64,000 nucleotides of DNA from assembly GCA_051599415.1 (NCBI GenBank), contig AP039695.1, forward strand, positions 124,001 through 188,000, given 5' to 3'. The notes under the pieces are model-generated. The model was not told where the DNA came from. It ran no database searches and saw nothing but the letters and a program-made list of their open reading frames with translations. Made by a program: the position numbers and the translations under genes. How positions within the stretch are numbered: position 1 is the stretch's first letter; every line of letters begins with the position of its first letter. Shown here in pieces: positions 1 to 64,000 of the stretch. Origin of the DNA: Savitreella phatthalungensis. Taxonomy: Eukaryota.

Positions 1-3000
1 GACGACGATGACGATGATGATGCACTTGCCGAGCGCGGACTCCAGGAAGACGATACTCAGGCCATGGACATGACCGAGACCCTGTCCCCGGCAGTCCGCC
101 GTGCCAATGCTTCCGCCACACCATCCCTCCCGCTCTCTGCGGCCTCGCTTCTCCCGCCAAAGTCGCCGATCCAGCGCATCATGGACGGTGAGTCTCCGCG
201 TCGCTCGCCACGTCGTTCTCCCCGACGTTCCGTTGGTGCTAGTCGTGCAGACGAGACTGCTGAGGAGATGTCGATGATCTCCATGTCCATGGTCGATGCC
301 ACCGTCTTACACGACTCGGGCGATATGGAGGCCGATGAATCCAGTATGGACATCACACAGGCACTAGGTCAGATCCAGCCGCCGATTGCAACTCCGCGCT
401 CTGCAGGTCGATCATCGCAGCAGGGCGGATCGCCGCTCAAACGCAACATTTTTGACGATTTTCCCAACCCACCAGCCCAGCAGGCCGAGGAAGAAGACGA
501 CATGACTCTAGATACCGGCATGGACCTCACTCGCGTCATCGGCGGAATCGTTCCGCCAAGTGGCAATCTCCTCGCTCTTCCGACCACTGAGGAGCAGGAT
601 GAAGATGATGCTGATGAGTCTTCTGCAGACGTACTCGCCACACAGGACATGACGGTCGATATGACGGTCAACATGGACGAGACGCGGGTTTTTTCTTCCA
701 CTCGTGAGGACCAAACCGGCTACACCATCGCCACAGAAGTCGACACGACTCAGCAACTATACGACTACTCGGCCACTGAAGTCGACGCTGGCAATGTCAC
801 GCAAGCGATGGACATGACCATGGTCTACGGTGCCGGTATCAAACCGAAGTCGCCAGCAGTCCCGCGCAAGACCGCACTCACACCCATCAAGAGCGTCGGC
901 TTTGACTGGGGCAACCTGCGTGGACAGCAGTCGCCAGCGGATGTCAGCATGGCAGATCTCACCTGCGACGATGTCACACAGAACATGGACATGACGCAGA
1001 TCGTCATGCCATCATCTCGGCCTGTCCAACTCAGCGCCGGCGTTCCTGAAGAGGAGGAAGCTGATGCGGACGAGTCCGCAGACATGGACATGACCATGGC
1101 CATGCCAGCCATCCTCGCTCGTGCGTCGCCCGCCAAGCAAAGCCCGGTTCGACGATTGAGCACAGGCGCAAAGCGATCGCCACTCAAGGACTCCGTCGTA
1201 ACCGCCGAAGGCACTGCGATCGCATCCGCATCCGCATCTGCAAGCGTAACACCGATCAAGCAGACCATCGCGACTATCGAGACTCCGACGACCAACAAAG
1301 CACTCAAGCTGGCTACGCCTCGTGCTCGCCAATCCCTTGCTGACAGTCCGATTCCACGCTTCGGCACACCAGCGGCGGCCTCGGCCGTCCGGTCAGTCGT
1401 CCGAGACAGCACCGAGTTTGGATCGCATCTGTTAACGAAACCGACTGAATCGCAGCTCCGCGTGAGCGTGCTCAAGGACAAGATCGCGCAGATGACACCC
1501 AAGAAGGCAGCAGACAATCTCTCGTCAGGCCCGTCCACGCCTCTCGCAGCCCAACCTGCAAGCGCGAGCGCAGCACGCATGTCTGCGCTTCGTAACGCCA
1601 TCGCTGCAGCATCTCCAGCACAAACACCCGTGCCAGTCAACGCTGCCATTGCTTCCCCATCGAGGACACCAGCTCGCACACCAATGCTGACGACAGCCAC
1701 TATCCTGTCTGCAAAGCAACACACCCCAGCTCCCCGACAGCCATCTCCATCACGGCTGCCTATCTCAGCAGCTCAGGCTGCAAGTGCGAAGAAGTCGCCA
1801 ACGAAAGCTCCATCCATCCAGCGCCCTGCTCACATTCAGCTCTCCGAGACAGAGTCGATCCCGATCAACGACGAAACGGCTACACCAACGCGACCAATCT
1901 CGCAAGCTGCACCACCGTCCAGCACACGTCCAGCGCTCACGCCACTACGTACTCCAGCTCGGGCGCCAACGACCATCACACGGACGCCGAGGACGGCGCC
2001 ACGCTCTGTCGCTCGCACACCAGGCACAGTGTCGCGTCTCTCGAATGCACAAGGTCTACTCCACCAAGCAATGGCCGCCGAACCGCTCGAACCCGTCACC
2101 TCACAAGACTTCTTGAAGATGACAGGAATCTCCTTCCTTACAGGTCTGTCGACCACGGCCCGCCGTCAGACCGTCATCGCTTCAACCACAGCACCGCCAT
2201 CCCGTCAGCGTCAGCTCGCCGCCAAGTTCAAGCCTCGCAGCCTGGCCGGGACAGATCCATCTACAAACAGGGAGGCCGAAGCGTCAGACGGCGAAGATGC
2301 AGCTACGGTCGAGGCTGCTGCGCTCGAAGCACAGCTCTGCCACACGCCGATGCTGGAGATGTATCAGCACGCGTGCCGGGAGCTGACCCGATACATCGAG
2401 GAAGGTCGAACGGTCTGCTCTGAGATCGAGGCGGACATGGACGACTGCAATCCTGAAATTTTTGAGCTGTACCGCCGATCGGGTCCTGCGGAACGCCGGG
2501 AGCTCGAGGCTCGCTTCAAGGCGGCCAAAAACCTATGCAGGCTCCAGGCCAAGGGCGTCTGGTACACGTGGCGACAGAACCTCATCTCCGGCGTCCTCCC
2601 ACCGCTCGAGAAGGCCCTTGCAGAAGCGCGTCACAAGCTCGACGCCCTCAACACTGCAGCTGCCGAAGCCGAGCCCGTGTTCGCCGAGACTGAGCGTGAG
2701 TATGAGTCCCTGAAAGCGGAAGTTGAAATCCTTCTGCGTGACCAGGAGGCATACGAGGCCATCGACCAGAACGAGCTAGCCCGAGCAGAGGCCGAATGCG
2801 CTGAAGCGGAAGCCACGGACGCGGCAGTACAGGCTGAGCTTGAACAGCTAGAGCGCGAGTCTGCGGAACTAGCTGCCGAAATTGCTGCATCGGAAGCATC
2901 GCTAGCGGCTGCACGGGCCACGGAAGCAGAGCGTGCGCGCGAGCACCAGCGCACGCGGACATACTCGCCCGACGAGGTGGCCGAGCTGAAACGCGCGTAC

Positions 3001-3654
3001 GAGGCACAAGTCGAGGCCACAGGTCTCCGGATCGTCCACGCGAACGACACAGAACTCGTCCTCGACTGCCGCTCACGTGTCCGCATCACCTTCCCATCCC
3101 TATCCAACCCAGCAACCATACACCTAGACCTCCTCCCTCCACCAGCACCCGCATCGCACGACGCCTGGACAACCTCCGACGCAATCGATGCCGAACAACA
3201 CCTCATCCTCACCCACACGCTCACCCACCTGCGCGTAGCGCTGGCCTCTCACTGCAGCAGTGTCCGGGAGGCCGTCAGATTCGTGCGTGGTCACATCGAC
3301 GGTGCGCTGTGTCTGGCAAGCGAGTGGCGTCAGCTTCGGTCTCTGTACCCTGGACGTGCAGTCGCCACGGACACGGTTTTGACGCTCTCGTGCACCGTCC
3401 TGCTCAGGGGGACGCGAGCTAAGATGGCTTTGGCGTTCACGCTAGGGCGACTGCCTGATGTCGGGGACGGGATGGTGGACGTGCCTGGAGCCTTGGGCTT
3501 GGAAGCCCAAGTCGTCTACGGCGCCATCGACAACGCAAAGATCAAAGCCGCTATCGACTCAAGGCTCAAATCGGTCCTCCCACATCACATCCACAGCCCT
3601 AACGGTCGAAAAGGCTGGCTTGCAGACGCACTCAAGATGCCCGAAGGGCTGTAA
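1..3654 (+). CDS. spc7: Kinetochore scaffold Spc105/Spc7/KNL1 (5'-partial)
   Basis: Frame is open from base 1. Many MELT-like repeats (MDMT, MDIT, MDLT, MDET), a long S/T/P-rich disordered region, then 'QDFLKMTGISFL', 'PMLEMYQHACREL' and 'AKGVWYTWRQNL' segments typical of the Spc7 C-terminal domain, followed by a coiled coil and an RWD-like end. Confidence 0.88.
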   Translation, partial: DDDDDDDALAERGLQEDDTQAMDMTETLSPAVRRANASATPSLPLSAASLLPPKSPIQRIMDGESPRRSPRRSPRRSVGASRADETAEEMSMISMSMVDATVLHDSGDMEADESSMDITQALGQIQPPIATPRSAGRSSQQGGSPLKRNIFDDFPNPPAQQAEEEDDMTLDTGMDLTRVIGGIVPPSGNLLALPTTEEQDEDDADESSADVLATQDMTVDMTVNMDETRVFSSTREDQTGYTIATEVDTTQQLYDYSATEVDAGNVTQAMDMTMVYGAGIKPKSPAVPRKTALTPIKSVGFDWGNLRGQQSPADVSMADLTCDDVTQNMDMTQIVMPSSRPVQLSAGVPEEEEADADESADMDMTMAMPAILARASPAKQSPVRRLSTGAKRSPLKDSVVTAEGTAIASASASASVTPIKQTIATIETPTTNKALKLATPRARQSLADSPIPRFGTPAAASAVRSVVRDSTEFGSHLLTKPTESQLRVSVLKDKIAQMTPKKAADNLSSGPSTPLAAQPASASAARMSALRNAIAAASPAQTPVPVNAAIASPSRTPARTPMLTTATILSAKQHTPAPRQPSPSRLPISAAQAASAKKSPTKAPSIQRPAHIQLSETESIPINDETATPTRPISQAAPPSSTRPALTPLRTPARAPTTITRTPRTAPRSVARTPGTVSRLSNAQGLLHQAMAAEPLEPVTSQDFLKMTGISFLTGLSTTARRQTVIASTTAPPSRQRQLAAKFKPRSLAGTDPSTNREAEASDGEDAATVEAAALEAQLCHTPMLEMYQHACRELTRYIEEGRTVCSEIEADMDDCNPEIFELYRRSGPAERRELEARFKAAKNLCRLQAKGVWYTWRQNLISGVLPPLEKALAEARHKLDALNTAAAEAEPVFAETEREYESLKAEVEILLRDQEAYEAIDQNELARAEAECAEAEATDAAVQAELEQLERESAELAAEIAASEASLAAARATEAERAREHQRTRTYSPDEVAELKRAYEAQVEATGLRIVHANDTELVLDCRSRVRITFPSLSNPATIHLDLLPPPAPASHDAWTTSDAIDAEQHLILTHTLTHLRVALASHCSSVREAVRFVRGHIDGALCLASEWRQLRSLYPGRAVATDTVLTLSCTVLLRGTRAKMALAFTLGRLPDVGDGMVDVPGALGLEAQVVYGAIDNAKIKAAIDSRLKSVLPHHIHSPNGRKGWLADALKMPEGL

Positions 3655-3760
3655 GAACAATTCCACCACACCCATACCCTGTCTACTTAGTTCTCTCCCA
3701 AAATTTTTGTTCCAAATTACTATCACTTATCTAGTACTGTTGCAGGTGTTTTTTTTGTCG

Positions 3761-6700
3761 CTAGATGATCTCGAGTAGACGCCAGTCGATGATGCCTGCG
3801 GTGTCTTGTGCGTTGATGGCTTTCCAGTAGAGTTGCTTCGCTCTGGGGATCTCGTTGCGGGTTTGGGCTATGTGGGCAGCGAGGTAGAGTGCAGTTGGAT
3901 TTGAGTTGGCTGCTGGCGTGGCGACTTGGGATTCGAGGAGTGCGTAAGCGCGGGCGTACCGCTCGTCCTGGGCTGATCTGCCCAAGCGCACGAGCAAGCC
4001 GGCGTACACACACACGCACTCACTCTCGTCGCCGACTCCAGCAATCGAGATACCACTCTCAAGCTCCATCAGCGCCTCCTTCACAAGCGACGACGTCACA
4101 CCGGCGTCCGTCGCGATCGGCGTGAACGGGTCGGATTCGGACACTGGTGAATGCGAGGTGGGGTCTGCCGGTGGTGGATTTAGACGATCGTAGAGTGCAA
4201 TGCGTGCGCGAGCAGAGGCGACGAGTGTCTTAGGGGTGTCTGAGCCGCCAGTGAGCGCTCGCGCTTGGGAGATCGCCTCTTGGACTTCCTTGTACTGGTG
4301 ATGTGGAGAGGAGGCTGGTTCATCGGTTCCGCTGAGGATGTCGTTGGCCGTCGACATGTGCGTCGGTCGTAGCTCGAGAACTTGTCGAGCTAGCGAGGCA
4401 ATCGCTAGCCATAAGTCCGCAGCCATAGCACGCTTTCGCCCAGCATCGATACTCTCTGGTGAGACACGCTCGTCGTGTCGAGGCTCGAAGGTGCGCAATA
4501 CGGAGAGTCGCTTGATGGCAGCTTTTGTCGCCGGATCCGTCGCGTCCTCAGCTAGAGTAATGCCTGAGATGTCCGGAAGAACAGTAGTGGATGACCTAAC
4601 GCCGTTGGTGAAGCTAGCGCCGCCATTCAGGAGTGTCGACGTGCCAGAGACGGCGCGCGAGTCTTGACGGCCGTTGTTTGCTATCCGCGATCTGAATTCC
4701 CGCATGGACGCAGACTTCCGGAGACTGTTGTACGCTTGAATGGAGCGTGCGATGCTGAGATCCTTCCGCCGATCGAGCGGAAAGCCGTGGAAGTGGGGTG
4801 AGGAGGTGCGTGAGCTGCTGCTGCTAGTACTGACGACGCGCGTGGAAGCTCCAGCAGTTGTGGAGGCGGCGTTGCCCATTGCGGGATGCTCAGACGTGGG
4901 CCGTAGTTGCAGGTCTTGCGGCCGGGTGCCTGTCGAGGATCGACGTCGCTCGTGACGACTCGTTGCATTGCTTAGCCGCCGGCTGCTGGCGCGGTCGCTG
5001 CTCTCGACAATCTTGCTGCCAGGAATAGCCTCAATTGTGTCTCGCGACGCCACTGGCGGGGCCGAGGAGACAACAATGACAGGCGGCTCGACGGATGCAG
5101 CATGATCCGCCGCCTGGATTGGTTCCGTCGTACCGTTCACTTGCTCGACTGCCTTCTCGGAGGTTCCATTCATTACCACGGGAGCTGGCTTCACGCTCTG
5201 CGTCTCTGCTGTCGCCTTCTCGTCGTTGAGACTGATGATCGGCGGTTCGAGGTGGGTCGGAGCGATCGCTCCATTGACCTGCGGTGTAATGCCGTGGACT
5301 GCCGGTGAGTCGACGCCAGGAAGGCTGATGGGTCCGACGACGGCGACGAACCGGTCGACGACGCTGCGAGCGCAGTCGAGAGCGTGCTGCGGACCGTGCT
5401 CAAGAGCGAGGACATCTAGCTCGGCGAGGAGCGCTTGATGTACAAGACGCTGTTCCTCGAACTTATTCGTTGTCCCTGCGAGTGCGCCGACTTGTCGTAG
5501 TGCCACGAGCGCTCGCTCGTATTCTTCACCACAGGCGAACATGTTCGCCAACGACAGGTAAGCTTTCAAGCTCGATGGGTCTGCTTCTAGCGATTTACGA
5601 AGCTCCATCACCGCTTCTGTACGCTGGTTCTGCTGAGCGAGGAGGAATGCGCGACGGTATGCAACCTCTGCAGCCAGGGTATCATGGGTATCGCAGGATT
5701 CCAATACGTCCTGCGCATGCTTTAGCCCGGTCACCCAATCTCCTCGCCGTGCACGGTACAACTCGAGCTTGCTTCTCAGGAGGCTAGCTTTCGTGGCGGT
5801 CCGGCGATCGAGCTCGCCAAGCTCCTTCGTCACCACGTCAAGCCAGCCTGCGATGTCTGCCACGAGAACAATGCGCTCGTTTTCGAAGCCCTCATATCGC
5901 AATACGATCCTGCGGAAATGATCTGCAAGGGCGTCGACGATGGTCTCTAGAGAATCTGTGTCTGGGTTGGTGTTGGCCTGAGTACGACGTGCGTGGAGCG
6001 CGACTTGGATGTATGCCTTGAGTGCGAGATCTGATGCGCGGTCACGCCTCAGGAGATCCTCCAGATTTGCCAGCATCCTGAGAAGGCGCGGTGAATGGTA
6101 CGAGCGATCGATGGCGGCGTGGACGAGGTCGACCATGTTCTCCGCCTCGAGAACACTAGAACCGCGTGCGACAAAGTCGTCGTAGGTCCGCTGCACGCCG
6201 AGCAACAATGGCATGCTGTCCTCGTCTGCGCTCGGGAAGCGCGCATTTGCGAGCAAAGTGCGTGTGTAGTGCGGGTCGGCTGGGCGCTGCGAGAGCACGT
6301 GTATCCGAGCTGCTGGGTAAGAGATGCCGGTATCCTGTGCAAAGTATGCAAACGCCGCGTCGTCATTCGATAGGATCGCGCGTCTGTAAGTCGCAAGCTC
6401 GTGCCACCACCGCGTGCTCCGTGAGGCGTCCACCCCACTGGGCAGAGCCACCGATCTGTAAGCAGTCAGCGCCCGCTCTACATCGCCTTGAAGCTCAGCA
6501 AGCACACCTGCGAGTGTAATTCCAGCAGCATCGCTCGATGCCTGTGGGGACGTCGTGATGAGCTGTGCAGCACCTGCGGCGTCGCGCTTGGTGACAAGGA
6601 AGAGCAGCCTGACGAAGACGGCATGCGGTGTCTTTGGAGGCGTCGACCCTGCTTCCAGAAGCTTTGTAATCTCGCTGACATCAGCCTCGCTCAAGGTTGG

Positions 6701-6961
6701 CCACACAAACAGGTATCCTGCGTGCGAACTGGCGTTGGCCACGGTGTCCGCAGGGGTCGCTTGCCGCACGCAGTATCCCTGCTTGACGACGCGTGATAGG
6801 ATGCTTGCTTCTGCCTGGGCATCGTCCGCGTAGCTGCCAAGATCATTGGCTGATGCATGCTTACGCAGCTTCCGACAGAGCTCCGGCACTGCAGCAAAGT
6901 CGTGTGCCGCGAGCGCAGTTTCCAGCTGCAAGCGGTATTTTTCCGCCTTATGGGAGGGCAT
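3761..6961 (-). CDS. TPR-repeat protein, probably Ypp1/TTC7-like (PI4-kinase Stt4 scaffold)
   Basis: 1066 aa. TPR-like helices (AYRRAFLLAQQNQRTEAVMELRKSLEADPSSLKAYLSLANMF; ALYLAAHIAQ..RAKQLYWKAI). The N-terminal 'VPELCRKLRKH' and the C-terminal TPR ending in 'DW' resemble fungal Ypp1. Confidence 0.55.
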   Translation of the reverse strand: MPSHKAEKYRLQLETALAAHDFAAVPELCRKLRKHASANDLGSYADDAQAEASILSRVVKQGYCVRQATPADTVANASSHAGYLFVWPTLSEADVSEITKLLEAGSTPPKTPHAVFVRLLFLVTKRDAAGAAQLITTSPQASSDAAGITLAGVLAELQGDVERALTAYRSVALPSGVDASRSTRWWHELATYRRAILSNDDAAFAYFAQDTGISYPAARIHVLSQRPADPHYTRTLLANARFPSADEDSMPLLLGVQRTYDDFVARGSSVLEAENMVDLVHAAIDRSYHSPRLLRMLANLEDLLRRDRASDLALKAYIQVALHARRTQANTNPDTDSLETIVDALADHFRRIVLRYEGFENERIVLVADIAGWLDVVTKELGELDRRTATKASLLRSKLELYRARRGDWVTGLKHAQDVLESCDTHDTLAAEVAYRRAFLLAQQNQRTEAVMELRKSLEADPSSLKAYLSLANMFACGEEYERALVALRQVGALAGTTNKFEEQRLVHQALLAELDVLALEHGPQHALDCARSVVDRFVAVVGPISLPGVDSPAVHGITPQVNGAIAPTHLEPPIISLNDEKATAETQSVKPAPVVMNGTSEKAVEQVNGTTEPIQAADHAASVEPPVIVVSSAPPVASRDTIEAIPGSKIVESSDRASSRRLSNATSRHERRRSSTGTRPQDLQLRPTSEHPAMGNAASTTAGASTRVVSTSSSSSRTSSPHFHGFPLDRRKDLSIARSIQAYNSLRKSASMREFRSRIANNGRQDSRAVSGTSTLLNGGASFTNGVRSSTTVLPDISGITLAEDATDPATKAAIKRLSVLRTFEPRHDERVSPESIDAGRKRAMAADLWLAIASLARQVLELRPTHMSTANDILSGTDEPASSPHHQYKEVQEAISQARALTGGSDTPKTLVASARARIALYDRLNPPPADPTSHSPVSESDPFTPIATDAGVTSSLVKEALMELESGISIAGVGDESECVCVYAGLLVRLGRSAQDERYARAYALLESQVATPAANSNPTALYLAAHIAQTRNEIPRAKQLYWKAINAQDTAGIIDWRLLEII

Positions 6962-7405
6962 TCTCGCTCAGAAGCTCTCTCAGTGACACATCACACTGGA
7001 AAAAGATTCTCAAGCTGCGATCCTTGACGGGAGAGGTGTTTTGCCGATGGCTGACTGACGTAGAACCGTGTATTGTTGTTGACAGATAGCGCTATAGCTG
7101 CATATGTGTAGACTTGGATATCCTTCTTCATAGCGCGTCACCGTAATCCGTCAATATTGAATCACGTGAGTCTGAGGTTAATATTCACACCTCATCAGCT
7201 TGGCATCTCGAGTGTAGTTGGCAACAGGCAAAGTACAGGTCGATAGTAGACAACTACATGTGCTTGAGTCTAGCTTACTTAACCTAAGTTGTATTCTACA
7301 TGGGTTTGACGTCACGCAACAACTCCTGCTTCTCATCCATACAGATACAGTCAGAGGAAGGGAGACTCAGCGTGCCGATGATTCGAAGAAGTATGAGCCT
7401 GATCT

Positions 7406-8716
7406 TCAGGAGAGAATACCACCTCTGACCTTTGGCCGCTCGTCCTTGAGCATGTCTTCGTCCTCGTCTTTGAGCCTGTCTGTCTCTTCGTCTCCGATGA
7501 GATCTGGGGTCCAGTCAAGGACGACGTTCGGGGCGTGATCGATGTACCGGAGTTCTTCCTTGATGGCTGCCGTGACGTCGTGCAGGTACTTCTTTGAGTT
7601 CAGGTCGTCGAATCTCGGCCGAAGCGTTGGGTAGAGGGAGTAATCTGGTCCGAAGAACGGGTGATATGGTGTTTCAGGCAGAGTCGATGGGAGTGTCGTG
7701 TCACACAGGACTGCAGTCTCGGCGGTCCAGCACCGAGCGACGTTCCTTAGCGTATAGCCGCCACCGCCAAGCACCATCATTGGGATCCCTTTCTTCTTCA
7801 CGTGGGCGACACATGCAGCGTGACCTTGAATCGACAGGGAGAAGCGTCCTAGACGGTCACAGCCGAGGCTATCAGCGCCGCACTGGAGGACGATGGCGGA
7901 TGGACGGTAGGATTGGCAAACCGCATCAACGGTCTGTTTGAAGATCTCGTGATATGCAACATCGGTAATGCCATCTTGCAAAGGGAAATTCAATGAATAG
8001 TGTCTGCCCTTGCCGACGCCAGTCTCACCCAGGGCACCTGTGCCCGGGAAAAAGTACTCGTCACGTGACGCTGGACAGTACTTGTGGAAGGAAAGTGTCA
8101 TGACGCGGTCTGTGTGGTAGAAAGCATTCTGGACGCCGTCGCCATGGTGTATATCGATGTCAATGTACAGTACGCGTGGAAAAAGTCGTAAAAGGTAGAG
8201 GATGGCCATATTGATATCGTTGACGTAGCAGAAGCCGGAAGCCTCATTTTTCTGTGCATGATGCAGGCCACCGGACCAGTTGATGGCGATGTCGGAAGCG
8301 CCACTGAGCAGGGTCTTGGCTGCAGAGAGCGAGCTCCCTGCATAGCTCGTACAGAAGTCCCAGATGCCCGCAAACGTCGGACAATCACCGTTGTTGCCGT
8401 TATCTGAAGCGATATTGTGCACTCGCCTTTCTTCCTGGTCTATTGTAGGCGCAGCTTCTGGTGTGATGCGTTGGAGAAAGTCTACATATTCAGGGGTGTG
8501 GAATATCTGTAGCTCCTCGGGTGTGGCCTTTCTCGGCGAGTACACGTCCATCTTTTCATGCAAGCCATAGGAGAGGACGAGATGATTGGTGAGAGCCAAT
8601 CTATGTGGCTTCATGGGGTGAATCTGACCGAAATGGTAGTTTCCGACATTCGGTCGGTGATGATAAGAGACCCTCTTTCGAGGTTGCTCGTCTGCATAGT
8701 CTTGGATGCCTTCCAT
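7406..8716 (-). CDS. hos2: Class I histone deacetylase, Hos2/Phd1 type
   Basis: HPMKPHRLALT, INWSGGLHHA, SGFCYVND, YIDIDIHHGDGV, FFPGTG, QCGADSL and LGGGGYT motifs. Confidence 0.9.
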   Translation of the reverse strand: MEGIQDYADEQPRKRVSYHHRPNVGNYHFGQIHPMKPHRLALTNHLVLSYGLHEKMDVYSPRKATPEELQIFHTPEYVDFLQRITPEAAPTIDQEERRVHNIASDNGNNGDCPTFAGIWDFCTSYAGSSLSAAKTLLSGASDIAINWSGGLHHAQKNEASGFCYVNDINMAILYLLRLFPRVLYIDIDIHHGDGVQNAFYHTDRVMTLSFHKYCPASRDEYFFPGTGALGETGVGKGRHYSLNFPLQDGITDVAYHEIFKQTVDAVCQSYRPSAIVLQCGADSLGCDRLGRFSLSIQGHAACVAHVKKKGIPMMVLGGGGYTLRNVARCWTAETAVLCDTTLPSTLPETPYHPFFGPDYSLYPTLRPRFDDLNSKKYLHDVTAAIKEELRYIDHAPNVVLDWTPDLIGDEETDRLKDEDEDMLKDERPKVRGGILS

Positions 8717-9420
8717 GGCGAGGTCGATGTATCTATGCAGAATCTGTTCAGCATGTACAGGAAACGGCCTCGGGAGGAGGAATGCACAGTGCCAGAGGAC
8801 TTATCGTGATCTATCGAGCATGAATCTCGAGGCGCGCAAGTGAATTGATAGCGACTGGGCAAACTTCTTCGATCCGGGTTTTACACCCTGGAGAAGAGAG
8901 GTATCACTGTGACCTCTTGAAGGAACGCACGTGGAAGAAAGTGACTACGTGGTTTGAGCGTTCAGTGTGGGATTTATCTTTCAGCTTCTAGAACGGAGAG
9001 GTTTGATCAATGATGGATCACTCGTTGAGGAGGTCGAAGTGATGAGCGCGAGCTGGATGGAGATGTTGTTACAGATGACCTGGTCTGGGATGGTGACTGG
9101 GAGAGAAACCTTGAGCTTTGCATTGTGTATTTGTGCATCGATGGAGGATTTCAAGCATCGATGCACGATGGGTGGGGAACGAACATATGGTAGAATATTC
9201 GGGCTGACAGAAGATGCAGGACAGAAAGGACGGAGAAGTGTGATTGATGCAGTGCATCTGGAGTACTTTTGAACCTAATCGATATTGAGCTGGAGGAGAG
9301 CAGACTCAGACACTTGGACAGCGTGTATGGAGAGTACAAGCTTTGGTAGGTTATGGAGTCCAATGGTAGGTGGCTAGCATGCTGCCGTGAATTCAGATAG
9401 CTCGAAAGCTCTTCAAATTC

Positions 9421-9493
9421 CTGCACTGTACTGCATTGTATTGTACTATACTGTACTATTGTGCAATATACCGTACTGTACTGTAATGTACTG
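9421..9493. repeat. Degenerate (CTGTA)n pentanucleotide repeat
   Basis: ctgcactgtactgcattgtattgtactatactgtactat... read directly. Confidence 0.75.
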
Positions 9494-9685
9494 ACCTGAG
9501 CAGCTGCCAGACAGAAAGACATCCAGCTCAGCATGATGAGAGGAGATCCACGAAGACATGTGATAGAGCAGAGTGTGATTTAGTGATGATTGATATTGCT
9601 CCACAGATAAATTAGATTTCCATATCAACTTTAATTGAATGTGGAGTAAATTGAAAATCAAATTCAACCCGCCTAGCCTAAGCAT

Positions 9686-9790
9686 AAATTCAAATTCAAA
9701 TTCAAATTCAAATTCAAATTCAAATTCAAATTCAAATTCAAATTCAAATTCAAATTCAAATTCAAATTCAAATTCAAATTCAAATTCAAA
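9686..9790. repeat. Perfect (AAATTC)17 microsatellite
   Basis: 17 perfect copies at 9686-9787 plus a partial unit. Confidence 0.97.
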
Positions 9791-9942
9791 GTGTGCAGAG
9801 TGGAGCAATTTTAGACGTACGTAAATTAACCGTATTTACTCGATCCAGATATTCAATCGATCATCACGTACGGATTTCAAGCAATCCGCCATGCATTTGA
9901 TCAATCAATCAGTCAATCAATCAATCAATCCAGCCACACATA

Positions 9943-10036
9943 TACTGTATACTATACTCTACTGTACTGTACTGTACTGTACTCTACTGTACTGTACTGT
10001 ACTCTACTGTACTATACTGTACTCTACTGTACTGTA
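9943..10036. repeat. Degenerate (CTGTA/CTCTA/CTATA)n pentanucleotide repeat
   Basis: tactgtatactatactctactgtactgtactgtact... read directly; preceded by (TCAA)n at ~9900-9930. Confidence 0.85.
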
Positions 10037-10627
10037 CGTGTATCACCAATCATCATCCTCATCAGCTTCTTCTATACTATACTGTAGATCATACATTACT
10101 GATCTCCAGACTATCCATCCACCCATTCAGATTCACCCACAGGTCATCATCCTCTTCACAACACAGACAGTACAGACAAGAAGCAGCTTCTGTCATCATC
10201 ATCATCACCATCTATCGTTTCGCCTCCACCCACTCACAAGCTTCTAAACAAGCTCCCACCACATCAACCTCACCTTTCCTTCTCTTCAACTCAAGCAGCT
10301 CCAGACCAGATCACAGCTGTACCACTCACCACCTCTTTCCCTTCCATTGCTCAACCTTCCCTCCTATTCGACCACATCTGTGTCTCCATTGACCGCCCAC
10401 ATCCACTGCTCGCTCAGAGACATTCTGAAGTTCTCGATTCTTTCATTTCCAAAGTCATCCTCATCTCTCATTCCTCTCCATCAAAAGCGGTCAGAAAGCT
10501 TGGCATCGCACTATCCTGATCAGCACTGAAACATCCTAAACCACCACGCTTCATCATCATCTTCTCAATTCCTGCCTCCAGCCTGGCAAAGTGAATTGCT
10601 CAACCTCACACGCCTACACCTACACAT

Positions 10628-13600
10628 ATGGAGACATCCACTTCGTCTTCAGCAGCCGATGCATCTGCCGCAGCAGCCTCACACAAGCTACAATTCGACC
10701 ACGATGCCACACCTGAGGAGAAAATGCGTCAAGCGATGAAGGACGTACCAGCTGGCCACAAAACCGAAAGGCGAAACAAAGGTACAGAACTCGTCACAGA
10801 GGCAGCTGCTGCCGCTGCACCAAAAGTCGAAGACCTTCCCCCACCAACGACTCAAGCCACCAAGACAGGCACTAGCTCGGCACAAGCGCTTGCTCTCCAG
10901 AAGGGCAATAAATCTGTCGTCGGCTGGCAGCAGGCAGGCGGTGCCACATCATCAGACTTCTGGAATGTCGATCGAGCAGATATAGATGGCAAGGTTGACC
11001 CAGACAATGTCAATGGCAGAGACCTCCGCACCCTGCTAGAAGACTATCTTCCACCCGGCACTTACGGAGACTGGTTCCATAATGCAGGCGTAATCGGTGC
11101 CACCGCGCTGTCGTGTTGGGTCGTAGGACGATTAGGAGGTGGTCTCGCCTGGATCGTCGTCATCGGCGCAATCCTTGGCACCTACTACCGCACCTCGATC
11201 AGAAGGACGCGCCGCAATGCACGAGACGACCTCACTCGTCTTCTCGCAAAACGTAAGCTTGAGCATGATTACGAGAGCGCAGAATGGATGAACAGCTTCC
11301 TCACCAAATTCTGGGTCATCTTCGAGCCTGAGCTTTCTGCTATGATTGTTGGCACGGTCGACCAGGTGCTTGCAACTTCAACGCCGGCATTCCTCGAGTC
11401 ACTCCGCCTGGATGAATTCACCCTCGGCACACAACCACCTCGCATCGAGCATGTCAAAACCTACCCAAAGTCAGAAGACGATGTCGTCATCATGGACTGG
11501 AAATTCGCCTTCACCCCAAATGATGTGCAAGATCTGACGATGCGACAGGTCAAGAACAAGGTCAACCCGCGTATCGTCCTCGGCATCCGTGTAGGGAAAT
11601 CCGTTGCTACGGCCAACATTCCGATTGTGGTTGAAGATATCGCTTGCGCAGGTCTCATGCAGGTCCGCATCAAGCTAATGTCGGAATTTCCCAATATCAA
11701 GATTGTCGATCTCTCTTTCCTCGAAAAGCCAGTGATTGACTACGTCCTCAAGCCTATTGGAGGCAAGACTCTGGGATTCGATGTTGGCTTCATCCCGGGA
11801 CTATCAGGCGCCATCCTCTCCATCATTCACGGGACGCTTGGGCCTATGATGTATGCACCCAACGTCTTTTCACTCAACGTTCAACAGATGCTCAGTGGCG
11901 CCCCGATCGATTCTGCAATTGGTGTCGCGGTAGTCACGATTCACTCTGCCGCTGGAGTCAAGAACCCAGATACACTCGGAGGCAAACCAGATCCTTATGT
12001 GAAGTTGTCGCTCGCCGGTCATGAAGTCGCCCGTACAACCACCATCAAGAGCACAAATGAGCCACAGTTCAACGAGGTCAAGACTGTCCTGATCACCACA
12101 CTCACAGACCCCCTCATCCTCGAAGTCCTTGACTTCAACGAGATTCGTGCCGATCGAGTCATGGGAGCTGTCTCATTCGACCTGCACGAGCTAGAAAATG
12201 ATCCGGAAGTCGATCACGTCAGCATGGATGTCATGAACAATGCAAAGCCTCGTGGTAACCTGAACTTCAGTATCTCCTGGTATCCAGTGTTGCAAGCGCC
12301 AAAGAATCCAGATGGCACGCCTGGACCCACGCCAGAATCCAGCAGTGGTATTGTGCGATTCACCGTGCACCAGGCGAAGAACATTGCCGGTGGCAAGAAT
12401 ATCTCAGCCTTCGCATCTCTTCTGCTCAATGCAAAAGAAGTCGCCAAGACTCCGAAGATGAAGAATACGCATAATCCGGTCTGGGACTTCTCAAAGGAAA
12501 TGCTTGTGACGGACAAAGACAAGTGTGTGCTCGGAGTCCAGCTGCGACATGACGATGACCGGCTCGGTTCGATGCAGATCAAATTGCTCGACCTACTCAA
12601 AAACACCGAGGACGAAGTGGACGAATACGCGTTACAAAATACACGTGAAGTCAATGGAAAGATCAAGCTTTCGGCTACATGGAAGCCTGTCGCTCTGGGC
12701 TCGCTCGGCTCTTCTGCGGCGTACGAGACCCCAATTGGCGCATTGCGCATTCACCTGCACGCAGCCAACGACCTCAAGGATCTTGATGTGGTCGGCAAGC
12801 CTGATCCGTACGTCTCCGTACTAGTCAACGGGAAGCGTAGCGGACGCACTGTCACCGTCAAGAACGAGTTCAATCCAGTCTGGAACGAGATCGTCTATGT
12901 CGCGGTGCGCAATCCGCGTGAGCGCATCAAGCTCGAGTGCATGGACTACCAGCAGCGTACTAAAGACAGATCGCTCGGCACGATTGATGTAGATCTGTCT
13001 CAGCTCGTCCGGCAGAATCCAGCTGGCTATTACGAAGAGTGCGATGATCGTACACCGCGAACGGCCATGTTCAAGCTCGGAAACGGCCAATCAAAGGGCA
13101 CCCTGAAGTATAGCATCAGCTTTCATCCAGCACTCAGTGTCTACACAACCGAGGAAGAGGAGAAGCTCGACAAGGAAGCAGCAGAACGCACTACCAATCC
13201 GGTTCTAGCGTCCCCAGTCTCAGCCGCACGGACATCATTCGATAATAAAGCTGCTGCTAATCCTGCAGTTGACCAACTCATCCAACAGGCTGCTCCTCGC
13301 CACAAGCGCAGCGAGTCAGTGCTCACGACGAGCACGACTTCTCGTGCACGAGCACTGGCTCCACCAAAGATGCGCCTTGCAGCTGCTGATCTCGGCAAGT
13401 ATCAATCCGGATTCCTGGTCGTCGACCTGCTCGAAGGAGACTTCGCTCACTCGGGTGCATACCTCCAGGTCTTCCTCGACGACTATCTCTACAGTAGCTA
13501 CAGCTCTGCAAAAGTGCGATCGAGGCATGTTCAGTGGAACAACGAGACCATGGATGTCTTTGTCCGCGAACTAGATCTTTCACAGATCCAGCTGCGCGTC

Positions 13601-15019
13601 AACGAATCGCACGAAAATACAAGCGACGCCGAGACGCTTGGAGAAGCAGCAGACTCCACCTTGAGTATCCTCAAGCGCTCATTTAACACTCCTATTACGA
13701 TAGCTCTACCAGGCAAGCACGGCGCATCTAAGCTCACCTTCAAGTCTCGCTGGATTCCTGTACCATTGCAACTGGACGCACGAGAGTCCGTCAATAACAT
13801 GGGCTCACTTCGTTTTGATCTTGTCAAGGCGACAGACTTGATCGGCATGGATCGCGGAGGCAAGTCATCGGACCCATACGCCAAATTTGTCCTCAATGGA
13901 GAGACTGTCTTCACCTCGCAAACCATCAAGAAGACGCTGAATCCACAGTGGAATGAGTCATTCGAGGTGGCCGTTCCGTCTCGCGTTGACGCTGATTTCG
14001 TCATCAATGTGTTCGACTGGGATCTAGGAGGTGGAGACGATCCCCTTGGCAGCGCTCGAATCCCGCTCGAGGCACTCGAGCCACTGACGTCAATGCCGAT
14101 CGAGCTCAAGCTGGAGGGTGTCAAGTCTGGTGTTGTGCACGGAAGAATGCTATTCCGGCCTGCATTTGTAACTCGTGCACGTCGAGGCACAACATCTCGA
14201 ACGATGACTTTGGCCACTGGCGTCGCAGGCGCTCCGATCAAGGCTGGTACTAAGGTTGTCGGTGGGGCACTCCACGGAGCCAAGCGCACTGGCAGCCTCG
14301 TCGGCCGCGGTCTCTTCGGCAGATCGAGCCACAAAGCTGCGCACGAAGACGCTCTGGCAGAAGACCAGCCACAGATCGCTGTCGGTCCAGACGGCACCAC
14401 CTACACGCATGATCCTGCGATCAACCTCGCAGGTATCGAGGGCACAGCTAGCACCAGTACACCGATCTCCTCCAGAGTCGCTGCTGCCATCGATTCTCCC
14501 GCAAACCAATCCTCCTCCTTCCTCGACACCGACCCGAACTCGTCCGTTGGCGGCGGGACCGGTGAGCTCGGTACGCTTTCGATCACATTCGGTTCTCCCG
14601 TTGGATTCCCCGACCTGTCGCACAAGGTCTCGATCAAGGTGAAGGGCACAAAGTTCAGCGACAAGACAGACGCGCACAAGCACATGTCCTCCTTTACCAA
14701 CACCACCCTTCGCGGCATTGCCGAGCTAGGAGAAACCCTCCAGATCACGCTCCGTGAATCCTCACTCCTAGGTTCAGACAAAACCCTCGGCAGAGCAACC
14801 CTCCAAATCCCATACACCCAATCCGCTCTCTCATCTGATAATCACACCATCTCCTTCGACGGCACCTTCAGTGGCAGCTCACTTCCTGTAACGCTGGGTT
14901 TCAAACCACTTGATGCAGCATCGACACGCACTGCCACTCGAAGATCACTTTTCGGCAGTGGCAGCGGTAGCGGTGGTGGCAGTGCTTCAGTCACACCTTC
15001 AAGGAAATCACTCGGTTAG
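10628..15019 (+). CDS. tcb: Tricalbin (extended synaptotagmin; ER-plasma membrane tether)
   Basis: N-terminal TM hairpin, SMP domain (ESAEWMNSFLTKFW, LDEFTLGTQPPRI) and multiple C2 domains (KPDPYV, SSDPYAKF, TIKKTLNPQWNESF). Confidence 0.93.
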   Translation: METSTSSSAADASAAAASHKLQFDHDATPEEKMRQAMKDVPAGHKTERRNKGTELVTEAAAAAAPKVEDLPPPTTQATKTGTSSAQALALQKGNKSVVGWQQAGGATSSDFWNVDRADIDGKVDPDNVNGRDLRTLLEDYLPPGTYGDWFHNAGVIGATALSCWVVGRLGGGLAWIVVIGAILGTYYRTSIRRTRRNARDDLTRLLAKRKLEHDYESAEWMNSFLTKFWVIFEPELSAMIVGTVDQVLATSTPAFLESLRLDEFTLGTQPPRIEHVKTYPKSEDDVVIMDWKFAFTPNDVQDLTMRQVKNKVNPRIVLGIRVGKSVATANIPIVVEDIACAGLMQVRIKLMSEFPNIKIVDLSFLEKPVIDYVLKPIGGKTLGFDVGFIPGLSGAILSIIHGTLGPMMYAPNVFSLNVQQMLSGAPIDSAIGVAVVTIHSAAGVKNPDTLGGKPDPYVKLSLAGHEVARTTTIKSTNEPQFNEVKTVLITTLTDPLILEVLDFNEIRADRVMGAVSFDLHELENDPEVDHVSMDVMNNAKPRGNLNFSISWYPVLQAPKNPDGTPGPTPESSSGIVRFTVHQAKNIAGGKNISAFASLLLNAKEVAKTPKMKNTHNPVWDFSKEMLVTDKDKCVLGVQLRHDDDRLGSMQIKLLDLLKNTEDEVDEYALQNTREVNGKIKLSATWKPVALGSLGSSAAYETPIGALRIHLHAANDLKDLDVVGKPDPYVSVLVNGKRSGRTVTVKNEFNPVWNEIVYVAVRNPRERIKLECMDYQQRTKDRSLGTIDVDLSQLVRQNPAGYYEECDDRTPRTAMFKLGNGQSKGTLKYSISFHPALSVYTTEEEEKLDKEAAERTTNPVLASPVSAARTSFDNKAAANPAVDQLIQQAAPRHKRSESVLTTSTTSRARALAPPKMRLAAADLGKYQSGFLVVDLLEGDFAHSGAYLQVFLDDYLYSSYSSAKVRSRHVQWNNETMDVFVRELDLSQIQLRVNESHENTSDAETLGEAADSTLSILKRSFNTPITIALPGKHGASKLTFKSRWIPVPLQLDARESVNNMGSLRFDLVKATDLIGMDRGGKSSDPYAKFVLNGETVFTSQTIKKTLNPQWNESFEVAVPSRVDADFVINVFDWDLGGGDDPLGSARIPLEALEPLTSMPIELKLEGVKSGVVHGRMLFRPAFVTRARRGTTSRTMTLATGVAGAPIKAGTKVVGGALHGAKRTGSLVGRGLFGRSSHKAAHEDALAEDQPQIAVGPDGTTYTHDPAINLAGIEGTASTSTPISSRVAAAIDSPANQSSSFLDTDPNSSVGGGTGELGTLSITFGSPVGFPDLSHKVSIKVKGTKFSDKTDAHKHMSSFTNTTLRGIAELGETLQITLRESSLLGSDKTLGRATLQIPYTQSALSSDNHTISFDGTFSGSSLPVTLGFKPLDAASTRTATRRSLFGSGSGSGGGSASVTPSRKSLG

Positions 15020-15178
15020 CTGACTCAGGTCGTCTCATGCATCGCATCCTTATACGTCTAATGAATAATCTCTATCCCCCTCAAAAGCCAAGTTTAAAAA
15101 AGAAGAGAAGTTTGATTATAAGCTATGTCGTGATTCGTATCGGGGTAATGCTAAATGCTATGTAGTTGTTGCGTGATA

Positions 15179-16245
15179 GTCGTTCGTGAGGTTTGGGTCG
15201 AAGAGGAAGAGAGTGATTTTGAAGAGATCAAGGAAAGAGAGAGAGAGAGAGAGAGATCGGATTCGGTTTCTTTGGTAATCAACTGCACTGTCCAGGACCC
15301 ACTGGATGACAGAGCTCCTTTATCCGGTGGACGATCCCTCAAGTCACTTTAAGGATGGGGAAAGTCCAAACCGCCTAGGCGCTGTACCGAAAGGAAACCT
15401 TTCGTCACGCTCTCTCTCTCCATCCCTCGCACTCCCCGTCGCTCTTCCTGTCTTCAAAGTACCGTCCTGCTAGCTGTTAGTACTCGGAGTTCGGTTTCTT
15501 GGGTGTCGAAGCGATTGGTGGTTGCCCGTGGTCGGACCTCTATAAGAAGACACACGATGCGGTGGCTTAGAGCGATGACGATCTAGCAGGTCAGTAGGAT
15601 GGTTGGACGCGGAGTATGGAAGTCCGCCTTCGGTAGACGAGGAGGAGGACGAGCTGAAGGAGTTAGTGTGAGGGAGGATTCAAGAGCAGTAAGAAGGAAA
15701 AGGTGGCGACCGATCGACGAAGGTGGTTAGAGGCATGGGAAGAGGTTGGGAGAGGAGAGAAGAGAAAAAACCTTCGGGCATGGCAGATATCCAGGACCTC
15801 TGGACCGCCAGGACTCCTGCAGACAAACTCACCCTCAAGTCCCGACAGGTATGGGGTGGCTCGTCCGAGCAGGCGCCGATCTCCCCTGTGAATTCTCTCT
15901 TTCTCTCGCTCTCTTTCTCTCTTCTTCCGCCTCGCCAACCCATCGAAAAGCTCGCGTTCCTCTGGCCCCCTAGCGTCTCGTCTCCCCCACAGTTCACACC
16001 CCAGTCAAGCCTCCACTCTCCACCGATCAGAAGCTCATCCAGTACTCTCGCGCCACTACCAATTCCACTGATGCCAATAAACGCCTCACTTGGTGTTTGG
16101 CAGCCGTGTTTCGCGCATCGTGTGCTCTGCTAGAGGTCAGTAGGATTGATCGGGATTCCGCCAGTAGTGTCGCTGCGGTCGAAGCGTCGATGTGTTGTTG
16201 TATTTTGTTGGCACTCTTTCCCTTCCACCCTCTCTCACGAACAGA
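15179..16245 (-). other. Highly structured RNA domain 3' of the orphan ORF (putative 3' UTR or embedded ncRNA)
   Basis: Nested inverted repeats: 15182-15190/16234-16242, 15205-15215/16212-16221, 15218-15225/15451-15458, 15466-15473/15583-15590 and ~15592-15620/~16038-16070. Contains two homologous internal modules. Confidence 0.6.
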
Positions 16246-16256
16246 CAGGAGGCCAA

Positions 16257-17573
16257 TTAGGCCTTGTGGACGATCTGGTTCTCTGCAGAGGCAGATCCCC
16301 AGTCGAAGACGACGTCGGTCATCTTGCCATTGAACGAGTCGTAAGAGAAGACCTGGTACTTGGGCTTAGGCTGTCCGCCGAGGGTGAGGAGGTTGGTGCG
16401 TGCAGCTGCGTCGATCATGTCTGTGCGACGGCCCTTGTTGCGGATGAAGTCCGAGATCGGGCGGCGGCTGTTGCGAGAGGGCGTGCAGCAGTAGCCGAAA
16501 AGGGGCTCACGGAACTCGTTGTCCTCGTCGTCAGCGTCAACGAAGGAGTCGCTGCCAGCCTCGCGAAGGTGCAGACGGAGCTTGGCGATCTCAGAGCCAG
16601 CGGCGGCCTTGTGCTGGAGACGCTGAAGGGCAAGGTCACGGTTCAGAGGACCGTTAGCGGCAGTGTAGAGCTCGAACTGCTCATCGTTGGCGTAGACAAT
16701 GGGGTCGATGACCTCCTGAGTCGCCTCGTCAGCGACCTCAGGGATATCGCCGTAGACAGATGCATCGTCGTCGACAATCTCCTCCTCTTGTGCCTCCTCA
16801 GCGATAGAGAGGACAGACAGGGACTGCTCGAGCAGCTTCGAGTTGAGCTCTGCGGCAAAGGAGGTCTCTGCCTTCAGAGACTCTTCGTCCTGCTCCTGAA
16901 GAGGCTCCTCGATAGGTGTGGTGGCGGCAGTCTCGAAGAGAGGCGAAGGCTGACCGGCAGTGGTAGGCGAAGCAGTACCGACATTGTCAGTACCGAGCTC
17001 GACCTCGAGGTCGTCGAGGATGTTGGAGCGCGATGCACCCCACTCGGACTCTTCGCGTAGTGAGAAGAGCGAACCGTTGTAGGCAACGGTGAGCTCGGAA
17101 AGGGGAAGGACGTCGGCGACGCGGATCCTCTTGACAGGCGAGGCAATGGTGTTGTTGAAGGCAGAGGTGTTGAAGAAAGAGCTCGCAGCGGTGACGTTGG
17201 CCTCCTCTTCAACCGGAGTCTGCTCGGAGTTGCAGAGCTGGACGTTCTTGAGTCCTGCGTAGTGCTCCGGAGCGCCCAGAGACTTTGCGGTTCCGGGAAT
17301 CATGTACATGTTGCGGGCCTTGAGATCCTTGTGGAGCTTCTTGTCAGCCTTCTTTAGGGCCTTTGCCTCCTTCTTGGCCTTCTTCTCAGCGCAGGTGGCA
17401 AAGCGAATGGCTCCGCAGGAGGCGTTGGAGATGGTCTGCTTAACCTCAGCGACAGCAAACTCACGAGCAAGCTCGCGCTCCCAGCTGCGCTTGCTGAAGA
17501 GAGAGAAGGGCTTGGGGGCCGGGGCCGAGGCCGAGGCAGAGAAAGTGGTGGTGTTCTTGTTGAAGAAAGACAT
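16257..17573 (-). CDS. Orphan protein, 438 aa (Lys-rich N-terminal helix, acidic centre, basic C-terminus)
   Basis: Long ORF with strong codon bias (AAG/GAG/AAC/TTC/GCC) and an A/C-rich leader ending ...cttacaaccATG. No family recognised. Confidence 0.75.
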   Translation of the reverse strand: MSFFNKNTTTFSASASAPAPKPFSLFSKRSWERELAREFAVAEVKQTISNASCGAIRFATCAEKKAKKEAKALKKADKKLHKDLKARNMYMIPGTAKSLGAPEHYAGLKNVQLCNSEQTPVEEEANVTAASSFFNTSAFNNTIASPVKRIRVADVLPLSELTVAYNGSLFSLREESEWGASRSNILDDLEVELGTDNVGTASPTTAGQPSPLFETAATTPIEEPLQEQDEESLKAETSFAAELNSKLLEQSLSVLSIAEEAQEEEIVDDDASVYGDIPEVADEATQEVIDPIVYANDEQFELYTAANGPLNRDLALQRLQHKAAAGSEIAKLRLHLREAGSDSFVDADDEDNEFREPLFGYCCTPSRNSRRPISDFIRNKGRRTDMIDAAARTNLLTLGGQPKPKYQVFSYDSFNGKMTDVVFDWGSASAENQIVHKA

Positions 17574-17654
17574 GGTTGTAAGAGTAGTTGAAGAGACTTA
17601 AAAAGTGTTGTAAAAGAGCTGAAGCTAGACGAGACTGCTTGAGTGTGTACTTGC

Positions 17655-18996
17655 CTGTTGGGATGTTAGTTGCCTGACTCGAAAGGGAAACAACACCCGT
17701 CCGCATCGCAATGGCCTCGCCGACGACGCTAGGGCCCTCGTCCTCGCTCATGACAGGAGCAGCATACGCTACTCCCGCCAGAGCGAGGACGGAGGACCAC
17801 CAGCATCGAGGGCTTGACTCGGTCAACGAGCTCATCCCCCTGATCTCTGCCACAAGGACAGAGGGGAGGACAAGCTCGCGGCCTTGACGGACGACGCCTG
17901 CGCGCGCCTCCACAAGGGTCAGAGGGAGCAGAGAAAGCGAAGAATTCGAGCATTTGCTCTATTCCCCGACATTTCCACTCCCTCCTCGTCTTGAGGAGGG
18001 TTGCTCAGACGCCGCCGGCAAGGCCAAGTCGAGCTCGAAATTTTGGCATGCCCTGCCGTCGCCGAGGCTCACGCTACGTCTCTCCCCCACGAATGTGGGA
18101 AAGAGATCGCAGCGCTCGCCTCGGCAACGTCAGGCACTGCCGTGCGGATTGTCTCGGGTCCGACCTTTACCATAGACAGACGTGCATGAAGGGTTTTTCA
18201 CCGAGGGGCAAGTCTCGGCCCGAGTACGAGGGAGGAAAAATGACCACGTCTGGGACGCCCGTTAAGGACAGTATCCCAGACAACTAGTTACTCTCTCCGT
18301 TGAAGGAGAGAGTCTAGGGATCATAGTTCCTTTCGACTCGGGGCTCTGACGAGCCCCTCGAAACCCTCAGCACGCCCGTCAGGCAAAGGTCGGTCGAGAC
18401 CCGCACGGCAACTCGAAGCGCGACGACGCAAGAAGAGACGGTTGGGGCGAATCCGCGGGCAGACCACGACTCGTCCCATCGACCTTCCCCTATGAAGGGA
18501 GAAGGGACGGAACGAACGCGGTCTGCCCTCCCACCTGACTACCCGACCCTCGTGAAGAAGGTAGGTAATCAGACGGTGTGGACTCCCCTCCCGCTGCAGG
18601 TCCGTCCCTTCAGGACTCCAGTCGCCCTCCTACCCGAGTACCTGACCACGTCGCCCTCATACAGAGAGGCAGACGTGAGATAGGCAACTTCTCGGGTCGA
18701 AAGAGACGAACAGGAGTCGCGTGAAGGGGAGAGGACCCACATTGGGAGGGACCGACTCATGCGTCGCCGGCAACGAGGCCGACGAGCCCGACTCGACCGA
18801 TCTCGCACGACGACAACTGGTACCACAAACACCCCTTTACACATTTGACGGCTAGGACTCTCGTTATGAGAATGCCCTAGACAACCAAGAGACAATCCGT
18901 TGAGGAAAGCTCTGGCGTCAAGTGTGTAGAGTGTTTGAGGACCAGCGCCGTCGGCGAGGCCGACGAGCGGTGAGTGTTGTCGAGAGGGATCCTTAC
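17655..18996 (-). other. Putative 1342-nt highly structured 5'-UTR spliceosomal intron (or structured leader)
   Basis: Minus strand: GTAAGG at 18996, ACTAAC branch at 17670-17665, CAG ending 17655. A long-range stem 17713-17730/18944-18961 plus 17690-17696/18974-18980 joins the ends, and the interior is filled with hairpins. Confidence 0.55.
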
Positions 18997-19031
18997 AAAG
19001 AAGGTGAGGATCGAGTATGGGCTGAAGGTTG

Positions 19032-20031
19032 CTTATATCCTTTCGTCGGCCAGGTCGAGAACTCGATTGACCTAGCCGATAATTCCATTGACCTAGCCGA
19101 CAATGTCATTGCCTTCGGCTATGTGTGATGGTGGTGATTTGCAGAAAAGACGTTGTCTTTTTGCAATTCCGTGTGTCCTAAAGCGTGCTGTCGGCCTGTG
19201 ACTGGACGATGTGAAGTGCACGACGAGCCGATGTGCAAAAGTACACCATAAGTAAGAGGTGTACAATTCCACCAAATCCTTCATACATGATCGATATCAT
19301 CATGTAGCTAGAGTCATCCTGAGTCGTATGCGACTACTCTCGCGGTCATCAGCCTCTTGTACGCCGAGCTATAGCGGGTGAAGTGGAATGGAGGTGTCGT
19401 GTGGACATGTTTTCGTGACGTTACATGAAGATGTTGAGCAAATGATCAATGTGATCTGAGCTCAATTGAGTATGAATTGAGTCTGATTCAGGTGTGATAT
19501 TGTGATTTTGTATCAATTCACCCCCAAATAGTTTGATTCACTTTTAGCGATGCACGTGAATATATGCAATTGATCAATTGACCGTTGACCAATCAATGGA
19601 TGTACCATTGGCGTGGCTGGTCATTGAGACTTTCTCAAATCTCTGCAAAGCGCTGATCCTTCTGACGCAATGGCAACCGTTGACGGTACACGGCAACCGT
19701 CAAAGTTTATCGTAGATTATCCATTGTATTCCTTCGGCTGAGTCGTTACCATCAGCAACGGGTAGCCGAGTGATTGTCAACAGTCTCAAGAGGCGTCTCG
19801 GCTAGCATCCCATACCCGTATAGCCTTCATATTGACCGATGTGCTCGGCGATATTAGTATGAAATTGATCGTCAGACCGAGCTTGACCACCGTAGCGAGT
19901 ATGACTGTCTCTCGCCCACTGAGCGTATGGCTGGACCGTTTGGGAAGCTAGCCGAAGGCGTCTGGTCGCGAAGCTTGTGATCGCGTGAAAGGCCGGAGAA
20001 TTTCAATTAAGCTCGGCTGAAAGCTCGGCTA
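19032..20031 (-). promoter_or_regulatory. Putative promoter: TATA-like ATATAAG plus cluster of TAGCCGA motifs
   Basis: cttatat at 19032-19038. TAGCCGA/TCGGCTA at 19073, 19094, 19115, 19763, 19798, 19949 and 20025. ATTGACCTAGCCGA direct repeat at 19066 and 19087. Confidence 0.55.
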
Positions 20032-21240
20032 TCGGAGAATTAAATCGAGTGGCTGTGCTGTGGCGCAGTTCCGCGCTCAATTCTGGAGATATGTCGTTCG
20101 TGGTCACGATGACGCCGGTGGAACGCATACTTCGAGCGTCGATTGCTCTCTCGCCGTCGCTCTAGAGTGGTTCGTGTAGCTGCAGTGTGATCGGGACAAT
20201 TGGCGCTATCGAATGGTATCGGTATCGCTGTGCTGGCACGGCCGCAGCAGGCCTAGTGGATTACTCCCCCATGTTGTCGCATGCTGACAACATCCATGTA
20301 CAAGCTGACGTCGCACGACTTAGCTTCGAAAGTGATGCTTCATGGGTCGCTTGTGACGTGTGTTGAAAGGGCGACTGGTCCCGAGGGTATTCAGGCCGAT
20401 TAAGCTGGTTATGATCATCCTGTCGGCGACTCTGGCGTGGTTCGTAGAAGAATCCGAGCGAATACAAAGCCATGCTTATCTCCGAGCACGTCTCGATGGA
20501 CACACATCGCTCTAGTACATGCTCGACACGTTCCGAAGGTCGCAGCGATGATGATCAGTTCATTGATAACTCCATCATGTCAACACTATGTTATTCACGA
20601 TTGAGACCTGTTGATGTGTTCGATTCTGACGAACTGGTCCCCTGGTCGGATATCATGCACCCAGCCTATCGAACCACACTCTCGGATACCAGCACAGTGT
20701 GCAAGGAGTGTGTGCAGAAGACATTCGGTCACAGAGGATTGACATGCCGCCGGTAGATCTGCAACGAGAACTTATTGCCACCCGGACGATTTGCTGTCGA
20801 TCACTATCATTGTGGAGCCATGGCCACCCTGACGACGAATCCAAAAAAAATTGTGGCTGTCAGCCACATTGATCACATGTCAATCCCACTGAGGGCGCAT
20901 GCAAACGTGCGCGACCAAGTCAGATGGTCACACCTTATCACTTCACCTTCCCCTGCAGACAGCTCACGACGGGTGCAACGCGACATCGTATGTGGATGCT
21001 GTCTGGACGCTCACGTATCCGTCTCACGCACACCGAGTCCACTTACGTGGTCTCGACTAAAACATGCTGCACGAATCTGCTCGAAGCGGGTTGTCGGGAT
21101 GTTTTAATTTCATACAATCATGGTTATGGTACACTCAGCGCCAATCTGCGGGTCTGCACTGTCTGTGTTTGTAGGCTGGCACTCGATCCGGTCTGAGCCG
21201 ACGGAGTTCTCGAATTGAAAGGTCGCCAAGCGTGAATCGA

Positions 21241-22800
21241 TCATAGAGATTGCTGCTCAAAGGCGATGTTGTCGATAATGAATTGGGAGTTGCCATTAGC
21301 TCCATTCTTGCAGCCGTAGGCGAACTTTAGCATTCCTGAGACGGTAGGAGAAGGGGGCACAAAAAGCTTGCCACTGTAATTCCAGTCGAAGGTGGTGCTC
21401 AGATCTGTCTGCTTGAAGCGCCTCGAAAAGATTTGGTTGTCTGCCCATGTGACGTTCAGGTCGCAATACTGGTACGACACAAGGTACTTGAGTGCGTAGT
21501 AGAAACTGCAAGTAAATCCAGCTGCGAGGGTCGGGTCATAGATATCCTGCTGGACATAGGCCACACGATTACCGAGATTAGAGGTAAACTGCATCAATAC
21601 GTACCTCGAGCCATCTTCCGCGACACTTGCGTCGATCGGAGCCACCACAAAGGGGACGCCAGCAGAAGACCACTCGACCGGGAAAGTATTGACGCCTTCT
21701 TCGAACGAAGGGTTACGCAAGGGCTTCACTGTCCTAGGGACCGCCGTTGCCACAACCTGAACAACTGAAGTTGCAGTCGACACAAGGGTTGTCGTGGTCG
21801 TTGATGTCCCAAATGTGGTGAGCTCGGCGGTGGATGTGGTAGCCGAGGAGACAGTCAAGGTCGTAAGAAGCGTGATCGTGGTAGTTCGAGTTGTCGTCAC
21901 GGTGGAAGTGCTCGTGTCCGTCCGGGCGAAAGTTGACAGGGCGATCGATGGAATGACAATGGTGACTGTCGGACGCGCGAGTGTTGTTGTCGTGGTTGTT
22001 GTCGATGTGAGCGTGTAGCAGCCGGTCGGTGCAACGACAGGCAAGGAGGATGCAGGAGAGCTCGGAGGAGCCAGCCGTTTGACGAGAGGAGTCGCCGCCG
22101 TCGAAGTTATCGTCGTTGTCGAAAGCGCGATCTGCGTTGAGAGAGCAGTGACCGTTGAGACGACAGTCCTTGTGACAACTCGTATGACGACGAAATTAGC
22201 GATTCTTGAAGCGATCACCGTGTTGTACGCTGTAGACTCCGAGACAGCCTGGGAGGTTGCCACAGAGATCGTCGTCGCAGTCGAAGTGGGGAGACTCGAG
22301 GAAACGGAAGTGGTGAAGACCGTGGACGCGGTCGGCGTGACTGTGACCGTGCTGGTCGTTGTTGTTCTCACTGGTTCGAACGTTGTGAGACGTACTGTCG
22401 GCGTTGTTGTGACCGTGGCGGCTGCGGCCAAACAGCTACAGGCGCGAGAGAGAGCGCTTGTGCCAAGTGCTGTCATGTACTTCGGACACAGCGGACCTGC
22501 TGAGCGAGCAGCCCTGTTCTCGAGCTCGCGTTTGCTCAAGGTGGCAGATGCGGCGGGCAGCGTTGCGAAACATCGACCGCGTACAGTCGACGTGACAGCC
22601 GCTGCAGTGATAGTCTTCTGTGAGGCGGAAATGAACGCGCTGCAGAAGGCTGAAGCGGTGGAGGGCTCGGTGGACGGTTGAAGGGCAACGATACTCTGCA
22701 CAAGATCGCATCGTGAGCTTGCAACGGCTGCAGACATACTGCCAGCCGTGTCGAGGGTCGCCACGGCCGCGACGCAGGCCAACACACCGAGCAGGAACAT
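21241..22800 (-). CDS. Secreted Ser/Thr-rich protein with C-terminal CBM/galactose-binding-like domain (copy 1)
   Basis: ATG at 22800 gives signal peptide MFLLGVLACVAAVA. Cys motifs AFCSAF and RACSCL, KR (Kex2-like) sites, a Thr-rich stalk, and LRNPSFE opening a beta-rich domain. Confidence 0.8.
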   Translation of the reverse strand: MFLLGVLACVAAVATLDTAGSMSAAVASSRCDLVQSIVALQPSTEPSTASAFCSAFISASQKTITAAAVTSTVRGRCFATLPAASATLSKRELENRAARSAGPLCPKYMTALGTSALSRACSCLAAAATVTTTPTVRLTTFEPVRTTTTSTVTVTPTASTVFTTSVSSSLPTSTATTISVATSQAVSESTAYNTVIASRIANFVVIRVVTRTVVSTVTALSTQIALSTTTITSTAATPLVKRLAPPSSPASSLPVVAPTGCYTLTSTTTTTTTLARPTVTIVIPSIALSTFARTDTSTSTVTTTRTTTITLLTTLTVSSATTSTAELTTFGTSTTTTTLVSTATSVVQVVATAVPRTVKPLRNPSFEEGVNTFPVEWSSAGVPFVVAPIDASVAEDGSRYVLMQFTSNLGNRVAYVQQDIYDPTLAAGFTCSFYYALKYLVSYQYCDLNVTWADNQIFSRRFKQTDLSTTFDWNYSGKLFVPPSPTVSGMLKFAYGCKNGANGNSQFIIDNIAFEQQSL

Positions 22801-24299
22801 GATTGTATTGACGTCCGAGGACAAAGTCAGCCCTTGCTCCGGACCAGGAACCTCATATATAGCTTTGAAGAGTCAGAGCTGTCGCGTAAACCTCTCGACG
22901 GCCTCGAGCGAGGTGAATTCAAATATACCCATCTATCAACTTGTGAGCTGCATCGAGTGAGAGACCCTTGTATACGTGCAAGTGAGCGTGTTGATACTTC
23001 GAGAGCTGTCAACCGTTGACGGATTACAATGTGGGACCGTTCTGGATTGCAGCTGCTTTTGAATGGGTTGACCAATCTGGAAATAAGCTGCAATTTTAAA
23101 GTTTGTTTGTCCCACAATACTGGACCACCAACTTTGGATTGAACTCTGTTGTAGGGAACCCAAAAGCTTCCGATGTGTATCGACTTCCTCCAGATAGACT
23201 GTCGAGCCTAGGCTATCATCATTGGTGGCAGACGTGATCGAGTCGTGAGAGCGGAAGAGCTTTGTCGTGCACGCGTATGCAAGACGTCGGCTAGCGCGAA
23301 AACTTAGTCTCAAACAGGCCAGTCAGATGGCGAAGCAGTGTATGAGCTTGTCTCGGGTCCTCCGAATATTGGAAATGTGTGCGTTTGGGTCCTAGGTCCC
23401 ACAAAAAAGTCATCGACGCTCGGAAGAGAAAGAGGAAAGGTCTTGGAACTCGATGGGGCTGTGTAGAAATCGAACGACCCCCGACCTGAGCTGATGGTCG
23501 TCGCCGGTGACTATGGGTGGGATTCTAGCAGGGTTTCCAGAATCCTAGCGCTGAGTAAACTTCAGGACGTATGCAAAGGAAGCTAGTGGACCTTCCCTGC
23601 GCTATCGCACGTCGACAGCATCCCTGTACAAGCTGGCACAGCACCACTGGGCGCCTTGGATGATGTGCATGGGTCGCTCGTGACTCGGTTTGACCACGTC
23701 GATGACTGGCCCAGTCGGCTCCGATACGGGAACAGCTGGTACTGTGCATCAAGTCGTGGAGACTGAGATAGTTCTTACAGTAGTGTCAATTGCAATAATT
23801 CAGGCTTGCTTCCTGGCGCGTCATGCTAGATATATGTGTCTCCGATAGACGCTCTGTGACACTCTGGAATCTATTGCCAACCTGACATCTGCCCATTCAC
23901 CTGGGCATGCATTCCATGTGGAAGTATAGCCATCCTGATGAAATGTCCAAAATGATCGTGGCTGTCAGCCACTTTGATCACATGTCAGCGAAGGCTGTAT
24001 GGCAGGGTCGATGTCTACGACCACTTAGTTGTACGTCACTTCAGATCTCCTCGACGGGCAGACGTGACGTCGAACTCGTCTTTTGACGTGTACTGAGACG
24101 TGCTTCGCAAATAGGCGCAGTGCCGCAATATCGAGAGCCATACGCGACACACACGTCTGCGGGATGATTACAGGGATAAATTCATCAATATACATATATA
24201 TAGTACCGTGGACATTCGTCGCCTCCGTCGCGCTGAGTTTCAGATAGCGAATGGCGTGTGAGCTGGACGACTCAAGGTCGTAGCGAATGTCCGGGTAGG

Positions 24300-25845
24300 T
24301 TAGACCGGGGGACCGAATCCGACGGTGTCGATCGCGAGGAAGTAGGAAGGATACTGACCTTGGACGCAGGCGAACGTGAAGTTCAAGCTGCCGGAAGTGA
24401 CAGCGGATGGGCCTCCTGTGAGGATACCGCTGTAGAACCAGTAGTTTACTGTTTCTGAGAGGGTGAACGCCCGTGAGAAAATCTCATTGCCAGCCCAGGA
24501 AGCGGTTATGCTGCAGAGACCGCTCCCGCCCGAAGGATACAGCTTGTAGTAGAAGCTGCACCGGTATCCGTTTACGAGTGAGGCGTCGGATATATCCTGC
24601 TGCAACCAGGAGACGTGATCGGTTACATAAGTGTACATCAGAGCATATACAGAACCAGATTGCGAGGTCTCTGAACCGCCACCTACGCGCACACTGTCGG
24701 ACTTGCCAATTCGCCAATCGACCGGGTGACGATCGCCGTCGGAGTCCTCAAATGACGGATTGCGCACAAGATTAATGGGCTTTTGAATATACGTCGCCAG
24801 AGCCACGGTCGCAGAGGTTGTGGTCGTAACAGATGTTGTAGTGGTCGTTGATGATCCAAACGCTGTGTAGTCGGAGATGCTCGTAGTCGTCGAGGAGACC
24901 GTCTGGACTGTTTGTATCGTGACTCTGGTAATCCGAGTTGTCGTCACCGTGGATGTGCTCGTGTCGGTCTGTGCAAACGTCGAGAGCGCGATCGATGGGA
25001 AGGGCGATTGTGAGGGTCGGACGTGCGATCGTTATTGTCGCGAATGCTGTCGACGTGACCGTGTAACAACCAGTCGGCGCAGCAGCAGGTAGGGAAGACG
25101 CCGGCGAACTTGGCGGCGCTAGCCGTTTCACCAGGGAAGTCGCTGTTGTCGTCGATGTCGTCGTTGACAGGATAGTCTGCGTCGAGAGGATAGTGATAGT
25201 CGAGACGACAGTTACTGTGGTGACAGGTCGAAGGCTGATGACGGTGGAAATATCTGAGACAGTAGCCGTGCTGTATGCCGTCCCGGTCGAGACAGCCTGC
25301 GAAGTTGTCAGGGAGATTATCGTCGCTGTCGAGGTGAGAAGTTTCGAGGAGATGGAAGCTAAGTAGATTGTGGATGCTGTCGGCGTGACTGTGACTGTGC
25401 TAGTCGTTGTTGTCGTCACTGGCGTGAATACCGTAAGGAATGCTGTAGGCGTCGTGGTAATCGGAGCAGCGGTCAGACAGCTGCACGCACGCGAGAGCGC
25501 GTTTGTGCCGAGAGCTGTCATGTACTTCGGACACAGTACGCCTGGTGAGCGAACGGCTCGGTTCTCGAGCTCGCGCTTCGTCAGAGACACAGATTGAGCA
25601 GGCTGCGTCGCGAAGCATCTACCGCGTACAGTCGATGTGACAGTGGCTGCTGTGAAGGTCTTTTGTTCGGCGCGAATGAAAGTGCTGCAAAAGGCCGAAG
25701 CGGAAGACGCGTCCGCGGAGGGTTGACGAGCAATGATGCTCTTGACCAGGTCGCAACGGAAGCTTTCCACCGCTGCAGAGATGCTGGCGGCCGTGTCGAG
25801 AGACGCTGCAGCCGTAGCCCAGACGAAGATGCTGAGCAGCAACAT
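24300..25845 (-). pseudogene. Paralog of 21241-22800 split by a 1-bp insertion (pseudogene or sequencing error)
   Basis: ORF 24772-25845 and ORF 24300-24947 join if one G of GGG at 24997-24999 is removed: restores ...IALPSIALSTFAQTDTS, matching copy 1 IVIPSIALSTFARTDTS. Confidence 0.8.
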
Positions 25846-26619
25846 CGCTGAGGGACCGCTGTCTATCCGAAGTGCTGGTCATCGAGCTTATGTACAGTCC
25901 ATAGAGAAATACCACCGAAATTGCATTGCACGAGGCTCACGGATGAGCTGCATTGTGCAGGATGTGCCCATACTTTTGAGTACACGGCAAGGATGTAAAG
26001 AGACGAGACTCTGCTTCCATGGCGTTGAAAGGTAATGGCTGTCGAGAAGAATTCGTACATCTGAAGTGGTTTTGACTGGGCATTTAATCTCCGAGTAGTC
26101 GGGTGAATGAAATAAGGTTACCGTTTTGGAAAGAGGTTGAAATTCAAGCTGAGCTTAGGTGGGTCAGGTTCTTTTCAAGTTGCTCAATCATCTCGGCCCG
26201 CGCGCGGAACGCCGAAGTGAGCTAACTAGTGCAGGCTCGAGCAGCCAGTGATCATAGAAGGCATAGACCTCGCCTGGGTGTGATCCTTGAAGCAGGGTCC
26301 AATGAGTTGAGAAATTGAGTGAGTCAAACAGCTCTGCCGTGTGTCAAGGCCGAAGAGGTCAACCATGGACGATAGTTTGGTCCCTTAGAAGCCAATCAGA
26401 CCATGAATCAGTGACTCTCGAGCTTTAGGTTTCCTCCGAATATGTTGAAGGTACGCGCCTGGGTCTAGGTTCCACAAGCAAGTGAGCAACGCTCAAAAGA
26501 GAAAGAGAAAAGAATGACTTGCGAGTGGATGGGCCCGGACAAAATCTCATCAAGCATGACCTCAGCTATTGGCCTATATCGGCTTTCGTGTGCTTGAACC
26601 ACCAAAGGATGCTCGGAAT

Positions 26620-28401
26620 TTAGCGCTTGATGAACTCCAGAATATCTGCAAAGGAAGCCCCATCACGCAGAAGTCGATGAGCTCTGTGGATTTCGTCTAG
26701 GATCCAATCGGCCATGTGATCGTGACAGCCGACGGCTGTATTGCGTCCGTCTAGGAACGGGTCTTGAATGGCGATGCGCTTTCGATCGGCTGCCCAATCA
26801 CGCTCGGGCCATTTGTCTGCGAGCTTGTCTGCCCTCTCGAGGCCTGCCCAGGTGGGCGCGATGGCCGTCGCCGTTGTCTTGCTCGAATCTAGCCCACAAC
26901 GGCCTCCCGGCCAATACGGAGAATCAGGATAGATCTCCAGCTGAGTCTCGACAGGTCCACGCACATCCACAATGCGTTTCGCGAAGTCGAATCGTGCGTA
27001 GTAGTCAAAGAAGCCCGCGAAAAGCTGTCCCGCATCCTCGGTATTTTCACTCTGCCAGATGATGTCTGGATCGTAGAAGCAGTGGACCAGATTACCCTGT
27101 GTGGCATGAATCAATGCAGGCAGGTTTTTGGCGGAGTACTGCACGTTTGGTAGCACAGCTGGCCCTGCGCGCTGGAGATAGTGCAGCATGAGAAGCGTCC
27201 ATGAGTAAGACGAAAGAGATCCTTCCTCCGGGTGTGAGATGGCTCGACTCTTGCACCATGTCTTCAGTGCGAAGAGCAATGGTCTGACACGGCTGTCGAG
27301 GTCGCAATATAGTTTTATCAGTTTGGTGTTCTCGATCGCAACCGTGTTCTCGATACTGACATCCACTTTCAGACCCGATTGGGCGTGAACCATCTTGACA
27401 ATGGGAATTTTGGCTTCGACGGCGGTGATGCTCTTGAAGTCTCGACACCGTGTCAAACAGCGCTTTAGATCCCAGATGCGTACGAGCCTCTCCGGCGGAT
27501 AGATCCCGTGGTAGCAACATACGTCGATGTCCGAAGCGGGAGAATAGAGTCCTGTACCTCCCGAACCGAAGAGCTCTGCGACGAAACCAGCTTCAGGCAT
27601 ATGCTTGCCAAGATGGGTGGCAATGACTTTGACGATGCGTTCGCGATCTTGTTCGTTCTTTTTCGTTGGTCGCTGTCGCTCGTAGTTGATCATGATTTCA
27701 CGCGTGACAGCGCTGTAGTCAGCCGCTTGTGCCGTTGAGCTGGGCTTTCGAGGATATCGAATCAACGAGTCATTCGCCGCGACAAATCCTGCGTGATCGC
27801 CACGTTTCGCCTTTTTGAGGAAACCGGCCTCAGCTCCGAGCACGAGTAGGCGTTCCATGCCACCAACAGCTGTCAAATCACCCTCAAGCGCTAGTCTACG
27901 CTCGAGCTGGTCGAAGCTGTCCGGCTCGAAGATGTCCTTGAAACGGAAGAGCAGGCTGATTGCACGCATGAACCGAGGATCGGACAAACAGCTATCCCGA
28001 TTTGCTGACGTCTCCTTGGAATTCGAGGATGCGTAGTGTTCTGAGCTGTGCTGACTGGTCAAGGACGTTCTGCGAGCGCGACTTGGCGCATTTGCCGGCT
28101 GACTACTATCTGCCGGAACTCTGCCATTTGTACTGGTCGTGGCGGACGAAGCATCTCGGGACCGTGCCTCAGCTTTCGAGCGTTTTGCTCTGCGACGAGA
28201 CCTTGCATTCGAAGGATCTCTATTCCGCACGTCTTCCAGGGACTCAGCAGCAGCTGTCGCTTCTGAAGCCTCTCGGGAAACCTGCGAGACCACGGCAGGC
28301 TCTGTCAGAATTTCGGGTAGGTCATTCTTCAGCGAAGACAGATCCATGGCGGTCGAGCCCGAGCCTGAGCCAGGACCTGTCATATCACGCTGGTCTGCCA
28401 T
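26620..28401 (-). CDS. Cid1/Cid11/Cid13-family non-canonical poly(A)/terminal nucleotidyltransferase
   Basis: LFGSGGTGLYSPASDIDV (GS..DxD), AKIPIVKM, KVDVS, ENTKLI, GSLSSYSWTLLMLHYLQ, and PAP-associated domain GQLFAGFFDYY...IAIQDPF. Confidence 0.88.
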   Translation of the reverse strand: MADQRDMTGPGSGSGSTAMDLSSLKNDLPEILTEPAVVSQVSREASEATAAAESLEDVRNRDPSNARSRRRAKRSKAEARSRDASSATTSTNGRVPADSSQPANAPSRARRTSLTSQHSSEHYASSNSKETSANRDSCLSDPRFMRAISLLFRFKDIFEPDSFDQLERRLALEGDLTAVGGMERLLVLGAEAGFLKKAKRGDHAGFVAANDSLIRYPRKPSSTAQAADYSAVTREIMINYERQRPTKKNEQDRERIVKVIATHLGKHMPEAGFVAELFGSGGTGLYSPASDIDVCCYHGIYPPERLVRIWDLKRCLTRCRDFKSITAVEAKIPIVKMVHAQSGLKVDVSIENTVAIENTKLIKLYCDLDSRVRPLLFALKTWCKSRAISHPEEGSLSSYSWTLLMLHYLQRAGPAVLPNVQYSAKNLPALIHATQGNLVHCFYDPDIIWQSENTEDAGQLFAGFFDYYARFDFAKRIVDVRGPVETQLEIYPDSPYWPGGRCGLDSSKTTATAIAPTWAGLERADKLADKWPERDWAADRKRIAIQDPFLDGRNTAVGCHDHMADWILDEIHRAHRLLRDGASFADILEFIKR

Positions 28402-28748
28402 GTTGAGCTTTGACGCTGAGGACGAATGGTAAATGGAAGGACGGATTCGGAGAAGTGGATTGCGTGAAACTCGCGCGAGGACTGCAAGGACGTGACGTAC
28501 GCTGGCAGCCAGGGCTGACTAGTGAACGAAATCGCTAATGGGTACGCTCCGCTGGTGAGAGCGACAACTGCTACAGTGTCAAGTGACAGCAGTCGGTCTG
28601 GACTCTGTCAGGTCCGAGCGTCCACGGGCGGAGATTGGACGATGCGTTGCTCTGGCTTGCTCGTAGTCTGCAAGTGGACGGGATGGTTGATGCGGTCATA
28701 TATCTGCACGGGTGGATGCACATAATTTCATGTTGTTAATTTGCCTGC

Positions 28749-30678
28749 ATATAAAGTCGAAACACGTAAAATTGATCACCTTTAACTTCGCGCAGAAAAT
28801 AAAGACGCGTCGAACACGTCACCACCTGCCTTCAGAGCAGCCTACTGCCTCCTACAGCGCCTATGGACGCATTATATCGCGAGGCATGCCTCCAGGCAGC
28901 CTTGAACCACTACGCTGCTCGAAGAGACGGCCAGAAACCGTCAATTCGTGATGCTGCAGCAGAGTATAGCGTTTCACCCAGCACTTTGAGGCATCGGCTA
29001 CTGAACGGCAATAGGACTGCCTCAGAGGCTGCCAGAGAGCGCCAAAAGCTGACAGAATCACAGGAGAAGGCTCTGGTAGACATGCTGCACAGAAGGTCTG
29101 CAGTAGGCTATCCTATGACTCCTGGGGAGGTCACTAGCCTAGCAGACAAATTTTTCGAAGCTCGCGGCAGCACAGTGCACCTCGGAATGCGCTGGTTTCC
29201 TTCCTTCAAATTACGCCATCCTGACATCCACACAGTGCGCAGCAATTGCATCGACCACAGCCGCATGTACGCGGTGGATTCAGCCACTGTGGAAGCCTAT
29301 TTCAAGATCCTAGGCACCTATCTTCGAGAGGAAGCAATCCTGCCTGAGGATGTGTGGAATGCTGACAAATCTGGCCTCATGATGGGCCGTTCCCAGTCCT
29401 CCCAGGTGGTGGTCCCACTGCTGCAGAAGGGTAAGAAGCGCGCTGTGGCAGCAGACAATGGAGATCGCGAAACAGTCAGCTGTATGGCCTGTGTTTCTGC
29501 TGCAGGTGCCCATTTACAACCAGTTCTGGTGTTCAGGCGCACTCAGGCGAAGAGGGAGGCCTGTGGAAAGGCTGTGGAGGCTGGGCTGGCGCCTCCTGAC
29601 AAGGCAAAGTACCTAGGCACGCCTGGAAACGCTGTACGCGTGTTTCACTCGAAAAACGGCTTCCTCACGTCCCAGTTAATCGTCCAGTGGCTACAGGAGG
29701 TCTTCCTGCCTGCCACAGCACGAGATCCACCGAGGACGCGCGTCCTAGTGATCAATGGCGCCTGCGCTCACGCCACGCACGAGGTCATGTATGAATGCGC
29801 GAAAAATGGCGTCAAACTGGTTTATCTGCCTGCCCACAGCTCCCACCTCACACAGCCGCTCGACCTAGCCGTATTCTCGCCTTTGAAGAACTACTATGGG
29901 CAGGCAGTGAAGGTACTCAGCCGCAGGCTAGCTGGCAGACCCTGGGGGCGCAAAGAATTCATCTCGATCTTTCTCGGCGCCTGGCAGAAGGCGCTGAACC
30001 GCCAGAACATCACCTCAGGCTTCAGGCAAGGCGGTATCTGGCCCTATGACCCACAGGCGGTGCGCCGAAGCGTGCTCTCTTACAACAATTCAGTCGAATC
30101 TGCCTCGGAAGCTGCGAAAAGGCCAGAAAGGCCTGCCTTGGCCACCCTGACCACCAATGCAGCCAATACACTGCCTAAAACAGTCAAAGCGACACGCGCG
30201 ACACTGCAGGCAGCTGGAAAAGAGAGATACGAGGTGCTAGAGCTAGCACTTGCAGAGAATGCGCAAAAAGATCGCCTCATCGAGGAACTGAGAACTGCTG
30301 CAGAGCAGCACCAGTTCATGATCGCCGATAGGGACGAGACTATAGCAGCCCTGCAGGCCAAGGCCTCGCGTCCTAGGGCAGCCTTCAAGGCACAGCAGCT
30401 GGCTAGAGGAGTGGACTGGCTAAAAGGCTTACTCGGCGAAGACTACACAGATATGAGGTGGCACTGGATCGCAGCGAAGGCGAGGGCTGCTAAAATCGAG
30501 CCTAGAGCATGGATAGAGGCACAGGACCAGGCTACCTTACTTTCAGAGCTAGCGCTGGTGATTCCATCGAATAGCGAGCAATCTACGGAGAAGGTGCCTT
30601 CGAAGAGGCGACAAAAAAAACGTGTGTGAAATTGATTAATCTTAAAGGTGATCAATTCTAGGTGTAGCGACTTTATAT
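28749..30678 (+). mobile_element. pogo/Fot1-like (Tc1-mariner superfamily) DNA transposon with ~37-bp TIRs
   Basis: Left ATATAAAGTCGAAACACGTAAAATTGATCACCTTTAA (28749-28785) versus reverse complement of right 30642-30678 ATATAAAGTCGCTACACCTAGAATTGATCACCTTTAA (4 mismatches). Ends lie in TA dinucleotides and enclose a transposase ORF. Confidence 0.92.
28863..30629 (+). CDS. pogo/Fot1-type transposase (HTH_psq + CENP-B/Tc5 HTH + DDE_1), catalytic motif altered
   Basis: SIRDAAAEYSVSPSTLRHRL, QKLTESQEKALV, LGMRWFPSFKLRHP, VWNADKSG, VLVINGACAH and LPAHSSHLTQPLDLAVFSPLK. Confidence 0.9.
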   Translation: MDALYREACLQAALNHYAARRDGQKPSIRDAAAEYSVSPSTLRHRLLNGNRTASEAARERQKLTESQEKALVDMLHRRSAVGYPMTPGEVTSLADKFFEARGSTVHLGMRWFPSFKLRHPDIHTVRSNCIDHSRMYAVDSATVEAYFKILGTYLREEAILPEDVWNADKSGLMMGRSQSSQVVVPLLQKGKKRAVAADNGDRETVSCMACVSAAGAHLQPVLVFRRTQAKREACGKAVEAGLAPPDKAKYLGTPGNAVRVFHSKNGFLTSQLIVQWLQEVFLPATARDPPRTRVLVINGACAHATHEVMYECAKNGVKLVYLPAHSSHLTQPLDLAVFSPLKNYYGQAVKVLSRRLAGRPWGRKEFISIFLGAWQKALNRQNITSGFRQGGIWPYDPQAVRRSVLSYNNSVESASEAAKRPERPALATLTTNAANTLPKTVKATRATLQAAGKERYEVLELALAENAQKDRLIEELRTAAEQHQFMIADRDETIAALQAKASRPRAAFKAQQLARGVDWLKGLLGEDYTDMRWHWIAAKARAAKIEPRAWIEAQDQATLLSELALVIPSNSEQSTEKVPSKRRQKKRV

Positions 30679-32809
30679 ATTCCATTTTGGTGGAATACAT
30701 GGTGTGAGAGTGTGCATGCGTGCATGGGAGCGTACGTGCGTCAGTGAAAGAGTAAGTGAGTGAGTGACTGAGCGAGTGAGTAAAGAGGTCCGTGCATCTG
30801 GCCAAATTTTGGTCAAATCTTCCAGGTATAGACTCTGGCGGCGCGGAACTCGGATAAATTTCAAAGTGGATGCACGATATGGATCCGCAGAGAAAAGTCT
30901 TGGTAGAATACACAAAGGCAAAAGGCTTTATATCACCTGAAGATGCTGATGCCGATCAAGCAGGAGCAGTCTCCTCATGATGACGATGTCGGCGATGAAC
31001 CAAAGCCAGTGGAATTGACCTGTAGCGGGCAAATTACTCCTTTCAAGCAAGGGTGCGCGAGAGGATGAGAAGAGGTTCTGCTCCTGATTGGCTTTTTGAG
31101 CTCGATTGAGCGATATACTGATCGCGTATAGAGGATGACTTGGAAAGACGACAACGGATAGAGTTGGCTACATAGATCGACGTGTTGACTGAAAGAATCG
31201 AAGACAGCCGTTCTTGTGCTTTGTCGGGAATTTGGTATTTCGGGAATTTACTGGAAATGGAAGACAGATAGATAAAATGGCTTTACATACTCAGTATACT
31301 CAGTATACACTGCATGGTGTAGAAACACCAGCAAGCCCTTTTCAGAACCTTCAGAGATATCTCCTTATTCGGTAACGAGACGGTCAAGACTGGAGATCTC
31401 TGGAGTCAGTGCGATCACCACCGAGTCCCGCCACTTCCATTGTCTGACTTGGCAATCACTGCTGATCGAATTCTCTTTCATATGCTCTCTTTCATAGTCT
31501 CGAGATCTTTCATATTCCCTAAATTTCACATATATTCTCTTGCTGCTTCATATTGCCCCATAGAGCTAAGAAAGAATGTTGATTTCAATATTCAGATGAA
31601 CCCACGGAACGTGCATGATCGACTCAATGACTACCTGGGCTACAGTAGGTGCTTGGAAGCCAATTTTGCAAGAGTCCTTCCAAACCTTAATCTGACCCAG
31701 CCTGAAATCCTACATAACAATATTGAGACGGGAGGGGGGTTGAGGGGCAGTGGAAGAGTGCCCAGCCCAAGTCAGATTATGGTAGAACCAGAACAATGAC
31801 CGTTCTGTCAGCCACGATTGCGTTGTAAGCTGTCCAAGGCTGAAAGCCATAGAACGGGTAGTCATTCCCTTTGCTGTTACTCGATGCGTATTCATATATA
31901 CAGCTGACTTCCTTTCATATAGTTCAAGAGTAAAAGAATTCCAATCTGGAGACTGTCAGTGCACATATTTCTTGAAAGTGACAAGGGAATCATGTAATTA
32001 CAATTGCAAGGACGAAAAGATTGAGACCGAATGCAGTGATATCGATTTGAATCGCGATTTCATGCATGTACGCGTACAGTCGATCGAGTGAGAAGTGAAT
32101 TTAGTGCGTTTCGTGTGGCTAATGATAGCGACTAATAGCACTATATAGCACAATAGGAGACAACGTTCGAGTATACGTAGATATTGGTACACGAATATTC
32201 ACGCTTGAGCACATGCATCCATCACTCTTCCTACGTCCAATACAGTAACCACATCCACACTCATATCCACATACTTATACACCATCTATCATCCTCCTCC
32301 TCCAGGAGTCAACCGAGCTAACGTGTACAACAATCATCCTCCACCACCTCCTGCTGCTGCTTACAGTCACGTCGCATCGGACTCTACAATCTTTGTCTGC
32401 AATCTCAAAGACTTTCACCGCCCCCACCAGTTGTCACTGTTGAATACGTCCAACGTAAGATTTGATCAAAGGAGAGGATACTACTGAAAAGGTTACGCGC
32501 AATCTCATCAACGCGCCAGCCGTGCCTTCCACACGCTATTGCACCTCACTCACCTGGCGAGATCTGATTCGACCTCCCCTCATCTCGTACCGTACCATCT
32601 GATCGCATCTCATCTCGCATTTGCGCATCTCCCGCCCACGCATTCATCCACGCTTACCTGTATAGCGTGACAGCACGCGACCTCCCAGCTGACCTGTCAA
32701 AAGTTCGCTTCTTGGAACGACATACCAGGAAATCATGACCGTCGGTGCATAGGACGAGAGTATCCTTCTTACTTATTATCTACAGACTTGCCCCGGCAAT
32801 CGTATACGC

Positions 32810-35623
32810 ATGCTGCGCTCCCGTCATCGAGATCCGCCGAGCGCCGCTTCCTCTGCAGCTGGAGCTGCGCATCAGCAGGCATCCTCGTTCGCCAACCTGC
32901 AACCGGGGACGACGCAAGCCGCGATTCCTCGCGCCTCTTCTCCAGCACAATCAGACCTATCTCTCGTCTCCCGTTACAGAACAGAGGCCGGCTATGGCCC
33001 AATCAAACACAGGCCAGCCCCTGGAACATCCGCGACAAACTACGAATCAGGCCGTAGTATGTCACATCAGACGCACTATACGCAACAAAGACCTGTCGAG
33101 CTTGGCCCTCGGTCACTGTCGACCGCTGACACCTATGGCATGCAGTCAACGACCTCAAACATAACTTCTAATTCGCAAGACGTTTCAGTAGCCAGAGGAG
33201 TCAAGGATGAAAATCTAGCTAAAACACACTTCGCAGTCTTTGACGACTTCCTCAGGGCGCAGGCACAACTGATCGGCCTACCTGCTGCTACAACCGACAG
33301 TACAGCCAAGCAGCGCACAGCTCGTCAAAAGCTCGTCAACCTCAGTCGTACGCAATTCCAGGAATTGTCCACAGACGTCTACGACGAGATTCGACGGCGT
33401 ACAAGCCAATCTTCCGGCCAATCACAAGCGATTGCAGCAAACAGTGAATACCATCCAAAGCGCAATCAAGCTCGTGAAAAGCTATCGAATCTGCCTGCGG
33501 GCAGGTTTCGTGACTTGGCTACCGACGTTGCCATGGAGCTCGAGCGGCGGTGCCCTCCTGTTCGAAAAGTGCCGTTATCAGCCAATACCTACCGACAGAC
33601 AGCTGTACATCCAATCAAGGGGATGATGATGGAAGAAGACGAGGAGGAGGATGAGAATGAGAGAGCCGATTTCTCGGCTGGCGGTTCGCCGCGCACGAGC
33701 GAGAATAGTACGCGCGTGACGACCGCTGCCACCTCCTACGGACTTGCATCTGCATACACGACCTCCATTGCGCACGATCTCAATAGCTTGCGCTCAGCTC
33801 GGATGTCCCACGCATCAAGCGAGAACATGACGCGGACCCTGGCCGACACGACCGACAAATTGGCCCAGCTCGAATTGCAGTCACGAAACGAGCGCGAACA
33901 GCTAAGGGCAGAACTTGCTGAGGCCAGCTCGAGGGAGGCGCGCCTACGAGCAGAACTCGATAGGCTCCGTCACGAATTCGAGCGTGCGCCTGCACCACGC
34001 GCTGTGGATGATAGTGCTCTCGCGCAGCTCAAGCAGCGGAATCAGGAGCTCGAACAGCATCTGGGAGAGCAGGAGCAGATGATGAGCGAGGTCAAGCAGG
34101 AAGCACGTGACATCATCAAGGAGATGAAGATCATCAGCGACCGTGAGGACGCTGTGCACGCCCGCGCAGAGAACTTACAGAATCGTTTGCATTCACTTCA
34201 ATCTGCGCTCGAGGAAGAACGCGAGCGGCACGCCGAGGCTCGCACGAAGCTTCGACAGTTCCGTGCGACGTCTCACTTCTTCGTGCCGGGCCCGGGACTC
34301 GAGCTCGTTTCTGGTGATGAGCTTCTCTCGCCTACAGGCATCGTCGTCGATGCGCATGCAGCCTCTTTCAAAAGAGCTGTTGATGACCTGCTGCGGATTG
34401 CAAGGCAAGACACCTCTCGTACCGTGGAGATGTGCAAGGAAGTGCTCGTGTCATCGCGCAAGGTGCAGAAGGACATCGAGGCGTCGGACATCTTCAAGCG
34501 CAACGACAAAGTGCAGAAGCTGTGCGCACGACTCAATGCTACGGCGACTAATCTGGTTACGGCATGTCGCAATCACAGAGAAGGTGGCGTGCTCTCACCA
34601 GTGTCGCTTCTCGATGCAGCTGCTTCGCATATCTCTGCCACCGTCATCGAGCTTTGTCAAATCTGCAAGCTGCGACATATCGGAGAGCACGGTGATCCAG
34701 ACCAGGACCACCCCAATGCACGACAAGTTCCGGGACTGCAGCCGCCTGGAATTCCATCAAAGCGTGCTGGCAGCTCAATGCTGAATGTTGCAGATCTGCG
34801 GGATGTCAAGACTGAAGATTCAGTGATGGAGGGCATGTCAATTGCAGAGCGAGAGGCCAGACGACGTCTCGAGGTACAGACGGAGCGCGTCGTGACGCTC
34901 GTCCAAGATCTTCTACAGGTCATTCGAGACGACAGCAGCACCCATGTCGTCGGACAACGCGCAGCAGCATGCGAGCAGGCATTGGAAGATCTTGTCGAGC
35001 ATGCGCCTGACTTTGTGCGAGGCCGGACTTCTGCTGAGACGCAGCGATCTAGAGACTCGCTCCTCAAATGCGGCGAGCGATTCAGGGAAGCTGTACGCGA
35101 ATGCGAAAGCCGTCCTGGCTCAAGTCCAGGATCCCCGACGAAGGACTTCAAGCAACGACTAGCTGGTCTAGCGTTTGATACTGCCAAACTAACGAAAGAA
35201 TACACGCTGGGTCTGCAAACTCAGCTGACGGAGCAATACAAACGAGAGAGCTCCAGTAACCAGAGTTCTGGAGAGAAAGTATCATCAGGAGCGCGAGCAC
35301 CTTCGCAAACCTCTGTTTATTCATCAAATACGGGTCTCGGCGCAAGTCCAGCGACGCCTGCATCAATCAGGAGACCGCTCATCGGTAACGTACCCTTGGT
35401 ACCCTCCAGCATCAGCCCAAGTCGGCCAGTCAAGGAAGCCCCTGATGCGATCAACGGGCACGCCTCGTCAGCCGCTACCAAAGCTGCAGCAGCTGCAGTC
35501 ACCGCTGCCGCGACAGCCAGGACCATCCCGCCGCCGAGGGCACGTGGTCCGAGGCAGCAAGTCAAGTCGCCATTCGGTGGCGGCTACGATGATTACGAAG
35601 ACGATCAAGTAGATCTCACCTGA
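32810..35623 (+). CDS. spa2: Polarisome scaffold Spa2 (SHD/GIT family)
   Basis: Two Spa2-homology repeats (ARQKLVNLSRTQFQELSTDVYDEIRRR; RNQAREKLSNLPAGRFRDLATDVAMELERR), a coiled coil, and 'SPVSLLDAAASH' and 'RLAGLAFDTAK' C-terminal motifs. Confidence 0.9.
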   Translation: MLRSRHRDPPSAASSAAGAAHQQASSFANLQPGTTQAAIPRASSPAQSDLSLVSRYRTEAGYGPIKHRPAPGTSATNYESGRSMSHQTHYTQQRPVELGPRSLSTADTYGMQSTTSNITSNSQDVSVARGVKDENLAKTHFAVFDDFLRAQAQLIGLPAATTDSTAKQRTARQKLVNLSRTQFQELSTDVYDEIRRRTSQSSGQSQAIAANSEYHPKRNQAREKLSNLPAGRFRDLATDVAMELERRCPPVRKVPLSANTYRQTAVHPIKGMMMEEDEEEDENERADFSAGGSPRTSENSTRVTTAATSYGLASAYTTSIAHDLNSLRSARMSHASSENMTRTLADTTDKLAQLELQSRNEREQLRAELAEASSREARLRAELDRLRHEFERAPAPRAVDDSALAQLKQRNQELEQHLGEQEQMMSEVKQEARDIIKEMKIISDREDAVHARAENLQNRLHSLQSALEEERERHAEARTKLRQFRATSHFFVPGPGLELVSGDELLSPTGIVVDAHAASFKRAVDDLLRIARQDTSRTVEMCKEVLVSSRKVQKDIEASDIFKRNDKVQKLCARLNATATNLVTACRNHREGGVLSPVSLLDAAASHISATVIELCQICKLRHIGEHGDPDQDHPNARQVPGLQPPGIPSKRAGSSMLNVADLRDVKTEDSVMEGMSIAEREARRRLEVQTERVVTLVQDLLQVIRDDSSTHVVGQRAAACEQALEDLVEHAPDFVRGRTSAETQRSRDSLLKCGERFREAVRECESRPGSSPGSPTKDFKQRLAGLAFDTAKLTKEYTLGLQTQLTEQYKRESSSNQSSGEKVSSGARAPSQTSVYSSNTGLGASPATPASIRRPLIGNVPLVPSSISPSRPVKEAPDAINGHASSAATKAAAAAVTAAATARTIPPPRARGPRQQVKSPFGGGYDDYEDDQVDLT

Positions 35624-36311
35624 GCAAGATCCCGACTCCCATCACACTCGGTAAACTCATACACGGTCAATGGCAATTGTAGAAGTAGAGAGCAAATCAT
35701 ACGGACGTTGTAATTTAACTCCTCTTCGGACCGTATGACAGTGTCAGAGAGCATCAACTAAGCAGACATTCTGCGCTCACAGAGCCTTGATTGTGACACT
35801 TTGCTCGACTGTCATTTCACGTGTTTCTATTTTTGGCTTTCATATGATTGTTGAATTCCAAACACCTAGCTTTCGTTCCAGTGAGGCGTTTCCTTGCGGC
35901 TCATTCTCACAGCGACTTCCTCAACCAGACATCATCACCACCGGTTCACTCCACTTCACAAAGGCACGCTAAGAGCTTCTAGGATTCTTGGCAACTGCGA
36001 ATCCTCTCTTGCTTGCCCTTCCGACGCGAGTATTCTTACACCGTTATTTTGGAAAGGATTTGACGAGCAGCGCAGAGGACATACGCTCGAAACCTCGTTC
36101 GTCAGGTCCACGATCTCTCATAAGAGTCAGGTCATCGCTCAAAACTTGAGAATTGACTTGGACATCAGACTTGCCTCTTTGGGCGTTCCATCGTCTTTCG
36201 CATCTCATCTCATCTTCAGACAGGATTTCTGATAACGACACAGACTCAACAACGCATTTGATTTTCTCAGTTTCTCGCATCCCTAAGCCTTTGACGGCTT
36301 TCCCGACAAAG

Positions 36312-38339
36312 ATGCCCCGCTCTCTCATCGATCCTGATGTGCCCCGTCAATTTTCAAAAGAGAGCCAACCCAAACTCCTCCCGACACTCGAGCCATCAGT
36401 CAGCACTAATGTTCTATCGCCTTATCACACCATTCGTTCGTATCGGACCAGTGACACCTACCATTACTCAACCTACAGCCTATACCCTCCTATAGCCCGG
36501 CTAGTGCCTTCGCTGCAGTCGGACTACGTGCATCCCTTCGCACGCATCGATCATCGCAGAGACGGTATGTCGTCGGACACGCATTCGACGAGCTCGAGTA
36601 CCGTGGATGGCGTTAAAGCTCGCAAGCGCCGCCGTAGCTCCACACCGCGAGCTTTAGATGAGCCGCGTGCTAGCTTTGATGTTGCGAGTCCGACCGGCCA
36701 AGAGCAAGCACATGACTTGCACAAGCGCACGAGATCCGATGTCCAGAGCTCCGGTGACATTCCACCATTCTCTGCCTTCCAGCACGCCATCACGCCTGAG
36801 CCTGACAGCATAGACATTGACATATCTTCAGATACAGATCAACCGCAGGATGATGATTTGCCCGTCGCGTCGCGCCCGCCCGAACTCGAGCGGGCGCTCA
36901 AGCCATCAGCCAAGGACGCTTTCTTGGGAGACACAAGCATCGAGAAGCAAGGTTTCTTGGCGTACAAAGGGACATCGCCCAGGCCATCTGACGACCAGGA
37001 TGCTGCGAATCTCACGCGCATGGAGACAGATGCTCCAGCTACAGTGGCTCCTGCACTTACGCAGATCGCCACTCCAGCAACCAAGCGACGGAAAAACAAG
37101 CCAGGTGAAGCAGCCGGCTCCAAGCGCGGTCGCGCTGAAAAGGCTCGCAGCGTGAGCTCTAGCGCGAGCTCAGTTCAGCGCAAAGCCTTCTCTCAAAAAT
37201 CCCGAAGCAAAATCTCCACGTCGACCTGTGAGGAATGCCAGGCGACACTCGCTTCACATTTTCGGCCTGTGGTTTCTGATTTTTGTGGCAAAAAATCGAA
37301 ATCGATATCGTCCATGCCGCGCGTCGAGGTCTGCAATCGGTGCTACTGCCGTATCGCCTCACAGCGCGAAGACTACATACCCTGGAGGATGCAGATGCTG
37401 TTGCGTCAGATCGAGCTCTTTGCCCGGGCCGGCGTCGAGGTATTCGAAGTCACGTGGCAGCACAAGATGACTCTGAGAGACACCGCATCGGCCTTACGCT
37501 TCGTTCGTGATCTGCGCGACGACGTTGTGGAGGAGCTCCGTCAAGAAGCCTTCCGCCGTCCACCTCCCCCAGATCCACCCATCAGCACCAAATCTGGCTC
37601 CACTCAGCCTCAGAACCAACGGCGGGCCTCTCTACCAGCAGCACCACCCCTGCCGAGCTACCTCCAGAATCTCGACCCCACCATGACCGCATACTTCCGC
37701 TTCGTAATGGGAGATGAGCCGGTGTTGAGTCCAGTTCATCACGCAAATATGCTAGCTGGAAACCATGCGATGGAGAAATACCGACAAAAAAAAGAACAGG
37801 GAAAGGCGGAAGCCGATGTGCTGTGCAAAGTGGGCGCTCCCCGGCCCACTGCCGTAGACAGCGCAGTTGAGCCTAAAAAGAGAGTTGAGCACAGTCCCGA
37901 GACAGTGTCGCGGAACGACGATGTCCGAGAGGTACAGAAGGTCGTCTGTCTTGCAGACATTGTTCCACTCCTTCTGCGCGTTCGGCCAGTCCCTGGTAAA
38001 CTAGCTGACCAAGACCCATCGGTCGACAGAGGAGACTCCTCTGCTCCCAGACCGCAGATCCTTGCGCCTGATGCGGTGAACGATGTCATCAAGACAGTCA
38101 TCTCCAGAGCACGTGGGAAACCAGCGCCAAGGACAGCGCTTAGGATCGCCAGTGGCGAAAGCGCGTTGTCCTCCACCAGTGGCGGATCCTCCACCTCAGA
38201 AGAAGTCAACACAGGCGGCGGACCCTACTTGACACCAGACGCAGCAACGACCTTGGCTAGCCTAGAGCTTCGACTAGCCATCCGCGCTAGACCGAGAGGG
38301 CGACCACCATGCACCACTACTTCTTGGACACCAAACTAA
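36312..38339 (+). CDS. Hypothetical nuclear protein with CxxC...CNxC finger and C-terminal AT-hook-like motif
   Basis: First ATG at 36312 (alternative ATG at ~36567). Basic NLS-like runs (RKRRRS, KRRKNK), CEEC-x31-CNRC and RPRGRP. Confidence 0.6.
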   Translation: MPRSLIDPDVPRQFSKESQPKLLPTLEPSVSTNVLSPYHTIRSYRTSDTYHYSTYSLYPPIARLVPSLQSDYVHPFARIDHRRDGMSSDTHSTSSSTVDGVKARKRRRSSTPRALDEPRASFDVASPTGQEQAHDLHKRTRSDVQSSGDIPPFSAFQHAITPEPDSIDIDISSDTDQPQDDDLPVASRPPELERALKPSAKDAFLGDTSIEKQGFLAYKGTSPRPSDDQDAANLTRMETDAPATVAPALTQIATPATKRRKNKPGEAAGSKRGRAEKARSVSSSASSVQRKAFSQKSRSKISTSTCEECQATLASHFRPVVSDFCGKKSKSISSMPRVEVCNRCYCRIASQREDYIPWRMQMLLRQIELFARAGVEVFEVTWQHKMTLRDTASALRFVRDLRDDVVEELRQEAFRRPPPPDPPISTKSGSTQPQNQRRASLPAAPPLPSYLQNLDPTMTAYFRFVMGDEPVLSPVHHANMLAGNHAMEKYRQKKEQGKAEADVLCKVGAPRPTAVDSAVEPKKRVEHSPETVSRNDDVREVQKVVCLADIVPLLLRVRPVPGKLADQDPSVDRGDSSAPRPQILAPDAVNDVIKTVISRARGKPAPRTALRIASGESALSSTSGGSSTSEEVNTGGGPYLTPDAATTLASLELRLAIRARPRGRPPCTTTSWTPN

Positions 38340-38445
38340 TTAATGGAACACGTGTAACTAGGCCGAAATTACGCATACGCTCGAGTGGCTGCAACTCTAT
38401 CAATTCGTTCGTTCGTACGTGTCTTTGTCGTGGCAACTTTTCGAT

Positions 38446-39909
38446 CTATGATGTCGCGGCGAGAGCTTCTGTTGGTGGTGGCTTCTGCACCTCTATTGAC
38501 TCATTCAAATCCCTGACAACCTCGACAACTGCGGTGGCAGCTTTCCAAGCCTCTACAAATGTATTGTAGAGTGGTGCGGGAGCAATCCGGATCACTTCGG
38601 GTTTTCGTTCATCCCCGATGACGCCCCTCTTCAACAGCCCCGACATCGCTCGCATCATCGCATCCTTCTCGCGCGGGTAGAACCCTATCGACAGTTGTGC
38701 TCCACGCTCCGCCACGTCCATTGGAGAAATCACGGCGAATGTAATCTTGCCATCATCCCCATCTCCAGCGGGTGACGGGACGGAGGCGCGATAGTAGGGC
38801 GAGGTTTGAAGCACCTCGAGCATCATGGTAGACATGGCGACACTCTTTGCACGCAGGGTGTCCATGGACGTCATATCGAACACGTCGAGCGATCCCCTGA
38901 GTGCCATGCAGTCCAACACACTCGGGTTCGAGAGCTGGTACCCCCACGCTCCCTTCTCCGGGTCGAAGACATCTGGCATTGCGAATCGGGTGTGACGGTT
39001 GTGTCCCCACCAACCTGCGAGTCTGACTTGATGGGTGGTGTCGATGGCAGGAGGCGGGTATCGCGCGTCGGTGTGCACGAATATACCACCGATCGCTCCA
39101 GGTCCGCCGTTCACGTACTTGTAGTGGCACCACACACCGAAATCAACACCCCAAGCGTGAAGCTCCAGCGGCACATTCCCAACCGCATGCGCCAAATCCC
39201 AACCGACGATCAACCCGCGCGCCTTCGCGAACGCGGTGATCCGAGGGATGTCGAACAGCTGGCCAGTGTAGTACTGGACGCCAGAGAGTAGCAGGAGAGC
39301 TGCAGTGTCCTTGTGCAGGTCGATGAATGCTAGGATGTCGTCTGTGCGGAGTGTGAGTTCGTGTGGTCGTGGTGTGATGTGGAGGAGGTGCTCTGCAGGG
39401 TCAAGACCGTGGAGGAGGCACTGTGACTGGAATGCGTACTCGTCTGATGGGAACGCCTTGGCCTCGCAGATGATCTTCGTCCGCCCTCCCACCACAGGCC
39501 GGTAGAACGAAGCTAGCAAGGCGTGCAAATTCGCAGTCAGACTCCCCATCACCGCAACCTCAGACACATCAGCACCCCCAACAAGCCCACACACAGACCC
39601 AACCACCGTCTCCGCAACATCCTTCCACGGCCGACCGTGAGGATGTGCGAAGTGTCCAGCGACTCCGCGCGTCGACCACACGTCTAGTTCCTGGGCGATA
39701 TAGGTCCGAGATCGCTTCGGCAGCAAGCCGAGCGAGTTTCCACACACGTACACGAGTGGTGTGTCTAAGTCGGTTGGAACTTCCTCCAACCCGATCGTCT
39801 CCCGCGTAGGGAACTCAAACTCATCACGCAGGTGACCCAACCCAATCGGCTGCTCGTCCATCCACTGCGCATACTCGATCGACCCTTTCGCATACACGGA
39901 GTCTGCCAT
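38446..39909 (-). CDS. BNA5: Kynureninase
   Basis: CGNSLGLLP, EVAVMGSLTANLH, KAFPSD, SGVQYYTGQ, GWDLAHAVGN, WCHYKYVNGGPG, RLAGWWG and IRIAPAPLYN. Confidence 0.95.
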   Translation of the reverse strand: MADSVYAKGSIEYAQWMDEQPIGLGHLRDEFEFPTRETIGLEEVPTDLDTPLVYVCGNSLGLLPKRSRTYIAQELDVWSTRGVAGHFAHPHGRPWKDVAETVVGSVCGLVGGADVSEVAVMGSLTANLHALLASFYRPVVGGRTKIICEAKAFPSDEYAFQSQCLLHGLDPAEHLLHITPRPHELTLRTDDILAFIDLHKDTAALLLLSGVQYYTGQLFDIPRITAFAKARGLIVGWDLAHAVGNVPLELHAWGVDFGVWCHYKYVNGGPGAIGGIFVHTDARYPPPAIDTTHQVRLAGWWGHNRHTRFAMPDVFDPEKGAWGYQLSNPSVLDCMALRGSLDVFDMTSMDTLRAKSVAMSTMMLEVLQTSPYYRASVPSPAGDGDDGKITFAVISPMDVAERGAQLSIGFYPREKDAMMRAMSGLLKRGVIGDERKPEVIRIAPAPLYNTFVEAWKAATAVVEVVRDLNESIEVQKPPPTEALAATS

Positions 39910-40130
39910 GACGACTCGACACCGCGGTGTGTGTTACGCTGTTGTCGTACACAGTTTTTTTTGTTCATGTCTACACCGGCGATGTAGTACAGGATGTTTA
40001 GGACGTTTCCTGATTGGGCAGCGAAGCCGGAAGAGTGGGAGCACTCCACACAAAACAGGCTAAACTAAAAGATACGACAGCATCGCATCACCCTCAGCAC
40101 AAAGACCATTACCTCTCGTACTCCGAAGTG

Positions 40131-41303
40131 ATGGATCCTTGGACTGCTGCAATCCACGCGGACGATGGCGTTGAACCTTCTATCGACGATGTTGCTCCTG
40201 TGATCCACAACACGACGACGTACCGGTACGCGGATGTGACGAACGCTTGTGGGTCGGCTGTGTACCAGCGTGAGGTTTACCCGACAGTGACTCGGTGTGA
40301 GCGTGTGCTGGAAGGTGTGTGCCTGACGGGTCTGAACGGTGGTGGGGAAGTGCACGCTGTGGTGTACGGTGCTGGGTTGTCTGGGGCGCACGCGCTCATG
40401 GTCCACTACGCCCCTCGCAGGCTGTTCATCTCGCGCGCACACGTGGGAGGGTACCACGGCACCCTCGCCGTCGCCAACATCCTCCAGAGACTTACAAACA
40501 TGCAGATCCTCCCACTCGACGCACTACACCCCTACCAGTTCCACAACCACACACACCCCACAACCACCCCACCCAAAGAGACCTTGCGGCACGGTGACCT
40601 GGTGTGGCTCGAGTCTCCCATCAACCCGACGGGTGAATTTGTGGATGTGGGAACGTACGCTGGGCTTGCGTTGAAGGCTGGTGTGGCGTGTGTGGTCGAT
40701 GCTACGTTTGGTCCTCCGCCAGTGTACGATCCGTTTGCTGAGGCTGGCGTGAGTGCGGTGATGCACAGCGCGACCAAGTACTTTGCAGGTCACTCTGATT
40801 TGCTCGCTGGTGTCGTACTTGTGCGCGATCGTCACACCGCTGAAGCGCTGCGTGAAGACAGGGGGGCCCTCGGTACGGTGCCGTCGCCAAACACAGCATG
40901 GCTGTTGCTCAGGTCGCTCCGCACATTCCATATGCGTATTGGGAGGCAGACGACCACGGCAACGGCCCTCGCCGACAGGCTGTGTAAGTTCAAGGAAAGT
41001 TCTGGAGGCGTGCTGGCGGACGTGAAGCACTCGTCGCTCCAGGGAACCCTGCCTGTGGGCGCTACCGCTCATTCACCCACATTCGCAATCCTGCTGAAGG
41101 ATGCGGCAACGGCGTCCAAGTTCCCATCGACCCTCAAGCTCTTCCACCATGCCACCTCCCTTGGCGGCGTCGAGTCACTGTGCGAATGGCGTAGGCTGTC
41201 TGACAAATCGTGCGACGACAGGCTTGTCAGACTCTCCATCGGAGTCGAGAACGTCGACGATTTGTGGGAGGATCTGCAGCAAGGGCTCCAGTCATTTGAG
41301 TAG
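40131..41303 (+). CDS. Cys/Met-metabolism PLP-dependent enzyme (cystathionine gamma-synthase/lyase family, YHR112C-like)
   Basis: WLESPINPTG, VVDATFGPP, MHSATKYFAGHSDLLAG, HATSLGGVESL and LVRLSIGVE. Confidence 0.9.
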   Translation: MDPWTAAIHADDGVEPSIDDVAPVIHNTTTYRYADVTNACGSAVYQREVYPTVTRCERVLEGVCLTGLNGGGEVHAVVYGAGLSGAHALMVHYAPRRLFISRAHVGGYHGTLAVANILQRLTNMQILPLDALHPYQFHNHTHPTTTPPKETLRHGDLVWLESPINPTGEFVDVGTYAGLALKAGVACVVDATFGPPPVYDPFAEAGVSAVMHSATKYFAGHSDLLAGVVLVRDRHTAEALREDRGALGTVPSPNTAWLLLRSLRTFHMRIGRQTTTATALADRLCKFKESSGGVLADVKHSSLQGTLPVGATAHSPTFAILLKDAATASKFPSTLKLFHHATSLGGVESLCEWRRLSDKSCDDRLVRLSIGVENVDDLWEDLQQGLQSFE

Positions 41304-41390
41304 GTACGATATAGTGAATGCTGATACGATAAGGAAGCTAAGAAAAAGGGGAACACGGAATAGGTTTGGACATGTGGATGAGGGGGCTTT

Positions 41391-44300
41391 TCACTGGAAG
41401 AAATGCTTGAAGAGCATGTCGATGAAGAGGTTGACTTTGATTGTGAGCTGGCCGTTGCACAGTTGGAGATTATCCTTTCTGTCAAATTGCGCTTGAAGCA
41501 GTTGGTCGAGCCTGACATTGTTGTCGGTGACGATAATGTCGCCTTGGGTGGAGGTGCCTGCGAGGACGCCGATGCCGGAAGAGATCGCAGATGCCCTGAG
41601 ACCGGCTTGGCAGACGGCGACGCTGAAAACGCCGACCGCGTCCGATGACACTGCCACGTCGAATCGATCAAATGCCGGACCAGCTGATAGGCCGTCAGCC
41701 AAGACGATGTCGACGAGGACCCCGCGACTGTGTAGTTTCGACGCAGCATACCTGCGCGATCCGAACTTTGGCAGCTCTCCAGCCTTCTCAAGCCGCTTGA
41801 GGTGGAAGTACTGCTTTGTGAATGGAATGACGACCTTGTTGAGGCGCTTGCCGGGACTTCCGGACCCGTTTAGTCCGCCGCCATGTTCTTTCGTTTGCAA
41901 GGCAATCATCGCATGAGCGATGTAGTCGTTGTAGCTCTGGAGTTGTTGCTGGAGGTAGCTGTGCTTGGCTTGGAGGTCGGATAGGGAGGATCGCACGTTG
42001 TTGAGCTCTGTGCGGCGGTCGACGCGACGTCGATTTTGTGACTTGATGTCCGTGGCGATGGCAGTGACGACTTCCTGGTAACCGTTCTCTCGCGAAATCC
42101 ACTGGAGCTCCTCAAGCCGGAGAATGTTGTGCAGAGTGTCGCGCTTCAGTTCGCCAAATGTCAAGTCTCGAAGACGGCTTTGCTGCCGACTCATTCGAGT
42201 CGGCGAGGCAGATCGGCCACCTGGTTGTTGCTGCTGGTGCTCCTGCTGCTGCCGCTCGTACATCACAAGCCGATCCCACGCAAGTTCATCTTCCTCCCCA
42301 GGTGGCGTGACGAGGATGTCCAGCAGACTCGTACCCGGCTGGATGCGAACGACGTTGAGGACCATGCGTTTGGTCTGCAGGAAAAGAGCTTGCTCATCGG
42401 CTTCCGGATCCTCGATATCGATCGCCCTGGGGTCTAGCGTGAGCGAAACCTCACTCGTGGACAGCGACTTGAGACTCATGTCCTCTTCTCGCGAGGGTGG
42501 TTCTCCCATCTGAGTGAGAATCTCGTGCACGGGATCATCAGAGTCAGGCGCGATGGTGGCGAGCTGACTGTGAAGAATGTGGTGGAGGAAGAAAAGGTCT
42601 GTGGTCTTGACGTACAGCGTTGGCTTGCGGGTCGCAACGACGTCCTCGAGCGGATCGATGCCAAAGTAGGTCTCGGCATCACCAACGTCGACCATTCGCT
42701 CAAACAGCGCTTCTACACGCGGGAAAACAGAGTCGATGAACTCGTTCAATGGCGCGTGGAAACTGCCTTCATCGAAAATTCGACCGGCAAAGACCTGCTC
42801 GAGCATCCTGCATAGATCTGCGAGGTTCTTGCGCTGGGCTAGACCACAGCTGGTATCGACGAGGCCATGATGGTCAGGTTGGCGAAGGACCGGGAGAACG
42901 AGCTGGGCGAACACAATACTGCCGACAGCATCAATCAGATTAGTCGTTCTGGGCGCCTGTGAGCATTCCTCAAGAGCACGGAAGGCCTCTCGCGCGAGGT
43001 ATCGAATGCTGAATGGCACGGCTTCGATATGTGCCTCGAGAGCGCTCAGAACTTGCTTGGTGAGGTCGCGGAGATCGCGCAAGTGCTTAATGAATAGGAC
43101 GCGCGTGTCAGGATCACGGATGGCTTCGTCGGCCGCAATGTCTCTCATTCGACCACTCACATGGCCTGTCCGCAGCTCCTCGTCGACAGTGATGCTCTTG
43201 TAGATGAGTGCGGGATCGGTCTCGAGATCTAGGAAGTCGTCCTCGAGAATCTCATTGACGACTGTGCCGAGTGCTTCTGCAAGCAGCTTGCCCGGCTGAA
43301 TGCCTCGGAGATAGACAGTGTAGATTCTTTCCCAGAAAGGCGCATTCGATGTGTTACCAATTTCAAAGCGACCGCCAGTCTGCGCGATCTCCATCAGCAC
43401 GCTGGATCGCAGGAGCTTGAGCAGGTAGTACGCCTCACGCTGCTTCTGAGCATAGCCAAAGAGCACCATAACACAGCCATCCATTTGTCTCTGCTCGCGA
43501 TCGTCTTTGAGAACCTGGTGAGCAACGCTGAACAGGCGAGCGAGGTAGACGGGTTGGGTCTGGAGGATGTAGAAGAGCTTCTGGTAGCATTCTACCATAT
43601 GTCTAGCATTCCTGTTCAACGCACGCAGATCAAATTGAGCAGTGCTCGAGGTACTTGCTCCGCGAGCTAGGCTCGGCGCAGGTGTTCTGCGACTCAGGGA
43701 GCGCTGGTGCTGAATGACCTCGTCAATTTTGATCGCCTGTTTGACGAGCAGAGCGATCTTGATATCCATTTGCTCGACATGTTCTTCGTAGTGCTCGTTG
43801 TCTCTGACCTGAGCGATGATCGCTCGACGAAGCTCCTCGATGGACAATTCTTCTTCAAAGTCCTTCTCGCTGTCATCAAGCAGATGGAGGAAATTTCGAA
43901 TGGTTGATAGGGGAGGCGTGGGATCGTACATGAGACTGCGATAAGCAGCACCCTGTTGGCGAGCACGTACGATGGCTTGAGCTCGGGTGACGAGCTCCTC
44001 GTTTCGCCAATAGTATCTGAGCATTGATCGGTGCTTGTGGCGGACGAGTGCGCCTCGAGCATAGGCTTGCAGATGCTCGATGTTTGGCTCAGCTTGGAGA
44101 AGTTTGCGGAATACGCCAATGAAGCGCATGCGAACGAGGGCCGCGCGCGCTCGGCTCTGGAGTGCAACGATTGACTTTTCCTCGTGGTCGAGCGTCATTC
44201 GGAGTCCGAGACACTTGCACCGCATCAAACAAGCACGAGCGAGTGCTTGCACTGCAACGATGTCGTTGTGGACTGCTGCAAATTCGGAGGAGCGGCGCGT

Positions 44301-45650
44301 GACAGCCTCTCTTGCGAGATGACCACGGCCTAGGGTCTGGACGTCTCGCACAGAATCAGCAGCATCCGCGAGATCGCTTTTGAGGTTCTTCAAGTCTTTC
44401 CGGACAGTGCTACCTCGGATGGCAGCCTGTAGAGACTCGATCGGGCCGTCAGCTTCGCGGATGTGTGCAACTTTTGCACTGGTAGATGAACGAGCTAGAT
44501 GACCTTTTGCCACGGCATTCAGCTCAGTGACGTTTTTAGAGAGACCATGAAGTTTACCTATCGTGCCATCGTGCTCCTTGCGTGCGAGATGACCTCTGCA
44601 CAGCCGCTGAAGAGGCTCGCATAGGTCGTTGACGCGCTTTTCCTTCTCATTCGCCAGCGCATTTGTGTGTCGGACGAGGAAGCCGCGCGATTTGCGCTGA
44701 ACAAGTGTAGTCCATCGCTCAATCTCGTAGTACGTGTCTGCACTGTCGAGGTACTTCCGGCGAGCCAAGAAGCCGCGTGCGCGAGCTTGCAATATTGTGG
44801 CGTCGCGATTTTGCTGAGAAGGCTTTGCTGGAATCGATTTCGTATGGACCTTTGCCATAACGGTTTTCTTCAGAGGCTCCTCGACGCTTGATCGTGGGCT
44901 TGGTCTTTTGTCTTCGCCGCCTAGCACACTCGCCATCTTTGCGAAATTTGGCAGGACGCCGGAACCGCTCTCGAGGTTGCGCTGCGTCTTCTGCAGCTGC
45001 TCTTCTGTGAACTCGACCTGTCCCGACAGGTCAGCGATACGAGCGGCAACACCATCCTTCGCCAACATGTAAGATAGTGCATGGATACAGTAGATGACCC
45101 TAGGAATATTCTTCTTGTCGTAGAGATCTGTGAGCTCGAATCTGAAGTTTCGGGGGATGTTGATGCGGTCGACAAACTTGAAGAAATGATTGATGTTGTC
45201 GGAATGCCTGAATTGGAGCTTAGGGGCCTCAAAGATGCGTGGTACGAGATCCGGTGCGAAGACACGAGCGAGCTTGGCGAGGACAATGCCGTTGCGCAAG
45301 TCCTCCTCGAGATCGACGACTGAAGGAACTGGGTGACCTAGACAGCTTTCAAGCCATGATTTTGCCTCGCTGACACGACAGAGGTACTCATATGCCTGGA
45401 TATTTGCACGCTGAGTGTCCATCCAGCTGTGACCGATCGATCCTTGTTTGACGATAGGTGAGCTGCGCTGTAGTCTGATTCGACCATTGAGGCCTGTCAC
45501 GTCAGGACCTCCTTCACCATCAGCCTGCGCGAGAAGGTCCTTGATCTCGAGACTGTCGACGTCACCCGCAAGATCGACACCTAGGACGGAGAGTGTCTTA
45601 AGGTGACGTGAGGACGGACGACCTGGACGGTTGTTGATTGTGGTCGCCAT
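41391..45650 (-). CDS. rng2: IQGAP-family protein (Rng2/Iqg1)
   Basis: CH domain (AYEYLCRVSEAKSWLE, LRNGIVLAKL, QFRHSDNINHF, DLYDKKNIPRVIYCIHAL), many IQ motifs, a RasGAP-like domain and RasGAP_C. Confidence 0.93.
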   Translation of the reverse strand: MATTINNRPGRPSSRHLKTLSVLGVDLAGDVDSLEIKDLLAQADGEGGPDVTGLNGRIRLQRSSPIVKQGSIGHSWMDTQRANIQAYEYLCRVSEAKSWLESCLGHPVPSVVDLEEDLRNGIVLAKLARVFAPDLVPRIFEAPKLQFRHSDNINHFFKFVDRINIPRNFRFELTDLYDKKNIPRVIYCIHALSYMLAKDGVAARIADLSGQVEFTEEQLQKTQRNLESGSGVLPNFAKMASVLGGEDKRPSPRSSVEEPLKKTVMAKVHTKSIPAKPSQQNRDATILQARARGFLARRKYLDSADTYYEIERWTTLVQRKSRGFLVRHTNALANEKEKRVNDLCEPLQRLCRGHLARKEHDGTIGKLHGLSKNVTELNAVAKGHLARSSTSAKVAHIREADGPIESLQAAIRGSTVRKDLKNLKSDLADAADSVRDVQTLGRGHLAREAVTRRSSEFAAVHNDIVAVQALARACLMRCKCLGLRMTLDHEEKSIVALQSRARAALVRMRFIGVFRKLLQAEPNIEHLQAYARGALVRHKHRSMLRYYWRNEELVTRAQAIVRARQQGAAYRSLMYDPTPPLSTIRNFLHLLDDSEKDFEEELSIEELRRAIIAQVRDNEHYEEHVEQMDIKIALLVKQAIKIDEVIQHQRSLSRRTPAPSLARGASTSSTAQFDLRALNRNARHMVECYQKLFYILQTQPVYLARLFSVAHQVLKDDREQRQMDGCVMVLFGYAQKQREAYYLLKLLRSSVLMEIAQTGGRFEIGNTSNAPFWERIYTVYLRGIQPGKLLAEALGTVVNEILEDDFLDLETDPALIYKSITVDEELRTGHVSGRMRDIAADEAIRDPDTRVLFIKHLRDLRDLTKQVLSALEAHIEAVPFSIRYLAREAFRALEECSQAPRTTNLIDAVGSIVFAQLVLPVLRQPDHHGLVDTSCGLAQRKNLADLCRMLEQVFAGRIFDEGSFHAPLNEFIDSVFPRVEALFERMVDVGDAETYFGIDPLEDVVATRKPTLYVKTTDLFFLHHILHSQLATIAPDSDDPVHEILTQMGEPPSREEDMSLKSLSTSEVSLTLDPRAIDIEDPEADEQALFLQTKRMVLNVVRIQPGTSLLDILVTPPGEEDELAWDRLVMYERQQQEHQQQQPGGRSASPTRMSRQQSRLRDLTFGELKRDTLHNILRLEELQWISRENGYQEVVTAIATDIKSQNRRRVDRRTELNNVRSSLSDLQAKHSYLQQQLQSYNDYIAHAMIALQTKEHGGGLNGSGSPGKRLNKVVIPFTKQYFHLKRLEKAGELPKFGSRRYAASKLHSRGVLVDIVLADGLSAGPAFDRFDVAVSSDAVGVFSVAVCQAGLRASAISSGIGVLAGTSTQGDIIVTDNNVRLDQLLQAQFDRKDNLQLCNGQLTIKVNLFIDMLFKHFFQ

Positions 45651-47427
45651 TGGAAATGAGTACGAATGGATGGATGCAGGGGTTTGAGTGGGGATGCGAG
45701 GGATGTTTCAGATTGTTGATGCGGCGGTAGACATGATCATGACAAGGGTCGTGCAGACGGTTTGAGCTTGCTGGCTTTGAAGAAAAAGGTTGCCGACTGT
45801 TGGACGATCGATGTGCAGGAGAAAATAGGGTGTCGGGAGATCCTGTGGAGTTCTGACTGGTTGCGCACAGGGAAGCGAAGTGCAGAGGTCACGGAGTTGA
45901 AGCGACTCTGAGGACTGTCTCTCTTTTGCTCGTTTGATCTTGCTGTACGTGACTAAACAGCACACTTCTCACTCGTGATTCGGGACAACCAGTCAAAAGT
46001 CGCAGTCGAGTATGATTATTGTGATAGGAGTATGCGTATGACACGGAAGTATAGTATAGTATATTGTGCTATGCTCAGAGGAGCTTCGTGCTGGGCATAG
46101 GTACGTCTAGACAGTCAGGGTAATACAGATTCGGACAGTTAATATTAATTGAATAGAGTACTCTGTAGATTGTATAGACAGACGTACATAAATTACATTC
46201 TAGATGTGGAAGTGTGATCTGGAGTCAACTTTGAGTGGATCAAATGAAAGTCGAAAATGAAAAAAGTAAACAAATGGCAACCACTCCAAATGGGAAATTG
46301 CAACTTACTGACTGGCTCACTGACTGATTGACTTGATCAGACCAAATGCAACAATAATACTGATTCAACACAGTGATTCAGTAGAGTCAACTGAATTCAG
46401 ACGATCAATATCTTGCTTGATCTGATCTCTGTTCATTGTCAGCCAGAAACAACACGTTCAGGGTCAGATATCCACGCACTTTATCAGTCTGTCCATGTCC
46501 TTTGCACATCCACAGTCAGCATTACTCGGAGCTCTCGCTTGCTCTACTGAGCGAGATCTCTGGTCACATATTGGATCAAGTTGTGCTTGATACATGGGTA
46601 AGCAATATCGTCCATCCGTGATCCTTCAAATCAGAAAGCCGGCCATGTCAGGCATGCGAGTATCATCGAAACATCATTGATCATCATTATCAAAGTCAGC
46701 GATGATTGATAGCGTATTTTCATGTGGGCGTGCCGGACTTGCATGTGCCAAGTCGAGTTTGTTTTAATTACTGCTACGATCAGGTGTGACAGTCAGGCAG
46801 ACAGATTCATACTCGCTGTCCTTTTATCTAGTCGTGCACCATGTATGTTCGATTCTCCTTAACCCTTCCTCGTCCATCACCCATTGCATGGTGCACATGT
46901 TTTCTTCTGCAGATCTTCAGACATCTGGGATTCTGGATGTGCATATGGAGTAAATTAAATTACTATCACACTTCTGCCTGCATTGACAGGTCATTTGAGC
47001 TGTTCCCAGAATTGTCTCGTCTCGTCTCGAGACGAATCACACCTTGATGGTTCATTACCCCGTAACAGGCAGAGCATGTGGTTATACCTGATCTTCTCCC
47101 GCCCACCTCCGAAGGACTCTCTTCCGCCTCAAGACCAATACAAATGTCTGATATACTCACACATGAAATCAAAGGCGCCTGCTTGTCAATTTAAATGCAT
47201 TCTGCTCGTGTGTCAAAGTAGTCATACCTTGTAGGCCGCTGGAGCGCTTAAATCTGCGCGTCCCGCGCATACCTTTGTGGCGGAAACATGTGACCCGTAG
47301 AGTTGATCTCTGGCTAGCCCCTGTTTACTCTGACCTTTTATAAACGCTTGGTCGCCATGGACCCTAAAATCACTGCTCATCAGGTTCCGTGACGTGACTT
47401 GACCCGACCTTATACACCAAGCCTACG

Positions 47428-48051
47428 ATGACATCCTCACCGATACCTGAGACAGGCTTTCCGTTCCACAAGCTGCCGGTGGAGGTGATGCTTGAGGTTG
47501 TGCGGTATCTGCGTGCTTCGCACTGGGAGGTTGTTGATATGGCTGACGGGAGTGTTGCTGGGAAGTTTGAGGAGGAGGATGCTGCGCTTGAGTGCGCATG
47601 GACTCTGAGCAAGCGGTGGTTGCTCGACCATGCATACGCGCTGGACAAGGACGACCCATGGAGCTCCAACATCTTCAACTACCGTCAGGCGCCCTTTGGC
47701 TGCCTCGATCCAGCTCGCCAGCTCAGACACAAGATCTTCGAGGAGATCACGCTCGAGTCTGGCGGAGAGCTTATCTGCCCACGTCTCGTCGCCCAGATGC
47801 GGCTCAACATCCTCCGGCGCGAAGTCAGCCAGCTATCCATCCCTCCACCCACACTCACAGCACGTGGTGCTATGCGATCTGACTCAGACGCGGGCTCTGA
47901 TTCCGAGGCTGAGACCGATGCCGAACCTGAGGTGAAGCCGTTCAGGTACGCGCGGGTGGTCGAGTGCTTTGAGACTGGGCTGCCGACCTGCCTGGCATGG
48001 ATGGATGCTTTGTTGGTCGATGGGGTGTCAGACGATTGCGTTCGGCACTAG
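47428..48051 (+). CDS. Hypothetical protein with N-terminal F-box-like motif
   Basis: FPFHKLPVEVMLEVVRYL resembles the F-box LPxE..I..YL signature. 207 aa; overlaps the atl1 3' end. Confidence 0.5.
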   Translation: MTSSPIPETGFPFHKLPVEVMLEVVRYLRASHWEVVDMADGSVAGKFEEEDAALECAWTLSKRWLLDHAYALDKDDPWSSNIFNYRQAPFGCLDPARQLRHKIFEEITLESGGELICPRLVAQMRLNILRREVSQLSIPPPTLTARGAMRSDSDAGSDSEAETDAEPEVKPFRYARVVECFETGLPTCLAWMDALLVDGVSDDCVRH

Positions 48052-48414
48052 CACGCCCTCTCCGTCCCAGCCGTACAGGAACAGGTTGACCTGTCCGCCG
48101 TTGCCGAGATCTCCTGCGTCGCCTGCGTCCTGGACGTCGACGCCCTCCTCGCGCAGCAGGTGTGCCTGCCGCTCGGTCGCACGCGTCCCGCCCTCCCTAG
48201 GCGAGATGACGCCCTTGCTGTTCACCACCCGCTGCCACGGCACCTCCTCGATCCCGTCCGGAATCGTCTTCAAGCACGACCCCACCAACCGAGCGTGACG
48301 CGGGTATCCACACAGCGATGCAACCTCACCATACGACGTCACCCGTCCAGCCGGAATCTGTCTGACCACAGCATAAACCATCTCACGGAAATTACTCGGC
48401 GCCCGCTCGGACAT
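48028..48414 (-). CDS. atl1: Alkyltransferase-like protein Atl1 (non-catalytic O6-alkylguanine sensor)
   Basis: VYAVVRQIPAGRVTSYGEVA, PRHARLVG and PWQRVVNSKG (Trp in place of the MGMT PCHR Cys); ATG at 48414. Confidence 0.9.
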   Translation of the reverse strand: MSERAPSNFREMVYAVVRQIPAGRVTSYGEVASLCGYPRHARLVGSCLKTIPDGIEEVPWQRVVNSKGVISPREGGTRATERQAHLLREEGVDVQDAGDAGDLGNGGQVNLFLYGWDGEGVLVPNAIV

Positions 48415-49849
48415 CGTCAACGGACACCCGACGGGCTCGGGTCAAGAGATCAGCTTTTGAGGGCTACATTCGAGCACCCATGGATTTGTTTGGGTGAGCT
48501 GTGGAGCCGTAGCTTGCATGTGTCAGGTGCGAGTGGCTAGGTAAATGGATCGATCCAGGTCCCGAGTTTTCTTAGGCCATCAGGCTGAAGGGAATTTCCC
48601 GTGGTCGAGTTGGATGCAGAAATAGATTCTGATTCCCAAGTTTGCAGATGCACCACGTAGCAGGGAGAGTCGATTATTTGACCTGAAGCATAGAAGGCTC
48701 ACTGCAGATCAGCTGATTGCTCCTGGTCGCGTGAACGAATGCATGGAGCGTTCACCCTAGCTACTAGCATCTGAATCGTTCAACAGTGCCATTGAAGCCT
48801 TCGTCATTCCATCGGGCGTTCATTGCTGCCTTACTTCATCTAACGCACAACGGATTCGACGATGCTTTCAACAGAACATGTCTTGACAAGTGTCGTGTGA
48901 TGTGGGTTTGCATAGTCTGTTGGGTCTCCCCAATTTTATCTAAGCTATGTTTGCATCGGGGTATTATTCACCACTTGTAACATACACATAGATTTCTTCA
49001 GGTTGCCGCTCTTTTCCTGACTGTCTGAACCTTCTGCCAATCCTCCGCGAATACGAGCATGACAGATCTTCAAAAGTGCTGCAAGTGACGATCATTTGCG
49101 GAAGCGAAGCGACGTGAAGCGAGATCTACAGACTGGAAGAGGTCTTGTCTGGTGAATATTTCTCGAATTGACCATGCTACAGCTCAAGGCTAGGCGGATG
49201 CGTGACGGGTGCTCCTTGGAAGTCTCCCAATGACGCTTCTCTTTCACTTGTTGGAAATAAAACAGGCACCCAAACGAGAAGTTACATCACCATCAGCCGA
49301 GCTTGCTTTCCACCTTTTAGAGTCGATTGCCCCGATGAAATAAGAGATGGCTTGGAAGATTGACGGAGTAAATCTCTTTAGGAGGAATGATACCGAATTT
49401 CTACTCCCAATTGATAACAACGTACTGAAGCTAGCAAGGGTGAAGCATCATTTGCCAAGTTACCAGATTTCAGCAATTGCATTCTAATGCATCGAGAATT
49501 GTGAAGAGTAGAATAGAGCAGCTGGGTGAGGAGAGTAGAAGAGAATCACAATCTGATTCAGGCGAGGTTCGTGATTCGAAAGGAGAGTCAGGAGGACAAG
49601 ATAGGAGAGGAAAGAGACTAGAATAGATTATCAGTGAGACTCCACGTCAGTTCTAATTGGAGGATGTTCCTCTGCCAGTATCAATGGAATCAAGTTGTGA
49701 ATCCTAAGCCTGAATTCAAATGATGAATACTGAGCCTGAACCAGCCAGAAGTTAGTTCCAAGGATTGAATGGATTCGAATCCAGTAACCAGGTAACTCCG
49801 AATGACTGAGCTTAAGTTACAGCTCTCGGGATTCCGTAACACCCGGACT

Positions 49850-49980
49850 AAATCTACTCCTGCTCTAATCTACTCTTACTGTACTCTACTCTACTCGATT
49901 CTTACTCTACTATACTCTACTTCTACTCTCACTCTCCTCATACTCCCCGAATGCTTATACTGTACTTCAATACTCTGCAT
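49850..49980. repeat. Degenerate (CTACT)n pentamer tract
   Basis: tctactcctgctctaatctactcttactgtactctactctactc... read directly. Confidence 0.6.
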
Positions 49981-50718
49981 CATAATTTTCTCCCTACTCT
50001 AGACTCCTTTACAGGAAATCACTCTAGCTGAATTATACGTGCATACTACGCATTTCTCCACCGGCCGCACACAGCCAGCACCAAACAAATCAACTGTGCA
50101 CTATTTGCTGCCTTCAGCCCTCTAGAGGCCACCCTTCACACAGGCAAGCTCAGCACCTTTCAGCTCGGCATACAGCTCAGGGCAGCATAGGTCATTCCTG
50201 TCTATCCGTTTCAGAATCAACATCGTCAGGAAAACGGATCTCTAGGGATTTGACTGTTGAGGTACTCCTGCATACCACCCTCATCCCCTCATCTGCCTGC
50301 TTGATTGTGTCAAAAGCGCGTCCGAACGACGGAGCACGCGCCGAGTGAGCCCACAGCAGTCGACAAGGACACGCTCAACCGCAATTTCATAGCGTGTCGA
50401 TCCCCGTGCTCTCATCCTCCGCCATCTGGTCTCGAAGGACCGGTAGTTGCAAGGCTGGCAAAGTCCTCTGGGACAAGAAGCAGATACGAGTCATCGAACT
50501 TTTGCATACTTAACGACAGCGCTTACGAGACCTCCGGCTCTGGAGATCGCCCCTGACTCAGGTGCTTGAATTTCTGACGCGTCTGCAGCGGAGCTCCGAC
50601 GAATCATTACACCAGAGCACGACAAAATTAGCCGTGGGCCGCATCGCCCATCCTACCACGATATAACGACATCCATAACCCTCACTGCTACGTTCTTCCT
50701 GTCGCAGCATATCCCGAC

Positions 50719-52515
50719 ATGCGCATCGTCTATCGATTTGTGACGCTGGCAGCGCTCATTGTCCTCGTCACCATCTCATTCGGTCCACGGCTACTGTACG
50801 GCGACGACTTCCAGTGGAAGAAACAGATCCCACAGAAATACCTAGACTACATCTCCAAGGCACAGGAGTCCATAAGCAGAGGAGAATACCCGGAAGAGTC
50901 GCTCCCGCTTGATGTCGAGGCCGGAGAAGAGCCGATGGGTGCATATGCGCCAGAGGAGCAGATCGACTTCGACGCGCCTGCACCCAACACACCTGTAGGA
51001 GAGGCCAAGCAGGACGACAAGCAGACAGCAGAAAAGCCTGCGAAGCCTCAAGGGCCAGACGATAGCGGCAAGATTCCCCTCAACAGTATCATGCGAGCAC
51101 CGCTTTGGACGGCATCCGAGGCACAGCGTCGCAATTCAAAGTCCTGTCCGCCGGAGGACGCCAACTTTGACCGGAACCTTGTGCACGACAGCAGCGCACT
51201 ATGGGCCAAGGTTTCGACGCGCGATATCATCAAGTGGCGGCGGGATATGGTCAACCACGTGGCAAAAGCCAAGCACTCTGGCAAGACAGCAGGTAGAGGT
51301 ATCGTGATGGCGGCAGGAGAGACTGACGCAATCGAGCGTGCCCTCGTCAACATTCGCATTCTTCGTGCGCACGCCTGCAAGCTGCCGGTTGAGATTTACT
51401 ACTTTACAGAGGAGCGCAACAGCATCACACGCGCTCACGAGGATGAGCTGCGTGGCATGAACGCGAAGCTTGTCGAGCTCAAAAATGTCGCGAAAGGGGA
51501 TGGCTGGAAAGCGTTCCACATCAAGGCTGTCGCCATGCAACGCTCGTCCTTTGACGAAATCCTCTTCCTCGATTCAGACTCATACACCCTGCGTGACCCA
51601 GCGTATCTGTTCGACACGCCGCAATTCAAGGAGCGCGGCGTCATGCTTTGGCCAGATTACACAAAGTCACATCCGCTCAATCCGGTCTGGCGGCTGCTCG
51701 GACAACCCTGTAGGCCCGAGTTCGAGGCAGAGACTGGTCAGATCATGGTCGATCGTCGCCGCCATCAGGACGTGCTTTTCCTGGCAGAGTATTTTGCCCT
51801 CGAGTGGAAGACCTATTACAGCTTCATGGGCGGCGATCGTGAATCGTTCCGTATCGCATGTCTGGCACTCGGTGTTAAGTGGGCTGGTCCAGGACGCATG
51901 ATGGCCATGGGCGGCGTGGATGCACCTGAGCACCCAGGAGGTCACTGGAACCTGGAGATTGCCGGAATTGATATCGAGGGTCCTCCTGAGGGCGCGCACA
52001 CAGGCGGACACACTATGCTTCAAGCAGATCCGTCTGGCAAGTGGCTCTTTGTCCATGCGAACCTGATTAAGCACGTGCATCTATCGCGGGCGAATGAGGT
52101 CACCTGGGCTCGCGTAACACGTCTAAAGCAGGACAAGTACGTCGATGGGACGACTTATGGAGACATTGCACCGTTCGAGGACAAGTCGGAACCGGCAAAG
52201 TCGGCGCACGAGCAACTGCTCGAGGACGGGCAGCAGCCTGTCCAGCAGGCCCAGCAGAAGGACGACGTCGATCCCGAGGGAAATCCCGTTCCTGCAGCGG
52301 TGATCGTGCACAAGCCGAAAGAGACGAAATCGAACGCGAAACTTGGCGATGGAATCCGCACCCATGTCTCCGAGAACCCTAACATGGTCGTCACCATGTG
52401 GCTACTCCCGCAATTCAGGGAGGCAGACCTCATCACCGAAGAAGACTGGGCACGTGACGCTGATCTTGCCGGGTTCGAAGACCTCTACTTCGAGATGGGC
52501 GGTATCCGCCAGTGA
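50719..52515 (+). CDS. Golgi alpha-1,2-mannosyltransferase, GT71 (Mnn2/Mnn5-like)
   Basis: Type II TM anchor, GRGIVMAAG, LPVEIY, IKAVAM..SSFDEILFLDSD, GVMLWPDY, ETGQIMVD and GDRESF. Confidence 0.85.
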   Translation: MRIVYRFVTLAALIVLVTISFGPRLLYGDDFQWKKQIPQKYLDYISKAQESISRGEYPEESLPLDVEAGEEPMGAYAPEEQIDFDAPAPNTPVGEAKQDDKQTAEKPAKPQGPDDSGKIPLNSIMRAPLWTASEAQRRNSKSCPPEDANFDRNLVHDSSALWAKVSTRDIIKWRRDMVNHVAKAKHSGKTAGRGIVMAAGETDAIERALVNIRILRAHACKLPVEIYYFTEERNSITRAHEDELRGMNAKLVELKNVAKGDGWKAFHIKAVAMQRSSFDEILFLDSDSYTLRDPAYLFDTPQFKERGVMLWPDYTKSHPLNPVWRLLGQPCRPEFEAETGQIMVDRRRHQDVLFLAEYFALEWKTYYSFMGGDRESFRIACLALGVKWAGPGRMMAMGGVDAPEHPGGHWNLEIAGIDIEGPPEGAHTGGHTMLQADPSGKWLFVHANLIKHVHLSRANEVTWARVTRLKQDKYVDGTTYGDIAPFEDKSEPAKSAHEQLLEDGQQPVQQAQQKDDVDPEGNPVPAAVIVHKPKETKSNAKLGDGIRTHVSENPNMVVTMWLLPQFREADLITEEDWARDADLAGFEDLYFEMGGIRQ

Positions 52516-52818
52516 GTAGCTCCATGGCCCCTCAGTCCCAAATACAGGGACATCTAATGTATGTGTTAGAGCTACGACTCGAGTGTGTCTGCAGTCCTCG
52601 CTTGATCTTGCCTTGCCTTGCATTGCCCTGCCTTGAGTACCACTGCTTGCTCGTACATTGACAAATTCAGCCGAGCTGAGCTTAAATCAATCGACGTCAT
52701 TTTCATCTCCGAAGCGCATGAATGCATCCAAATACCAAAACACACCTACCTTCATCCATACTCACACGAGTGCGCCTGTCCTATTAAGAGGACAGTAGCG
52801 CATCCTGACAACGTCTAC

Positions 52819-54039
52819 ATGAGTGGCGGGGCTGGCGAGTCTGCACTAGCGGCATTTCAGTCGAGCGTCGCCATCCTGATCATCATCGGCACTGGCTTCC
52901 TTGCTCGGCGGCACAATCTATTAGACGAGCATGGCGAATCGCAAATCTCGTTCTTGGCAAACAACCTGTTCCTGCCGCTGCTGCTGGTGTCTGAGGTCGG
53001 CTCGAACTTGAAGTCGAGCACGGTGTTGTCGATGTGGCCGCTTCTGGCGTTTGCCGCGAGCGAGATGGTGTTTGCGTACGTGCTCGGTGTGGCCGGTCGT
53101 AGGTTCTTCAACTTCCCGCAGTGGATCACCCCAGCACTCATCTTCAACAACACCACCAGCCTCCCGCTCCTCCTAGCCCGCAACCTCAAGCAGACAGGCA
53201 CGATGGAACAGCTCTTGAACGGGCCAGGAGACGACGCTGCAGCTGCACTCGACAGGTGCGAGACATACATCCTCGTCTCCGCAGTCCTCCACACCATCGC
53301 AAGATTCAGTATCGGTCCGCGACTGATGAGAAGCGAGGATGAGAAGCACGGCATTGGGGGTGGCGAGCCAGATACCGCGTACGAATCCGATGGGCAGGAT
53401 GAGGAGACAGAGGAACGGACGGCGCTGTTGCCACATCACCGGCCACGGCACGCGGATGACAGGTGGTGGAAACGAGTCTGGCGAAGGACGGAGTACGTGC
53501 GGAGCTTCTTCAACCCTGCGTTGTCGGGAGCAGTGGTGGCTGTGTTCTTAGGTCTTGTGCCCTTTACACACACCGCCTTCTTCTCCAGCTCGGGCGTGTT
53601 CAAGAAGAACCTAACACAGGCGCTCAAACAGATGGGCGACCTCATCACCGCCCTGCTGCCATTCGCCGTCGGAAGCAAGCTTTTCAGCAAGCCCTCGCCA
53701 CCAGCACAAGCACGTACCTGGACCAACACCTTCGCCCTCCTCTACCTCGTCCTCGTCAGGTACGCGGTCATTCCAGGACTCTGCTGCCTCGCCGTCTACC
53801 TCGCTCGCTCACACAACCCAGAAGCCTGGAAAAAGGACCCGGCATTAGACTTTGCACTCATGATCTCAGGCGCAGGACCACCAGCCATCACGCTCATGTC
53901 AATCACGGAAATCGCAGCAGCTTCACCAGAGATGATTGGCCAAGTAGCCAGAGTCCTCATGGTCTCTTACATCTTCACACCAGGACTCAGTGGCACCGTC
54001 GTCGCAGCACTCGCCATCATCAAGAAGGTATATCACTAA
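52819..54039 (+). CDS. Auxin-efflux-carrier/PILS (Mem_trans) family transporter
   Basis: ATG at 52819. Two TM bundles around an acidic loop, with NLFLPLLL, FNNTTSLPLLL, FFNPAL and GPPAITL motifs. Confidence 0.82.
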   Translation: MSGGAGESALAAFQSSVAILIIIGTGFLARRHNLLDEHGESQISFLANNLFLPLLLVSEVGSNLKSSTVLSMWPLLAFAASEMVFAYVLGVAGRRFFNFPQWITPALIFNNTTSLPLLLARNLKQTGTMEQLLNGPGDDAAAALDRCETYILVSAVLHTIARFSIGPRLMRSEDEKHGIGGGEPDTAYESDGQDEETEERTALLPHHRPRHADDRWWKRVWRRTEYVRSFFNPALSGAVVAVFLGLVPFTHTAFFSSSGVFKKNLTQALKQMGDLITALLPFAVGSKLFSKPSPPAQARTWTNTFALLYLVLVRYAVIPGLCCLAVYLARSHNPEAWKKDPALDFALMISGAGPPAITLMSITEIAAASPEMIGQVARVLMVSYIFTPGLSGTVVAALAIIKKVYH

Positions 54040-54545
54040 AGTCTTGAGTGTTCTCAGTTATTGTACATAATTCCTGTGTTCTAGTATCATGCATCCGCTG
54101 AGGATTGTGGCGTTCGCTTCACCTGAAAGTGGCTTATGTGTGATCTGGTGCGTGGGAAAGTTTTTCAACCATTCGATTTCTCCTGATATTCTGTCTATAC
54201 TAATGATCAAATTCAGATTTCTTTGATTTTCAATCCAGATTTTATACCGAAGCATACTCCCCGACAGGAACTCCACCTCTGATCCCCTATCCTCACTACT
54301 GTCTCTCTGTGTCACTCTCCCTCACCGTTAGACACACTACCAAGGCCATCCACACTACAGTGACCCGGTGCAGCGTCTGGCGCGAGTCAAGCCGTAGCAG
54401 CACTAGCACTACCAGCCAGTAGCAGCACGACCAAACACCCGCCTGTGGCCTCCATCCGTCTCTCTCTAGCAAGCAAGGACGTCAAGGCTAAAGACGCTCT
54501 ACAAGACAACCTAGGTGTCACACACATATACACACATACACAAAG

Positions 54546-54884
54546 ATGGTCAACAACCGTGTCACCTACCGTCGCCAGACGCCCTACAACACGCGGTCGA
54601 ACCGTGTGCGCCTGGTGAAGACTCCCGGCAACACATTGCGGTACGCTCACCTGAAGAAGCTCGGTACGTCGCCTAAGTGCGGTGACTGCGGTGAGGCGCT
54701 GGCCGGTATCCCTGCGCTGAGGCCTCGCAAGTACGCTACGATCTCGAAGCCGAAGAAGACGGTGACTCGGGCGTACGGTGGCTCGCGATGCGCCAATTGC
54801 GTCAAGGACCGTGTCGTCAGAGCGTTCCTGATCGAGGAGCAGCAGATCGTCAAGTCCGTCCTCAGACAGCAGGCAGCAAAATAG
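54546..54884 (+). CDS. rpl34: 60S ribosomal protein L34 (eL34), intronless
   Basis: RVTYRRQTPYNTRSNR..VKTPG, PKCGDCG..LAGIPALRP and RAYGGSRCANCVKDRVVRAFLIEEQ. Confidence 0.97.
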   Translation: MVNNRVTYRRQTPYNTRSNRVRLVKTPGNTLRYAHLKKLGTSPKCGDCGEALAGIPALRPRKYATISKPKKTVTRAYGGSRCANCVKDRVVRAFLIEEQQIVKSVLRQQAAK

Positions 54885-55189
54885 ACGTTCTCCGACCTTT
54901 TCCACTTTTACACACACACACGTGCGCGCGACACAATGCTCACAAAGGCGGGAATACCATAGCGGAGCATCGCATCAAGAAAATCCCACACCAACAAAAT
55001 CATATCGGTCGCTCGAGCGCTCGATGGAACTTGAGTGATGGAAGAAGTCGAAGCCTAGCTCACCAAAACCCTCCCACGCAAATGACGAATTATACTGTTA
55101 TAAGAACTACGATCGACTCCTTGTGTGTGTCTGTTGAGATGTAGATTAAAAGGCTGTGTGTGACATGTGTGGAAGAAGTGGTGGACGGA

Positions 55190-56335
55190 CTATGTGGAAA
55201 AGGGTGGATGTCGTTGTGAGGAGTTGGGATCGCCTGAGTGTGAAGGTGTAGCGAGTGGTGGATCCTCCTCCTCGACCACCACCACCTCTTCCACTTCTTC
55301 GTCCTCAGACGATATTTCAGGACCGACCAACCCAATATACCGTCGCAGCCAGGCCATCTTGGGACCGCTCCTTGCACGGGACGACACCTTGAAGCCGTAG
55401 ATCCTCGGGAGGTATGGTTCTGGGATTGCTGGCGGGGTTGGAGCTGTGAGGGTGGGTGGTTCTAGGGTTGGTGGTTGGGTGCGTGGTTGGAGTGCGGGCA
55501 GACGGTTGAGGAGGTCTGGGAAGGTGAGGAAGAAGAGGTGTGGGAAGGTTGTGCCGAAGAAAGCGCCGTCGATGTTGTGGAATCTCGAGTTTGGCGGGAC
55601 GTAGACGTCCAGGCAGTTCGGGCAGTACAGCTTCACGCTCTCCTGAGAAGGAATGTCGCTCAACCCGACCGGCACCACACCAGTCCGCTCACAGAACGCC
55701 CGTGGGCAAGTCCCAAAATGCCCACCTTCGTACTTCTCAGCCATCGACGCAAGTCCAGCACGCGACACGATATACCGGCTGTGGATCAACCCGTACAGCA
55801 GCTCGGCAGACGCCTCGATCGCCGATTGGTCTGCTGCAGATCGACCTCCTCCACCACGACCGCCGCCGGCGTGACCGTTTGCATGACCCTTGCCGTCCAG
55901 GTCGGAGTCCTCTTCGTCGTCCTCGTCCGGCTCTAGGTCGAGGATGAGCTCGAACGCTTCTCTGTAGTTGGCGACGGCTGTGTGGAGACCTGTCATGTTG
56001 AAGTCGTCCTCGATGAATTCCTCGGGCACCTCGCAGAAGTACTCGTGACCGAGGTGCGTACACCACCACGTGATCCAGCTCAAGCTCTCAGACGTCGACG
56101 ACATCAAACCCTCACTCCCAAGCAAATCCTCCTCGTCCTCATCCTCCTCCGACGCGTCCTCGGAATCATCGCTTCGCCATGACCCAACCAACAGGTCCTG
56201 CCCGTCCAGACGAGGCTCCTCTATCGATAGTACTTGCGTCTGTGATCGTGATTGCTGCTGCTGCTGCTGGTGGCGCAGACGTTGTCGATCGAGAAGATCG
56301 TCTTGGTCATTAGACATGAGCCCTGAATTGCTCAT
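55190..56335 (-). CDS. ckb1: Casein kinase II regulatory beta subunit
   Basis: SWITWWC..GHEYFCEVPEEFIEDDFNMTGL, LYGLIHSRYI, FGTCPR, VKLYCPNCLDVY, IDGAFFGTTFPHLF and PRIYGFKV. Confidence 0.95.
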   Translation of the reverse strand: MSNSGLMSNDQDDLLDRQRLRHQQQQQQSRSQTQVLSIEEPRLDGQDLLVGSWRSDDSEDASEEDEDEEDLLGSEGLMSSTSESLSWITWWCTHLGHEYFCEVPEEFIEDDFNMTGLHTAVANYREAFELILDLEPDEDDEEDSDLDGKGHANGHAGGGRGGGGRSAADQSAIEASAELLYGLIHSRYIVSRAGLASMAEKYEGGHFGTCPRAFCERTGVVPVGLSDIPSQESVKLYCPNCLDVYVPPNSRFHNIDGAFFGTTFPHLFFLTFPDLLNRLPALQPRTQPPTLEPPTLTAPTPPAIPEPYLPRIYGFKVSSRARSGPKMAWLRRYIGLVGPEISSEDEEVEEVVVVEEEDPPLATPSHSGDPNSSQRHPPFST

Positions 56336-56479
56336 CGTGGAGGAACCTGCCTTTTCCTAGTGACCGTCGTTCGGACAGGAGACACTTTCCAAGATTCGTG
56401 TCGTGTGGTATTCCAGATTACCGTGCCATGAAGAGCGTCGGGTGGATGATGCGCAAGCGCGAGCCTTGATGTTGCTCTA

Positions 56480-56681
56480 CTGGAAACACCCCTGTTAGTA
56501 GGGCAATTGGGAAATTTGCGATCGTGACAGGGCAGCGCGGCTGAGCTGTTGACCGACTCGGAATAGATTGCTGGTACTCAAGAAGGTACCCCGTCCGTAA
56601 TACTGTTGTACAGAACCTTCTCTCTACTTGCTAGAGAGCTATTGTAGAGCCTGTCCAGTTGACCCCTTATCTTGCACTTAC
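56480..56681 (-). other. Putative 202-nt 5'-UTR intron of ckb1
   Basis: Minus strand: GTAAGT at 56681, TACTAAC at 56500-56494, TTTCCAG ending 56480. Internal stem 56526-56531/56650-56655. Confidence 0.6.
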
Positions 56682-57078
56682 TCGCGTATCTCTGAATCAC
56701 ACGTAACCTGCGGATGCACGTTCAGCTGCTCGCTTCATGAAATCACGCAAACAGAAGAACAAAGACACACGTGATTTGGGCTGGATGAGACGACCGATAA
56801 GCAACAGCACAGCACAGCTCAGCAAGATAGAATATAGGCTGGAGAGAAGCAAGTCAGCTCTTGTGCACACGACGAACAACACGCTCAGCGACACAGGATG
56901 TAAACAAGGTGCGAGTCAAGTCACATGAGGAAGGTCTTCTCACCGAGAGGGATATTCCATAAAGACAGACAGATAAATAGATCGGGCCAAGAAGCACTAG
57001 GCCTGCGACGTTGATAACTGAGGTTGAGCTCCGAGCGACCAGAGAAGTGGAGCAAAATTCGAGTGATCATCGACCTGC

Positions 57079-57417
57079 TCAGTCGATCGACTTGTTGAAC
57101 TTCTCGTAGAGGTCCTTTGGGAGGGATGCCATGACTGTGTGTGAGTGGAGTGCGCCTGGTGCTTCCTTTGGTGGGTTGCGAGGGTCTCCTCCTGGGTGGT
57201 AGAGGTACTTGAAGTTGCCTCCTTCCTCGCCCTCGCCGTCCTGGTGCCAGGGCATGCCTTCCTGCGGGATCTGCACGTTCGCTTCAGGTTTTGCGTTTCC
57301 ACCCTTCTTGCCCAGGTGGTAGCCTGCAGCGCCAAAGATAGCAGCGTAGATGGAAGCGAGCACGTAGAGCTCAGGGTCCTTGCGACCCCAGCGCATCATG
57401 TTGCTTGCCTTTGACAT
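57079..57417 (-). CDS. Small single-TM protein, possibly NDUFA4/MLRQ (B12D)-like mitochondrial protein
   Basis: 'DPELYVL' followed by a TM helix, and a conserved-looking tail 'YLYHPGGDPRNPPKEAPGAL'; strong codon bias. Confidence 0.55.
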   Translation of the reverse strand: MSKASNMMRWGRKDPELYVLASIYAAIFGAAGYHLGKKGGNAKPEANVQIPQEGMPWHQDGEGEEGGNFKYLYHPGGDPRNPPKEAPGALHSHTVMASLPKDLYEKFNKSID

Positions 57418-57636
57418 GTTGAATCGTTTACTAGATTATTTTCGAGCTTCAGTTCACGATCGTAGAACGTTTGACTCTTGATATGAGGTTATCGATCGCG
57501 ACTTTGGCGGAGACGAGAGACTGCTGTGATGGAGGTGCTGCTGCGTGTGGATGGATGGCCGAGTGAGGTCACCGGTAGAGCCTTCGGTGTAAGGGATCAG
57601 CGCGGGTGAGTATAGGAGCGTGTAGGTGAGTAAGGG

Positions 57637-57701
57637 AGTGAGTGAGTGAGTGAGTGAGTGAGTGAGTGAGTGAGTGAGTGAGTGAGTGAGTGAGTGAGTG
57701 A
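57637..57701. repeat. (GAGT)n microsatellite, ~16 units
   Basis: gagtgagtgagt... read directly. Confidence 0.95.
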
Positions 57702-59429
57702 TTGGAGCGAGTGGTTGAGTTTGGTGGAAAGATTCAAAGCAGCGATCGCAACAGGTGGAGCAGGAAGGGTCTGTGATCGAGTGTAGAGCGGAGTTTGAGT
57801 ATTTTGACAGTTCTCAGATTGGCAATTCAATAAAATCGACCGCGAAAAATTAGACGACGTCATTGATGCACGTGAATCTATCAAAAAACTCTGTCTGAAT
57901 GCACAAACATGAGTATATTCTACAGAGTAGGAATCCAAGAGGGAAAACGGGCGAGAACAATCACGCTGCAGCCATTGATGGCCCTTCAGAGTCACTCTCG
58001 TCAGACAGAATTCATCTGTTGCTGATCATCGGACGACCGAGAGCGGGTGGCTGCAGCGATGAAGGTGTCTCTAATGGCTCAGAGGGTAGAACCTCACAGG
58101 GTTTGCGTAGTGAAGATGAGCGCGGTCTGTTCATCAGCCAGTGAATTCGCAGTTTCATCAAGCACAAGGGCTCAAGGACATATGGAGCATGAAGCTCTTT
58201 GGAGACATCTGGTCAATGCTTGACTGCTAATGATGGATTGATTCCGGGCAGATTGATGGCAAGCTCTTCATTATCTGCACGTGCATGTAAATCACTCGTT
58301 CATCCAGTCATTCTCTTTTCTTTGAAGCCAGATGCACACATAGAGTATCGCTACTGCGAAACATACAGAGTATTGCTACTGCCAGGGACATAGAGTAATG
58401 CTTACTGCTCTGGCAGTGCTAAGCTCGATCTCTTGACCATGTACAAGACAGAGAGAGATATGGTCCAATTGGACTTTTGTCCCCAACATTGATGCAGATC
58501 TTATGATCCTGACTGAGCATTGCCGGGTGAAGCCACTTGGCGACTCATACGGGTATCCCAGATGAATCTATTTCTGAAAATAAGCGTAAAACTTCTCGTC
58601 TCAATTTGGCAGAGCTGATCTACGCTTTCCTCGCATGGTTCAATTTGAGATCCCGCACCTAGATCGAAACTGTCCAATTAAAACAGTGGAAAGACGTCGC
58701 AAGAGAAATCGAGGGTATGAATAGAGTCTACAATTGATAACTCTGTACCTAATTCTACAGGGTCCATCTAGCTAGAATATCAAGATGAAACAAAATTTGG
58801 TTGGAAGGATTGATGGGAAAGTGACTGTATCTAGATTGAGCAAACTGTTCACTCTGCACAACCATAAGTCTATGCCATACGCTTCACTGTTTACAGCCTA
58901 TTCAATTTTCCCTCTGCGGCTAAAGTATCAAGCGGTATCTGGAGGGAGTAAAAATACTTGTAGCCCTCGGTGGGTCATGCTCAGGCAGGTGTCACTGTCG
59001 CTAGAACGGGTAGAAATAGATTTGAATCAAGTCTGAACTGAAATTGGAAATAAATAGTCTTGAGACTCGTACACTGTTACTCGTGAGAAGCCATTTAGCC
59101 AGCTCGAGTGGGATTAGATCTTTAACAGAGCGTGATGAACTGAGGATTGAATTGACGTGGAAGAGACCTGAGGTATACGCCTGTCCAGTCACAAGAGCCA
59201 AGAAATCAGCCAGTAAATGGAAGCAGTCAGTCAGGCAATCAGGCAATTAGGCATCAGGCAATCAGGCAGTCTACCTTCTCCTGCTTTACACTCTACAATT
59301 TAAACCAGACCCGCCCAACAAAATCATCTCAAAAAATCTCTCCTCTCTTCCTTTTCCCCTTTTGTCCCTCATCTATTCCTCAACCTCTTTTGATCAGACC
59401 AAGTACAGCTGTCCTGGAAGCACTCAGAG

Positions 59430-59536
59430 TCAGAGGTAGACAGACAGTGAGCAAGAGAGACAGAGAGAGATATAGAGAGCAAGAGACAGAGAGAGAGAGC
59501 GAGAGGAAGAGGTAGACAGAGAGGCAGAGAGAGACA
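59430..59536. repeat. Degenerate (GA)n tract in the HMG-CoA reductase upstream region
   Basis: agagagacagagagagatatagagagc... following a CT-rich tract at ~59335-59390. Confidence 0.7.
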
Positions 59537-60034
59537 GGCTCTGAATTTCCCATCATCGACGCGCCAATCCTCGCGTCTCTCTAACGACGTGCCTAAGCTC
59601 CATCCCCGGCATCAGACCTCATACTCATCCTCATCCATCCTATCCTTGACCATAGACCAGCTTATCATCCTCCTGATCAACGTCTGGCCACAATTTTCCA
59701 AGATAACTCCCTGCCTTCCGGTTCACGGCAGTAGCAAGCTCAACTCTTGCGCCAGAACACTCCGCAAATAGGCGTGACCTTCTGACTGTCCGGACTTATT
59801 CGTCAACGGACGTTCGGCAGCACCCGAACGACTTCTGATCTTCTCATCTTAGATCAGGTCTGCGCGGAGTGACCACTTTACACTCAATCGTCTTCTCCCG
59901 GACGACCTCCTGGCGAGGTGCTAGGCACAACTTCGCTCCAGAGAGCTCACAGATACTGGATCTCACAGCATTGACCGTACTTGCCTAGTTTCCTCATTCA
60001 CGCTCTCTATCTTGTCTCGGTCTAGCTGCCCGCC

Positions 60035-63000
60035 ATGCTGAAGACCATCAGCGGTGCAGTCTCACAGTTTCCAATCCACACCCTTGTCCTCGTCTCAATA
60101 CTTAGCTCCTTATGCTACTTTCACCTGCTAGAGGTCGTTCGCAGTGGCCAGCTCGACACCACATCGCACTACTCTGGCGAGACACGTGCCCGGCAGCTGC
60201 AACACCTCATCGGAGGCCTGGTGCGTAGCGATACACGCGGTTGGACCTGGCAGAACTTGGCCGATGCAAACACAGACTACACCCTCGCGCAGGTCGTCTA
60301 CCCTTCTGCAAACAAGTTGGCTCCTGCGCAGATCCAGACTGCCTTCGCCGACGTCTGCCACAAGCTCAAAGGTGAAGCAGCATGTCGAACGTTCATCCTT
60401 CCATCAAGTGCTACACAGTCGACTCTCCAAATGGTGCTAAAGCGAATTAGTGCAGGAGACGCAATAGCTCGCCTCCAGTCAGTCCGACACGACGACCTGC
60501 ATTTTGACCGCGTCCTCCCATCTCCTGCATCTCTGAGACCAGACATGATCTGGATCGTGCAATCGTTCTCTGACATCTACCAGAAGACACGCGAGCTCAT
60601 AGCACAGGCGTCCAACATCGACATCGCTATCATCGGCTTCGGCTACCTGGCCATGTACTCCGTCTTCATTTCTGTCTTCATCAACATGCGTACTCTGGGA
60701 AGCTCGTTCTGGCTAGCCAGCAGCGTCATCCTTTCTTCAATCTTCGCTTTCATCTTTGCTCTTGTCACAGTCAATGCACTCGGCCGGCCCATCAATCCAA
60801 TTCTGTTGTCCGAAGGTCTGCCTTTCCTCGTCGTCACCATCGGCTTTGAGAAGCCATTCCTTCTCACCAAGGCAGTGCTGTCTGCTAGCCCGGCCACCTC
60901 GAGTAGGCCGATTCGCGATGATGTCCTCGCCGGAATTCACAGCAAGGGCTTCTCGATTTTGCGCGACTATGCACTTGAGATTGGCGTCCTAGTGGCTGGC
61001 GCCATGTCCGGCGTCAACGGCCTTCGTCAGTTCTGCTTCTTGGCGGCTTTCATCCTTGCATACGACTGTCTCCTGCTTTTCACATTCTACACCGCGATCC
61101 TCTCCATCAAGCTCGAGATCCTTCGTATCAAGCGTCACCAGAGTATCCGCAGAGCACTCGAAGAGGAGGGCATGTCGTACAAGTCTGCAGAGCGCGTCGC
61201 CTTGGCCAACGACCCACGTGGTCCAGGTGACAAGATCTCATCCAGCTTCAAGGCCGACATGGGTATGTTCTCCCTGTTTGGCGGCAAGAAGGTACGTGAC
61301 TCAACCGTCAAGCGCTTCAAGCTGGCCATGGTCACCGCGTTTGTCCTGCTGAATGTGCTCAACATCTCACCGCTTGCTCTCGACAACTTTGTCAGCGCAA
61401 GGAGTTCTCTTGACGCCAGCATCAACTCGCAGAGTCCTCTGCATTTCGCTGTCCTGCTGAATGCGCTTGAGGCGACTGGATTTACTGGCAGCGTGGCTGT
61501 GCTTGCACCTGTGAAGCTCACCAGCACCTCACTCACCTCTTCAGCACTCGTCCACTTCCTTGAAAACTGGACAAAGACGGTGGGTGATCCGATTCTATCA
61601 AAGTGGATCGTCATCATCCTTGCCATGTCGATCTTCTTCAATGCATATCTCTTCAACGCAGCTCGCGTTGGACTTGTCACTCAGACCACACAGCCACAGA
61701 CCCCAACGGTGGTCGAGAAGGAGGTTGTCAAGTACGTCGACCGCTTCCCTGGACTCCACCCGCGTCACACCGCTGACATACCGCCATCGCGGCCAATCAC
61801 CGAGTGCGAGGAGCTTCACAAGGCAGGAAAGACACGTGAGCTGACCGACGAAGAGCTCAGCTTGCTTGTGATCCGAGGCAAGATTCCGCCATACGCGCTT
61901 GAGAAGCTTCTCGGCAACCTTGAGCGAGCCGTTCGGGTTCGTCGTGCATTCGTGTCCCGGACCTCGACGACAAAGACACTTGAGAAGTCAGAACTGCCGC
62001 TCGAGAACTTCGACTACCAGCGCGTCATGGGTGCATGCTGCGAGAACGTCATCGGGTATCTGCCGCTCCCCATCGGTGTCGCCGGCCCTCTCCTGATCGA
62101 CGGCAAATCGGTCTTCCTGCCGATGGCCACAACGGAAGGTTGTTTGGTAGCATCTACTCAGCGCGGCTGCAAGGCTATGAACGCCGGCGGTGGCGTGTCG
62201 ACCGTCTTGACTGGCGATGGCATGACGCGTGGGCCGTGCGTGGCATTTCCGGGCGTCAAACGCGCCGGTGCAGCCAAGATCTGGCTGGACTCTCCCGACG
62301 GTCAAAAACGTATTAAGGCAGCGTTCGATTCGACTTCCCGCTTCGCCCGTCTCCAAAGCACAAAGACAGCGCTCGCTGGACCGAACCTCTTCATCCGCTT
62401 CCGCACCACGACAGGCGACGCAATGGGCATGAACATGATTTCCAAGGGTGTCGAGCACGCACTCAAATACATGTCCGAGGAGGCAGGATTTGCCGACATG
62501 CAGATCATCTCACTGTCAGGTAATTACTGCACAGACAAGAAACCTGCAGCGATCAACTGGATCGAAGGGCGTGGCAAGTCCGTTGTGGCAGAAGCCGTTG
62601 TACCCGGAGACATCGTCAAATCTGTACTGAAATCATCGGTCGACGCAATGGTCGACCTCAACATCCGGAAAAACCTGATCGGATCTGCAATGGCTGGAAG
62701 CATCGGTGGCTTCAACGCCCACGCAGCCAATATCCTGACTGCCGTCTTCCTCGCCACCGGCCAGGATCCAGCACAGAACGTGGAATCATCTCAGTGCATG
62801 ACACTGATGTCGAATGTCGGCGGCGACCTCCATATCTCAGTCAGCATGCCCTGTATCGAGGTCGGGACGATCGGCGGCGGCACGATCCTCGGCCCACAAG
62901 CAGCGATGCTAGACCTCCTGGGTGTCAAAGGTCCTCACCCGGATCGCCCCGGAGACAACGCGAAACAACTGGCCCGCATCATCGCCTCGGCCTGTCTCGC

Positions 63001-63268
63001 AGGCGAACTGTCCCTGTGCGCAGCCCTCGCTGCAGGACACCTTGTCAAGTCTCACATGATCCTGAACCGATCTCAGGCAAGCACGCCAGCAATCCCATCC
63101 ACCCCAGCACTCAACGGCCACTCCGCACCCACCTCGAAGGGCTCCATCCCGAACGGAAACGGTGCCATCGCACCAGACTTCCTCACCATGACAGCCAGGC
63201 CGACCGTCGACAAAACTGCCAAAACCGCACCGAGCTCACCGATCCTAGGATCCTGCATCAAGTCGTGA
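60035..63268 (+). CDS. hmg1: HMG-CoA reductase (class I) with sterol-sensing domain
   Basis: N-terminal HPIH-like motif (FPIH), SSD (LSEGLPFLVVTIGFEKP), and catalytic motifs CCENVIG, PMATTEGCLVAS, TTGDAMGMNM, SGNYCTDKK, TGQDPAQ and EVGTIGGGT. Confidence 0.97.
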   Translation: MLKTISGAVSQFPIHTLVLVSILSSLCYFHLLEVVRSGQLDTTSHYSGETRARQLQHLIGGLVRSDTRGWTWQNLADANTDYTLAQVVYPSANKLAPAQIQTAFADVCHKLKGEAACRTFILPSSATQSTLQMVLKRISAGDAIARLQSVRHDDLHFDRVLPSPASLRPDMIWIVQSFSDIYQKTRELIAQASNIDIAIIGFGYLAMYSVFISVFINMRTLGSSFWLASSVILSSIFAFIFALVTVNALGRPINPILLSEGLPFLVVTIGFEKPFLLTKAVLSASPATSSRPIRDDVLAGIHSKGFSILRDYALEIGVLVAGAMSGVNGLRQFCFLAAFILAYDCLLLFTFYTAILSIKLEILRIKRHQSIRRALEEEGMSYKSAERVALANDPRGPGDKISSSFKADMGMFSLFGGKKVRDSTVKRFKLAMVTAFVLLNVLNISPLALDNFVSARSSLDASINSQSPLHFAVLLNALEATGFTGSVAVLAPVKLTSTSLTSSALVHFLENWTKTVGDPILSKWIVIILAMSIFFNAYLFNAARVGLVTQTTQPQTPTVVEKEVVKYVDRFPGLHPRHTADIPPSRPITECEELHKAGKTRELTDEELSLLVIRGKIPPYALEKLLGNLERAVRVRRAFVSRTSTTKTLEKSELPLENFDYQRVMGACCENVIGYLPLPIGVAGPLLIDGKSVFLPMATTEGCLVASTQRGCKAMNAGGGVSTVLTGDGMTRGPCVAFPGVKRAGAAKIWLDSPDGQKRIKAAFDSTSRFARLQSTKTALAGPNLFIRFRTTTGDAMGMNMISKGVEHALKYMSEEAGFADMQIISLSGNYCTDKKPAAINWIEGRGKSVVAEAVVPGDIVKSVLKSSVDAMVDLNIRKNLIGSAMAGSIGGFNAHAANILTAVFLATGQDPAQNVESSQCMTLMSNVGGDLHISVSMPCIEVGTIGGGTILGPQAAMLDLLGVKGPHPDRPGDNAKQLARIIASACLAGELSLCAALAAGHLVKSHMILNRSQASTPAIPSTPALNGHSAPTSKGSIPNGNGAIAPDFLTMTARPTVDKTAKTAPSSPILGSCIKS

Positions 63269-63479
63269 CCCACAATCCTAATCTCCCGCATCACAACACC
63301 TAATCGCATATAACCCTTTTTTTAACCTTACTTATTCATATCTAATCCTCTTATCGAGCACGCGCGTCTCGTCAAGGTGAGCCCAGGTATGCATCACATG
63401 CGAGTTTTTGATCATTAAAAAAAGAGGGTGTACGTGCGTACGTATACGTGAATTGGCGTGTGCGTGTGTAGTTGTTGGG

Positions 63480-64000
63480 CTAGCGCCAGACGGAAGACGT
63501 CCTGCCTACCGCTGTTGGTTGCGGTGGTGGTGGTGGTGCTGTGGTGACGACCCCTGACGTACTCGCTGACCTAGTATGGGCACCGCCGCCGAGCGACTGT
63601 CTCACAGCTGCTCCCAACCCACCACCCAGGCTAGAGGCCCTCACGCCGTCCTCACCACCTCGCGACCGCGGTCGCTCCAAACCCCCACCATTCTCCTTAC
63701 CGTGCGTAGACCGCTTCACGTCGTAGGGCGAGTGATCGACAGAGGCGATATTCGCGAGCGCCAGTGCAGACAGCCCGCCTCTAGACGCCGCCGTGTCCCG
63801 CATGAAGCTAGAGTTTGACCGAACCAAGCTCCCATCGACAGCCACAGCGCCGCTAGAAGACGGTCGGCGCAACGGCAGGTCTTTAAGAGGTCGGCCTGCC
63901 AACCCACCGCCGCCGCCGGACGCGCTGGTGTCTGGAGATACGGCACCCACAGCTACGCGAGACCGCTTGTACTGGGCAGGTGGCGAGTTCGGGGTCGAGT
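63480..64000 (-). CDS. C-terminal low-complexity part of an unidentified protein (5'-truncated by window end)
   Basis: Frame stays open to the window end (STPNSPPAQYKRSRVAVGAVSP...), S/G/R-rich, with stop at 63480. Confidence 0.55.
   Translation of the reverse strand, partial: STPNSPPAQYKRSRVAVGAVSPDTSASGGGGGLAGRPLKDLPLRRPSSSGAVAVDGSLVRSNSSFMRDTAASRGGLSALALANIASVDHSPYDVKRSTHGKENGGGLERPRSRGGEDGVRASSLGGGLGAAVRQSLGGGAHTRSASTSGVVTTAPPPPPQPTAVGRTSSVWR

Follow-up and report, generated by a model that had tools for sequence, protein, structure and literature searches.

A 1.3-kb self-folding block upstream of a 438-aa open reading frame: a candidate zipper-stem intron in a Taphrinomycotina yeast

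Introduction

In the zipper-stem introns of Saccharomyces cerevisiae, such as those of RPS17B and RPL7B, a stem within the intron reduces the effective distance from donor to branch site, according to the accessible text of PMC12350175; these introns are also the subject of PMC12311795. The part of PMC12350175 that sets out criteria gives offsets of the stem of at least 10 nt and at least 20 nt and a total linker of 42 to 85 nt, the minimum of which was modelled for S. cerevisiae. We propose the same function for a stem in a distant Taphrinomycotina yeast, found in a 64-kb window (the whole stretch of DNA that was analyzed). This stem lies upstream of a 438-aa open reading frame (ORF), and, unlike the stems of S. 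cerevisiae, it closes a 1,291-nt, 80% paired, multi-branched domain, referred to here as the 5' block (Table 1), whose splicing we infer.

Other fungal spliceosomal introns are known that have terminal inverted repeats or a stable predicted structure. These include the symmetrical stwintrons and sister introns of the Hypoxylaceae, for which double-stranded intron RNA is considered possible (PMC8469720), and the introner-like elements (PMC3609843). As described in the available portions of these two papers, such elements are short and multicopy, integrate seamlessly, and carry their own splice signals, and the available portion of PMC8469720 reports no flanking duplications for the Hypoxylaceae introns. 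In contrast, the 5' block measures 1.3 kb, is present as a single copy in the window, lies between the two copies of a 10-nt direct repeat, and has its splice-type signals outside that repeat.

Target duplications of 8 to 10 bp are characteristic of Mutator-like and hAT-like elements. The 5' block resembles foldback elements and MITEs in its blunt terminal inverted repeats, its direct repeat of 9 to 10 nt, its lack of coding capacity, and the folding back of the whole element. It differs from them in its nested local hairpins, its strong sense-strand G·U bias, and arms that are nearly invisible at the DNA level, and no matching transposase was found in the window.

Hairpin small-RNA loci are known from fungi (PMC9757828) and, as hpRNA loci, from Drosophila. 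The 5' block resembles such loci, whose transcripts form long hairpins with G·U pairs, so that the DNA need not be a perfect palindrome. In the 5' block, however, no duplex exceeds 15 bp without interruption, and no target lies in the window. The telomerase RNA of Ustilago maydis is processed from an mRNA. Like that RNA, the 5' block would be a large noncoding domain in one transcription unit with an ORF; however, the 5' block lies 5' of its ORF. The 5' block contains no CCCTAACCC-like site (up to 1 mismatch) and no permuted telomere template of six common repeat types, which may not include the host's own type, and to our knowledge 80% pairing with a z-score of -28 is unlike any known telomerase RNA.

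Table 1. Features of the locus, with positions in the 64-kb window
Feature	Position	Strand	Remark
Motif-rich upstream region	19073..20031	.	Probable promoter or upstream activating sequence
TATAAG, TATA-box-like hexamer	19032..19037	-	41 nt upstream of the donor-like GTAAGG
GTAAGG, 5' splice-site-like hexamer	18991..18996	-	15 nt before the closing helix of the 5' block
Left copy of flanking direct repeat, TCCCTCTCGA	18980..18989	-	Target-site-duplication-like
5' block, 1,291-nt self-folding	17690..18980	-	Multi-branched, 11 hairpin tips
Terminal helix of 5' block, 32 bp	18980-18947 with 17727-17690		Closes the block, blunt at both ends
Right copy of flanking direct repeat, TCCCTTTCGA	17679..17688	-	9/10 identical to TCCCTCTCGA
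ACTAAC, branch-site-like	17670-17665	-	Branch A 23 nt past the closing helix
CAG, acceptor-like	17657-17655	-	AG 11 nt after branch A
Candidate 5'-UTR intron, 1,342 nt	18996-17655	-	
Presumed 5'-UTR exon 2, 81 nt	17574..17654	-	AUG-free, from acceptor-like CAG to start codon
438-aa ORF	16257..17573	-	Taphrinales only so far
3' domain	15176..16243	-	Begins 14 nt past the stop codon; terminal stem closes the domain
Rod of 3' domain, 621-nt imperfect hairpin	15525-16145	-	
Second hairpin in 3' domain, ~210 nt			Includes GA/CT microsatellite pairing

Results and Discussion

The first-pass annotation of this DNA described a domain of ~1.3 kb that is almost continuously base-paired, and the folding results agree with this description. 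The minus strand of the 5' block, folded whole, reaches -813.5 kcal/mol with 520 pairs (80% paired), of which 58 are G·U, and its z-score is -28.1 (44 dinucleotide shuffles). The plus strand reaches -676.8 kcal/mol with 16 G·U pairs and a z-score of -22.1 (35 shuffles). Sliding-window z-scores on both strands against dinucleotide shuffles, which had been suggested as a check, also give a strong signal in 17690-18990, with means of -3.4 (plus strand) and -4.35 (minus strand) over 12 windows of 150 nt; the minus-strand value is below -2 in 9 of these 12 windows compared with 9% of all 639 windows. The 5' block is the sole fold of such strength in the 64-kb window. Other intergenic DNA, divided into 23 tiles of 620 nt, scores from +3.5 down to -3.2 with the exception of one microsatellite tile (z = -5.8), in agreement with the earlier statement that the other long intergenic regions are not comparable.

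The fold has a density of -0.63 kcal/mol per nt and is well defined, its centroid being nearly identical to the minimum-energy structure. Hairpin tips have loops of 4 to 6 nt, and 10 of the 11 are closed by a C-G pair. The 5' block has no long near-perfect duplex of the hpRNA type: its helices run for 15 bp at most without interruption and average 5.8 bp over 90 helical segments. Almost all G residues are paired (379 of 401), and the unpaired positions comprise 73 A, 56 C, 100 U, and 22 G. The hairpin loops are complementary at only 6 of 23 symmetric positions; since they are not self-complementary, these hairpins are not zero-spacer DNA palindromes.

The size of the 5' block, its ~80% pairing, its helices broken every ~6 bp, and its branched quasi-rod shape amount to a viroid-like architecture, and constraint at the RNA level would likewise be expected if a viroid-like or satellite RNA replicon, or a retrozyme-like element, had been endogenised here. 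An RNA replicon or satellite of this kind was put forward in the first-pass annotation, but we consider it highly improbable. The Rfam search suggested at that time found no family: at E values up to 10 there is no hammerhead, HDV, hairpin, twister, or other ribozyme and no other Rfam match, and no self-cleaving ribozyme appears at E up to 1 or at the gathering score. The DNA of the 5' block has no greater-than-unit-length repeat, no unit-length repeat, no circular permutation, and no poly(A) tail. Its ends are blunt inverted repeats with a flanking direct repeat, a signature left by DNA insertion. In addition, the 438-aa ORF has no relatives in viral contigs, and its homolog is chromosomal, in a yeast.

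In a strand-neutral fold that allows only Watson-Crick pairs, the mismatches of the 5' block include 30 G·T and 5 A·C (p = 2e-5). The bias indicates that the ORF-sense RNA is the strand in which the fold is maintained, as had been proposed earlier from the mismatches in a few stems. The G·U bias is present in all helices, including the closing helix. Mismatch types tolerated in RNA helices are frequent (13 U·U and 8 G·A), and those that disrupt helices are rare (6 A·C, 4 C·U, 3 C·C, and 1 A·A). The arms are barely detectable as inverted repeats in a DNA-level search. Relative to substitutions, bulges and asymmetric loops are numerous, which is a poor fit to the simple decay of a perfect palindrome. 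A fold that is real, exceptional in the window, and favored in the ORF sense is also consistent with the earlier suggestion of an mRNA that hosts regulatory RNA domains.

The 5' block is a single unit. As in a DNA transposon with terminal inverted repeats, its inverted repeats (32 bp, blunt) reach the ends of the element, and a direct repeat resembling a target-site duplication abuts the terminal helix, with 9 of 10 positions identical. A flanking repeat of at least 8/9 within ±2 nt occurs at 241 of 62,669 positions, which gives an empirical, post hoc p of 0.0038; the repeat lies in pyrimidine-rich sequence. When 62 stems were tested, only the outermost had such a flanking repeat, and the two internal matches are parts of helices. 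The blunt inverted termini and the 9/10 direct repeat suggest, at the level of sequence, a foldback-type mobile element that was inserted into a small intron. Neither this repeat nor the splice-type signals around the 5' block had been noticed in the first-pass annotation.

The same termini and direct repeat would also be expected if the 5' block, and perhaps the 3' rod as well, had been left behind neutrally by insertions of foldback or inverted-repeat transposons and had no RNA role, with a strand bias arising from strand-asymmetric mutation such as deamination of the non-template strand. The ratio of transition-type (58 G·U and 6 A·C) to transversion-type (29) mismatches is ~2.2 to 1, and a transition:transversion ratio of this size is ordinary. 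The excess of U·U over A·A (13 to 1) hints at a compositional drive toward U, and the window does contain an intact DNA transposon, a pogo-like element at 28749-30678 with 37-nt inverted termini that are unrelated to those of the 5' block. However, a bias of 30 to 5, or 58 to 6, is very large, and the transcription-linked asymmetries known to us are much smaller. The U residues of the G·U pairs in the 5' block were searched for a RIP-like dinucleotide bias, and none was found. A is not scarce at the unpaired positions, contrary to what strong A-to-G pressure would predict, the loops lack self-complementarity, and no second copy exists within the window. Based on these observations, we regard a neutral relic as unlikely.

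The sequences next to the 5' block match the consensus of a U2-type GT-AG intron, with the donor-like GTAAGG on one side and, on the other, ACTAAC followed by a YAG (CAG). On both strands of the window (128 kb), GTAAG[TG] occurs 20 times, ACTAAC occurs just 6 times, and TATAAG occurs just 8 times. As a precedent, the CK2-beta gene in the same window has a canonical 5'-UTR intron of ~200 nt (GTAAGT...TACTAAC...CAG). The closing helix starts 15 nt after the donor and ends 23 nt before branch A, within the published offsets of a zipper stem. The total linker of ~37 to 39 nt is shorter than the modelled minimum of 42 nt in the 42- to 85-nt range for S. cerevisiae (PMC12350175, available text), and fraying of the outer G·U and A-U pairs would bring it into that range.

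The reading that we consider most likely, with a probability of roughly 0.4, is that the 5' block forms the bulk of a 1,342-nt 5'-UTR intron, that it originated as a foldback-type insertion into an intron of 41 nt, and that its closing helix is a zipper stem. The 5' block would then be one self-folding insert within the gene's 5' leader, transcribed together with the 438-aa gene from TATAAG and the motif-rich promoter. It would fold cotranscriptionally into a compact domain, the 32-bp closing helix would bring the GTAAGG donor to within ~37 to 39 nt of the ACTAAC branch site, and splicing would remove the block with the rest of the intron. Subtraction of the insert and one copy of the repeat leaves the 41 nt of the presumed original intron, into which a foldback-type mobile element may have inserted. 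DNA transposons do occur in this genome, as the pogo-like element in the window shows. After insertion, substitutions that preserve pairing in the sense RNA (G·U) would have been tolerated, and their mirror images (A·C) would have been removed.

Several points argue against this intron. TATAAG is only 41 nt upstream of GTAAGG, so that a start-site spacing like that of fission yeast would give an exon 1 of about 10 nt, and a spacing like that of budding yeast would place the start inside the 5' block, in which case the donor would be absent from the RNA. A zipper needs only the closing helix, and the G·U bias in all helices thus implies either a function of the whole fold or a mutational bias. 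The linker below the modelled minimum, the lack of a second copy of the 5' block in the window, the poor visibility of its arms at the DNA level, its many bulges and asymmetric loops, and the pyrimidine-rich setting of the direct repeat also weigh against this reading. Finally, a single insertion does not account for the other structured domain, which lies 3' of this small gene.

Alternatively, the mRNA may keep the 5' block, which would then serve as a giant structured leader and control translation, for instance through helicase-dependent scanning, ribosome shunting, or internal entry; the 3' rod would act in stability or localisation. The TATA box, the 5' block, the 81-nt AUG-free stretch, and the ATG are collinear, and closed, sense-favored folds lie at both ends of the ORF. 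However, the 5' block contains 16 AUGs compared with 15.4 expected, a count that shows no adaptation to ribosome scanning, and scanning would be blocked by these AUGs together with the fold of -813 kcal/mol; its flanks of 41 nt and 81 nt are AUG-free. Shunting in plant pararetroviruses requires a short upstream ORF that ends before the base of the stem, and the sequence contains no such ORF. With splice-type signals present as well, we consider a leader of this kind distinctly unlikely.

The 5' block may instead be an independent RNA gene, encoding a hairpin RNA or a structured long noncoding RNA from the TATAAG promoter. The product would then be the RNA, for instance as a substrate of Dicer or RNase III or as a platform for double-stranded-RNA-binding proteins, and the ORF would have a separate start site. 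This would account for the position of TATAAG, ~50 nt before the first paired base and below a 1-kb motif-rich promoter, and for sense-RNA constraint on all helices beyond the closing one. An extremely well-defined fold and the closure of hairpin tips by C-G pairs are consistent with such a product, and the sole Rfam near-misses are models of long-hairpin microRNA precursors, which score far below thresholds. In contrast, with helices of 15 bp at most and 5.8 bp on average, the 5' block would be a poor substrate for phased dicing, and there is no complementary target within the 64-kb window. Only 116 nt separate the 5' block from the ATG, and this interval has no TATA or poly(A) signal and no other recognisable 3'-end or promoter signal; a separate gene end and a second promoter would hardly fit into it. 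It would also have to be a coincidence that splice-type signals stand at both ends of the 5' block. Overall, an independent RNA gene seems doubtful to us.

Folded flanks had been reported on both sides of the ORF, and both do fold; however, they are not equivalent, the 5' block being extreme and the 3' rod moderate. The whole 3' domain (15182-16242) has a z-score of -8.6 (28 shuffles), and local 150-nt windows within it give no signal (mean z, +0.45). Its rod reaches -275 kcal/mol on the minus strand (z = -7.2; plus strand, z = -2.6) and remains significant under arm-wise and block-wise shuffles (z from -5.4 to -9.0). The density of the rod, -0.44 kcal/mol per nt, is far below that of the 5' block, and its strand bias of 9 to 2 is not significant (p = 0.065). 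The fold of the 3' domain is real but much weaker than that of the 5' block and is a long-range rod. Under the intron reading, the 3' domain would form a 3'-UTR structure of its own in the same transcript.

The ORF itself is real, but it is not strictly the orphan that it had been taken for, since one homolog was found, in Savitreella phatthalungensis (BFZ54538.1). The protein has conserved motifs at its N and C termini, and the remainder is predicted to be mostly disordered.

The region upstream of TATAAG is as rich in motifs as had been reported. It holds 7 of the window's 13 matches to TAGCCGA and 5 of its 10 matches to CAATTGA, and it is probably a promoter or an upstream activating sequence. 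Folding there is mild (z = -3.4 for the whole region and -4.6 and -5.9 in 620-nt tiles), largely because of inverted motif copies: the 7 copies of TAGCCGA/TCGGCTA occur in both orientations. The CAATTGA palindromes lie at 19462-19581, and a 21-nt tandem repeat is found at 19056-19111.

Folding of the region upstream of the ORF

The first-pass annotation had described an almost continuously base-paired domain upstream of the 438-aa ORF (here called the block), and this dense folding is borne out both locally and over the whole domain. In a scan of all 64 kb on both strands (150-nt windows, 100-nt steps, 15 dinucleotide shuffles each), the mean z score across the window was -0.2, and at 17690 to 18990 it was -3.4 for the plus strand and -4.35 for the minus strand, with minus-strand z below -2 in 9 of 12 windows and single windows down to -10.75. 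When the minus strand of the domain is folded in one piece, its energy is -813.5 kcal/mol, 80% of its bases are paired (520 pairs), and z = -28.1 against 44 dinucleotide shuffles of all 1,301 nt (mean -538.6); its centroid is nearly the same as its minimum-energy structure. The plus strand gives -676.8 kcal/mol and z = -22.1 (35 such shuffles, mean -495.1). Apart from the block, the scan has one outlier at an AATTTG microsatellite and a weak one; the former is a long repeat upstream of the tricalbin gene, where the folding signal (z about -6 to -7) is spurious.

The block is built of one 32-bp closing helix, which is its terminal stem, several long-range helices, and 11 hairpin tips. The helices are short (90 uninterrupted segments with a mean of 5.8 bp, the longest 15 bp) and frequently bulged, and as DNA the arms are nearly invisible: blastn returns only an 18-nt inverted match, and it finds no other copy of the block anywhere in the 64-kb window. 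The tips resemble one another: 10 of 11 have a 5'-C/G-3' closing pair, at 9 of 11 the 5' arm beside the loop is rich in pyrimidines and the 3' arm in purines, and five loops end in AAC or CAC. This likeness could reflect either common descent of the tips or a shared constraint. A shared loop motif serving as protein-binding sites was rejected, because the loops differ.

Strand bias of the fold

The preference of the fold for the ORF-sense (minus-strand) RNA, which had been claimed from a handful of stems, holds for the whole block. There are 58 G.U pairs in the minus-strand fold versus 16 in the plus-strand fold. To avoid bias from the energy model, we also forbade G.U in the fold and counted mismatches in symmetric loops; this strand-neutral check gives 30 G.T versus 5 A.C mismatches (p = 2e-5). 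The other mismatches are U.U (13) and G.A (8), versus A.C (6), C.U (4), C.C (3), and A.A (1), a spectrum that matches what RNA helices tolerate, and 379 of the 401 G residues are paired. A strand-specific wobble pattern of this kind can be read as a footprint of selection on RNA folding, and it is readable from one sequence without homologs.

The same excess could be written by a strand-biased mutation pattern in a neutral transposon relic, and the block would then be only a decaying transposon and an ordinary finding. We consider this unlikely. No context bias of CpA or CpG type is seen at the U of the G.U pairs, which makes a RIP-like process improbable, and RIP-type mutation was rejected for this lack of dinucleotide bias. 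Only 6 of 23 symmetric positions in the hairpin loops are self-complementary, so the hairpins are not zero-spacer DNA palindromes.

Splice-type signals and insertion-like ends

Two properties of the block went unnoticed in the first-pass annotation, namely, splice-type signals that bracket it and ends that look like those of an insertion. The signals are listed with the other features in the table.

Features of the folded region and its surroundings (window coordinates)
Feature	Position	Strand	Remark
TAGCCGA/TCGGCTA cluster	19056-20031		7 of the window's 13 sites; the cluster includes a 21-nt tandem repeat
CAATTGA sites	19056-20031		5 of 10 sites in the window
TATAAG, TATA-type	19037-19032	minus	upstream of GTAAGG
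GTAAGG, donor-like	18996-18991	minus	15 nt before the closing helix
Closing helix of the block	18980-18947 with 17727-17690		
ACTAAC, branch-site-like	17670-17665	minus	branch A 23 nt after the closing helix
CAG, acceptor-like	17657-17655	minus	followed by 81 nt without AUG, then the start codon
438-aa ORF	16257-17573	minus	
3' domain	15182-16242		downstream of the ORF
Rod, core of the 3' domain	15525-16145		621 nt
Exact 13-nt direct repeat ATCCTACTGACCT	16146-16134 and 15600-15588		TAG after each copy
ACTAAC in the 3' domain	15666 and 15480	minus	2 of the 6 sites in the window
GTGAGT	15832	minus	at the tip of the rod
AATTTG microsatellite	9660-9780		
519-aa ORF	21241-22800	minus	upstream neighbor
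pogo/Fot1-like transposon	28749-30678		
608-aa ORF of the transposon	28803-30629	plus	DDE_1 domain
CK2-beta 5'-UTR intron	56480-56681	minus	GTAAGT...TACTAAC...CAG, about 200 nt; ATG at 56335

On both strands of the window there are 20 GTAAG[TG], 6 ACTAAC, and 8 TATAAG sites, and chance is unlikely to explain why these motifs together lie only a few tens of nucleotides from the ends of the block. Among the five other ACTAAC sites is one in the CK2-beta gene, within a textbook 5'-UTR intron, so this intron-poor yeast uses such signals and 5'-UTR introns, and that intron shows that its splice signals are budding-yeast-like.

The block contains 16 AUGs, with 15.4 expected, and only 116 nt separate it from the ATG of the ORF, which leaves little room for a separate gene end and promoter. 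Both observations fit removal of the block from the mRNA. That the block instead stays in the message as an unspliced regulatory leader is, in our estimate, very unlikely. The TATAAG lies only 41 nt from the donor; either exon 1 would be tiny or the donor would be upstream of the transcription start. This spacing counts against splicing. The block could also be an independent hairpin RNA or long noncoding RNA gene; with just 116 nt between block and ORF, we regard such a gene as improbable, at about the level of the transposon relic.

The inverted termini of the block are blunt, and next to them lie TCCCTCTCGA and TCCCTTTCGA, which are identical at 9 of 10 positions; of 62,669 positions tested, 241 have a flanking repeat of equal quality. 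Such a repeat is confined to the outermost of 62 stems tested (two internal matches were parts of helices), which argues that the block is one unit; a pile-up of nested small transposons was rejected on this ground. When the block and one copy of the repeat are removed, a 41-nt GTAAGG...ACTAAC...CAG intron remains. By these marks the block looks like an insertion. The window also holds a pogo/Fot1-like DNA transposon that looks intact, and its 37-nt inverted termini (89% complementary) are unrelated to those of the block.

A proposed folded insertion within a 5'-UTR intron

Given the splice-type signals, the insertion marks, and the fold, we most likely have here a new variant that combines two known kinds, a zipper-type structured intron and a foldback insertion. 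Specifically, we propose, with a probability of about 0.4, that a small 5'-UTR intron received a foldback-type element and that the resulting 1,342-nt intron would still be spliceable because the insert folds away, the closing helix working like the zipper stems of budding-yeast introns, which shorten the path from donor to branch site. Against the values published for zipper stems (PMC12350175), the block's offsets of 15 and 23 nt lie within the stated limits (at least 10 nt and at least 20 nt), but its total linker of about 37 to 39 nt is just short of the stated 42 to 85 nt, of which the minimum was modelled for S. cerevisiae. Also weighing against this reading are the frequent bulges, the lack of a second copy visible in the window, and the presence of a second folded domain on the 3' side of this ORF.

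Should the block be spliced out, few spliceosomal introns described in an intron-poor yeast would be as large or as completely base-paired, and the block would be a natural case of a spliceosome tolerating a kilobase-sized insertion since the insert folds itself away, which bears on how transposon insertions turn into introns. Word searches of the literature on fungal foldback and intron hairpins, introner-like elements, and zipper stems led to related papers (among them PMC8469720, PMC3609843, PMC11282704, PMC9757828, and PMC12311795) and to no account of an intron in a Taphrinomycotina yeast that is kilobase-sized and almost fully paired; such searches do not prove that there is none.

The G.U bias is present in every helix of the block, which is more than a pure zipper role needs, and this constraint on the sense RNA gives some weight to a further reading. 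Instead of being a passenger, the block could be a quasi-double-stranded RNA kept for a purpose, either spliced out or made independently from the TATA promoter and acting in trans or in cis as a stable, structured molecule; together with the 3' rod it would make up a gene cassette under the control of RNA structure. It could, for example, serve as a decoy for double-stranded RNA-binding proteins, give rise to small RNAs, or be a chromosomal relation of the viroid-like RNAs. We think this quite unlikely; the chance that the RNA itself is the product is real but minor. An excised or independent RNA with its own role would add a new kind to the structured RNAs of fungi.

The domain downstream of the ORF

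Folding had been claimed for both flanks of the ORF. The structure of the 3' domain is real, but it is of a different order from that of the block. Local 150-nt windows give no signal there (mean z of +0.45), and the whole domain gives z = -8.6 (28 shuffles). An artefact of paired GA/CT microsatellites was considered and was overturned by the whole-domain folds. The core of the domain is one rod-like imperfect hairpin, whose 5' arm, rich in purines, pairs with a pyrimidine-rich 3' arm through co-linear helices of 10 to 34 bp. The minus strand of this rod folds at -275 kcal/mol with z = -7.2, the plus strand has z = -2.6, and shuffles that keep arm or block composition give z from -5.4 to -9.0. 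By the same method, the ORF has z = -1.95 and the upstream kilobase z = -3.4, and other intergenic DNA, taken as 23 tiles of 620 nt, ranges from +3.5 to -3.2, except for one microsatellite tile at -5.8. Mismatches in the rod are 9 G.T versus 2 A.C (p = 0.065), so its sense-strand bias is suggestive only.

Splice-type signals are unusually numerous on the minus strand at 15470 to 16240. Besides the motifs and direct repeat in the table, there is a GTGAGA 19 nt past the ORF stop codon. These signals may mark 3'-UTR introns or a hidden spliced transcript.

The ORF and its genomic setting

The 438-aa ORF is a real gene. The sole homolog found is the hypothetical protein BFZ54538.1 of Savitreella phatthalungensis (order Taphrinales), with 35% overall identity; the two have in common an N-terminal basic motif and the C-terminal motif LTLGGQ.KP.YQVF.YDSF.GK.TDV.F.WG. 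A Pfam search of the ORF gave no family, a word-index search matched only the ORF itself, an ESM Atlas search gave no usable match, and the AlphaFold2 model (mean pLDDT of 41) was too poor for a fold search. Scans with the ORF alignment found no relative in metagenomes or viral contigs. For the tricalbin C-terminus, the metagenome scan gave 9 loci at 26 to 42% identity, none from a close relative.

The interpretation in the first-pass annotation is partly supported: the sense-RNA fold stands, and the RNA replicon or satellite gains no support. Descent of the block from an endogenised viroid-like or satellite RNA is highly improbable: no ribozyme or other Rfam family was found even at E values up to 10, the ORF is without a viral-contig relative, and the block ends look like those of a DNA insertion. 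A ribozyme-bearing replicon was likewise rejected for want of an Rfam match. Telomerase RNA, the analogy offered earlier, was rejected since no template was found and that class differs from the block in pairing density.

The kilobase upstream of the block is motif rich, as had been stated, and it looks like a regulated promoter; inverted copies of its motifs account for most of its mild folding signal. The sites of the TAGCCGA/TCGGCTA cluster are probably bound by a single transcription factor, and their CGG core would presumably fit a zinc-cluster factor.

The window is ordinary fungal chromosomal DNA, and its genes are nearly intronless. They encode a kinetochore Spc7/Knl1 protein, a histone deacetylase, tricalbin, a Cid1-type poly(A) polymerase, kynureninase, IQGAP, CK2-beta, and HMG-CoA reductase, as well as a Cys/Met-metabolism enzyme whose closest named relatives are from Taphrina deformans (51% identity) and Protomyces lactucae-debilis (50%). 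Together with the single Taphrinales homolog of the ORF, these matches place the organism in a deep and poorly sampled lineage of Taphrinomycotina. The upstream neighbor of the ORF encodes a 519-aa Ser/Thr-rich protein without a Pfam family and with a signal-peptide-like N-terminus, which is probably a cell-wall or secreted protein.

What the first reader, a model, noticed from the sequence alone, without database searches (positions are those of the whole stretch)
15285..15880. Duplicated unrecognised RNA motif at the tips of two long 3' arms
Seen: module A and module B share, in the same order, TCCAGGACC(CA/T)CTGGA hairpin (15291-15306; 15790-15804), CTCCT, CCCTCAAGTC (15336-15345; 15832-15841), exactly 9 nt, ATGGGG (15355; 15851), GTCC and AGGCGC (15377; 15871). 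Intervening stem sequence differs but still pairs. Each module is flanked by a GA-rich arm and a TC-rich arm that pair. On the sense (minus) strand the conserved loop GGUC could pair with the conserved GACU of the neighbouring hairpin (kissing loop or pseudoknot). Conserved loops with variable stems suggest a functional tertiary motif such as a protein-binding, localisation or self-cleaving element (inference). I could not match it to hammerhead, HDV, hairpin, VS or TPP consensus.
Basis: partly seen in the sequence, partly recalled or inferred. Interest (0 to 1): 0.78.

Follow-up and report, generated by a model that had tools for sequence, protein, structure and literature searches.

The report
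Duplicated Y-shaped cap in structured 3' flank
Two copies of a roughly 100-base, two-hairpin motif cap the two arms of a 1.07-kb self-pairing non-coding stretch just downstream of an orphan yeast gene; it matches no known RNA family and looks structurally conserved, but only one genome and no RNA data could be examined.

Summary
All the listed motifs occur at the stated coordinates, in the same order, and only twice in 64 kb. The two modules are the tips of two hairpin arms. A 30-bp trunk (15179-15215 with 16212-16246) closes both arms into one branched fold. This fold fills the gap between the stop codon of the 438-aa ORF and the only AT-rich, terminator-like zone. It is far more stable than shuffled sequence on the minus strand (z -8.5 and -7.5) and less so on the plus strand (z -3.3 and -3.5).

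The arms arose by an internal ~500-bp duplication. Compensatory changes exist, but some depend on the alignment.

No Rfam family, ribozyme core, snoRNA box, tRNA or TTAGGG-type telomerase template matches. I found no homologues in metagenome, viral or prokaryote collections. No RNA run and no relative's genome was available.

Best reading (0.45): a structured 3'-UTR domain of the minus-strand transcript, with duplicated three-way-junction caps. Neutral decay and a foldback DNA element remain live rivals. An even more extreme structured island lies upstream of the same gene.

The parts
15283..15383 (-). Module A core: short hairpin H1 (15283-15312, loop GACCCA on +, UGGGUC on -) plus long hairpin H2 (15313-15383)
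15781..15877 (-). Module B core: H1 (15781-15810) plus H2 (15811-15877), homologous to module A
15221..15447 (-). Arm A: base stem 15221-15283 pairs with 15381-15447 (52 bp, GA/TC-rich) and carries module A at its tip
15507..16177 (-). Arm B: 15507-15780 pairs with 15882-16177 (about 200 bp, imperfect) and carries module B at its tip
   Evidence: the cofold gain is -76 kcal/mol against -38 +/- 6 for block-shuffled partners
15179..15215 (-). Trunk, 3' strand in the minus sense; pairs with 16212-16246
16212..16246 (-). Trunk, 5' strand in the minus sense; begins 10 nt after the ORF438 stop codon (16257-16259)
15455..15501 (-). Small hairpin between the two arms
16130..16146 (-). Minus strand reads AUCCUACUGACCUCUAG, a composite like a branch point plus 3' splice site. 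Its paralogue is at 15583-15600. Further ACTAAC..YAG copies are at 15654-15672 and 15470-15486.
   Evidence: 4 of the window's 12 such motifs lie in this 1.1 kb, all on the minus strand
15050..15170 (.). Only AT-rich zone (GC 32-37%) between the two convergent ORFs; the likely shared terminator region (inference)
16257..17573 (-). ORF438: an orphan protein-coding gene with the strongest codon-usage signal in the window and no Pfam family
10628..15019 (+). Convergent neighbour: tricalbin-like protein with C2 and SMP domains
17689..18981 (-). Context: a 1.29-kb trunk-closed, almost fully paired structural island upstream of ORF438 on the same strand

Best explanation
The two motif sets are paralogous three-way-junction caps. 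Read on the minus strand, each is: base stem, long hairpin H2, short hairpin H1, base stem. They sit at the tips of two arms of one ~1.07-kb, trunk-closed, branched RNA fold (15179-16246). That fold forms the 3' untranslated part of the minus-strand ORF438 transcript. The second arm arose by an internal duplication of about 500 nt, and both caps have been kept in shape since.

Proposed working (inferred, not shown): the domain acts in cis on this mRNA. The long imperfect duplexes and the two caps would offer binding surfaces for double-strand-RNA-binding or junction-binding proteins. The four motifs resembling a branch point plus 3' splice site on the same strand would engage splicing factors. 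Together these would control 3'-end processing, decay, or release of a stable RNA fragment.

Shown here: the motifs, the duplication, the fold and its strand preference, and the enrichment of conservation in paired positions. Inferred: transcription, strand, and any function.
For: 1. The fold is specific. Minus-strand MFE is -438.0 kcal/mol, against -376.9 +/- 7.2 for 40 dinucleotide shuffles (z -8.5) and -363.5 +/- 9.9 for 35 shuffles confined to 25-nt blocks (z -7.5). The plus strand reaches only z -3.3 and -3.5. Two control intergenic stretches of the same length gave z -0.2 and +0.55, and -3.7 and -1.6.
2. The two sides of arm B pair specifically: the cofold gain is -76 kcal/mol against a null of -38 +/- 6.4.
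3. The anatomy fits a 3' UTR. The trunk starts 10 nt after the stop codon, leaving no room for a separate promoter. It ends just before the only AT-rich zone, 15050-15170. That zone directly follows the tricalbin-like stop, so the plus-strand mRNA probably ends before module A.
4. Structure is conserved between the copies. Using each copy's own MFE, paired positions are identical at 45 of 64 and unpaired at 14 of 37 (Fisher p 0.0018 for A; p 0.009 for B, where unpaired is 14 of 33). Of A's 32 pairs, 21 are unchanged, 5 changed on both sides and still pair, 2 are broken and 4 lie in indels. RNAalifold on a structure-blind MAFFT alignment also reports the U-A to A-U switch.
5. ACT[AG]AC-N2-12-YAG occurs 12 times in 128 kb of both strands. 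Four of these lie on the minus strand of this 1.1 kb.
6. The region has no coding potential (LLR at most 0.02 per codon, against 0.26-0.28 in ORF438).
7. The other flank of the same gene carries a far stronger, strand-specific structure on the same strand. This makes RNA-level structure at this locus more credible.
Against: - No RNA evidence exists: none of the 7 listed runs is on record as RNA.
- Only two copies from one genome could be compared, so covariation has almost no power. Two of the five double changes (H1 lower stem) depend on my structure-guided register; under MAFFT's register they become one wobble and one broken pair.
- The module cores do not agree on a strand. Core A folds better on plus (-36.5 against -32.6 kcal/mol) and core B on minus (-48.7 against -35.2). 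Two conserved wobble pairs in H2 exist only on the plus strand.
- G-U pairs outnumber A-C mismatches in this domain on both strands (33:4 on minus, 41:9 on plus), so this test does not pick a strand.
- GA and TC tracts pair promiscuously: A's GA tract matches B's TC tract at 92% (I1).
- Near-identical strains differ by 2-5% in this region and by 1-1.6% in the ORF, so the region is not unusually conserved. Seven of 8 substitutions fall at positions unpaired in the minus MFE, but that test is partly circular.
- No homologue was found anywhere.
Confidence: 0.45

Rival explanations
1. A neutral, decaying tandem duplication of about 500 bp of hairpin-prone, low-complexity intergenic DNA. The shared motifs would be what has not yet mutated, and the fold a by-product of GA and TC tracts plus the duplication of a palindromic unit.
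For: - Colinear blocks extend beyond the modules at offsets of 496-562 bp.
- There are only two copies, with no hits elsewhere.
- Runs of 9-10 identical bases are not rare at the 71% mean column identity of the MAFFT alignment.
- The compensatory evidence depends on the alignment.
- Duplicating a hairpin automatically allows pairing between the two copies.
Against: - The surviving blocks are complementary to one another, and identity is 70% at paired against 38% at unpaired positions. Random decay does not predict this.
- The fold beats shuffles that keep local composition by 7.5 sd on the minus strand.
- Arm B's two sides gain twice the energy of composition-matched nulls.
- A trunk closes the domain exactly between the stop codon and the terminator zone.
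Confidence: 0.2
2. One or more non-autonomous foldback or MITE-like DNA elements inserted behind ORF438. The trunk and arms would be terminal and subterminal inverted repeats, and the two modules two copies of one hairpin-forming element.
For: - The element is closed by a ~35-bp inverted repeat and built of long inverted repeats.
- DNA transposons exist in this genome: a pogo-like DDE_1 ORF at 28863-30629 has 37-bp inverted repeats.
- A palindromic element folds on both strands, as this one does.
Against: - I saw no target-site duplication at the trunk ends (read).
- The trunk is unrelated to the pogo-like repeats.
- There is no other copy in 64 kb.
- The minus strand folds markedly better than the plus strand.
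- Copy number in the rest of the genome could not be checked, because no genome is held.
Confidence: 0.15
3. The functional strand is the plus strand: a read-through 3' UTR of the tricalbin-like gene, or a separate plus-strand non-coding RNA.
For: - Module A folds better on plus (z -2.2 against +0.3).
- The conserved CCCU/GGGG and GU/AU contacts use G-U pairs that exist only on plus.
- AG|GTCAGTA also reads as a 5' splice site on plus.
- AATAAA occurs at 16076 on plus.
Against: - The whole-domain z is only -3.3 and -3.5 on plus, within the range of a control region.
- The AT-rich zone lies between the tricalbin-like stop and module A.
- The conserved CTAG next to the 13-mer is explained only by the minus-strand reading.
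- Module B folds much better on minus.
Confidence: 0.08
4. A stable non-coding RNA cut out of the 3' UTR, such as a telomerase RNA. On the minus strand the caps have the order P5-P6-P6.1 of the CR4/5 three-way junction. A telomerase RNA lying beside, and transcribed from the start site of, a protein-gene locus is described in Ustilago maydis.
For: - Minus-strand order is base stem, long hairpin, then a short 5-bp hairpin with a G-rich 5-6-nt loop.
- The size of ~1.07 kb is in the range of fungal telomerase RNAs.
- The Ustilago paper reports the ter1 transcription start within a protein-gene locus, a P6.1-like hairpin and an internal 90-bp duplication (PMC10035886; passages and section 19 read).
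- Splice-like signals are used for 3'-end formation of fission-yeast telomerase RNA (recalled, not read here).
Against: - Apart from a 9-mer at 52375 inside an ORF, the 64 kb holds no stretch of 8 nt or more of the TTAGGG repeat or its complement.
- No Sm-like site on the minus strand.
- Two junction domains would be unusual.
- This organism's telomere repeat is unknown, so the template test is incomplete.
Confidence: 0.04

Closest known systems
Conserved structured elements in fungal mRNA 3' UTRs and introns (Gao, Jones and Rivas 2021, PMC8216456; abstract and passages read)
   Same: Non-coding structure attached to a protein-coding transcript, single-copy locus, function mostly unknown, thought to bind a protein in cis.
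   Different: The listed structures are 48-170 nt long and are backed by covariation across many genomes. This domain is ~1.07 kb with two ~100-nt caps, is known from one genome only, and gives no Rfam 15 match.
CR4/5 (P5-P6-P6.1) three-way junction of vertebrate and fungal telomerase RNA
   Same: On the minus strand: a base stem, then a long hairpin, then a short hairpin with a small G-rich loop, inside a large fungal RNA next to a protein gene (PMC10035886).
   Different: There is no TTAGGG-type template and no Sm site, and there are two junctions instead of one. The loops UGGGUC and AGGUC are only loosely like the P6.1 sequence AAGAGTTGGGCTCTG quoted in PMC10035886.
SRP RNA Alu domain (two hairpins with pairing loops capping a long helix); resemblance recalled, not tested
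   Same: A long helix capped by two adjacent hairpins whose apical loops carry complementary tetranucleotides (GGUC and GACU).
   Different: No SRP family hit in Rfam. Hairpin order and sizes differ. The loop-loop contact is only a possibility.
Self-complementary segments in long yeast introns, and palindromic hairpin loci that yield small RNAs in budding yeasts (both recalled, not read here)
   Same: Long-range trunks that bring distant parts of a transcript together, and long imperfect hairpins in intron-poor yeast genomes.
   Different: No RNA, small-RNA or splicing data exist for this organism. The duplexes here are imperfect (about 68% of arm nucleotides paired) and capped by conserved junctions.
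MITE and foldback DNA transposons
   Same: Inverted repeats at the ends and hairpin-forming internal sequence.
   Different: No target-site duplication was seen, there is no second copy in the window, and folding is strand-asymmetric.

Membership tests
Small self-cleaving ribozymes (hammerhead, HDV-like, hairpin, VS, twister, pistol, hatchet) | Match to the family covariance model, or the conserved catalytic core (for hammerhead: CUGANGA and GAAA junction strands) | tested here: not met
   The Rfam E-value search of 14000-17500 returned only 3 unrelated matches at E 0.44-8.5. The gathering search of the whole window returned 0. CTGANGA is absent from both strands. H1 and H2 abut without a junction strand.
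Telomerase RNA | Template of about 1.5 telomere repeats | tested here: inconclusive
   No match of 8 nt or more to (TTAGGG)n in the region. The organism's own telomere repeat is unknown.
Telomerase RNA | Three-way junction with a P6.1-like short hairpin; Sm site or other 3'-end element | tested here: inconclusive
   The junction order fits on the minus strand. No Sm-like site on minus. The similarity of the loops is loose.
Box C/D and H/ACA snoRNAs | C box RUGAUGA with D box CUGA; or hairpin-hinge-hairpin with H and ACA boxes | tested here: not met
   No RTGATGA on either strand. No conserved ACA 3 nt from a hairpin end in both modules (read). No Rfam snoRNA hit above noise.
tRNA or tRNA-like element | Cloverleaf recognised by ARAGORN | tested here: not met
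   0 genes in the window.
Spliceosomal intron(s) on the minus strand | 5' splice site, branch point and 3' splice site at workable spacing, and spliced reads | tested here: inconclusive
   Four ACTRAC-N2-12-YAG composites lie on minus. Candidate 5' sites are at 16242/16238, 15832 and 15555. There are no RNA reads to show use. The same 13-mer also reads as a 5' splice site on plus.
MITE or foldback transposon | Terminal inverted repeats, target-site duplication, many copies per genome | tested here: inconclusive
   An inverted-repeat trunk is present. No duplication is visible at its ends. One locus only in 64 kb. Genome-wide copy number is not testable because no genome is held.
Structured cis-element of an mRNA 3' UTR | Lies within the transcript's 3' UTR; structure conserved by selection | tested here: inconclusive
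   The position fits: it starts 10 nt after the stop and ends before the AT-rich zone. Paralogue comparison favours conserved pairing. Transcript ends and orthologues are unavailable.

The most novel reading that the evidence does not exclude
ORF438 would be the core of a previously undescribed gene architecture in a Taphrinales-like yeast: an orphan, strongly codon-biased ORF flanked on the same strand by two giant trunk-closed RNA domains. One is a 1.29-kb, almost fully paired island upstream (z about -23, with 60 G-U pairs against 6 A-C mismatches on the minus strand). The other is this 1.07-kb branched domain downstream. The recurring building block would be a long arm capped by two hairpins, and the duplicated module with complementary GGUC and GACU loops would be the conserved, protein-binding or kissing-loop version of that block. 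The domains would be processed (by splicing factors or RNase III-type enzymes) into stable structured RNAs, or would govern the expression of the mRNA.
Probability: 0.25. Interest if true: 0.75.

Novelty: new variant of a known kind. Interest (0 to 1): 0.5.

Why it matters
If the fold is a real RNA, this would be an unusually large structured 3'-UTR domain in a fungus. The structures listed in the fungal screen I read are 48-170 nt; this one is about 1.07 kb. Its internal duplication lets structure conservation be read within a single genome.

Together with the extreme structural island upstream of the same gene, it marks a locus where RNA structure, rather than protein coding, appears to be the main constraint on more than 2 kb of sequence. 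The lineage, Taphrinales-like yeasts, is very poorly sampled. A covariance model built once orthologues are available could define a new RNA family.

If instead it is neutral duplication or a foldback element, it is ordinary.

Tried and rejected
- Rfam. The E-value search of 14000-17500, the gathering search of the whole window and the E-value search of 17500-21300 gave only sub-threshold chance matches.
- tRNA scan: none.
- Own genome: none is held, so genome-wide copy number is unknown.
- Sequencing runs: 7 listed, no RNA holder listed.
- Laying four DNA runs: this gave only a few short, near-identical contigs (95-99% alike; X6 also two 42-nt pieces with 7-8 mismatches) covering parts of the stretch. 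One run (X7) laid nothing.
- Metagenome scan for CCAGGACC..CTGG..CCCTCAAGTC: 13 loci. None carries ATGGGG 9 nt downstream or GA/TC arms, so all are chance matches.
- Viral contigs: 0 matches.
- Prokaryote genomes: 15 matches, none with CTCCT upstream or AGGCGC downstream, and mostly coding sequence.
- Earlier notes of this scan: nothing relevant.
- ORF438 homologues. The word-based search found only the query itself. The exhaustive search found one relative, a Savitreella phatthalungensis hypothetical protein. No Pfam family even at E 5. This gives no hint that the protein binds RNA.
- Protein Atlas on a neighbouring deacetylase gave no usable taxonomy.
- Covariance model: not built. The MAFFT alignment of two sequences misregisters two stems, and only the window, already searched by nhmmer, would have been available to search.
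- RIP-type mutation as the source of G-U pairs: the U of G-U pairs is followed by A in 8 of 59 cases in the island and 3 of 33 in the domain, similar to background.
- Coding potential: none in any open frame of the region.
- Literature. 'Savitreella' and 'Taphrinomycotina, hairpin, non-coding RNA, secondary structure' returned nothing describing such elements. I read only the listings, apart from PMC8216456.

Full report
SETTING. The window is nuclear DNA of an intron-poor fungus, with long uninterrupted ORFs of ordinary eukaryotic families. The finding lies in the 1237-bp gap between two convergent genes. One is a tricalbin-like C2/SMP protein on the plus strand (10628-15019). The other is a 438-aa ORF on the minus strand (16257-17573). 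ORF438 has no Pfam family, even at E 5. It has the best codon-usage score in the window (0.263 per codon, GC3 0.75), and that score holds to its last 100 codons, so it is a genuine host gene. In an exhaustive search of 1.84 billion representative proteins it has a single relative, a hypothetical protein of Savitreella phatthalungensis (Taphrinales). Identity is 60% over the last 57 residues. From this I infer that the organism is a Taphrinales-like yeast. No whole genome is held for the window.

The two composite motifs each occur exactly twice in 64 kb, with 0 and 0.01 matches expected. Each module is bracketed by a purine tract and a pyrimidine tract that pair. The similarity is not confined to the modules. 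Colinear blocks continue about 300 nt to the right of each, including an exact 13-mer at 15588 and 16134. The two ~550-nt units align far better than shuffles (122.5 against 69 +/- 9).

WHAT THE MODULES ARE PART OF. Folding 15170-16260 gives one closed, branched structure:
- a trunk of 30 bp (16246-16212 with 15179-15215);
- arm A (15447-15381 with 15221-15283), tipped by module A;
- a small hairpin (15501-15455);
- a very long arm B (16177-15882 with 15507-15780, about 200 bp), tipped by module B.

On the minus strand the MFE is -438 kcal/mol, which is 8.5 sd below dinucleotide shuffles. It is still 7.5 sd below shuffles confined to 25-nt blocks, which keep the purine and pyrimidine tracts in place. 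The plus strand reaches only -3.3 and -3.5 sd. Control intergenic stretches of equal length gave -0.2 and +0.55, and -3.7 and -1.6. Only the minus-strand value is therefore clearly outside the background. The two sides of arm B gain -76 kcal/mol by pairing with each other, twice the gain of composition-matched nulls. The complementarity is real and is not just GA pairing with TC.

POSITION. In the minus sense, the trunk begins 10 nt after the ORF438 stop codon. It ends just before the only AT-rich zone between the two genes (15050-15170, GC 32-37%), which directly follows the tricalbin-like stop. There is no room for a separate promoter between ORF438 and the domain. The plus-strand mRNA most likely ends before module A. 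I infer from this that the domain is the 3' UTR of the ORF438 transcript. None of its open frames has coding character.

STRUCTURE OF A MODULE. Folded independently, both cores give a short hairpin H1 (5-bp stem TCCAG/CTGGA, 5-6-nt loop, a lower stem of 3-4 bp) directly followed by a long hairpin H2. H2 is built of CCU/AGG, GAC/GUC and CCCU/GGGG helices, a 3-nt bulge and an apical loop. With the arm as the third helix, each tip is a three-way junction.

The shared blocks are mostly the two strands of the same helices. Taking each copy's own predicted pairs, paired positions are identical in 45 of 64 cases and unpaired ones in 14 of 37 (A, p 0.0018) or 14 of 33 (B, p 0.009). Of A's 32 pairs, 21 are unchanged, 5 have changed on both sides and still pair, 2 are broken and 4 fall in indels.

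Two cautions apply. My alignment was guided by structure. Two of the five double changes (H1 lower stem) turn into one wobble and one broken pair under MAFFT's register. The U-A to A-U switch in H2 is also seen by RNAalifold on the blind alignment. With two sequences this is suggestive, not proof. Still, a neutral decay that has taken the loops to near-random identity would not be expected to spare precisely the mutually complementary blocks.

On the minus strand, the conserved GGUC of the H1 loop and GACU of the H2 loop are predicted unpaired in both modules. They could form four pairs. It is permitted by the data, weak in energy (-2.1 kcal/mol) and untested.

STRAND. Evidence for minus:
- the whole-domain z-scores;
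- the position relative to the stop codon and the AT-rich zone;
- module B (-48.7 against -35.2 kcal/mol);
- the better loop-loop complement;
- the 13-mer, which with its conserved flanking CTAG reads AUCCUACUGACCU(G)CUAG, a composite of branch point and 3' splice site.

Such composites (ACT[AG]AC, 2-12 nt, YAG) occur 12 times in both strands of the window. Four of them are on the minus strand of this 1.1 kb, and a fifth lies 80 nt upstream of the ORF438 start.

Evidence for plus:
- module A (-36.5 against -32.6 kcal/mol);
- two conserved G-U pairs in H2 that are C-A mismatches on minus;
- the same 13-mer also reads AG|GUCAGUA, a 5' splice site.

G-U against A-C counts do not discriminate in this domain. 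I put minus ahead, but not decisively.

WHAT IT IS NOT. There is no Rfam family at any threshold tried, no tRNA, and no C box, hammerhead core or minus-strand Sm site. On the minus strand the junction has the order base stem, long hairpin, short hairpin, as in the CR4/5 domain of telomerase RNA. A paper on Ustilago (PMC10035886; passages and section 19 read) describes a telomerase RNA beside a protein gene with a P6.1-like hairpin and an internal repeat. Here, however, no stretch of 8 nt or more of the TTAGGG repeat or its complement exists in the region. I rate this reading at 0.04, with the caveat that the organism's telomere repeat is unknown.

SEARCH FOR RELATIVES. A strict two-motif pattern found 13 metagenome loci, and an H2 pattern found 0 viral and 15 prokaryotic loci. 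None has the remaining motifs or the arms, and their number is about what chance predicts. The nearest tricalbin relative in the protein collection is only 52% identical. Close relatives of this yeast are thus essentially absent from what I could reach. DNA runs that hold parts of the stretch are near-identical strains. Their 8 substitutions in the covered parts are mostly at positions unpaired in the minus fold (7 of 8), and three of them turn an A-C mismatch into a pair. That test is partly circular and I count it as weak. No RNA run was listed.

CONTEXT THAT CHANGES THE ODDS. Upstream of ORF438, on the same strand, 17689-18981 folds into a second trunk-closed, multibranched structure in which almost every base is paired. 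Its energy is -815 kcal/mol for 1301 nt on minus and -677 on plus, both about 23 sd below block shuffles. It is the single outlier of a sliding scan of the whole window. On minus it has 60 G-U pairs against 6 A-C mismatches; on plus it has 19 against 31. There is no CpA-to-TpA context that would indicate RIP. That asymmetry is what selection on an RNA of minus sense would produce. Several of its arms are also capped by two hairpins. It has a GTAAGG 15 nt before its trunk, and ACTAAC-N10-CAG about 20 nt after it. It could therefore be a large structured 5'-UTR intron, but I could not test this. Its presence makes an RNA-level reading of the 3' domain more plausible than it would be in isolation.

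VERDICT. The motif is real, duplicated, structurally coherent and unassigned, but the evidence for function rests on two paralogues in one genome.

Best explanation (0.45): duplicated three-way-junction caps of a structured 3'-UTR domain of the ORF438 transcript, acting in cis through protein or splicing-factor binding.

Rivals:
- neutral decaying duplication (0.20);
- foldback or MITE-like DNA (0.15);
- a plus-strand RNA (0.08);
- a telomerase-like processed RNA (0.04).

Noticed in passing
window 17689-18981 (minus strand): A 1.29-kb trunk-closed, almost fully base-paired structural island just upstream of ORF438. MFE is -815 kcal/mol on minus and -677 on plus, z about -23 on both. It has 60 G-U pairs against 6 A-C mismatches on minus, and 19 against 31 on plus. 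There is no Rfam hit and no RIP context. It is by far the strongest structure signal in the 64 kb.
   Followed up: partly
window 18991-18996 and 17655-17674 (minus strand): GTAAGG lies 15 nt before the island's trunk, and AACTAAC-N8-CAG about 20 nt after it, 80 nt upstream of the ORF438 ATG. The island could be a ~1.34-kb self-zipping 5'-UTR intron. A TATAAG lies about 41 nt upstream of the GTAAGG.
   Followed up: partly
window 15470-16146 (minus strand): A cluster of four motifs resembling a branch point plus 3' splice site (ACT[AG]AC-N2-12-YAG) within 700 nt. Only 8 others occur in the remaining ~127 kb of both strands.
   Followed up: partly
window 28749-30678: A pogo/Tc5-like DDE_1 transposase ORF (28863-30629, +) flanked by 37-bp inverted repeats (89% complementary): an apparently intact DNA transposon.
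   Followed up: partly
window 59335-59516: Another pyrimidine-tract and purine-tract pair, in the opposite order on the plus strand, in the 3.7-kb gap upstream of the HMG-CoA reductase gene. It contains CCAGGAC on the minus strand but none of the other module motifs.
   Followed up: partly
window 17574-21240: A 3.6-kb stretch without any long ORF upstream of ORF438. Apart from the island, it includes an AT-rich part (about 19100-19700) and a 21-bp tandem pair at 19056-19097.
   Followed up: no
window 9601-10050 (minus strand): An AT-rich stretch (GC 0.30-0.36) upstream of the tricalbin-like gene folds much better on minus than on plus (-79.5 against -39.2 kcal/mol per 300 nt), making it the second-ranked outlier of the sliding scan.
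   Followed up: no

Follow-up and report, generated by a model that had tools for sequence, protein, structure and literature searches.

The minus strand of the window, the 64-kb stretch of Savitreella phatthalungensis DNA analyzed here, carries a segment of 1342 nt (18996–17655) that begins with GTAAGG, ends with CAG, and folds far better than its base composition predicts. What is this segment: an intron of extraordinary size, the gene of a structured RNA, or an inserted element? The RNA read from the minus strand reaches –820.3 kcal/mol, versus –547.7±8.9 for 40 dinucleotide shuffles (z = –30.7); the RNA read from the plus strand of the same 1342 nt reaches –687.3, versus –508.2±9.9 kcal/mol for shuffles (z = –18.0). 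The entire 64 kb was scanned in 300-nt windows, moved by 150-nt steps. The segment is the top folding outlier, no other such outlier being found there, and the interval 17701–19200 contains the 4 most extreme minus-strand and the 7 most extreme plus-strand folding residuals. A sequence-only reading of the locus had proposed a structured RNA on the minus strand, and both structure and strand are borne out by these values.

Predicted fold and pair probabilities delimit within the segment a closed, hyper-structured RNA domain of 1293 nt (17689–18981, minus strand). The domain has a folding energy of –814.4 kcal/mol (–0.63 kcal/mol per nt) and 521 base pairs, which engage 80.6% of the bases, and features 11 hairpin loops, all measuring 4–6 nt. 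Pair probabilities exceed 0.9 for 80%, and 0.5 for 98%, of the predicted pairs. Eight helices are 30 bp or longer and have loops of 4–6 nt, and long-range stems form a hierarchy with spans of 1293, 1010, 769, 366 and 273 nt. Arms of the minimum-energy fold include 18137–18048 (38 bp), 18410–18362/18195–18138 (47 bp), 18528–18457 (32 bp), 18281–18248, 18317–18284, 18750–18733/18603–18586, and 17804–17728 (35 bp). Most of the internal arms proposed earlier are thus present, but two of them (17980–18000 and 18340–18357) give way to longer pairings. The hairpins have unique sequences, two twin modules excepted; alignment of all 11 gives a mean column identity of 25%, with no unit shared among them.

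The domain is sealed by a closing stem of 33 bp (18981–18947/17727–17689), which includes 4 G·U pairs and has pair probabilities of 0.64–1.0. Its 5' arm (18947–18981) and 3' arm (17689–17727), both on the minus strand and found by inverted-repeat search as by folding, also make the left and right inverted termini of the element. These termini are imperfect, and measure 33–39 nt. A clamp had been proposed in two pieces. GGCCTCGCCGACG (17713–17725) is indeed complementary to 18949–18961, the match extending to 18 nt at 94%, and pair probabilities confirm the pairing of ACAACAC (17690–17696) with 18974–18980; the two are parts of one and the same 33-bp stem.

It is as minus-strand RNA that the pairing has been shaped. 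The minus-strand fold features 58 G·U pairs, the plus-strand fold 18 (binomial p = 4.7 × 10^-6); within the closed domain, 59 G·U pairs were counted versus 2 A·C single mismatches (p = 1.6 × 10^-15), and it is this disproportion that assigns the shaping to the RNA. Two twin-hairpin modules, recognized by folding and alignment on the minus strand, are paralogous. Module 1 (18848–18918), which caps a Y-shaped arm, has the loops UCAAC and AUAAC; module 2 (18246–18319) has UUCAAC and UUAAC. Their likeness exceeds chance (local score 23 versus 12.6±2.1; 3 of 2000 shuffles reach 23). Among the 15 pairs common to both, 9 are unchanged, 3 have changed on one side, 3 are compensatory, and none is disruptive. 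A covariance model of the module matches in the window its two training copies only. Loops ending in AAC, found in 4 of the 11 hairpins (nominal p = 6.6 × 10^-5), are not claimed as a motif, since all four sit in the paralogous modules and duplication accounts for them.

The splice-like motifs that flank the domain were read on the minus strand exactly where they had been reported. The candidate 5' splice site, GTAAGG (18996–18991), lies 15 nt before the closing stem. The candidate branch site, AACTAAC (17671–17665, branch A at 17666), follows the stem by 22 nt, and is predicted to be unpaired (p 0.74–0.99). The candidate 3' splice site, CAG (17657–17655), 11 nt downstream of branch A, includes the first AG found after it. 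The consensus 5' splice site is GTAAGT, and GTAAGG matches it at 5 of 6 positions. The minus strand of the window has 29 occurrences of GTAAG and 7 of CTAAC..YAG; at these frequencies, a given domain would have the first signal no more than 30 nt before it, and the second no more than 40 nt after it, with a joint chance of ~6 × 10^-5. These strict signals flank the folded domain in the correct order, on the same strand as the downstream ORF. None of the 7 CTAAC..YAG motifs falls in a long ORF. A second one stops 145 nt short of another minus-strand ORF, and GTAAGT is found 183 nt before the motif. The two delimit a candidate 5'-UTR intron of ~202 nt; such introns may therefore be a habit of this genome.

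The putative host gene is the downstream ORF of 438 aa, taken from the ORF list (16257–17573, minus strand, ATG at 17573). Between CAG and the ATG lie 81 nt free of ATG triplets (17574–17654, minus strand), which would be the leader carried by exon 2. The ORF contains no Pfam family, a word-based search returned the ORF itself only, and a comparison of the protein to the ESM Atlas gave no usable match. It is an orphan, and its expression is only presumed; both count against an intron. The neighboring tricalbin has its closest relatives at 77%, 67% and 66% identity; the nearest named one, at 64%, is that of Taphrina deformans. In the relatives of Taphrina and fission yeast, splicing relies on the recognition of short introns. 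Since the mean intron length given for T. deformans in its genome paper is 78 nt (PMC3648899), a core of 49 nt is ordinary, and the whole candidate intron ~17 times the mean.

The most likely reading of these arrangements is an oversized, self-compacting intron, of a kind without earlier description, because the self-folding stretch sits exactly between textbook splice signals. More specifically, the interval 18996–17655 may be a spliceosomal intron that the 438-aa orphan ORF carries in its 5' UTR, and in which a self-folding insert is kept aside by a zipper-type stem; we hold this version with even confidence for and against. The nucleotides left outside the domain are 49, and would make an ordinary short intron core, 15 nt running from GTAAGG to the stem on the donor side, and on the acceptor side 34 nt that follow the stem, include AACTAAC and end with CAG. 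Folding of the insert (18981–17689, 1293 nt) would produce a closed and branched bundle of long helices, and the 33-bp closing stem would remove 1.29 kb from the path, in the manner of the zipper stems of long yeast introns. The single strand between donor and branch would consequently be reduced to ~37–43 nt, which a spliceosome used to introns shorter than 100 nt could pair. Dense internal pairing would prevent the clamp arms from mispairing, and would also hide most donor-like and branch-like motifs of the interior. Once spliced out and debranched, the closed domain, presumably resistant to exonucleases, could persist as a stable RNA; a stable intronic ncRNA or a regulatory device has been suggested for it. 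Left unspliced, the leader from donor to start codon would include 16 ATGs and a structure of about –820 kcal/mol, which we count as a need for removal. Of the giant 5'-UTR intron initially proposed, structure, strand, clamp and flanking splice signals have thus stood, while splicing and the start site are still predictions. The effective length of ~50 nt formerly assigned to the intron has to be corrected, as the single-stranded linker from donor to branch A measures 15 + 22 = 37 nt.

Zipper stems of S. cerevisiae (RPS17B, RPL7B and others) are similar, in that a stem formed between donor and branch shortens the effective distance. They have been defined by at least 10 nt on the donor side, at least 20 nt on the branch side, and a total linker of 42–85 nt (PMC12350175). 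Here the donor side measures 15 nt (18996–18982) and the branch side 22 nt (17689 to 17666), both within the published rule; the total linker, 37 nt, falls short of 42 by 5 nt, and would reach 43 nt with the three outermost pairs open; the limit derives from a model of the S. cerevisiae A complex. Yeast introns with zipper stems are mostly 400–500 nt long, and their stems measure 6 bp or more; at this locus 33 bp enclose 1293 nt, paired at 80%, and the relative of the host, Taphrina, has introns of 78 nt on average (PMC3648899).

Several observations count against an intron, and some of them equally suit a stand-alone ncRNA. The only TATA-like box present, GGATATAAGC (19040–19031, minus strand; read directly, its function being deduced), precedes the donor by 41 nt and the closing stem, counted to its first base, by 56 nt. 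In fission yeast the spacing from TATA to start is ~30 nt. A start at this distance would leave an exon 1 of only ~9–11 nt, implausibly short; a longer spacing would place the start inside the element. Starts farther upstream include ATGs at 19109 and 19079, and a start upstream of 19012 would allow an 8-bp hairpin (18988–19012, minus strand, pair probabilities 0.81–1.0) to mask the 5' splice site. Donor-like GTATG at 18662 and 17767 lie partly in hairpin loops, and are not buried. Moreover, pairing of 80% of 1.3 kb is left unexplained by an intron, because the clamp alone would suffice for splicing. A rival to the intron is a Pol II ncRNA gene, in which the TATA-like box, preceded by tandem CGGCTAGGTCAAT repeats, would set a start near 19005 and yield a transcript of the ~1293-nt domain; the 438-aa gene would start near 17650, and the splice-like motifs would reflect chance or 3'-end formation. 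A CT-rich block extending up to 18997 is in line with such a gene, the 81 nt before the ATG resemble a complete ATG-free leader, and shaping of the minus-strand RNA suits any minus-strand transcript, intron or not. This gene, however, requires two strict splice signals to have arisen by chance at the domain edges (the ~6 × 10^-5 given above), and confines the promoter of the downstream gene to 82–115 nt, unless it resides inside the element. No 3'-end signal was found, and an Rfam 15 scan of the window at gathering thresholds identified 0 families, while scans by E-value gave hairpin-type matches below threshold only; tRNAs are likewise missing from the window. We deem a stand-alone gene unlikely. 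The best of the sub-threshold Rfam matches is MIR820 (27.5 bits, versus a gathering threshold of 196), and all of them are miRNA-precursor models, as would befit a hairpin-RNA locus for RNA interference, in which near-perfect helices of 30–47 bp serve as substrates for Dicer or RNase III, either to release small RNAs or to destroy the host transcript as a means of regulation. The eight long helices with their 4–6-nt loops agree with this, and the T. deformans genome paper has a supplementary table of RNA-mediated silencing genes (PMC3648899). But the arms have no other match in the window, so that a target is not evident, and the production of small RNAs needs no branched, closed architecture with hierarchical long-range stems; an interference locus is thus very improbable. 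Finally, size, structure and Pol II context are all that speaks for telomerase RNA. Fungal telomerase RNAs are structured and 1.2–2 kb long, that of Ustilago measuring 1291 nt and being mRNA-derived; long near-perfect hairpins are unlike the known telomerase RNA cores. Taphrina telomeres are described as TTAGGG (PMC7857110, PMC3648899). No permutation of CCCTAA of 7 nt or more occurs in 17600–19100 on either strand, and no 9-mer telomere template was found there with up to one mismatch. Telomerase RNA is excluded on this ground, as long as the host shares the TTAGGG repeat, its probability being close to nil.

How the insert came to its place is a separate matter. Judging from its sequence, it may have arrived as a mobile element; we infer that it probably came as a unit, either mobile or RNA-born, into an earlier intron of ~41 nt. 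The termini share the pattern ACAACAC, 12–16 variable nt, GGCCTCGCCGACG, which occurs in the window exactly twice, in inverted orientation, with 0 occurrences expected. The flanks TCCCTCTC (18982–18989) and TCCCTTTC (17681–17688), both read on the minus strand and matching each other at 7 of 8 positions, resemble the left and right halves of an 8-bp target-site duplication, and without the element and one copy of the flank, the remaining 41 nt would make a plausible intron. GC content is 60% in the element and 48% in the adjoining upstream kilobase. These features would suit a passive DNA transposon or a MITE-like insertion, marked by terminal inverted repeats and an 8-bp target duplication, in which the internal hairpins would belong to the DNA of the element and RNA folding would play no role in the host. 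Against it, when 20000 junction pairs were drawn at random and 25 offsets allowed, 219 showed a flank match of 7/8 or better, a chance level of 1.1%; the match lies in pyrimidine-rich sequence, and the terminal pair, a G·U, is a mismatch as DNA. Neutral decay of DNA palindromes predicts G·U-type and A·C-type mismatches in equal numbers, not 59 versus 2, and the hairpins, the twin modules aside, are not copies of one unit. To our knowledge, the termini fit no transposon superfamily consensus, and we know of no MITEs with an RNA-strand-specific G·U bias. No second copy of the element resides in the 64 kb. In a metagenome scan the terminus pattern was found at 120 loci or more, with a single match in each of the 80 listed, among which no copy of the locus of the window itself appears; blastn of the element against the 120 retrieved gave one 35-nt match, at the terminus pattern itself, and none of these 120 resembles the element beyond the pattern. 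The metagenome matches are due to chance, and an ordinary DNA transposon is quite unlikely. An alternative origin is the DNA copy of a replicon or satellite born as RNA, viroid-like or derived from a virus, the structure of which would have evolved elsewhere under selection on the RNA, and which was recently reverse-transcribed into this intron or UTR. In pairing density and folding energy per nt, the closed domain equals or surpasses viroid-like and delta-like RNAs, the G·U bias shows that the fold is of RNA origin, and the possible short target duplication would again fit. Yet no ribozyme family was detected in Rfam at E up to 10; the longest ORF overlapping the domain measures 108 aa, except for a 150-aa GTG frame that enters the 5' end of the host ORF; distant blastn searches with the element in phage and plasmid collections gave no match; and the element has neither a poly(A) tail nor direct repeats of the retrozyme type. 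The 108-aa frame, used as a probe, found no match, itself included, and a 98-aa frame of the element found 0 among 1.84 billion representatives; both frames are evidently absent from the collections. An RNA-born replicon is highly unlikely.

Known insertions in introns provide further terms of comparison. Introners of algae and other eukaryotes, derived from transposons, and MITEs residing in introns have in common with the element inverted termini and a possible short target duplication. Spliceosomal removal makes such transposon-derived insertions tolerated. Introners bring or create their own splice sites, whereas the signals of this segment are part of the 49-nt core that surrounds the insert. 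The introner-like elements of Dothideomycetes, as described in PMC3609843, are also longer than regular introns, and feature unusually stable predicted structures and compensatory mutations. In contrast to the candidate intron, which is ~17 times the regular length, has no second copy in 64 kb and keeps its splice signals outside the inverted termini, they measure about twice the regular intron length, are found in hundreds of near-identical copies, and carry splice sites of their own. The internally symmetrical stwintrons and sister introns of Hypoxylaceae have terminal inverted repeats of 45–55 nt, which may make the RNA double-stranded and join its ends (PMC8469720). Stwintrons are short and nested, with a split donor and many sister copies, and lack flanking duplications; the segment analyzed here has a plain GTAAGG donor, inverted termini separated from the intron ends by 15 and 34 nt, and a 1.2-kb interior made of unrelated hairpins.

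Whichever route brought it there, the closed domain could be an entity of its own, the host intron serving as vehicle: either a long structured RNA that splicing would free and exonucleases could not degrade, or a selfish mobile element that originated as RNA and belongs to a class yet to be described, which might be called a giant introner-like cargo. Selection at the RNA level would have kept the fold, as argued by the 59 G·U pairs versus 2 A·C mismatches, the compensatory changes in the modules and the hierarchy of long-range stems. We advance this idea tentatively, and consider it doubtful rather than probable.

If the oversized intron is real, it shows how far self-folding of RNA can stretch the limit set on short introns, and offers a natural construct, made of a 49-nt core and a removable 1.3-kb insert, in which zipper stems may be tested beyond budding yeast. 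The strand-specific excess of G·U pairs is a clean signature, readable from sequence only, that may be used to find further such elements. If the domain gives rise to a stable product, or is a mobile element shaped as RNA, fungi would have a large structured RNA of a new kind, and one that might connect structured introner-like elements to the gain of introns.

Folded as RNA, the stretch 17655-18996 reaches -820.3 kcal/mol on the minus strand and -687.3 on the plus strand, against -547.7±8.9 (z -30.7) and -508.2±9.9 (z -18.0), respectively, for 40 dinucleotide-preserving shuffles. In a scan of all 64 kb (300-nt windows, step 150 nt, energy regressed on GC), the interval 17701-19200 holds the 4 most extreme minus-strand and the 7 most extreme plus-strand windows, and nothing in the rest of the 64-kb window is comparable. 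The only outlier found elsewhere is an AT-rich island (9451-10050, GC 0.30-0.36), the minus strand of which is more stable than its GC predicts (residuals -3.2 and -2.3 SD). Boundaries of the structured domain were placed by folding the region 17400-19300. The domain measures 1293 nt, and is sealed by a 33-bp stem (18981-18947/17727-17689) including 4 G·U pairs; the 13-nt and 7-nt complementarities of the sequence-only reading are real, both being pieces of this one stem. Folded alone, the domain reaches -814.4 kcal/mol (-0.63 per nt), with 521 pairs, 80.6% of bases paired, and 431 stacked steps. Its hairpin loops number only 11, all of 4-6 nt. The architecture is hierarchical: arms of 30-47 bp lie within stems spanning 1293, 1010, 769, 366, 324 and 273 nt. 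Pair probabilities indicate a well-defined fold: among the 552 pairs predicted in 19060-17570, 79.9% have p>0.9, and 97.8% p>0.5.

The base pairing shows shaping at the RNA level, specific to the minus strand. G·U pairs number 58 in the minus-strand fold and 18 in the plus-strand fold (binomial p 4.7e-6). An A·C mismatch is what would be a G·U pair on the other strand, and neutrally decaying DNA palindromes are expected to accumulate both classes equally, whereas the domain features 59 G·U pairs and 2 A·C single mismatches (p 1.6e-15). The G·U count is partly biased by ascertainment, as folding algorithms reward G·U, but this does not explain all, because long helices would keep A·C as 1x1 loops, yet do not. 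Twin-hairpin modules found at the tips of two Y-shaped arms (18918-18848 and 18319-18246, minus strand) resemble each other beyond chance (local score 23 vs 12.6±2.1; 3 of 2000 shuffles reach 23). Nine of their 15 shared pairs are unchanged, 3 have one-sided and 3 two-sided changes still allowing pairing, and none is broken. These changes also point to shaping at the RNA level, but the evidence is modest, since it comes from a single paralogous pair. A covariance model identified no third copy in the window, and no common unit was found among the remaining hairpins of the domain.

The sequence-only reading, in which 18996-17655 (minus strand, 1342 nt) is a 5'-UTR intron, holds as to both the structured stretch and its signals: donor GTAAGG (18996-18991), branch motif AACTAAC (17671-17665) and acceptor CAG (17657-17655) are all in place. 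Only 15 nt separate the donor G from the closing stem, and 34 nt the stem from the acceptor; the resulting 49 nt match an ordinary short intron in length. Introns of T. deformans average 78 nt (PMC3648899). The window's minus strand contains 29 occurrences of GTAAG and 7 of CTAAC followed by YAG within 25 nt; for a given domain, the joint chance of having GTAAG ≤30 nt upstream and CTAAC..YAG ≤40 nt downstream is ~6e-5, or 1.2e-4 if either strand is allowed. The branch motif is predicted to be single-stranded (p 0.74-0.99), and CAG is the first AG past the branch A, at 11 nt. CTAAC..YAG motifs lie inside long ORFs in 0 of 7 cases on the minus strand vs 3 of 4 on the plus strand. The adjoining 438-aa ORF (16257..17573, minus strand) starts with the ATG at 17573. 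Because 16 ATGs lie between donor and start codon, and none in the 81 nt following the acceptor, a transcript through the element would be translatable only once the element is removed.

Other candidate splicing signals are found in the window, all on the minus strand. A putative 5'-UTR intron of ~202 nt (56480-56681; GTAAGT 56681-56676, TACTAAC about 56500-56494, CAG 56482-56480) precedes ORF 55190..56335, its 3' end lying 145 nt before the ATG; GTAAGT precedes its CTAAC..YAG motif by 183 nt, and its fold is not unusual in the sliding scan. Downstream of the 438-aa ORF, the gap contains two more strict branch/acceptor motifs, CACACTAAC..TTCAG (15666-15654) and GTACTAAC..CTAG (15480-15470), preceded by GTGAGT donors at distances of 166 and 352 nt; the region 15470-15832 may correspond to an unannotated spliced transcript. 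A short coding-looking frame at 57080-57400, ending with a TGA near 57080 (...KDLYEKFNKSID) and absent from the list of ORFs of at least 120 aa, could belong to a small gene that has a further exon upstream.

The window is eukaryotic, with GC about 55% and long uninterrupted ORFs. The source organism is an ascomycete near Taphrinales, because the named relatives of a neighbouring tricalbin-like protein are Taphrina deformans (the best, 64% identity), and next Protomyces and Saitoella (54%); one further contig reaches 77%. The 438-aa ORF is an orphan: it has neither a Pfam family nor an Atlas look-alike, and a word-based protein search returned only itself.

The closing stem is similar in geometry to the yeast 'zipper stem', for which at least 10 nt from the donor, at least 20 nt to the branch and a total linker of 42-85 nt are indicated (PMC12350175). 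Here the distances are 15 nt on the donor side and 22 nt on the side of the branch A, in line with both positional minima; the total linker, 37 nt, is 5 under a minimum modelled on the A complex of another organism, S. cerevisiae, and would rise to 43 nt with the outermost three pairs (G·U, A-U, C-G) unpaired. The clamp would make 1342 nt look like about 50 to a short-intron spliceosome, the dense interior would prevent the clamp arms from mispairing, and the 33-bp helix would shield both ends of the excised, debranched domain.

The intron reading leaves the 80% pairing unexplained, because the clamp alone would be enough for splicing. The RNA might instead be a stand-alone non-coding species, essentially the folded domain alone; a TATA-like box (GGATATAAGC, 19040-19031, minus strand), only 41 nt ahead of the donor, is in a good position to initiate such an RNA, which we nonetheless regard as unlikely. 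In fission yeast transcription starts ~30 nt past the TATA box; with this spacing, exon 1 of the spliced transcript would measure about 10 nt. Starts further upstream would put the ATGs at 19109 and 19079 in the leader, and the donor would be masked by a predicted 8-bp hairpin (19012-19004/18996-18988). Tandem 21-nt repeats (19056-19097, minus strand) lie directly upstream of the box, and copies of a CGGCTAG / AGCCGAG motif are spread over ~1 kb of upstream sequence (19045-20050, minus strand), an arrangement resembling clustered factor-binding sites of a regulated promoter. An intron spanning 18996-17655 is the best-supported reading, unproven and given about an even chance; a passive element, RNA interference and a replicon together share what the intron and the non-coding RNA leave.

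The domain has inverted termini, made by ACAACAC, 12-16 variable nt, and GGCCTCGCCGACG. The window contains two instances of this pattern and no more, inverted relative to each other. The flanks are TCCCTCTC and TCCCTTTC; when 20000 junction pairs were drawn at random with 25 offsets allowed, 219 (1.1%) matched as well or better. Because of the inverted termini and the flank match, insertion of the unit into a pre-existing intron of ~41 nt is plausible but unproven. The 64-kb window holds no second copy, and a metagenome scan with the terminus pattern gave only chance matches among the matches listed.

No Rfam family matched at gathering, and sub-threshold matches were of miRNA-precursor type. 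The telomerase RNA of Ustilago is reportedly 1291 nt long and mRNA-derived. The template is UAACCCUAA in Ustilaginales (PMC10035886), and Taphrina telomeres are TTAGGG (PMC7857110, PMC3648899); as no CCCTAA permutation of at least 7 nt is found in 17600-19100, a telomerase RNA was rejected. Transposon-derived introns are among the closest described systems. Others are yeast zipper-stem introns (PMC12350175), introner-like elements, which exceed regular introns in length and are stably folded with compensatory changes (PMC3609843), and the symmetrical stwintrons of Hypoxylaceae, which carry inverted repeats of 45-55 nt at their ends (PMC8469720). None of the four is known to have both a single closed domain of 1.3 kb that is 80% paired and splice signals located outside its inverted termini. 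A literature search found no description of such an element, which is not proof of absence. The large fold belongs to no known family and, whatever the transcript structure, strand-specific constraint on this RNA fold is visible in the sequence itself.
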